NCBI RefSeq assembly: GCF_001194135.2
Contig: NC_068986.1
Span: 45,557,665 to 45,596,765 of the forward strand
Direction: 5' to 3'
From: Octopus bimaculoides
Taxonomy: Eukaryota
Length of the DNA: 39,101 nucleotides
Shown: positions 1 through 39,101 of the stretch, piece after piece
How the letters are laid out: each line of letters opens with the position of its first letter
Numbering within the stretch: position 1 is the stretch's first letter
The notes under the pieces: model-generated
Told to the model about the DNA's origin: nothing
Seen by the model: the letters and a program-made list of their open reading frames with translations, nothing else
Databases searched by the model: none
Program-made: the position numbers and the translations under genes

Positions 1-392
1 AGTGTGTTCCTGTTTTGACACCACACTTCCTGCTTAACACATAAACTTTCAGCCCCCTTTTTTTAAACACAACACAATTCTTAATTCCATGCATCCTAAT
101 CTTTCTAACAATTAACTACATGGATTACCATTGAACTTTAAAAGCTCAAAGACAATATAATGTATTGGTATATTTATTTTTCTTATTTCTTATTTTTTAT
201 TTTTTTGTAAAAGACATTTTCATTCTTGAAAATTTGCCATGCAATGAAAGCCGGTGAGAAATCCTTTTTAATCCTCCTTATACACATCTATATTAAAATA
301 TGCTTTCAGTTTAGCATTCTACCTTATTATTATTTCTTATTTTCCTAATATTTCTCCACGTGCGGTTAACACAGTCCCACCATTTACTGACT

Positions 393-394
<2 letters not shown>

Positions 395-457
<63 letters not shown>

Positions 458-530
458 ATGTATATATATATATATACACATATATATACTACGTATGTAT
501 ATATGTTGATATACACACACATATATATTA
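395..530. repeat. Compound microsatellite (TA)n/(TG)n/(TATG)n
   Basis: Read directly from the sequence. Confidence 0.95.
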
Positions 531-584
531 AATTCAACTTACGTTGAAAGTCAACAAACCTTGCTTTAGAAGCGTTGAGATGTA

Positions 585-829
585 TTGAAAGATACGGATA
601 AGGAAACAATTTTATTCTCAAACGCAGGATAATACTAATAATATAGCATGAACAAGATAAACTATCTATATATTGCAGAAAAATCTGTCGGCTGCCAGCC
701 CTGAGACTCGCGTCATGGTCACCGACAGATTTTTTCTGCAAAATATGGATAGTTTTTCCTGTTCATACTATATTATTAACATTATCCTGCGTTTGTGAAT
801 AAAATCATTTCCTTATCTGTATCTTTCAA
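585..829. mobile_element. Foldback / MITE-like element
   Basis: Arms 585-691 and 722-829 (~107 bp) are reverse complements with scattered mismatches around a 30-nt loop; no TSD recognised. Confidence 0.75.
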
Positions 830-832
830 CGC

Positions 833-838
833 GCGCAC

Positions 839-885
<47 letters not shown>
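833..885. repeat. (CA)n microsatellite
   Basis: Read directly. Confidence 0.95.
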
Positions 886-889
<4 letters not shown>

Positions 890-919
890 TGTATTTATAT
901 TCTACGTATGTATTTATAT

Positions 920-1025
920 TAAGGATACGGGGAGGTAAACGTACCAACACTGGTTGTCAAGCGGCAGTGGGGGATAAACAAGATACACACACGCACACAC
1001 ATACACAAACGCACACACATATACA
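920..1025. mobile_element. Fragment of CA-microsatellite-containing SINE
   Basis: ACCAACACTGGTTGTCAAGCGGCAGTGGGGGATAAAC followed by CA repeats resembles ACCAGCACCACTTGTCAAGCAATGATGGGGACAAAC within the SINE at 25283-25619. Confidence 0.5.
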
Positions 1026-1100
1026 CCCTATATGTATACATATATAAAATTTATATAGGAGAGACACCCAAACCTATGACAGGCTGTTAGAAAACAATAA

Positions 1101-1565
1101 ATCAACGACTTAGATATAACAGATAGAGTAGAGATTTTAGCTAAAAGTAACGCCTTTATTATTATCAAAGACCATAAACCGAACTTTGCCCCGAACCTCA
1201 AATACCGCTTGATCAATCCGGCCAAATCCGAGATCGGTCTGGCGAGCGAATACATACTGAGGAACATCAACAACAACATAAAGAGAGCCACCAATCTCTA
1301 CCTATGGCGTAGCACCAACGAGATGATTGCTTGGTTTAATACCAACAAGAAGTGAAGCAGAGCAAGGTTCACTCAGTTTGATATAGTCGATTTTCACTCG
1401 TCTACATCGTAAGGGATATTGGTCAAGGCGCTTTCCTTCGCTAGGGGCTCCATTGACATTAGCGATAGGGACATAGATATCATTATGCGTGCCAGTAAAA
1501 CAGTGCTGTTCAATAAAGGTTAGACCTGGCTGAAGTAATCTGACCCGTGGGGTCATTTGACGGCC
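1101..1565 (+). pseudogene. Penelope-like element reverse transcriptase fragment (degenerate)
   Basis: Frame from 1113 reads DITDRVEILAKSNAFIIIKDHKPNFAPNLKYRLINPAKSEIGLASEYILRNIN...LWRSTNEMIAWF...ARFTQFDIVDFHSS...KALSFA...IIMRASKTVLFNKG*TWLK, ending in GSFDG after a small deletion; several in-frame stops. Not in the ORF track. Confidence 0.8.
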
Positions 1566-1751
1566 ATAATATAAGGGTCAGTAAACACAAGTGTATTTAA
1601 ATAGTTATTATAGAAGATTAACAACACGTTGAGACTAGATATTTTACACATATTTAGATATATCTAATATCTACCATTCGTGAAAATTTCAAGTGAATGG
1701 AATAAATATTTCGTAAGTTATGAGGAAATAAACAAACGATCTTCCAAATTG

Positions 1752-2556
1752 CAATGGCCAAAAGTTAAGGGTCACAGAGAAAAAAATGAACTACTAACCG
1801 AGGTATTTGTTGTTTAGAAGACTGTTAATGGGTTAACAGTTACTTCTTATGATCTTACATTATTGGAACATTCAACTTTCAACATGGCGTCCTGTAATGA
1901 AAAACAAAGGATTGTGTCCCTTCACCAAGAGAGCAAGTCAACTTCTGTGATAGCAACTACTGTAGGAAGACCTAGAAGTGTTGTGCAACGAATTGTAGCT
2001 CGTTTAAAGTCATCAGGATCAACAGATGCTATACCCAAAACTGGTAGACCTCGTAAAACTTCACCAAGACAGGATCGTATTATGATCAGAATATCACTGA
2101 AGGATAGATTTAAGAGTGCTGCTGAGATATCCCGCAACTTTAGCCCCACTTCCGATGTCAACGCATCGCGCAAAACAGTTTCTCGGAGGTTACGAGATTC
2201 TGGGTTGCTTGCTCGGGCATCAGTAAAAAAACCTCTGATCTGCAAGAAGAATCAAAGAGCCAGTTCTCGAAAAGTTATCTCGTGCATGTGTGAAGAAGTC
2301 AGTGAAATATGGAGGAGGCAGTGTAATGGTATGGGGAGTGATTTTTGATGCTGGTTCTGGTCCACTTATTTGCCTACAAGGGACTGTCAATGCTAAAATC
2401 TAAAAAAGCAGATTCTTAGACAGCATGCCCTCCCACATCTCTGATCCTCGTCAGATCAACCTCCTATCTTTGTGCAGGACAACGCTCCCAGTCACACTGC
2501 GGAGAGAGTCAAAGATTTTCTGAGTGATGAAGGGGGTTAATCTCAAGGACTGGCCA
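1752..2556 (+). mobile_element. Tc1/mariner (Tc1-type) transposon remnant
   Basis: Left TIR-like CAATGGCCAAAAGTTAAGGGTCAC at 1752. ATG at 1884 opens an HTH region (GRPRKTSPRQDR...TVSRRLRDSG...KKPL). Shifted frames give VKYGGGSVMVWG, FVQDNAPSH and DWP. No right TIR. Confidence 0.9.
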
Positions 2557-2664
2557 CTCCGAAGTTCCTCATCGATGCCCTACTCTTGACGCCCTTTAGA
2601 ATTTCTACTCTGTTCTCTTTGGTCTCTACAGAGATGACGCTCTGGCAATCTCTAGAAGCCCCTG

Positions 2665-2666
<2 letters not shown>

Positions 2667-2700
<34 letters not shown>

Positions 2701-3191
2701 NNNNNNNNNNNNNNNNNNNNNNNNNNNNNNNNNNNNNNNNNNNNNNNNNNNNNNNNNNNNNNNNNNNNNNNNNNNNNNNNNNNNNNNNNNNNNNNNNNNN
2801 NNNNNNNNNNNNNNNNNNNNNNNNNNNNNNNNNNNNNNNNNNNNNNNNNNNNNNNNNNNNNNNNNNNNNNNNNNNNNNNNNNNNNNNNNNNNNNNNNNNN
2901 NNNNNNNNNNNNNNNNNNNNNNNNNNNNNNNNNNNNNNNNNNNNNNNNNNNNNNNNNNNNNNNNNNNNNNNNNNNNNNNNNNNNNNNNNNNNNNNNNNNN
3001 NNNNNNNNNNNNNNNNNNNNNNNNNNNNNNNNNNNNNNNNNNNNNNNNNNNNNNNNNNNNNNNNNNNNNNNNNNNNNNNNNNNNNNNNNNNNNNNNNNNN
3101 NNNNNNNNNNNNNNNNNNNNNNNNNNNNNNNNNNNNNNNNNNNNNNNNNNNNNNNNNNNNNNNNNNNNNNNNNNNNNNNNCACACACACAA

Positions 3192-3232
<41 letters not shown>
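2667..3232. other. Assembly gap (2701-3180) flanked by (TA)n and (CA)n
   Basis: N run between microsatellites. Confidence 0.99.
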
Positions 3233-3270
3233 GATATATAAAATTTAGTCATATTTCTACCTATCATCAG

Positions 3271-3377
3271 GAATCTGGAGGAGGAATATCGATGTGTTTT
3301 GAAGAAGCAAAATTATCCTAACAAAATATGTAAAATGCCAGCTCAATGGGAGACAGATTACAAAGACAACACTTGTG
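3271..3377 (+). CDS. Cys-rich repeat protein, exon a (phase 2 to 1): NLEEEYRCVLKKQNYPNKICKMPAQWETDYKDNTC
   Basis: Acceptor TTTCTACCTATCATCAG, donor GTGAGT, 107 nt and open. CKMP..WE.DYK..C matches CKMP..ME.EYK..C of the exon at 5997. Confidence 0.85.
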
Positions 3378-3696
3378 GTGAGTAGCATCTTTTTAAAGTA
3401 AAATTTAGAAAAGTACAGCGGTATTGTTTAAGAAATACTGTTTAAGGATTCGTTCCCATTCGTTCGCTACCCTCTATCTGTTGATCAATTTGAGAAAGAA
3501 AAAAGAAAAAGAAAAGAAATAAACAAAGTTGGATTTTAAGTAAATATAGCTGTCAGATTGTTAAATACAAAATTAGACTTTGGTATACCGAAGTAAATGA
3601 AATGCTTAAAATTCATGTCAAATGCGAGCTGGTGAAATTAATTGTGCACCAGACAAAATGCTTAGTGACATTTCTTCTGTATATTATGTTCTGAAT

Positions 3697-4077
3697 GGAG
3701 GCGCAATGGCCTAGTGGTTAGGGCAGCGGACTCGCGGTCATAGAATCGCAGTTTCGATTTCCAGACTGGACATTGGGAGTGTTTATTGAGCGAAAACACC
3801 TAAAGCTCCACGAGGCTCTGGCAGGGGATGATGGCGAACCCTGCTGTACTCTTTCACCACAACTTTCTCTTACTCTTACTTCCTGTTTCTGTTGTGCCTG
3901 TAATTCAAAGGGTCAGCCTTGTCACACTGTGTCACGCTGAATATCCCCGAGAACTACGCTAAGGGTACACGTGTCTGTGGAGTGCTCAGCCACTTGCACG
4001 TTAATTTCACGAGCAGGCTGTTCCGTTGATCGGATCAACTGGAACCCTCGACGTCGTAAGCAACGGAGTGCCAACAC
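3697..4077 (+). mobile_element. tRNA-derived SINE (family 1), full length
   Basis: A box TGGCCTAGTGG (3707), B-box-like GTTTCGATTTCC (3751), 14-bp TSD ATTATGTTCTGAAT at 3683-3696 and 4078-4091; near-identical copy at 27202-27593. Confidence 0.92.
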
Positions 4078-5061
4078 ATTATGTTCTGAATACAAATTTT
4101 ACCGAGATGGACTTTTTCATTCTTTGGTTGTCGATAAAGTAAGTACTAAGGGTCGATGTGATCAAATTGCTTTCTCCCCTCAAAAAAGATGTACAGAGAT
4201 TACTACTTGAAAATATTAAGCTGAATACCAGGAGTGTGTCTATGTACTGAGGTTTGGCTATCTTTATGTTGACGAGAGGCAAGTAAATTCGGTGTCGTAA
4301 ACGAAGTGATTCTTCTTAACCCGCAGTCATGACTGACCGAGAATTCTCTGTATTCGTTTGGAATCTGATTGGTCGGAACTCAGGACAAATCACCTCATAC
4401 GCCATGGCCTACATCAGGTTTTCGAATTCAAAGCATTGTTACAAAGTAATGAAAGTTTCATAAATTCATCTTCCAATCAATTTAAAAAAAAATTGTCCTG
4501 ACTTTCAGATTATGAGATTATTATTGGGGTTAGATATAGAGTTTTCATTTCTAATGAATACTATTTTGCTTAGTTTACGTTCGTATCACTATTATATCCT
4601 GTAAATAAAATTAGTTATTATTGTGATATAAGTTAAAAGATGCAGAATGATATTCATATTAGGAAATATCATTTTTGATAAACAATAGTAATACTAATTT
4701 TATACCAAATTGTTTTTGCTTTGGCATAACTCCATCAGCGTGCATATGTATTTCAGAACTTTATTCTCCTTTGATAGACCTAATTTTGAATAATCTGTAT
4801 AAGCTTTCATAATCTTCTAATAACCTAAGTCAATTGAAAATTTACGAAGTATTTATTATTTATTTGTGAAAGCCAATATAGTTTCATTCCTGTAAGGGCA
4901 AGTTTATTTTCAGTGCCTGCTCTGTATTTCTGTAAGATGTTTTCATCAAACTTGATTAAATTGACTTATTTTCAAAAGCATTTCATTCAATACCATATTG
5001 TCTCTAACTTAGGAATGGTACTTTAGACCTAATACGTCATTATAGAAATATTGCCTCTTCA

Positions 5062-5091
5062 TGCTGCTGCTGCTGCTGCTGCTGTTGTTGT
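5062..5091. repeat. (GCT)n(GTT)n microsatellite
   Basis: Read directly. Confidence 0.9.
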
Positions 5092-5225
5092 TAACTCCAG
5101 GCCAGTGCTGAAAAATATTTTTTACTGAAAGTATGTTGCTTTTTCAAAGTTTATATGTTGCTGGGAAAGTGTTAAAGTTAAGATGAATTTCTAATGTGTA
5201 AATCCTTAATTTATACCAATTTCAG

Positions 5226-5289
5226 AACATCCTTGTTATAATATTTCAAAACCAAATTTGAATGGCATGTCAGATGAAAATAAGTGCAA
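5226..5289 (+). CDS. Cys-rich repeat protein, exon b (phase 1 to 2): EHPCYNISKPNLNGMSDENKCK
   Basis: Acceptor AATTTCAG, donor GTAAGT, 64 nt; phases fit both neighbours. Confidence 0.8.
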
Positions 5290-5996
5290 GTAAGTATATT
5301 GATATTTTTAATGTAATATTATAAAGCATAGAAAACATGTTAGTGAATTAGGTGCCAATACAATATGAATAGATATTCTATTTTATATAATGAAATGTAG
5401 CTTCTCAATGCATTATGTACTATGCTAGATGTTTGGAAAAATAACTGTTATTTATTATTGACATGAACACAAATAGAATATTAATATATCAAAAGTGAAG
5501 AATAATAACTGTTATCAGCCATAGAAGGGTCCATTCTCATCAGAGAATCTTAACTTAGTAAGAAGTATTTCTAAGTAGTGCTTCTAGCTAAGTGAAGGTA
5601 ATTAAGTATTGTGGGAAACATTTTTCAAATTATTTCTATATGCTTACAATTGTAAACATTTCATTTTATTGAAGTAAGTTAAGCTTATGAATGTGCTCCT
5701 TAAAAGGAAAAAAAAAACGTATATAAATGCCATTACTAGTGCAACTGATGAGCTTCACAGTAAACAAAATATTGACTTCTCGAATAGGCTCAGATATATT
5801 GGGAAAAAGTACAGTTGTATGAATCAAACCTACTACATGTTTGTACGTGTCAGTTGCACACAAATGAAAACAAAGTTGATCCTCAAAGGATTTAGTGGAT
5901 GACAATAAATACCGTCAGGACCTTTGTTTCTTCTAATTCGTTTTTGGAAGAGAAAATGTTAAACTTTTACTTTAATTGCAATGTACTTTTTTTTAG

Positions 5997-6085
5997 ATCA
6001 TTGAACTCATATAAATCAAATTTAGACAGTGAGAATTGCAAGATGCCAGATGACATGGAAAAAGAATATAAGTCTTCAAAATGCG
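5997..6085 (+). CDS. Cys-rich repeat protein, exon c (phase 2 to 1): SLNSYKSNLDSENCKMPDDMEKEYKSSKC
   Basis: Acceptor CTTTTTTTTAG, donor GTAAGC, 89 nt; paralogous to exon a. Confidence 0.87.
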
Positions 6086-6822
6086 GTAAGCATCTAAGCA
6101 TTTAAATTATGTTCAGTAATTTTATTTGATAATTGTTTAACTTATGTCTTATTCCCATGAGCTTCTAGCTCAAATCTCATTTTTCATTCTGTTTAGAAAG
6201 CTCATTTTATAGTAATGTTTATGGAACATCATTATAATCATATAGCGTTAGTTATATTGAGCTTGTGTAGCATTTGTAAAAATTTAACAGTTCATTTGAT
6301 ACAGAAGTCATGAATAATAGAAAACATAAAGAAAGAGGGAAGCATAAAATAATACGTAGTCTATTTTAGACATAAATTCTCGATGAAATCTCAAGTCTCT
6401 AAACTCTAAACTTAAAATCACATTTCAAGTGCAACTTAAAATGGTCCAAATGTTGAGTCCAGTCTGTTAAAAATGCTCGTTTTAGAAAACTCTGTTGAGG
6501 AGTGAAAACCATCCAAATTTATAAAAAAATGGATTAATTCCATCATTTACTACAATTGTAGATTTACTATATTAAAAATATTTTGTATTCTCTGGTTTGT
6601 CTCAGCTGTTAGTGAGTTAAAGTTGAACAAGTTTCTTTCCTGAGTTGACACAAGTTCACCTTATTTAAGTCGTCCTCAAAACAAGGTCTTCTACAATGAT
6701 ATTAAAAATTACGGCAAAATTTATGAATATTCTGTTGGTGAATGGAGACTGTTCAATCAATATGATCAGAACAGAAATTTTAGAGAAATAGTCAGCTGGA
6801 AAAAAGAGTGATTGATGAAATA

Positions 6823-8378
6823 CCGTAAAAACCCATGTAATTTACGTACTTTTTTTCGCGGGTGCGTAAATTACATGAATAGATCGTTTCCAGAAAGTTT
6901 TAGAAATTTATTTGTTGAAAAATGACGTACAAATATAAACATTCATACGGGAAGTTGATTAATTTAATGTCAGAATAGGTTTTCACAGAAAAAAATATAA
7001 TGAAGTTGACTTTTATTTATGCCGAACGGTATAATGCTTACTTTTTCTGTATAAATTTACTAAAACCATTAAATAGTTAACTACTTTTTGAAGTTTGACG
7101 TTCATGCTGGTAATCACGGTCCGGGCCATATTTTACATTGCTCGGAGTTTCTACCTATCGCAATGGAGCCCAGCAGTTTCCTTAAATAAATCAGTTTTTC
7201 TCTGCTTAAGAAGTCTATCTTGCGTTTGCCTCCAGGAAGCTATTGTTCGCTTTCTGCGTGTTAGGACTTTGAAATTCATCACTACCGATATCGTCTCTAC
7301 AGCTCTTACTGCATCTAACGCCAATGACAATATCATAATTCATCCTTGCGCATGTAAACTCACTAAGTGAATATGACTTAGTGTTCCTACAGAAACCTTC
7401 ATTTTACCTTATACGATGTTTAATGTCGTTTCACAATCATGTTGAATTATGCACCAGTCTTATGTTCTCTTCATAGAATACTTGTAATGTATGTATTATC
7501 AGTTCTTTTGGTATAGTAGATTTTTGCTATTCTTGTTTATGTCTCCTCACAGACATGTATATTCTAATAAATCGCTTCTTAAATTTTGCACCTCTCTTGT
7601 TCTATAAACACTGAGTTAAACTTGCAAAACTGTTTATTTTCTCCTTTCGATTTTTAATGTTTATTTTAGCGGGTTACCAAACTATCAGTTTGGTCTCCCG
7701 GCTAAAACAGTAATAACAATTTTTAAAGTTTGCTTGACATTTTATAAGTGTGAAAGGGATTAAAATTTCGATACTCCGTATGAAAGGTTCCGACAAGAAT
7801 AGGCAGAAAATCAGAGCTTGAGACAAGAAGACACTTTCAACCAATCAGAATTCTGTTTACATAATCAGTTTGATTGGTTACCTTCCTCTGTCAGTTGAGT
7901 AAAGTGTCATCCAAGCTGATGTTTATTGGTAATTAAACTTATTTTGCAACACTTGTGAGTATTTATCAACCTTGTTTTTGTTGATAAGAATTATCGACAA
8001 CTTTTCTCCTGATCCTGATTTGAGAAGACATACAGAAGTATGCTAAAGATTGGACTTAATCTCTTGTAGGCAAGAAATGTAAAACAAAGTTTATCATAAA
8101 CAACTCAAACACTTCGTAATTCAATAGTTTTCAGTATGATACCTGTTAAACAGAAATTATTTTTATTTAATGAAAATTTTATAAAATCTTATCATAAGTA
8201 AGTGAAATTATGCTAAATACAACTAAATGGAAAACCTTTTCCCCCTGGCCATGTCAGCAATTCTGAAAACCTTTGGGTGCGAATTTTACACGAGTTGAAG
8301 CTTTTTTTTTAACAACTTTTATCCTGAAAATCACCTGCGTAAATTACACAGGTGTGCAAATTACATGGGTTCTTATGG
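6823..8378 (-). mobile_element. pogo/Tigger-like (Tc1/mariner superfamily) non-autonomous DNA transposon
   Basis: TA|CCGTAAAAACCCATGTAATTTACG at 6821 and GTGCAAATTACATGGGTTCTTATGG|TA at 8380 form TIRs with a TA TSD. Subterminal CGTAAATTACA repeats. Minus-strand peptide AVRAVETIS..FKV..IASWRQTQDRL (7151-7336) resembles a pogo N-terminal HTH. Confidence 0.78.
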
Positions 8379-9149
8379 TAATCAATTTTCTTATAATGAT
8401 GAAGTTGGAACTGAAAAATATTCTCACTAGCTGGTGAAGGCATCTTTTATTCATTCTACAATGTTTCCTATCAAAGCTGGCAGACAAACTATAATTTTTT
8501 ATCACTAGATATAAAACCAATTTCCATATAGAAGACAATAAATATTCTACCCAGTATACTATTTGTCCTTATTTATGGACCTGTTCGAGGAAAGACACTC
8601 ATTATGGCAATGAATTTAACTGGGACCATAATAAATATATTAAATAAAATATTAGCTTTATTTTATACTCAATACAAAGACCATATACTTTTGAATTCAG
8701 TCTAAAGTCCCTATACTTTTAGGATAAATTTCAAATATAACAGTAGGATATCTAATGTAATATTCATGTTTTTTTTTCTAGTGTATACTAGTGTGCACTG
8801 CAAGGAAAATGAACTAACATCACTTGACAATCAAAACTACCTTATAGTTTTGACTTGCCTGCAGTTTACCTTGTTTTCTAAGAGTTGCACATTTTAAACC
8901 AGAAAGAAATTCTGATCTATAAGAAATTGTTCCCACTGTAGATTTAAGTGGTGTTGTTACTGCTGCAATTTTTATACTGTTTTCCTGCTGTGTTGTTAAA
9001 ATTATTCCATTTCACATACAACTGATGAATGTAGAGATGTCATATTTTTATGATTCCTGCCTTTAAAAGTCTTGTTATTGCTTGTACAGTCTTATTTGCT
9101 TCATGTTAACAAATATGTTATTTCTATATTCTTTTTGCTATAAATGCAG

Positions 9150-9222
9150 ACACTTATTGCAACACAGAGAGTAGGTGCATGATAACGGTATCCGACAGAG
9201 ACAGCAGAAAATTAAATTGCCG
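9150..9222 (+). CDS. Cys-rich repeat protein, exon d (phase 1 to 2): DTYCNTESRCMITVSDRDSRKLNCR
   Basis: Acceptor CTTTTTGCTATAAATGCAG, donor GTATGT, 73 nt; same Cys layout as exon f. Confidence 0.85.
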
Positions 9223-9603
9223 GTATGTATTTTAATTTTTGTTGATTTTATAAGGTATTTCACATGAAACTTGCTAATATAGGTAAACATTTATGAGAAT
9301 AAAATCCTCATTGCTGCACAATTCCAGTTTGCTCAGATAGTGCAGCTGCAATAGCAACCTTTAATGGCATTTGCTTTAAATACTCAGAACACCAGCTAAA
9401 TTTTATTCAAAGCATACCACAAAAGTGAAATTGTGTGTTGTTTTCAATCATTTCTTTAAGTTTAACTTCAATAAAAGGGAGATCAGCATCTATAGCTCCT
9501 TCAAATCTGCTTGTACTGGATAATCAGGAAATTTAGAGGTGAGTTTAGTAAGGTTAATGTAAAACTTAGACTTTCAAATGTTAGTAGCAGTAGGGAAAAT
9601 TTT

Positions 9604-9605
<2 letters not shown>

Positions 9606-9667
<62 letters not shown>
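9606..9667. repeat. (AG)n microsatellite
   Basis: Read directly. Confidence 0.97.
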
Positions 9668-9670
<3 letters not shown>

Positions 9671-10267
9671 CCATTACATGCTCAAATAAAGTGTACAATT
9701 TTAATAGCTTAATTAACACAAAAGTTAATTAATTTAGTGGTAGTTGAGTGGTATTGCTAGGTTAAAAAATAGAAACTGAGGTCAAACAAGACTAAAGGAA
9801 AAATAGAGAAATTTGTGATAGTAGTAACATTGAAAACAAAGACAAGGTAAAAATGATAGCTTTGGATTAAGAGATGTTTCAAAGCATGTCCTCCAGGTCC
9901 TGATTAAGTAGGAAACAATATCAAAATGAAACAAAGTTAGTAGAGTTGAGTGAGGCATTTGAATTTAGTTATTTTGGTAAATCTGCCATATATTTAATGA
10001 AGGTCCAGAAATGGCACAATTTGAACAAACAAGGAATTCCTAGGTGAGTTGCAACTTTTGCATGGTTTGTTGTGAGTTATATGTTAGATACTGTAGTCTG
10101 TTAAACTGATGAGCAGCAGATGTAGATAGCAGAGATGTTTAACTCTTTTGTTACCTTATTTCTGTTGAAATACATAACCTTTGTTTGGAATTTTTTTTTA
10201 AATAATGAAGAATTTTGTAAAATGATTTTGTCATTGAAAATAAAAAAGAGAGAATATAGAAAGCTTC

Positions 10268-10568
10268 TGAAATATAAAGGTTTTATAAAACCTTTATATT
10301 TCATGCACAAAGGCCCATCTTCAGAAAAAAACAGTCTAGGAAATATCCAGTTATGCAGTTTCTGTTAATCCATTCAATTCCCTTAACGTTATTTAGCGAC
10401 AGCAGCCACTCTCCAAACATAAGTGTAACTGATGCTCCACTGCTACTGCTGCTACACAACACATGGGGATTTGAATGGGTTAACGGAGTTTGCATAATTG
10501 GACATTTCCCAGACTGTTTTTTCCTGAAGATGGGCTTTTGCACCTGAAATATAAAGGTTTTATAAAAC
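10268..10568. mobile_element. Foldback / MITE-like element with palindromic terminus
   Basis: Arms ~10280-10384 and ~10464-10568 are inverted; perfect 36-bp palindrome at 10268-10303. Confidence 0.75.
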
Positions 10569-11000
10569 TTTCTGCATTGTCAAAAACTTTCCTATTTTCT
10601 CTCTTTTTACTTTCTGCAATATTACAATGCTTCAAGCAAACTGCAACACTCTTATAACTTTGTCATTATGTTAACTGGTGTTGGGAATATAAATTAACAC
10701 AAAATTTTGATGAGAGGTTTCAATTTATATAATTTCAGAACACAAAATTTGTAACATAAAACCAAGTGCAGTTTACACTACATCATATCATTAATATTAA
10801 AATCTTGGTTAGTAATCTATAATATAATCTGCTGATATGGTCTACTGACACAAATATATCAACAATATAATGAAATATACACAAACTATGGAATGGAGTT
10901 GAAGACATCATCTTTTGTAGACATAACACTTTTTGCTGATATCTAAATATTTTGATTTTAGTGTACTACACACATACACACACACTTATGTATGTGCACA

Positions 11001-11004
<4 letters not shown>

Positions 11005-11040
<36 letters not shown>

Positions 11041-11337
11041 GTTTGCTGCCACTTCAACTTGGCTGTTCCGTATGTAATTATGTTACTACCATTTTGATTC
11101 CGGAGGACNNNNNNNNNNNNNNNNNNNNNNNNNNNNNNNNNNNNNNNNNNNNNNNNNNNNNNNNNNNNNNNNNNNNNNNNNNNNNNNNNNNNNNNNNNNN
11201 NNNNNNNNNNNNNNNNNNNNNNNNNNNNNNNNNNNNNNNNNNNNNNNNNNNNNNNNNNNNNNNNNNNNNNNNNNNNNNNNNNNNNNNNNNNNNNNNNNNN
11301 NNNNNNNNNNNNNNNNNNNNNNNNNNNNNNNNNNNNN

Positions 11338-11370
<33 letters not shown>
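11005..11370. other. (TA)n, assembly gap 11109-11337, (CA)n
   Basis: Read directly. Confidence 0.97.
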
Positions 11371-11373
<3 letters not shown>

Positions 11374-12230
11374 TCTATACATAACTATCATGCTATTATA
11401 TACTTATTCGTCTATGTCTACCCTGATTACAAAGTTCATCATCTGCTCGTTCTCTATTGAATTTGTCATTGTACTCTGATTATTCCAATACCTATCCTAC
11501 TTCATTTGATACAGGTTTGATACAGATTTACAATGAAGAACCCAAAACTTCTGGAGTCATTTCAGGATTGTTTCTCTTATGGTATAGAGCTCTGCTGATA
11601 GCCAAGTAGCTAGAAATGCATTAACTGTTCTGCCAGAGGGCACCATGGAATGTCTGTTGGTATTTTTAACTATTATTGCTCAAGGTGAAAGACAATAAAG
11701 TTATGGGATACAAATTAAATGGATATTGAATAAGAGACATTTACATATATGGTCAACCATTTGGATTACAATGGATGTGGAGAATAGTTAGGAACAGCAG
11801 TTACTTAAGCGTTTAAAGTTACTGATTCATAGTTTTTAAAAAAGAGAATGAATTTTCAGCTGGCAAAATATTTTGTTAAAATTGCACAAGCTGGTTAGTG
11901 GTACTTCGTAAAGTGCTACTACAATTTGCTACTAACAATGGTAAATGCTTTGATATAAGTATTAGGACCAACTGTGTCAAGTAGCTTTATTGTTCGATTA
12001 CATCCGACATCTATTCCACCAACAACTGAAGTCTCCAAATCAAAGTGATCTGTTCATTTTCTAAATAAACTGTTTCTATGTTCATATTTGCTATCAACTC
12101 ATTTCAGTTAAGTAAAAAGTGATTATCTATATAAATATTTTAGAAGCTGACCAGAACTATATTTTATCGATCAGTAGCTGCAATAATTGTTTACTTTTGG
12201 TTAACAAATCTAGCTTTTACTATGTTACAG

Positions 12231-12319
12231 TGGAATATCAGTTGGCATTAAGTGTTTGGAGAATGCTAAATGTCCTGTATCACAGTATATCCATGATGCT
12301 TATGCTTATTATGGGTGTG
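12231..12319 (+). CDS. Cys-rich repeat protein, exon e (phase 2 to 1): GISVGIKCLENAKCPVSQYIHDAYAYYGC
   Basis: Acceptor CTTTTACTATGTTACAG, donor GTAAGT, 89 nt; C-x5-C spacing equals that of exon g. Confidence 0.87.
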
Positions 12320-12455
12320 GTAAGTATTTCCTTTTTCATTTTAATTTTATTATTTCTCCACAAAAATGTTGTTTAAAAAATGTAAACATATTTAATGTTC
12401 AATTCTAATTTTCCTATCTTTGGAAAGACCTAAAATTATGATCCAAATAAATCAC

Positions 12456-12674
12456 TAATACCGGTTTCAAATTGTGGCACAAAGCTAGCAATTTCAGGGA
12501 GGGTTTAAGTCAATTACACTGACCTCAGTGCTCAACTGGTACTTATTTTATCAACCCTGAAAAAATAAATGGTAAAGTTGACCTCAGGAGGATTTGAATT
12601 CAGAACGTAAAAACGGGTAAAATATCACTAAGCATTTTGCTCACCTTGTTAATGATTCTGTCAGCTCACTGCCC
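12456..12674 (-). mobile_element. tRNA-derived SINE (family 2)
   Basis: Reverse complement reads GGCAGTGAGCTGACAGAATC...GATAAAATAAGTACCAGTTGAGCACTG...GTGCCACAATTTGAAACC, as in the other family-2 copies. Confidence 0.85.
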
Positions 12675-12705
12675 TAAATATGTTACTAATATTATCAGAA
12701 AGTAG

Positions 12706-13052
12706 AAGGCAGCAAGCTGGCAGAATCCTTAACATGCTGGGCAAAATGCTTAGTGGTATTTTGTCCGTCTTTACATTCTGAGTTTAAATACTGCCGAGGT
12801 TGACCTTGCCTTTTACTCTTTCAGGATCAATAAAATAAGTACCAGTTGAGCACTGGGGGTCGATGTAATCGATTTATCCCTTCCCTGAAATTGCTGGTTT
12901 TGTGCCAAAATTTGAAACCAATACTGACAGGAAGTACAAGGAGACAAGTTGGTAGAATTGTTATCATGCCAGGCAAAATGCTTAGCTGCATTTCATTCAT
13001 CTTGAATGTTCTAAGTTCAAATTCTGCCTTGGTTGACATTTCCTTTCATCCT
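12706..13052 (+). mobile_element. Family 2 SINE (12706-12923) plus partial copy (12948-13052)
   Basis: AAGGCAGCAAGCTGGCAGAATC head and GATAAAATAAGTACCAGTTG body; the second copy runs into (TG)n and a gap. Confidence 0.85.
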
Positions 13053-13115
<63 letters not shown>

Positions 13116-13234
13116 NNNNNNNNNNNNNNNNNNNNNNNNNNNNNNNNNNNNNNNNNNNNNNNNNNNNNNNNNNNNNNNNNNNNNNNNNNNNNNNNNNNNN
13201 NNNNNNNNNNNNNNNNNNNNNNNNNNNNNNNNNN
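13053..13234. other. (TG)n followed by assembly gap 13116-13234 (further gap at 13691-13718)
   Basis: Read directly. Confidence 0.97.
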
Positions 13235-13308
13235 CCGATACTGCTAAGAGCATTATACGTGCAAAACGAATGGTCCCCCTATGACCAGCTATAACTTTTA
13301 ACTTCTTA

Positions 13309-13505
13309 AGAATTATTTAGAATTACAAACAAATGGACTAAACGGAAAATACACTCATAGAATGTCACTAAATCGTCATAGTCCAGAGAATCATAACCAT
13401 TTCACGTGTTGAAATTGTTATGATTCTTTGAACGATAATTGATGAGGATTTAGCGATATTCTGTGTATTTTCCGTTTGTTCTGTTTGTACTTGTATATAA
13501 TTTCT
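13309..13505. mobile_element. Foldback element (near-perfect hairpin)
   Basis: Inner stem AGAATCATAACCATTTCA / TGAAATTGTTATGATTCT (17/18) around a 5-nt loop; outer stem AAACGGAAAATACAC...CTAAATCGTCAT pairs with ATGAGGATTTAG...GTGTATTTTCCGTTT. Confidence 0.75.
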
Positions 13506-13855
13506 GAACATATTATTTCCTGTAACACCACGCAAGTTCCTATTTTGTAACCATTCTGTACACACACGCACACACACACACATGCTTCTGTCATGTGAGA
13601 AACCACATCATGTATATAAACGCCAATTAAAAAACGGTATGAACTTTTTCCCAGCCCAATTTTTATATGTATGACAAAGTTAAACTATGCNNNNNNNNNN
13701 NNNNNNNNNNNNNNNNNNACACACGTAAGGTTTAACATATTTAAACGTTAATTATTGGTTATGGACAAATATTCAGCAACTGAACAGCTGAAAAATGTTA
13801 AAATAATCTTGTTATTTGTATTGTTCAATACATGTAATATTTTTTTCTGTTGCAG

Positions 13856-13940
13856 GTTCCAGTTGCAATGGTAATGTAGAAGCTGAGTGTATAGCTATAT
13901 TAAAAGAGCCACTAAACAGCACAAGGGAAGAGCAATGCGG
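13856..13940 (+). CDS. Cys-rich repeat protein, exon f (phase 1 to 2): GSSCNGNVEAECIAILKEPLNSTREEQCG
   Basis: Acceptor TTTTTTTCTGTTGCAG, donor GTAAAT, 85 nt and open. Confidence 0.87.
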
Positions 13941-14480
13941 GTAAATATAGAAACGTATCCTTCAACCATATCTTCCAAAAGACGTTCAATATAACTTATA
14001 TAACTTAGAAAAGCAACATTCAGAAAAGGATTGGCATGATGTCTAGTTTTTTCTATGCTACTTTTAATATAATACGTTATATCTTAATATTTATGGAGTA
14101 TGGATCATATGAACTAATGTGGTTTTGTAGAACTACTGGAAGTCTTTACCTTTATATTGTGCATACGTCCTTAATTTATATTTGTAGCTCAATGAAAGGT
14201 AATCAGTTACGCAATTGATTACTTAAGAGTGAAATGTCTTGACCAAGGGCTAAACTGTTATATTCAGGGAATAGATTTGTGTTTTATTCTTTCTAGTTTC
14301 GAAGTTTGTGTAAGAGAATGAAGGACAGGAAACTTTCATTGTTAGTATTTGAACCAAATCATCTGAAGTATCGAACAAGATAATGTAAAGTATATAGTAA
14401 GAATCTGTACATCATCCCGCAAATTTCAAACGCAATTTACCTTTGATAATAGATATTACTACTGTTATTTAAGTGCCCTT

Positions 14481-14611
14481 AAGGCGGTGAGCTGGCAGAA
14501 TCGTTAAGACGTCGGGAAAATGCTTAGCGGCATTTCACTCGTCTTTATGTTCTGAGTTCAAATTCCGTGGAGGTTGACTTCACCTTTCATCCTTTCTGGG
14601 TCGATAAAATC
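14481..14611 (+). mobile_element. Family 2 SINE, 3'-truncated
   Basis: AAGGCGGTGAGCTGGCAGAATCG...GTTCAAATTCC...CTTTCATCCTTTCTGGGTCGATAAAAT. Confidence 0.85.
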
Positions 14612-14629
14612 CACACGTTGATGGAATGA

Positions 14630-15771
14630 CATCATCAGTTTTTAAATTCCAATTTTATAATAGGCGAAAAGAAAAAGACAGAAAAAAGATAGAAAAAAGA
14701 GGAAAGAAAAAAGAAGAATATTTAATCAAACAGTTTTGTATAAATTTGATGATATTCTCCTGTCAGTTTATTCATTCCTGCAGGGCGTGATGTTAATAAC
14801 CCGCAAACATATTTCTCCTCATGCATTCCGAGAAGTGAAAATGAAGCAGATTCAGAATATTTTCTGAGAATATGCACTTTCAAGTCTTTTTCAAAACTGT
14901 AGTCGTTTGAAACGAAATGTCCAGCAAGTTCTGTCGAACTACTGTTATTGTTCCTGACGTCGAATCTGTGCCCATCAAATCTGTTTAATTGTTCTGTTGT
15001 ACAACCAACATAAATCAAGTTGTATTTCGTGCATTCTGCCGCGTACACCAAATGGGAATCTCTACATGTCTGTATAAATCATAACATTTCTGTTATGATT
15101 CCTGATGGTATTCACTTGACTCAGTGAACAGGGCTTACCTCTCTTGCGGCTGGTTTTCAAGGTACAGCGTGCAGATACACCAATGTTCGTTTTCTTGGAG
15201 TCAGAAATAGAGGTCAATAATTCTCTTATGTTCTTATTCCGTCTAAAGGCTACAATAGGCGGCTGAGGAAATATCTGTTTGCAAAGAGGATATTTTTTCG
15301 CCACATGCTGGTAACTTTCCTGCAACACTTTTGAAATGCCAGCGAAATGTCGGTGCCAGTTAATCACTAAAGGAATTCTGTCATCTATTGTATTGCGTTT
15401 CCTAAAATTATGCGTGAAGGTTTGACTATCTTTGCTAATCTTAGCTATTTTATTTGCTATTCCCTTTAATTGTGATTCACTGTAACTACGTTTGACATAA
15501 TTATGTGCAAAAGCATTTGCATGTTTCCAGTAATCTCCTATGTCAGTACAAATCCTCAAAAATTGGGATTTCGAATTTGACTGAATAACATGATGTTGAT
15601 GATCAGAGCGGTGGTGGAGATAAATTTTTTTTGCCTGTGTGGACGCTGGTTGCTCTTGTTCACACTTTAAATTTAAATTTCTATAATTCTGAATATTTAT
15701 CACCTCTTATTTTGAACTTGACAAAGACAGACTTACTGTCAAAATATCGTTCAACCAATAAAATATCTATT
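14630..15771 (-). mobile_element. Penelope-like retroelement 3' part: RT thumb, linker and GIY-YIG endonuclease
   Basis: ORF 15062-15703: YLHHRSDH..H...SQFLRIC...IPLVINWH...IFPQPPIVAFRRNKNIRELL. ORF 14722-15051: VYAAECTKYNLIYVGCT..LNRFDGHRFD...LLTSRPAGMN. One frameshift between them; purine-poor 3' tail. Confidence 0.9.
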
Positions 15772-15772
15772 A

Positions 15773-16152
15773 CTAGCAGTATAGCCCGGCGTTGCCCGGG
15801 ATTAAGTTACGACTATTAAGCTAATCAAGCGATTTGCTTCAAACCAAACTAAATTACACCGACGTCAAATTTGAGCGAAATCCATTGAAATTCGTAAACG
15901 TTTGGCTGAAAAATGGGTTGCTGACAATTTGATTGGGAAATCCCATAAGGAATCGGTTTATCGATTTTTCCACTCATCGATTTTTTTTCTGGAGAACTTA
16001 AAGCATTCAAAGATCTCATGAGTCCTAAATAACGTTGGCATCAAGTTTGAACAAAATACGTCAAAATTGGTAAAAGTTATAGTTGAAAATGGGGTGTAGC
16101 CAATTTTAGTGGAGAATCCTATAAGGAATCGGTTTATCAATTTTTCATCCTG
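15773..16152 (-). mobile_element. Non-autonomous Helitron-like element
   Basis: Minus strand reads hairpin CCCGG-GCAACG-CCGGG, 8 nt, then CTAG|T, the canonical Helitron 3' end. Internal ~29-bp direct repeat at 15941 and 16118. The 5' end is tentative. Confidence 0.6.
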
Positions 16153-16285
16153 ATGAAGGGAATTGCTTTTTGAATTTTTCGGTATATTTTTTGTTAATTC
16201 TCTTGTTTACACTTTTTTATGTAATCCCCTGCCGCATCATCTTGTCAATCCTTGTGGTTAATAAAGAAAGCATTATTTTAGCAAA

Positions 16286-17160
16286 GAGCCGTAGAGTGAC
16301 AGAATCGATTGAGCGTCGAAAAAATTGTTCTTGCGGTAATTGTTCTGGATCTTTATCTTCCCACTTCAAATTCCGCCGAAGTAAACATTACCTTTCGTAC
16401 CCCCGGGGTCGATAAAATGAAGTAACAGTTAAGTTCTTGGGTTGATTGTTTTAACTAACCCCTCCTCTCAAAACTACAGGCTTTGCGTCTAAATCAAAAA
16501 CCATTATCATAAAAAGAAAGCAGTGGCATATTGGCTGAATCCTTAGCGCGCCGGGAAAATGCTTTGCAGTATTTCTTTCAACTCTTTACATTCTGAATTC
16601 AAATCCTACTTTTACTACTATTACTCGAGCTGGCAGAATGGTTACCAAGTCGGAAAAGTTCAAATTTTGCTGAGGTCGACTTTGTTTTCATCCTTCCAGA
16701 GTCGAGAAAATAAGTACTAGTTAAGTACTGGGGTTGGTATACCCGATTATGTCCCTCCACCGAAAATTGCTGGTCATGTGCCAAAATTTGAAACCATTAA
16801 GTTGGCGAGGCTGCAGAATCTTTAGCGCTCCAGACAAAATGCTTAGCATTATTTCTTCCGGCTCTGTTTTCAAATGCTATAATAATAATAATAATAATAG
16901 TGTTTGATAATAATAATTTTTTAAGGCGATGAACTGGCAGAAATCGTTAGCACGGCGGAGAAAATGCTTAGCAGCATTTCGTCCGTCTTTACGTTCCGAG
17001 TTCAAATTCCGCCGAGGTCAACTTTGCCTTTCATCCTCTCGGGGTCGATAAGTTAAGTAGCAGTTGAGTACTGGGATCGACGTAATCAATTTAACCATTC
17101 CACTACCAAAGAAAAAGAATTCAGGCCCTGTGCCTTTAGTAGAAAGGATTATTATTATAA
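16286..17160 (+). mobile_element. Cluster of five same-orientation family 2 SINE copies or fragments
   Basis: Heads at ~16286, 16520, 16627, 16803 and 16923, separated by short (AAT)/(CTA)-like tails. Confidence 0.8.
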
Positions 17161-17728
17161 TCATCATGGTGATTAATTTAAGAATCAGAGAAATGTTCAA
17201 CAAAATACCTTACGATATTTAATTATGTCTATTAATTGTTTCTAAATTGGAATAGCATCAAGCTTGAATTTGCTGTTTTCCTACAGGGGTTGATGTAAAA
17301 TACGTTGCAGTTAAGTACTCGGAGTAACTTGAATTCACTTGGACCATATCCTAGTAAATAGCGCTACTCATTTGTTGGCTTATATTTATTGACGAGTAAA
17401 AATATAGATTCTTTTAACCCTTTACCTGTCCAAAGCATTTGTTTTCAGACTTTTAGTCAGCCCTTGTTTCATATGTTCTGAGAAGTATAAAGCTTTCCAT
17501 TCATAAGTCCAAATTACTCTGGTGGTTGAATAAAATTGGGGATGTGTATGATACATGGATGTTCAGATGCCAGGGAAATATTTTCTGTGTATCACTTGTA
17601 TTAATAATTTACAGGATAGGCAAAGGTTTATTCACAGGAGCACGAGGAAAACATTGTGAATAGTGTCAACTTACATGTTTTACTGCGTATTATATCGATT
17701 CAACAATATTTTTTTTATCTCTTCCTAG

Positions 17729-17811
17729 ATATTTTAGAGAAAAACGTGGATGTTATGACAAAGCCAAGTGTGAGAGGAATGATCAATATATGAATCTTCT
17801 GGAATGTAGTG
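17729..17811 (+). CDS. Cys-rich repeat protein, exon g (phase 2 to 1): YFREKRGCYDKAKCERNDQYMNLLECS
   Basis: Acceptor TTTTTTTATCTCTTCCTAG, donor GTAAGT, 83 nt; C-x5-C-x11-C as in exon e. Confidence 0.87.
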
Positions 17812-18769
17812 GTAAGTAGCCCTTTACTTATTGTTAGGCACAACTAAGGCAATTATTAGTTTGGCTAATGCGGAAATAAGGTGAATTAAAGTGTAATGTA
17901 TGGAAAATTGCCCCACTTTAAATCTTCGGATGTCAAACATGGCAGATTTGTTTTAGGCCACTATTCAATGATTAATAATGCCAGATCTAAATATTTTCAG
18001 TCTGAATTTTGGTATTGTAATACACATTTATGTCTACTATCAGAATGTTATTGATTTAATTACCTGAAATTGTCGTTCAGCCTTTTAATTTGAATGTCCA
18101 TAAAATCAATACCAGACACAACTAGGAGCTGAATTTCTCAGGATTGACTAAGTTCAAAGACCACGTCACTCAGGAAAAGTTTCAGGCAATTTGAGAGACC
18201 ACCTTTCAAGTCTGATTCACAGTTATCTGGACTGTTCCATGGTTAAAATTTGAATATTTATTCATTTATGTAGAAATGACTGATTCTAACTCTATTCACA
18301 TGAAACTATTTTGTTATGGAAGTTCATTCTCTATGTCATACTTATATCCTTAATTCCTGCGTCTCCCCCACGTATAATAGCTTTACGTTATTGGGTTCAT
18401 AAAATTTTAATCATGTCTTGATTTTGATTTGTTTTCTTGTTTTTGCGAGAGTTTTGATCTGGAACTGAGTTGAAACAACGATGTCATGTTTGAAAAGAGT
18501 CACAATTAATAAAACCTCATCAGCTTTGGTTTATCTATCATTCAGTTCGTTTTACAAAGCAGTTGTTTGTTTATGACATCAAAAATAATTTCCCCTCCAC
18601 CAACCTGTAACCTATTCAATGGATGTACATTTTTAAATGCTTGATTTTTAATTTTTACTGATGCTACATCTCATTAGCATAATCAAACAACAAAGGCTTT
18701 CGAAGAAAAAAAAAAGTGAAATATAGACAAACAACATCTAGTGACCAAGTATTCAGATTTTATTAGATA

Positions 18770-19231
18770 CTAGTGGGACCCGTGAATATTTCACGAAATT
18801 AATAGTAAACGTGTTGGGTTGTTCCTGAAAACTTTATCCAAAATACCTGAAAGCGTAGCTTGTGTTGTATCTGTATCAAAAGATAATCGCTCATCTGCTA
18901 ATCATTTGAAAAGTGAAGGGAATCGGAATATGTTGATTACTTAATGCACTTTATATATTCACTTTATATACTTTATGCACAATTTTATAGACTTAATACA
19001 CAGCACTCTTCCTCTTTCTCTCTCACTCCTCGACTTACCATTTTTGCCTCTCCTTTTTCTTTCGCTCTTCGCCTTTCCCTTCAACTAATCACGTGAAAGC
19101 GTTACAGATGGACTAAATAATAGAGGGAAAAACTTGGTTAAAAAAATTAAACATTTTACTCCGCTGTCCCTCCCCCTATATCCCCTCCCCTTCAACTAAT
19201 CCCGGAAGCGTTACGGACGGGCTAAGATGTT
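18770..19231 (-). mobile_element. Helitron-like non-autonomous element (second family), running into gap 19232-19463
   Basis: Minus strand reads hairpin CGTGAA-ATA-TTCACG, 7 nt, then CTAG|T. A diverged ~40-bp direct repeat CCCTTCAACTAATC...AAGCGTTAC lies at 19077 and 19188. Confidence 0.5.
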
Positions 19232-20019
19232 NNNNNNNNNNNNNNNNNNNNNNNNNNNNNNNNNNNNNNNNNNNNNNNNNNNNNNNNNNNNNNNNNNNNN
19301 NNNNNNNNNNNNNNNNNNNNNNNNNNNNNNNNNNNNNNNNNNNNNNNNNNNNNNNNNNNNNNNNNNNNNNNNNNNNNNNNNNNNNNNNNNNNNNNNNNNN
19401 NNNNNNNNNNNNNNNNNNNNNNNNNNNNNNNNNNNNNNNNNNNNNNNNNNNNNNNNNNNNNNNATATATATAGCATATATTGTTACACTTAACGCGTCAC
19501 TTTCGCGTAACTATAATTATAAACAATTAACTTTTACTTAACCCTTATTTCATCGATTGTTACAAGCTTCAACTGCAAACTTACCTTTTCGACGTTACTC
19601 GTATTTTCTGAAAATATCTTTCACATTCTTTAACATGTTTTGATATGAAATAAATTTAATAATACATATGAACAACCCTTCAGCCTCTGCTAGAAACGTT
19701 TTAACCTATTGATTAAATGAATATTTGCTGCTAAAATTGTTTGAACATTAATCGAATTAGCACTTAGCACTTAGGATGGCATCATGTTAATATTCAACAT
19801 GTACAACAGGCGATTTAGAATTAAGAAAATAAATTCATTGCTATCTTGTTCAAACTGGAGGAAAAAGTTCTACACCAACTACTTTATGGATCTTCAGAAG
19901 ATGATCAGTATTTTTACATTGAACTATACACGGAATGTTTCCAATCCAATCATTCAAAGATCCTGGATCATTTTCTCTAAATGTGTTTTCACATGTAAGA
20001 AATAATAAAAACATGTTAT

Positions 20020-21620
20020 AAATTATTCGTTCTTTGTTGGTCACAAGGGCCACACACAAAATAAAGAATAGTGTGGGTTTACTTTAAAAAAAACGTGTAA
20101 ACAATAATACAATAAAATTGTAAACAATAAAATTCCATATTAGTGGTGTGTCACCCAGGAGCGACTAAAGAATCCCACAGTTCCCGACTCATCCTACTCA
20201 CCAGGGGTGTCATGGTGAGTGCTCCTCTGCCCTTCCTAAATTTCAGCCTACAAGTATATGCTTCATGTGGGTCGATTTCCTCGGGCCATTCGCGCTACAT
20301 TCACATAGCTTTCAACAAATTTAAAGGGAGACAGTACGTCCCTCTTAAATCACATTTTCTTTTCCAAGTGGAGCCTGAAAAAGTTGATGGGCGCTTGAGC
20401 AAAGTGGAAAGTGCCTGTTTTCAGCTCTTTCAGTCACTTCCACCACACAACCACTTTCACCATAGTTACCAGAGAAAAACTGTTGGCCTTTCCTGATCAA
20501 AAGAAGGCGGTGGATCAAAGGAAGGTGATCTTCACGATGGAGTTGGCTGATAATCGGATCCGTTCTACATGTGACAGCAGGTGTTCAATATAACTCCACA
20601 AATCAACAATGCTCGAACACAGTATAAGTGTGTGCAGGCTTGTTTTGTCGTTCTAAGCTTATTTCGTACAGGCGTGGCTTACAGCAATACCATGTCTGCA
20701 GTATTTATCTCAAACCGGCAATGTTCTCTCCTGTAGCAATCCTAAGCCAGACATTTTTAGAAGTTATTCATGGGCCCTGGCCCGAATGTTCTCCGGAAAA
20801 GACCAGCCAATTGATTTCCAATGACACCTAGGATTTTTCCGAGAATGTCGCCTCTTTTGCTCGCCACTAAGCCCTTGCAGAACGTCCACCGACCATATTG
20901 CCCTACAAGCAGAGGATTATGAGTGCACCCAAGTTGCCAGGTGCTCTACATTGGTCTGCATCTTTGTCAAAGTGATGAGCTACCGAAAAGCAAGTTTCAC
21001 AAATGGTGACCTTAACTGTTCACCGTCAAAGAAACGCTAGAGATGTTGCAGCCTTAGTGCAAGCCAGCGCATCATTAGCCAGTACATGCCCAGTCCTCAA
21101 CTCAGCGGATGCTGACCACAAATGGACCGTCATCCTTTGACCAGATTAACTTTTCTTTTGCAACCTGTGGACTTACAATATATATATTGTTTTCGATATC
21201 AAGCAAAACGGCCGCTACTACCTAGCAGATATCTCTTTCTGATGGCAGATAGACCACCTTTATTTATACTATTCTCCAGTCGAAAATGAGTTTTTCACTC
21301 ATTAGGAGTGTTACATAATACCTCCTCTTTTCTTCGCTAGTTGGAAATCTCACCCCATTCGTATCAAATAATTCCCTCGAGCGACAATATTTTGGTGACC
21401 CCAGATTTGTCTAAGACGCTTTTCAATTTCGTTTCTTACTTCCACTCCGATACACTTATATACTTTTTGTGCGGGACGCTAAAGAATACTGTTTTTTCCA
21501 ACACTTGTTAGGAAATATTGGCATTTTTCAAATCTTGCGGTGGTAGCGAAATTAATCCCTGCATTCGAAACATGTTTGCGAAACAGTTAACTACTGGTTT
21601 GCTAGCCACGGCATTGTTGT
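20020..21620 (-). mobile_element. Tx1/L1-clade LINE, copy A: ORF1-like 5' piece joined to ORF2 C-terminus and 3' UTR
   Basis: Minus-strand peptides: CGQHPLS*GLGMYWLMMRWLALRLQHL (~21120), RTFGPGPMNNF*KCLA*DCYR..LPV (~20790), HTLILCSSIVDLWSYIEHLL (~20610). ORF1-like EKTVFFSVP...VRFPTSEEK...IKVVYLPSE at 21500-21200. Confidence 0.75.
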
Positions 21621-21699
21621 TATTAATGGCGTTAATGTTAATGCTACTCAACTCAACCACCAGTTTGGTAAGTATCCTCTCTTCATCTTCTCTCTCAAT

Positions 21700-22330
21700 T
21701 TACAGGTGTATTCTCAGAGCGGGCTGTTCACTTGGACCGTTCTTACCACTCTTACCCACCGTTCAACAGATTTGCTGGAAGGTAGCTCTTCCTCTCAACC
21801 CTCACTTCGCTTTTCAAGAAAAGCTTCAAAAAGCTGAGAGCTTGGCCAAAGCAGAAGTTTTCTATCTTCAGCCCTTTCATCCGGTCCACCACATAACCTC
21901 TTTCGTTCACCAGACTGATAAAAACCCCGTGTCCTTCCCGGTTGAAGGAAGGTGGTACGACATTCTTCACAATGGACTCAGCTGATAGTAAGATTGATCT
22001 AACACGCAACAACAGATGTTCGACATAATCCTACAAGTCTCTGTCACTGGACGAGTGCGTGCAGAACAGTTTCGTCAGTTTGTGTGCTTCTCGGCAGATC
22101 ACACTTCTATGATTAGGATTTATCGCGAACAGACAATGCTCACCGATAGCACTGCTAGACTAGAAATTTCAGGAAGTTATACATGGGTGGTGGCCTGAAA
22201 GTTTCCTGGAATAGACCAATCTATTGAATCTCGCCGACATTGAATCTTCCCGAGAACGTCGTCGCTCTTGCCCGCAAATAAATCTCCACAGAACATGAAG
22301 GAAAACTTTTGCCTACCGCACCGACAAACT
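21700..22330 (-). mobile_element. Tx1/L1-clade LINE, copy B: ORF2 C-terminal (zf-RVT / CCHC) fragment
   Basis: FRPPPMYNFLKFLV*QCYR*ALSVRDK...DETVLHALVQ...DL*DYVEHLL...LSAESIVK...ERWVRV; collinear with copy A. Confidence 0.78.
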
Positions 22331-22453
22331 AGCAGAGGATTGTGAGCAACTGTCTGCTAGATTTCTGTTTACTTCTTTGTTCGAAAAAGCTATCATCTAG
22401 TTGCTTTTTAATTGCTAGCAAAACAACTGTATTTCGATATGTTACTACAATAT

Positions 22454-22790
22454 GCTGATATCTCCTTCGGTCATGACTGACCATGGGATTGCACCTAGGA
22501 AGTTACCTTCCCAGGCACAAGTCTGGGCAAGGTTGTTTATGGAAGACCATCAGTTGCCCATGCATACCAACCTCCCCTCTTCACGCCACCTGTGTTATCC
22601 AAGGGAAAGACAAAGGCCAATACAGCTTGGCACCTGTGACGTCGCAACTCATTTCTACAGCTGAGTGAACTGGAGCAACGTGAAATAAAGAGTCTTGCTC
22701 AAGAACACAACACGCAGCCCGGTCCGGGATTCGAACTCACAACTTCGCGATCATAAGCTCGACGCCCTAACCACTGAGCCATGCACCTTC
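22454..22790 (-). mobile_element. tRNA-derived CORE-type SINE (family 3), full length
   Basis: tRNA-like head (reverse complement GCATGGCTCAGTGGTTAGGG...GTTCGAATCCC), MIR/CORE-like ACAGCTGAGTGAACTGGAGCAACGTGAAATAAAG.GTCTTGCTCAAG, 10-bp TSD ACTACAATAT at 22444 and 22791. Confidence 0.88.
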
Positions 22791-24174
22791 ACTACAATAT
22801 ACTACTAAGTATATTATAGGTTTATTAGGTCACTGCTATATACTGCCATGTGTCAACAGTGCTATAACTTCATTATAAAGCTATCGCTATAAATTTTTTT
22901 ATAGGGCTTAGAGCCAGCACTGCAAGTTACGACGTTTCGTAAGCAAATACAACTATGTAAACAATGCTATCGAAGATAAAAAGAATAGGTAATTGGTGTT
23001 TGTGAATATTTCAAGAATTATTGTCATTTCATTATCCCCCTATCAACTATCTCCGATCACATTGCTTAAATACCCATTAAGTTCAGCAACGCAGCGTTGT
23101 TTGGCAGTATAATTGGACAACTCAATTTGCATATTAAACACGATCCTGGCAATTGGTACGAATATTTAATTGCTGGAAAGGCAACAGCACTTCCTTATGC
23201 TATCACAATATTAAATTTAGTACATTATTGGCTTATTAAGTCAATACTATATCCTAGCATTTGTAAAATGGTGTCCTAGCTTCAATACACGGTTATGAAT
23301 AAATTTATAGAAATGAATGTACTTGCATTAATTGAGATGAGTGTACTTGCATGACTTGTCACTGGCTGTTCCTACCCCTATCTAGAAAAATGTTGGTCGA
23401 ACTAATTTATGGAGAAAAGAGGCTCTAGAACACATACAGAAATTGTCGCTTAAAATATGTTACGTGAAACGTGCTTGGACTTTCAATCTAATTGCCGTGC
23501 TACATTTGGATCTAATCTTTCTCATTCGCAGAATGAGTCCCACTTAATTTTACTCAGATTGCTTTCAATTTAGGTGTATTGATGTAACTCTGAATATTGA
23601 TCACGACCAACCAATTACTTTATCTTGTAAACTAAAGAATCTGATGTTATTTGAAATCAAAGTTGGAAAATTTGGGTAATTTTAGCCAATCAACAGACAG
23701 CGTCACATTAGCAGCTTGTTACCGCACGCTGTGTTGTGGTTCACCATTGTCTGTGCCGCTGTTGTCTATGTTGATTTTTCACACAAAAGTATATTTTCAC
23801 ATATTTTTCATTTCATATATTTTTGGGACTCATTGACTCAGATAGCTGGATTTATGATTTCTCTAGGTTAATTTTATTCATAAAAATTTAAATTAGGAGT
23901 ATTTCTTAAACCATTAGCTTCACATTTCAATAGCTTAACTGAAATTTAGCTCACGTAGCAGGAACTGAGAGGATATCGTGGAACAGAGAAACTGTGGTTG
24001 ATACAGATAATATGATATTATTTTTGAATTCTGCATGCAAAAACATATAAGATACAGGTCTTCTTTTCCTTGGGACAAACTCTTTGTTGACCAGTGTTAT
24101 TCTTATCGTAGTTTACAAATCCAAGCATGAAAAGTTACTCAGCTTTGGAGTTTTGGAGACCGATGCCACCTTTT

Positions 24175-24176
<2 letters not shown>

Positions 24177-24207
<31 letters not shown>
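24177..24207. repeat. (CA)n microsatellite
   Basis: Read directly. Confidence 0.95.
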
Positions 24208-24430
24208 TTATATATTAATGATGTACATAAATACATCTCAGGTATACATAATACTGAAGTACGCAGACAAATGTATTAATATAACAAATTTTTAAAAAAT
24301 GATAAAAACATGCAATCAATAAAGAAACAAAAGAAACAGTAAGATGATACATGTTGATTTTATTAGGTATTTCTGTTTATTTAGAAACCTACAATGAACA
24401 GGTTAGATGCTAAACTATAGATTTCACAGC

Positions 24431-24790
24431 GTACAACCTTAAATTTGACACCGCTCCGCTAAACGCAGAGAATTTCTGTCTCGCTATTGGCTAAAAATAC
24501 CCACTTTTTTTTTTCGATTTTTAAACCTCTGTAACTTTTTTCTTCAAATCTTTTATTCCACAACATCATACCTTCAAAGCAATGAAACTGGAAGGCTACA
24601 TTATCATAGCCGATTTTCAGATCTTTTTAGTTCTTTTTTAAAAAATGCATATTTTACGAATGAAAAACACTAGATCCCTACATCTAACTAATCACCACAG
24701 GGCTCATAACAGACCAAATCAAATGTGATGGATATTTTAGCCAATCGCAAGAAATTAGAGTGGTGAACCCAACATTTAATGATCGCTACA
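24431..24790. mobile_element. Degenerate MITE-like element
   Basis: GAATTTCTGTCTCGCTATTGGCTAAAAATACCCA (24470) is an imperfect inverted match to TGGATATTTTAGCCAATCGCAAGAAATT (24728). Confidence 0.4.
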
Positions 24791-25159
24791 TATACAAACA
24801 TAACCAAATGGTTTTTTCGACGCAACAACACATCTACATACGTACAACGTGTACTACTATCTTTGCTTATTTAATCAAATCTGAGTTATCACAAATCGCT
24901 ATTCGGCCATCTCTTTCTTAGTGTTCAAGTGTAGACGAATATGATAGGTTTCAGTAGCCTTTCAGTCGACGAAATTAGAAAATAAGGTAAAAGACAAAAA
25001 CCAAGATAGATATGGTGGGAAACAAACGTTTGAAAGCCATAGCTATAGCTATTTCTACGAAAATAATCTAAGGGACAGAACTCTTAATATATGTTTACTA
25101 TACATTTATTTCCCTTGGACAATATTTGTGAATTTATATACGCATATGTCTGTGAGTGT

Positions 25160-25160
25160 A

Positions 25161-25242
<82 letters not shown>

Positions 25243-25270
25243 GCTAGCTATCTGTCTGTCTGTCTGTCTG
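25160..25270. repeat. (TATC)n(TGTC)n tetranucleotide microsatellite
   Basis: Read directly. Confidence 0.97.
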
Positions 25271-25282
25271 TGCTTTTTCTCT

Positions 25283-25619
25283 TTTTACAGTCATTGGAAT
25301 GCAGCCATGGTACTCATTCTATTGGGGTTTTCGTTGGACCGCTGAGTTATGGAGACAAATAGACCAGCACCACTTGTCAAGCAATGATGGGGACAAACTC
25401 ATTCATACACGCACACATGCATGCACACACACACACACACACGCACGCATGCACGCACACACGGCGAGCCTCTGCCCGTTTCCTTCTATCGAATCCAATC
25501 ACAGGGCTTTGGTCGAACCCAAGTTAGTGTGGAAGACACTTACACAAGGTGCTATGTATAAGGACTGAGCCAGGAACCATGTTGTTGGGAAGCAAACTTC
25601 TTACCTCACAGCCACGCCT
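25283..25619 (-). mobile_element. CORE-type SINE with internal CA repeat (family 4)
   Basis: GAAGACACTTACACAAGGTG (CORE-like), GGCTTTGGTCGAACCC and an internal (CA)n; degenerate tRNA-like head near 25560-25619. Confidence 0.7.
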
Positions 25620-27201
25620 ATTCGAATTATGTAATAGAAGTAGCTGTAGATTAATATCTTTATGTCTACGATATATTTAACATGTGAGTATCGTTGAAAA
25701 GTCAGGCATTGTAATGAGGGATGTAGCGTGTGTTTATTAACATATGTCTATAAAGAGATCTCTCTCAAGACAACTACCGCTTTCCCTTTTCATTAGATAC
25801 AAGACTGGGTTCAAATTTAATTTTCTACTTTCGGTTTTACATATTTTCTTATTAAACTTTTTACAGCTAGTTTGGAACAATAAAGTCCCCAAATGCGTAT
25901 TTGGGCAATTCAGATCTTCACAGTGTTATTTTCAAGAATTGAAATAGTTTTGATATCTTCATTGTTTTTCCTATACTGATTAAATTCATGTTGACTTTTC
26001 AGCGAATGGCTATTTTAATCGTTGTATTGAACAGGTTGCCAGCCGATGACTATTCCCAGGTGCGATTCCACTACTGCTTGACACGGGGTCTTTTACCTGC
26101 TGAACTCGCGCCCTAGGCCGAATCGACCCTCCTAAGACAATCTGGTCCTCCTGAATTGTTCACTCCCTTTAAGGGAAAATTTTCCCTCCCTTCTATTCTT
26201 AGCAAACGCTCTTTCTCTCCGTCTTTTACCCTGAAAGTAACCGTAGGTAGCAGCACCAACCATAGCCAATCAAGTTTCCCGCGTTATTTTGATCATTAGG
26301 CTTCTAAGTCAGCAATCAGGTGATAGTTTGTTTTGTTCTGATCAAATTTTTGACCATTAGCTTCTCATTCTATTAGCAGCCACAGATTAATTTTTTTTTT
26401 GATGCTTGTGTTGCTTACGTGTTAATTTGGGCATTGTATTGTGATATGAGTATGATTTTCATATTTAATCTTCTATTTTTATGAGGAAATATGACAAAAT
26501 GCATATCTCACCCGGGTACATTGCTCTCCTTTCTGTCCTGAATCTCAATTTTGAATGAATGTATGGAAGCAGTATAGAGTAGTGAGAACTACTTAGTTTT
26601 GTGGAATACAAACTAACATAACGATTGTTGTACCACAATAAAACACACGTGGTACACTCTGCAAAATGGCTGGCTAATGAGTTGAGTCAAGAAGACTCTT
26701 TAGTATGGTTGAAGGCATGGAAATCTTTTTCCTGCTGGTGATTAGTTATAACAAAGACTTTTGTATAATGAAGGCTATATTTTGATCATTATCAAACGTT
26801 TGACAAGATTCATATATTCAACTAGAACGGTATCTATCTTTCCAGATTGCTTTATATTTTCAATTGCAAATTTACTTTCATTGCTAGAAAACATTTATTC
26901 ATAATAGTTTTTTAGAAACGTTGAAAGAAAAATCGAAAATAATCGCTCGGAACTCAGAACTCAGTCCATTCTCTGAGGTTTTGAGTAAATATGACAAATT
27001 GTGCGTTTATGTTTCCAGAGGAAAAGAAGTGTAACTGTATTGGCAACAAAAGGATGGAAGAAAACCGAGGACACCAAAAGTATTAAAATTTGAACATTGT
27101 AAGATGTTTGATGTTGTTATGCTGGTTTTATATTTCTCTTTCATCAGATGGAGTATATAGCGACTGCAGAGAACCATTGTATAAGTTGATAATGAAAGCA
27201 G

Positions 27202-27593
27202 CTGTTGTTTTTGTTGTTGGCACTCCGTTGCTTACGACGTCGAGGTTTCCAGTTGATCCGATCAACGGAACAGCCTGCTCGTGAAATTAACGTGCAAGTG
27301 GCTGGGCACTCCACAGACACGTGTACCCTTAACGTAGTTCTCGGGGATATTCAGCGTGACACAGTATGACAGTATGACCCTTTGAATTACAGGCACAACA
27401 GAAACAGGAAGTAAGAGCGAGAGAAAGTTGTGGTGAAAGAGTACAGCAGAGTTCACTACCATCCCCTGCCGGAGCCTCGTGGAGCTTTAGGTGTTTTCGC
27501 TCAATAAACACTCACAACGCCCGGTCTGGGAATCGAAACCGCGATCCTATGACCGCGAGTCCGCTGCCCTAACCACTGAGCCATTGCGCCTCC
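27202..27593 (-). mobile_element. tRNA-derived SINE (family 1), full length
   Basis: Reverse complement about 93% identical by eye to 3697-4077; 11-bp TSD AATGAAAGCAG at 27191-27201 and 27596-27606; (CAA)-type tail. Confidence 0.92.
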
Positions 27594-28389
27594 ACAATGA
27601 AAGCAGTAATAAGCAACTTAATAACAAACACTAAGAGCATCTTTTCTGATTAACCAATGAAGGCTAGTTATTAAAAAAAAGGAGCACACTTATGTGTAAG
27701 TACATATATATTTGTGTGTAAGTACAAACTCAATTACATACTTGCACAAACTTGATAGTTGCAGACTATCAAAAAGCCCTAATAGGCAACATTTAACTGC
27801 AGGTCTAAATAAAGGTATGAGTCCATGTATTTATTTAATGTCAATATAGTTTAGTAAGAGATAAAGACAAGCTCCAGTAAACTGACTTGCTTTAGGTACA
27901 CTAATGAAGGAAATCTTAGTGAAAACAAGTAGTACCATGTATGAAGGTTTATACGTGTTAAGAGCAAAGTTTTAATGAAATAGGATTGCAAAGTGGTAAA
28001 TTTGGGAATTCAGGTAACTATTTTCATTGAGAAGAGATTAAGAAAGTAATATTGACTAAAGAGAATGGAAATAGTAGAACAGTAATAAGTAAATTTTGAT
28101 TAGGACTGAGAGAGCTGACTGTAGGCTATAACAACGCATATTTAACCTTTTTCAACAATCTCTTTACTGTAGTGTATATGTGTGTGTAACAGAATATAGA
28201 TATGCACGTATTGATTCTTAACTGTCATTCAGACCATAAACTCTATTTTATCTCTAAGAAGCAATTATAAAAAGGATATTATAATCATAAATTTCCATAC
28301 AAACATGCTAACCAAAAGTTAATCAGTACCAAGAAATTAGAGATGTTTTGCGCCAATAAAACTTAAACAAACAGTATAATACACTAGCA

Positions 28390-28560
28390 TGGCAATGTCG
28401 TTAAGAAGGTCACTTCTTAATCATGTGTTTTATCCAAATGTATAGCACATGGGGAAAGTAAGTGTCTTCTACAACGGCTCTGGGCTGAGCAAAGAATTAT
28501 AAGCGGATTTGGCAGAGGGTGACTGAAAGAAGTTTCATATAAATAAATAAATAAATAAAT
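28390..28560 (+). mobile_element. Degenerate family 4 SINE ending in (TAAA)n
   Basis: GTAAGTGTCTTCTAC...GGATTTGGCAGAGGGTGACTGAAAGAAG is the reverse-complement homolog of 25465-25545. Confidence 0.55.
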
Positions 28561-29280
28561 ATGAATTCTGTACATAATTTTTCTTGTAATTTCGGAATTT
28601 CAAATTTAAATATCCAATGATTATCTCCCTTATAATATCTACAGGATGACACGCATTTGAAAGACCCTGACTGTGAGTTCAAAAGTAATCCATTGAAATT
28701 GTTGACAATGCTCAAAAAGTTACGTTTACAGAGAGATCCCACTTCCACTACATAACAGGGGATTACTACTATGAAATAGCATCTTGAGATCAATCTCAAA
28801 AAATATATCAAAATTTGCTTGTCAGTTTAGTTTGTAGTTTTAAGATACCTTCACAAGATAGAATTCCCTAAAATCAGTTACCCGATGTCTAGACACAAAG
28901 AACTATCTTTCTTTTCTTTTGATTGCTAAATTGCTAAAGCTCTGTGAAGAAAAGAGAAAAAAATGTTTCATGAATTTCTTTCAGACTGTAATTATTTTCC
29001 AACTATAGGAAATGCCTCGCTTCATAAAATGTTGAATTAATATATTCCAGGTTACGTCATACTGACAACTTCTGAAAAGGATGAATCAGTGCTATACATG
29101 ATTACCAGAGAATAAAAATCTAAAATACTTCATTAGAAGTAAGCCACAATTACAACAACAATGATTAGATATATTGATTCTGTTTATCTTTTTCTTCATA
29201 ATACATGAATTTGAAATTCAAATTTCTAATCCCGCCAAATATTATGCAGAAATGATTATTTCTTTTGTAATAACGGTCCG

Positions 29281-29430
29281 TTAGGAAAAGACCAGGGCAA
29301 AAAATGGGCCCTCACGTTGTGTGTCATAACTGTAAGGAAATGCTTTGTGAGTGGACAACACGAGTGACTTTTGTTTTTGTGTGGGCAACACAATAGGCAT
29401 CAGCAAGAAAAATGGGCATAAAATGTTTAT
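29281..29430 (+). pseudogene. Second Chapaev3-like transposase N-terminal fragment
   Basis: LGKDQGKKWA(fs)PHVVCHNCKEMLCEWT then TSDFCFCVGNTIGISKKN; homologous to EDQDKTWASHKV...NVKGFNTK of the main element. Confidence 0.65.
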
Positions 29431-29483
29431 GGAGCTGTCCCAGTTGGTCACTCAGTACGTTTGCAAGATGAATATAATGACAA

Positions 29484-31765
29484 CACATGTCAACATATAT
29501 TTTCTGACGCAAGTTTTATAAATGGTTTTTCGCTAATTTTGTGGTACTGAATCCAAACATGGCATCAAATTTTGTCTATCACATCAGATTTATGAGACAT
29601 AAAAATCTTGTAGTTTTGCTAGTAGTAGCTGTTTAATACTCATAAAAGAAGAATTTAACATACATAGATGCAATTTTTAATAAAAAATGTTTTTTTAATC
29701 TAATAAATCAAAACACAAAGTTGTAGGTGTAAATGCATATTAGCATGTAAGCATTAAGCTTAGTGATAACAAACTATGAATATAAAAAATTTATTTATTG
29801 TGGCCATTCATTCGGATCATGCTATTACGACAAGAACTTCGTCTTTTTTAACGATCTCTTGTGCACAACTTCTGGAATGTCTCTCATCAAGCTCCAGAAG
29901 TAATCTGCCATAATGTTTGAGTGGCCTTAGTAGCGTTCTTACATTACTTCTACGTCTTGCTGAAAGCGTTGGCCTTGTTCTCTGAAAACTCACCCAGGTT
30001 CTCTGAAAACTCACCCAAGTGATTGTGTAAGTAGTGCAATTTAATGCTCATTCTATATCCACGTACTTGCAAACTTAAGAGCAGCTCTTCCACAATCTTT
30101 TGATAGTTGTCAGCTTTCCTGTTCCCAAGAAAATTCCCTACCATAGCAGAAAGGGTATTCCAAGCCCTAGCCTCTGCCGCACTCATTCCTGTAACAAAAT
30201 GTGGATCCCTGAAGAGTGTTCTTATTTCAGGTCCATCAAATGTTCCTGCATTTTTCTTCTCGTTACTGAGATTTGGAAAGGCTGTACATACATATATATG
30301 TGAAGCAGACTCCACTGTAATTAAGAACTTTGATGAATTGCTTCATCGCACCAAGTTTTATGTGCAGAGGGTCATTAATGACGTTCTTGTCACCCGGCAT
30401 AAAACTATTTCTTGTGGGCCGTCCTTTGTTTCACCCAGTAATCTTTTGTAGCCCTACTGTCTCAGTAATACAGGAAACGAGGGTACTTAGTATTATCACC
30501 TTGCTGGCCAAGTAGAATGTTTATCATTTTCAAATGGACAAAAATTACTCACCAATGAACATGATATTGTAACTCCTCCAGAACAATCTTGACGTTGGCA
30601 TATTCCTTTTTCATTTTTATAGTGTTCTATTGAGATTGAGATATACAAACTCCTGTTGTGAAACAAAACACGTTTCCAGCTGCTTTTAGAGCTGTCAATA
30701 AAATGTTCTCACTCACGTGAATCATATGCCGACAGTCCCATTTTGGGAAGAAGCACTTCAATATCATTACAATAAACAAGCTGACGTTCTGAATGGAAGT
30801 ACTTTCAACTTTCACAGTTTTGCTTCTTTGTTGCTATAAAAGGAGACACAAATGCCAGGTTTCAGCACTTTTTTCTTTTGCAGCATGAAAACCAACAATT
30901 GCGCAGACTGCTTTGGCAAATAAAAATCCCTGACCAGATCATTCAATTCAGGCTGAATAAACAGAGAAAAATTATCACAGCCTGTATCTTATGGCATAAA
31001 CTGCACATCTTCAGCAGAAGTAGGTGAATCGAGGGCTCCATCATCAATCTGTGGCAACTCAATAAATACAGGCACAGGTATTTCCTTGGAGTGTGCAACC
31101 GGTCCACGGGCATATTGGATATCAGGGTATTGCAAGTGTCGTTTAGTTTTCGTATTAAACCCTTTTACATTAGCGGTTATCCACGTGGTTTTTTGGTTCT
31201 CTCCGAACCACTGGTACACCAAACTTGAGCTTCGCATTCTTTCCTTCAGATCATGCTCACAAAGTTTCAACATAGGTCTTGAAAACTTTGTGTGAAGCCC
31301 AGGTTTTGTCCTGGTCTTCAAGTGCTACTTTAAAGTATGCAAGGTGCATCTTAACAAAGTTGTTTATGCTGTGTCTTTGAGCCTGTAGAGTGAAGTTTTC
31401 TCAGATGTAACAGAAAATATCGGGGTCATTACAGCACTTCCTTCTTTTTGATGTTGTATTCATTACTATACTACAGTGGTTCAGTTCACACTTGAAAAGA
31501 AGAGGAAGGATTTTAAAGCATAACTCGGCAACCCAGCTTGGACATATTATTCAAAATTAGCATGACAATCCAGTTAAGATTCCTGCAAACGGTAAAGTTA
31601 ACTTATAGTGTGATCCAGGTAAATAAAGGTATGTACCGATGGCACAAAAATGGGATGTGATAGGACAAATCTGAGGTCAATTTTGGAAGTAGCACCTAAA
31701 AATTTGTCTTAAACAGCTTCAAGATTTTATGCCAGAGAATGAATTCTTTATTTTGTTGACTAGTG
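29484..31765 (-). mobile_element. Chapaev3-like (CMC superfamily) DNA transposon with decayed transposase (31463 to 29825)
   Basis: Termini CACATGTCAAC...AATTTTGTGGTACTG...CTATCACATC and reverse-complement CACTAGTCAAC...AAATTTTTAGGTGCTAC...CTATCACATC. Peptides MNTTSKRRKCCNDPDIFCYI, REPKNH, YPD..A..PVAHS.EIPVP, YCNDI, FIDSS, LLGQQG..KYP, HIKLG.MKQF, AG.FDGPEIR, NFLGN.KA.NY, MSIKLHYLHNHL, EQGQRFQQD, MADYFW. Many stops and frameshifts. Superfamily name is from motif recall. Confidence 0.82.
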
Positions 31766-31871
31766 TCATTTTTTGAATGTCAGTGTAGGTTAGGTGTGCG
31801 AGTCTAGATATGGACAGTTTGAATATAAAATATGTAGAAACATGGGGCTGGATATGGCCGGTTTAAATGCT

Positions 31872-32099
31872 TGTTGTGGAAGGATTTAGACTACCCTCAC
31901 AAGTGACTAAAGGGCTGGACTGCTTCATTGTTATAAAACAAAGAGTTGTGAGCGATTGGCTGTCCGGACCAGTAAGTAATTCACTGCGAGCCGTGATTGA
32001 GAGCGTTGAGTCTCGTGTAATAGTAGTTCGTCGTGCATATACTTCTTTCCCCCACCCCTGTTTCATTATATTATGTATCCAACATACAAAGATATAAAA
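31872..32099 (+). repeat. 5' LTR of Gypsy element
   Basis: Starts TGTTGTGG and ends ...GATATAAAA immediately before the PBS; the 3' LTR is not visible (gap). Confidence 0.6.
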
Positions 32100-32100
32100 G

Positions 32101-32110
32101 TGGCGACGAG
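32101..32110 (+). promoter_or_regulatory. Primer binding site TGGCGACGAG (complementary to the 3' end of tRNA-Ser(GCT) type)
   Basis: Lies between the LTR and gag; the tRNA assignment is from recalled tRNA 3' sequences. Confidence 0.75.
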
Positions 32111-32212
32111 TTGTTCGAAGCTTGCGTTGGACATTAAAGTTTTTTTTTGTTTGATACGAAACCGAAGAAAAAATTATTTAACAAGGATAACTCATTGGCC
32201 TCCGTGATGTAG

Positions 32213-33010
32213 TTGCAACAGCGACAACAGCAACAGCAACAGCAACAGCAACTACAGCAACAGAAGCAGCAGCAACAACAACAAAACCAACAGTTGCTGG
32301 AAATAACGTTGAAAGAGATAGCGAAGCAAATTCAATTGAAGACTTCAGCTATAATCCAGAATATGGGATTACTTCTTCTGCATATTGTCGTAGATACGAA
32401 GAAATCTTCAGAGAAGAGTGTAAAAGTTGGTCCGACGAAAAAAAATTACGACTACTTTTTAAGAAAGTTATCCCCGGTAGAAAACGAATAATATAGTAGT
32501 TATATTCTGCCGAAGAAGCCAGGTGAGATTTGTTTCGATGAAACAATATTTTACGGAGGGGAACATTGCAATTAATATTTCATTGAAAATTTTCAATGAA
32601 AGAAGTTCCCTGTTCAATACTCACTGGCAATGTTTAAGTTTGGTCATCTATGCCGAAGTGGTTTACAGAGAGTGTAAGGAATTCAAATTGAATGAATTGA
32701 CCTCTGACATGTTCAAGTGTTTAATTTTTGTTGAAGTGTTTACTGCAAACAAAGATGCAGATATACGTTCGCGGATATTAACAAATTTAGAACAGGACCA
32801 AAATTTAACTACGCAGGCAGTAGCAGAAGAATGTCAGTGGATTATTAATCTACAATATGACGCAAATAAAATTGAAGAGAAAGATTGCTCTCAGGTTCAA
32901 GAATGTCGACCGGTAACGAATAATAGACAAGAGCGAATCCATGTTATGGGTGTGATGGACTACATCTTAAAAATAACTGTCCATTTAGAAATATAAAATG
33001 CTTCAAGTGT
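32213..33010 (+). pseudogene. gag: Gypsy gag (polyQ N-terminus, two CCHC knuckles), frameshifted
   Basis: QQ-rich start; FSYNPEYG...YEEIFREEC..W.DEKK.RLL; FKCLIF...DADIRSRIL; CYGCDGLHLKNNCPFRNIKCFKCG across shifted frames. Confidence 0.8.
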
Positions 33011-33119
33011 GGTTAAATAGACAAGAAAAACTCGCACTGTAGGACAAAGCCTAAAAAACGGCTCAGAAGAAAAAAATCACGTAAATGGGGTATCAATGAC
33101 AAAAACTACGAACGATCCT

Positions 33120-36020
33120 CAAAGAAAATTTGTGTATGTAAAGACTAATAACACAAACGTAGAGTTACAATTGGATGCAGGCAACGATATCTCAATAATT
33201 AACACAGATACATGGAAAAAATCGGGAGACCTAGATTAAATGAAACTTCGAAAATGGCCCGTGGTATTTCAGGAAAAAAATATTTTAAAGGTAACATCAC
33301 ATTTCGGGAAAAAACCTTAAAAGCTAAAGTTTTTGCGTCAAATAATACCAAAAATTTATTCGGAACTGACTGATTGCAATTATTTAATTTATGGGACCTC
33401 CCCATAAATCTTTTCTGAAATATGTGAATGGTTCTTCCTCCAGTACAAACAAGTCGTCAGACGAATTCAAAAGAAAAAATTTTTAATATCTTTCATGAAG
33501 CTCTGTTTGATAAATTAAGACTGTGTACCAAAAAGAAGGCGAGGTTTCGAATAAAAGAAAACGCTATACCAATATTTAAACAAAAACTAACTGTACCGTT
33601 CGCAGCGTTAAAATAGCTAAACTTAGAGCTAGAGAGACTAGAGAAAAATGGATTTATTTAGAAAGTGGAATATAGTCATTGGGTATCATCAACTGAGTAC
33701 ATTAAGAAAAAGAATAATAAAATCAGAGTGTGTACTAATTTTCCCACTGGTTTAAACGAATAACTTAAAACGTGCCATTATTAGCTATCTACTCCGGAGG
33801 ATATTTTTCCGAAATTGAACGGTGGCAAGATATTTTCTAAACTGGATCTCTCTGATGCGTACCTACAAATCAGAGTAGACGATGGATGCTCTAAATACCT
33901 AACAATTAAAACACATAAAGGACTGTATAAATTCAACAGGTTACCATTTGTCTTAAGAGTCGTCTCAGTGATTTTCCAACATATTATTGATGCAATCTTA
34001 GCGGACTGTGAATTCGCAATTCCATATCTGAATGATATAATCATTAAAATCGAATCCAGGGATCAACACGCAGAGCAAGTAAAATATGTATTCGAAAAAA
34101 TTAGGGATTACGGCTTTACTTTGGGTGAAGAAAAGTGTGAACTTTTCTTACCGAAAATAAGATATTTAGGACAAATCACTGACAGAAATGGATGTCGACC
34201 AGACTCGTCAAGGGCAGACACATTTAAAAATATGCCCCATCCGACTAATATAGTAACCTTACAAGCAGTTTTAGGATTGGCAAATTATTACCAAAATTAT
34301 ATTCCAAATATGCATAAGGTAAGGGTTCCACTGAATAATCTGCTGAAAAAAGATATGAAATAGAATTGGTCGGAACATTGTCAAAAGGCGCTTGACGAAA
34401 TAAAAGAATATTAATATCTGATTTGTCATTTGCACACTTCGATCCTGCAGCAGGAGATTGTTTTAACTTCAGACGCTTCTGAATACGGTAGAGGAACAAT
34501 AATGCTACATAGATATAAATATGGTAACATGAAGGTTGTATTTCATGCCTCACGTTCTTTGATATCAGAGGAGAAAAATTATAGTCAAATCGAAAAAGAA
34601 ACTCTAGCAATTATTTTTGCTGTAAAAATTTCAAATTTTTACACCTATCATTATCAATATTTGGATCAAAGAAAGGAATTCCTACCCATACTGCTAAACT
34701 GCTAATAGGTTGCAACGCTGGGGTACGATATTATTAAACTATGGTTTCAATATGGAGTATATATTATCCAAGAAATTAAGTCATGTGGATTGTTTGTCTA
34801 GACTGATTTCGAAAAATGTGGAGTCATTGGAAGACACTGTGATTGCCGTTTTGCGAGCGGAAAATGAAATTAAGAATGTTTTGTGTAATGTCATTCGTGA
34901 ACTGCCAGTTACTTTACAAGACATAATATTAAAATTGGTAAATGATAGATTCATTATAAAAATGAAAGAAATATTCAAAGCTAAAAGAGATAAAGATATG
35001 CGTAGCACAAATGCGAACTATTTCTCACACTGTGACAATGTGTTGATGTATGCACAAAAAGTGGTAGTACCAGCCACACTACAAAAGCGATTATTAAAAG
35101 AATTTCATATTGGTCAACGAGGGATTTCGAAAATGAGATCGTTAATGAGAGGTTATGTGTATTGGTCAACAATGGACCGTGCATTAAAGAATCAGGGAAA
35201 GCATGCAGAGGGTGTGCCTCAGTTGAAATATCACCTACCACTAAATGGCAACCGTGGCTCAAAACAGATGTTCCATGGGCCAAACTGCATGTTCATTGTC
35301 AAAAGGCGTTCATATTACCTTGTTGTGGTGAACAGATTTTCAAAATGGCCTGAAGTATATAAATGTAAAAAGCCGACATCTGTGGTTACAACAAGCTTTT
35401 TACATGAATTGTTCACCAGGTATGGTATTCCGAATACCATTGTATCTGATAACGGTACTCAATTTACGTCAGACGAGTTCATAAAATTTTGTAAAATGTT
35501 AGCCATTCTGGCATATCATCCTTGGTCAAATGGACAAGCAGACCTTTTTGATGACACTTTCAAATGGGCATTAAAAAGAAGCGAACAATAAAGTGATGGA
35601 CGACTTGGAACTTCAACAATTTCTAAGACTGTACCAAGTAATGCCTAATCTGAATACACCGTTGAGAATGCTGCCCACAGAATTGATGTTATTAAGGTCA
35701 AATTGATGCTATTAAGGTCAAATACATCTTTGACGAGCTGTTACCGAGTGAAAATATAAAAAAAGGCGAACAGCAAAAATATTTGAAAATTCTCCCAGTT
35801 AGGTGACAAAGTTTTTTTTTTTAAACCTATAGATGTGGTAAAGAAAGCTGGGAGGACGGTGTAATTATTAAACATACTGAAAGAATGTCGAACATAAAGA
35901 CAAATTAATCTACTTAAAAAAAGGATTCACTGAAATAACAGTCAAGAGAAATGAAATCCCCATGGAAGTGTACGACACTTTGAGGTACCAACACCCAAAC
36001 AATTTGAAATTACGCGTTTT
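33120..36020 (+). pseudogene. pol: Gypsy (Mag-like) pol: protease-RT-RNase H-integrase, decayed
   Basis: QLDAGNDISI (PR), KLDLSDAYLQI / YKFNRLPF / YLNDII (RT), DASEYG (RH), H-x6-KMRSLMRGYVYW, FSKWPEV, IVSDNGTQFTS, YHPWSNGQA (IN); PR-RT-RH-IN order is Gypsy-type. Confidence 0.93.
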
Positions 36021-36585
36021 NNNNNNNNNNNNNNNNNNNNNNNNNNNNNNNNNNNNNNNNNNNNNNNNNNNNNNNNNNNNNNNNNNNNNNNNNNNNNNNN
36101 NNNNNNNNNNNNNNNNNNNNNNNNNNNNNNNNNNNNNNNNNNNNNNNNNNNNNNNNNNNNNNNNNNNNNNNNNNNNNNNNNNNNNNNNNNNNNNNNNNNN
36201 NNNNNNNNNNNNNNNNNNNNNNNNNNNNNNNNNNNNNNNNNNNNNNNNNNNNNNNNNNNNNNNNNNNNNNNNNNNNNNNNNNNNNNNNNNNNNNNNNNNN
36301 NNNNNNNNNNNNNNNNNNNNNNNNNNNNNNNNNNNNNNNNNNNNNNNNNNNNNNNNNNNNNNNNNNNNNNNNNNNNNNNNNNNNNNNNNNNNNNNNNNNN
36401 NNNNNNNNNNNNNNNNNNNNNNNNNNNNNNNNNNNNNNNNNNNNNNNNNNNNNNNNNNNNNNNNNNNNNNNNNNNNNNNNNNNNNNNNNNNNNNNNNNNN
36501 NNNNNNNNNNNNNNNNNNNNNNNNNNNNNNNNNNNNNNNNNNNNNNNNNNNNNNNNNNNNNNNNNNNNNNNNNNNNNNNNNNNNC
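36021..36585. other. Assembly gap
   Basis: N run. Confidence 0.99.
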
Positions 36586-36789
36586 TTTGTAGGCACTTCA
36601 CATAGTTTCTTTATTATTATCAATAAAGTTAAAAGCAAAAAGAAAATAATTTCTGACGTACACTAAGCTTAAAATTTCAATGACTAAACGCTAGCAAGTT
36701 TTATCATATAATTGTAATAGTAGTGCGTTGTGAATATACTTCTTTCGGTCAAACAAAAGTGCTCGACACCCGGCCACAAAAATGAATGA

Positions 36790-36989
36790 AAATAGTGTAA
36801 TAGATGTAAAACAACATGCAGTAAACGAATATGAAAAAAATGCGCGCTGGTAAACGGGGGCGGGGGAAAGGACTCGGAAAATTCACATCGGGAATGTTCC
36901 GAGTCCTCTCACCACTTCCCCGTTCGTCGGCGAAATATTTTTCTTCATATTCGTTTACTACACATTATTTTACACATAGTACACTATTT
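36790..36989. mobile_element. Foldback / MITE-like element
   Basis: Arms of ~90 bp: AAATAGTGTA...AGTAAACGAATATGAA...AGGACTCGGAA and TTCCGAGTCCT...TTCATATTCGTTTACT...TACACTATTT, with a 17-nt loop. Confidence 0.75.
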
Positions 36990-37002
36990 CTTTTTGAGTT
37001 TT

Positions 37003-38952
37003 TGAAGATACTCACTGGAATATGTGCGGCAAAAACATACACTTTCATGGCACAGGAAGAAATACTACCAAGAGAACAAAACGGATGTAGGAAGAGTTCT
37101 CAGGGTACCAAGGATCACCTGGTTATCGATAAAACCGGTTTGAGGCATTGTAAAAAAACATCATACAAACATGTCTATGGCTTGGATTGACTTTAAGATG
37201 GCATATGATATGATGCCTTATTCTTGGATCGTTGAATGCCTCTAGATGCTTGGTGTTGCTGACAACTTCACAAATTTTCTGAGGCATTGCGTGAATGAGT
37301 AGAAAATCAAATTGTACTCAAGTAATGTATTTCTTGCAGAAGTTAATGTTAAAAGGGGAATCTTCCAAGGTGACTCGTTTTCTCCGTTACTTTTTGTAAT
37401 TGCACTAATACCCATACCAATGACACTTAGGAAAGTTAAGATGGGTTACCTATGTGGGAAGAAAGGCCCATTATTGAACCATGTTCTGTTTATGGATGAC
37501 CTGAAATTGCTTGGGAAATCTGAAAAACAGATAGATTCCTTAACCAAAACAGTCCAGAAGTGTGGTAGGGACATCGGTATGGAATTTGGGATCATCAAAT
37601 TCTCAGTATTCAATATGAAAAGAGGGAAGAAAGCAGCCTGCAGAAGATTGCGGTTACCATCAGGAGAGCCTATGGGTGAACCGGACCTTAGTGAGTATAG
37701 ATATTTAGGGATCTGGGAGCTTGATTACATTCTACACAGAGAAATGAAAGTCAAGGTCAGCAGCGAGGCGTATCAAAAAAGAGTGAAGATGGTGTTGAAA
37801 TCCAACCTGAATGTCAAAAATTTGATTAACACAATGAATATCTGGGCAGTTGCAGTGGTCAGATATAGTGCGTCCATCCTCAGATGGACTAAGGAGGAAA
37901 TATCAAGACTGGATAGAAAAACGAGAAAGTTGATGACGTTGCAAAGGGCGCTACACCCCAAAGCAAATGTAAACAGACTGTATATAAAAAGAAAGAATGG
38001 CGACAGAGGACTAATTAGTATAGGCCATTGTATAAGGAGTGAAAAGAAAACGCTTGCTGAGTATTTGATAAATAGTGATGAAGACCTGCTGCAATATGCC
38101 GCGAAAGATATGGGTGTAAACGCAAATGGGCAAGGCCAAGTTTAACCAAAGAGCTGAGGAGAAGAGAAAAGACCTTGAAATGAGAATGCATGGACAGTTT
38201 GAAAGGAGTACACAAGACGTTAAGGATAATACAGCATTGTGGACATGACTTGAGCGAGGTGATTTGAAGCGTACCATTGAAAGCCTGATCATTGCTGCAC
38301 AAGATCAGGACCTCGCTACCAATTCAGTGAAGTTTAACATCTATACAACTACTGACACCCAGAAATGCAGACACTGTGGAACGTGTGTGGAAAATGTAAC
38401 CCACTTGGTGAGTGGATGTGAGAATACAAACGCCGCCACGATAAAGTGTGTTTGTATCTTCATTGGTTCTTATGCCGTAAAAAGTAATATAAAGTAACGA
38501 GAACTGGTATGAGCTTTACCAAGTAAAGTTTTCAGACAGATCGTGTAATCGAATACCGGCGACCGGATATTGTCATATTGAGTAAAAGAGACAAATACTG
38601 TCAGATCATTGATGTAGCCATACCAGATGACATGAATGTTGCGAGTAAAGAGATTGAAAAGATCACCAGGCACTCCGAACTGAAAGTGGAAATGACAAGA
38701 CTGTATGGAATGCGACAGGGTAATGTAAAAGTGATACTAGTGGTGATCGGAGCGTTGGGCTCAATCTCATTGAAATTTCAAAACTTCTTAAGGCACCTGG
38801 AAATCCCATGCAAGATAGATGTCTTGCAAAAAGCAGCCTTAATAGGCACAGCGCACATCTTAAGGAAAGTATTATCTATCTGAAGTCTTTGTTGTGACTT
38901 GACAGATGACTAAAAACTCCGGTGCGTTTTTGCCTACACTGTGTTACGAAGG
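37003..38952 (+). mobile_element. R4/Dong-clade non-LTR retrotransposon, 5'-truncated (RT, CCHC, restriction-like endonuclease, 3' UTR)
   Basis: EQNGCRK.S.GTKDHL.ID; AWIDF..AYD; RGIFQGDSFSPLLF; HVLFMDDLKL; LHPKANVNRLY.KRK.G.RGL; MHGQF; C-x2-C-x8-H-x4-C; RPDIV...IIDVAIP...KEIEK; VIGALG; LRKVL*. Confidence 0.9.

Positions 38953-39101
<149 letters not shown>

Follow-up and report, generated by a model that had tools for sequence, protein, structure and literature searches.

Phase 1-1 cassettes define the exon-shuffling class of modular extracellular proteins, and the Ly6/uPAR proteins are an example of rapidly evolving, GPI-anchored surface families built on a disulfide scaffold. GFR-alpha and GAS1 are conserved across bilaterians. 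Their domain has a characteristic arrangement of 10 cysteines, for example C-x6-C-x5-C-x10-C ... C-x-C, and GFR-alpha, GAS1 and Gfr-like genes are multi-exon and present in invertebrates (PMC3527400). The locus described here, LOC106871163 of Octopus bimaculoides, bears some likeness to each of these systems and most probably is a gene for a fast-evolving, GPI-anchored surface protein of six disulfide-stapled helical repeats. With Ly6/uPAR, the octopod family shares a fixed cysteine framework with a hypervariable remainder, tandem clusters and predicted GPI anchoring; however, Ly6/uPAR proteins display a beta-rich three-finger fold, whereas the octopod family is predicted to be all-alpha and shows no sequence relationship to them.

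We analyzed a window of 39,101 nt, in which a sequence-only reading had proposed a hidden gene made up of seven small exons with GT-AG sites that splice into a 196-codon frame. The exon model proved exact; the gene itself is not hidden. The 196-residue peptide is identical to residues 160-355 of XP_014772974.2 (LOC106871163, UniProt A0A0L8HEN3), the annotated CDS is built from the same seven exons, base for base, and the whole window maps at 100% identity onto this locus, which is on chromosome CM046606.1 at ~45.53-45.58 Mb, with coding exons 7-13 of 14 lying in the window (Table 1). In the coordinates of the extracted locus, window position 1 corresponds to 40362, exon 6 ends at 34337 and exon 7 starts at 43632. 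Each of the seven exons (3271-17811) is preceded by an AG acceptor with a pyrimidine-rich tract and followed by a donor resembling GTAAGT, and the split codons at the six junctions encode E, K, D, R, G and G. Since the same exons occur in the annotated CDS, and the ortholog and four paralog loci share their boundaries and phases, a chance origin of the frame is excluded.

Orthologs of LOC106871163 are annotated in O. sinensis, O. vulgaris and Argonauta, and we found no literature on the family; the gene is thus already annotated but unstudied, and so not new as a gene. Agreement between four independent annotation efforts suggests that it is expressed. Three annotation errors can be corrected: XP_014772974.2 (RefSeq) is truncated, because the last coding exon, by synteny, lies inside an assembly gap, XP_052824678.1 begins within an intron, and O. 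vulgaris CAI9724485.1 is a fusion of two adjacent genes.

Table 1. Features of LOC106871163 and assembly gaps in the window (window positions)
Feature	Position	Strand	Remarks
3' part of intron 6	1-3270	+	Contains a Tc1/mariner fragment and a gap (2701-3180); exons 1-6 precede the window
Coding exon 7, 107 nt	3271-3377	+	Phase 2 in, 1 out; second half of unit 3, N LEEEYRC...DNTC
Coding exon 8, 64 nt	5226-5289	+	Phase 1 to 2; first half of the 4-Cys unit 4, lacking C2
Coding exon 9, 89 nt	5997-6085	+	Phase 2 to 1; second half of unit 4, lacking C4
Coding exon 10, 73 nt	9150-9222	+	Phase 1 to 2; first half of unit 5
Assembly gap, intron 10	11109-11337		Adjoins a (CA)n run; no exon expected
Coding exon 11, 89 nt	12231-12319	+	Phase 2 to 1; second half of unit 5
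Intron 11 stretch with two gaps (13116-13234, 13691-13718)	13116-13718		(TG)n on flanks; no exon expected
Coding exon 12, 85 nt	13856-13940	+	Phase 1 to 2; first half of unit 6, with family-invariant NSTRxE sequon
Coding exon 13, 83 nt	17729-17811	+	Phase 2 to 1; second half of unit 6; ends ...LLECS just before the likely GPI attachment site
Exon 13 donor read-through (GTAAGTAG)	17812-17819	+	Source of the artificial ...SGK-stop end in XP_014772974.2
Alternative last exon (E-MTDSNSIHMKLFCYGSSFSMSYLYP-stop)	18274-18353	+	Used by the older model XP_014772974.1; not hydrophobic
Assembly gap, coding exon 14 (GPI-anchor signal) placed by synteny	19232-19463	+	O. sinensis exon 14 reads AASRNTMFAVIIPVLLAVQMLEKYISLF-stop

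The complete gene comprises 14 coding exons of 52, 88, 89, 79, 92, 76, 107, 64, 89, 73, 89, 85, 83 and 86 nt: a signal-peptide exon, six two-exon phase 1-1 units and a last exon carrying the GPI-anchor signal. The strict alternation of phases (1-2, 2-1) claimed from the window is seen across its seven exons and recurs as 1, 2, 1, 2... in the O. sinensis ortholog and in the four paralog loci, whose exon lengths differ by multiples of 3 only. Exon maps of six loci from two species show a phase-1 intron after the signal-peptide exon, another ahead of the tail exon and phase-1 introns at the borders of every unit between them, so that the proposed symmetric cassette of two exons holds gene-wide, for all six cassettes. 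These phase-1 borders are those of classical phase 1-1 modular extracellular proteins, and as both borders of a unit carry phase-1 introns, the units could be duplicated in frame. Unlike classical modules, however, the octopod unit is also split by a phase-2 intron, directly after the third cysteine and in the middle of the predicted long helix; it matches no known mobile module, and all full-length members contain six units. The duplication or skipping of modules that had been envisaged thus left no sign, and the fixed unit number together with the extra phase-2 split points to an old internal duplication rather than ongoing shuffling.

Across the family, the repeats follow the spacing x3-C-x5-7-C-x10-15-C-x8-C-x5-C-x11-14-C, and 32 cysteines at conserved spacing are found in all full-length members. 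Two pairs of cysteines are missing throughout the family, C1 and C5 from unit 1 and C2 and C4 from unit 4. The sequence-only reading had assigned six cysteines to each module and a first spacing of x5-7; the former is borne out by two complete units in the window, but the third, encoded by exons 8 and 9, has four, and the first Cys-Cys spacing in exon 7, at 11 residues, contradicts the latter. Similarity between units is weak (hhalign E 3e-4 at best), in keeping with the strong divergence noted at non-Cys positions, and it is largely the Cys spacing and the shared intron positions that suggest a common origin of the units. As to the N-x-S/T sequons, NST is invariant across the family, but NIS is variable.

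AlphaFold2 produced all-alpha models of moderate confidence, with a mean pLDDT of 66 for the full-length protein and 77 for a four-unit fragment. A Foldseek search of the PDB with these models (pLDDT 66-77) gave no significant match (best E=1.2), and Pfam and PDB-sequence searches with the family returned no family match. The earlier statement that the family is not recognized therefore stands, and the UniProt name was not reproduced by these searches. A unit would consist of helices 1 to 3, the first short and the second long; C3 and C4 would both sit on helix 2, which is also the one interrupted by the intron. From the correlated losses in unit 1 (C1/C5) and unit 4 (C2/C4), we infer that the three disulfides would link C1-C5, C2-C4 and C3-C6. 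The predicted precursor of ~384 residues would contain a signal peptide, six tandem ~55-residue units and a C-terminal GPI-attachment signal, and would mature into an elongated, N-glycosylated, disulfide-rich helical rod held by a GPI anchor on the outer membrane leaflet.

The three gaps in introns 10 and 11 are located 894, 797 and 138 nt from the nearest exon, and since they fall inside introns, the reading frame is independent of their lengths. Their flanks are colinear with the gap-free introns of O. sinensis, whose ortholog joins exons 10, 11 and 12 directly, with identical exon lengths; hence, no exon is hidden in these gaps. At the 3' end, positions 79500-81408 of the O. sinensis locus align to window positions 17310-19231, and 81613-83549 to 19464-21470; the missing 204 nt of O. 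sinensis contain its exon 14 (81494-81582). A tblastn search found no GPI-signal exon elsewhere in the window, and synteny indicates that the exon of LOC106871163 probably lies in the gap at 19232-19463. Hydropathy and motif rules were used to call the targeting signals. The N-terminal hydrophobic core scores 2.8-3.1 on the Kyte-Doolittle scale, and the C-termini of 5/5 complete orthologs and paralogs show small residues (SGAAS, NGAAS or DGAAS) followed by a hydrophobic tail of 12-15 residues scoring 2.6-3.0. Both signals point to secretion and GPI anchoring and are consistent with the disulfide-bonded extracellular protein that had been suggested; the signal-peptide and GPI exons expected for it are both part of the extended model, the latter, for LOC106871163, by synteny.

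The 3' end also offers an alternative, which we regard as rather unlikely: that exon 13 is spliced to the exon at 18274-18353, making the main product a soluble secreted protein instead of a GPI-anchored one. The older RefSeq model XP_014772974.1 indeed uses this exon, the tail it encodes is not hydrophobic, and 79/80 nt are identical in O. sinensis versus ~90% in the flanks, although this conservation could reflect a non-coding element. Yet the exon has no recognizable counterpart in the two paralogs, whereas the GPI-signal exon is used by all complete ortholog and paralog models, and no other stretch is as well conserved across paralogs as its sequence (..LAVQMLEKYISL.). The two readings are compatible, and both isoforms may exist; splicing to the alternative last exon could then yield a soluble form beside the anchored one.

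UniRef attaches the name 'GDNF/GAS1 domain-containing protein', which probably derives from SMART SM00907, to A0A0L8HEN3 and one further family member. The family would accordingly be a true but divergent part of the GFR-alpha/GAS1 superfamily (GDNF/GAS1 domain), and its members would, like the known proteins of that superfamily, be GPI-anchored co-receptors whose partner is NCAM or a ligand of TGF-beta-like or hedgehog-like type. A general likeness exists, as the octopod proteins too are predicted to be GPI-anchored, Cys-rich, all-helical and extracellular, and the predicted signal peptide and C-terminal GPI-attachment signal of the octopod family (5/5 complete members) are shared with GFR-alpha and GAS1. 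Unit pairs with 10, 10 and 12 cysteines loosely recall three 10-Cys domains, and GFR-alpha-like proteins do occur in invertebrates (PMC3527400). However, Pfam PF02351 matched neither the window peptide nor 8 family proteins at E<=10, the full-length family profile found no match at all among PDB sequences at E<=10, and the unit profile retrieved from the PDB no GFR-alpha, GFRAL or GAS1 chain but CCCH zinc fingers only. Comparison with validated human GFR-alpha1 D2-D3 by hhalign gave a probability of 0.2%; the C-x6-C-x5-C-x10-C triad and the CxC motif, each present twice in this control, are found in 0/7 members. As regards the five-helix, disulfide-rich fold of GFR-alpha D2/D3, Foldseek ranked GFRAL 24th (E=6.1, TM 0.10) with all-alpha models of moderate confidence (pLDDT 66-77). 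A two-exon, 6-Cys repeat of 55 residues has no parallel in the GFR-alpha domain, with its 10 cysteines and ~90-100 residues, and the octopod family is octopod-restricted and fast-evolving, in contrast to the bilaterian-wide conservation of GFR-alpha and GAS1. Membership and the co-receptor role that goes with it are improbable in light of these results, although the UniProt name may reflect a known superfamily below the sensitivity of the searches run.

CCCH zinc fingers (C-x8-C-x5-C-x3-H) are intracellular RNA-binding proteins with a zinc-binding histidine. It is the C3-x8-C4-x5-C5 spacing that links the unit profile to TTP-type fingers, at E values of only 0.014-0.6; the histidine at +4 is absent (0/5 unit types aligned), and the octopod proteins carry predicted secretion and GPI signals instead. 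We therefore rejected this assignment. EukProt g1403.t1 and a metagenome relative combine a signal peptide with five Cys-rich repeats and end in a hydrophobic tail, and the motif C-[IV]-x-x-L-x2-P-x-[ND]-x-[TD]...C-x-Y-[FY]-x5-C aligns with the last octopus unit (phmmer E=1.2e-6; hhalign probability 52%). The repeats, however, have ~83 residues and 8 cysteines, compared with ~55 and 6 in octopods. As the gene is apparently intron-less and the environmental contig that bears it is small, a microbial eukaryote is its probable source, and the resemblance reflects either homology or convergence.

The family consists of three clustered paralogs per Octopus species, plus Argonauta. The three genes span ~260 kb, and their order and orientation (+,+,-) do not differ between O. 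bimaculoides and O. sinensis. A search of 1.84 billion cluster representatives and 5.8 billion clusters gave no match outside octopods. The cephalopod origin of the DNA implied earlier proved right, and octopod proteins are the only matches in the databases searched; the supposed lineage-specific family was recovered in octopods only, and not across the cephalopods and other molluscs over which its paralogs were to be counted. The dN/dS comparison that had been proposed gave values of 0.94-1.02 for three ortholog pairs and 1.05-1.24 without Cys codons; values near 1 are also expected under relaxed constraint. CDS identity between O. bimaculoides and O. sinensis is 91.4%, with introns at ~88-92%. 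Non-scaffold residues change at about the neutral rate, and the Cys scaffold, unit number and intron phases are fixed. It is very improbable that LOC106871163 is a decaying or functionless lineage-specific gene drifting neutrally, its models being annotation carry-over: a dN/dS of ~1, exon divergence equal to that of introns, the lack of literature and of detectable homologs outside octopods, and the truncated RefSeq model would suit this explanation, but six loci from two species, and O. vulgaris and Argonauta besides, keep a frame open over 13-14 exons, 32/32 cysteines are kept (chance per ortholog pair ~0.814^32, roughly 1e-3, at 18.6% residue divergence, and much smaller for the paralogs, which share 42-66% identity), no splice site or phase has been lost, every indel is a multiple of 3, and the truncation is accounted for by the assembly gap.

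The result is modest in that the gene is already in databases and its phase 1-1 modular architecture is textbook; it turns a set of 'uncharacterized protein' models into a defined family with six two-exon units, 32 fixed cysteines, a predicted GPI tail and a three-gene cluster, found in octopods only. Surface proteins engaged in fast-moving interactions usually combine a frozen disulfide scaffold with a dN/dS near 1, and one might speculate that the products are rapidly evolving binding proteins or co-receptors, for example in recognition, immunity or reproduction. More tentatively, the ~55-residue three-helix, three-disulfide unit might possibly be an undescribed extracellular fold, in an octopod-born GPI-anchored family under diversifying selection whose last exon switches between anchored and soluble forms. 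If this were true, roles in, for example, chemotactile, self/non-self, immune or gamete recognition would come into view. Genes confined to one lineage in this way are candidate cephalopod novelties.

Seven short exons on the forward strand of the window (39,101 nt, GC about 33%, six runs of N) splice into a peptide of 196 residues that is identical to residues 160–355 of XP_014772974.2, the protein of LOC106871163 in Octopus bimaculoides (UniProt A0A0L8HEN3). The locus of this protein lies on chromosome CM046606.1 of GCA_001194135.2 and is 100% identical to the window, window position 1 being position 40362 of the gene locus L001. The exact map gives coding exons 7–13, with every coordinate as proposed in the sequence-only reading, and the codons split by the six junctions, read again from the window, are the same E, K, D, R, G, and G. 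All seven exons have an AG-ending pyrimidine-rich tract upstream and a GTAAGT-like donor downstream; the introns between them have phases 1, 2, 1, 2, 1, 2, exon 7 starting in phase 2 and exon 13 ending in phase 1. Chance open reading frames are ruled out, because the exons agree with independent annotations and with orthologs. The gene had been thought hidden, but given the exact match of peptide, locus, and exons it is an annotated one.

A full HMMER scan with the 196-residue peptide over 1.84 billion representative proteins returned only three real relatives, from O. bimaculoides, O. sinensis, and Argonauta hians, and a later profile search led to XP_014772974.2. A word-indexed protein search with the same peptide gave no match, although the 100% identical annotated protein exists; that protein surfaced only through the HMMER scan and the profile search, and the null result taken alone would have wrongly favored a hidden gene. 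No relevant paper came up in literature searches with the LOC, XP, and UniProt identifiers, or on Cys-rich, GPI-anchored proteins of octopus. Within the window, a strict scan for exons with a terminal Cys codon recovered six of the seven on the plus strand, the remaining hits being mainly (TG)n artefacts. HMMs of both exon types, run against all six-frame segments, found no copies beyond the seven, and tblastn with the N- and C-termini of the ortholog found neither the 5' exons nor the GPI exon in the readable sequence.

Features in the window, with donor sites of the coding exons
Feature	Position	Strand	Remark
Coding exon 7	3271-3377	+	donor GTGAGT
Coding exon 8	5226-5289	+	donor GTAAGT
Coding exon 9	5997-6085	+	donor GTAAGC
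Coding exon 10	9150-9222	+	donor GTATGT
Coding exon 11	12231-12319	+	donor GTAAGT
Coding exon 12	13856-13940	+	donor GTAAAT
Coding exon 13	17729-17811	+	donor GTAAGT
Alternative last exon	18274-18353		used by older, superseded model XP_014772974.1
Assembly gap	11109-11337		in intron between 9222 and 12231
Assembly gaps	13116-13234 and 13691-13718		in intron between 12319 and 13856
Tc1/mariner transposase HTH region, remnant	1863-2348	+	intron 6, Pfam
SINE-like dispersed repeat, ~380 nt	3693-4076	+
SINE-like dispersed repeat, ~380 nt	27203-27596	-
Two adjacent ORFs, 109 and 213 aa	14722-15703	-	intron 12
LTR-retrotransposon reverse transcriptase + integrase, remnant	33815-35591	+	Pfam
LINE-type reverse transcriptase, remnant	37312-38145	+	downstream of gene, Pfam

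The three assembly gaps between the exons are intronic; the reading frame is independent of gap length because the exons are joined by splicing. Their flanks are microsatellites colinear with gap-free O. sinensis introns, and in the O. sinensis ortholog the matching exons, which have the same lengths (73, 89, and 85 nt), are spliced directly to one another; the gaps hide no exon. Four of the six assembly gaps adjoin (TA)n or (TG/CA)n microsatellites (2660-2700, 3181-3230, 11338-11375, and 13060-13115), which are probably their cause. Copies of the SINE-like repeat, 93–97% identical, also occur elsewhere in LOC106871163 introns (L001 11757-12136, 13944-14223, and 31576-31875). The two ORFs in intron 12 resemble, by eye, a GIY-YIG/Penelope-type element (YNLIYVG...) and have no Pfam match at E<=0.001.

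The whole gene can be followed in the O. sinensis ortholog, which is 81% identical and is encoded at a gap-free locus (L002) by 14 coding exons of 52, 88, 89, 79, 92, 76, 107, 64, 89, 73, 89, 85, 83, and 86 nt, whose phases alternate strictly (1, 2, 1, 2). Exon 1 encodes the signal peptide, and exons 2–13 encode six two-exon units, with phase-1 introns at the unit borders. Exon 14 encodes AASRNTMFAVIIPVLLAVQMLEKYISLF followed by a stop, and its small residues and hydrophobic tail have the usual form of a putative GPI-attachment signal. Extension of the seven-exon model supplies both a signal-peptide exon and a GPI-type exon. The architecture and extracellular localization first proposed were largely right, the label "hidden" excepted.

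In O. bimaculoides, the RefSeq model ends in ...ECSGK and a stop, by read-through of the exon 13 donor (AGT G/GT AAG TAG, window 17812-17819). L002 79500-81408 aligns with window 17310-19231 at 90.7% identity and L002 81613-83549 with window 19464-21470; the 204 nt of O. sinensis left unaligned, which include exon 14 (81494-81582), fall precisely at the assembly gap 19232-19463. Synteny with O. sinensis thereby places the last coding exon in this gap, and the truncation of the RefSeq protein would be due to the loss of that exon in the gap. The gap lies outside the range of the sequence-only reading, and its O. sinensis counterpart is an A-rich low-complexity stretch. The alternative last exon is identical to O. 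sinensis at 79 of 80 nt, including all of its 78 coding nt (100%), within an intron of about 90% identity, and encodes a tail that is not hydrophobic. It may specify a soluble, non-GPI isoform; alternatively, its conservation may be that of a non-coding element.

Three paralogs are present in each Octopus species, clustered within about 260–300 kb in like order and orientation (+,+,-), and further members occur in O. vulgaris and Argonauta. At all six mapped loci, intron positions and phases are identical, and any difference in exon length is a multiple of 3. Every full-length member has 32 Cys, spaced almost identically, and the N-S-T sequon never varies; the number of units is constant. Two models are faulty. 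In the O. bimaculoides paralog LOC128248134 (XP_052824678.1; locus L003, 2001-2163), the first 23 residues come from translating an intron at its 3' end, a sequence also found upstream of window exon 7 (NLVIFLPIIR); this model is mis-started and lacks exons 1–6. The O. vulgaris protein CAI9724485.1 (524 aa) is a chimera, orthologous to LOC106871163 up to ...MFAVIIP and continuing into the neighboring paralog. Outside Octopoda, HMMER and profile searches of protein databases scored nothing except one weak protist-like protein. The eukaryotic EukProt protein g1403.t1 combines a signal peptide and a hydrophobic tail with five Cys-rich repeats, and it can be aligned with the final octopus unit (phmmer E=1.2e-6; hhalign, 52% probability), whether by distant homology or by convergence; an intron-less relative lies on a 4.7 kb environmental contig (L005 4040-4633).

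The family had not been recognized from the sequence, and Pfam, PDB-sequence, and Foldseek checks likewise gave no significant family match, the 196-residue peptide itself matching nothing in Pfam or the PDB sequences. UniRef names two members "GDNF/GAS1 domain-containing protein", which we could not reproduce: Pfam PF02351 matched none of eight members, neither the family profile nor the unit profile found GFR-alpha, GFRAL, or GAS1 chains in the PDB, and hhalign against human GFR-alpha1 D2-D3 (a sequence checked against 6q2n_C, 452 bits) gave a probability of 0.2%. The octopus protein is like GFR-alpha and GAS1 in kind, being putatively GPI-anchored, Cys-rich, helical, and extracellular, but it lacks the 10-Cys signature by which GFR-alpha-like domains are defined (PMC3527400), and sequence and model comparisons do not support membership. 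Foldseek with whole-protein and four-unit AlphaFold models gave no significant match, the proteins returned being generic helical ones (best E 0.6 and 1.2); the highest probability, 0.20, was for the RGMB N-terminal helical domain, but at E=8.6. A Kazal-like fold, prompted by a shared 1-5/2-4/3-6 connectivity, was rejected, the models being all-helical and Pfam giving no match, as were CCCH zinc fingers, the sole PDB matches of the unit profile, whose C-x8-C-x5-C spacing is coincidental.

In the unit alignment (n=30, unit 1 being judged by Cys spacing), C1, C3, C5, and C6 are present in all units aligned. In all members, C2 and C4 are missing from unit 4 (window exons 8 and 9), and C1 and C5 from unit 1, as judged from the spacing C2-x11-C3 and C4-x20-C6; these correlated losses point to disulfide pairs C1-C5, C2-C4, and C3-C6. 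AlphaFold2 predicts an all-alpha structure (mean pLDDT 66 at full length, 77 for a four-unit fragment); in each unit, the stretch from C1 to C2 forms a short helix, C3 and C4 sit on a long one, and a third helix precedes C6. The phase-2 intron inside each unit interrupts the coding sequence of the long helix halfway along, so neither exon would correspond to a folding piece of its own. Units resemble one another weakly (pairwise z-scores mostly <3; best hhalign E = 3e-4 and 4e-3), and the case for their origin by tandem duplication rests on Cys spacing and shared intron positions.

Three syntenic ortholog pairs gave dN/dS values of 0.98, 0.94, and 1.02 (Nei-Gojobori), or 1.05–1.24 without the Cys codons, and CDS identity of the LOC106871163 pair (91.4%) is about equal to that of introns (88–92%). 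Between these clustered neighbors, all syntenic (L001-L007), dS is unequal, at ~0.10 for the LOC106871163 pair and ~0.24 for the other two, candidate causes being gene conversion and rate heterogeneity. Simple decay of the gene is ruled out, because reading frames stay open and neither cysteines nor splice sites change over four species and three paralogs. The pattern is that of a frozen scaffold whose surfaces are freely changing or diversifying. Most likely, the gene encodes an octopod-specific surface protein that evolves rapidly, is held by a GPI anchor, and consists of helical repeats stapled by disulfides.
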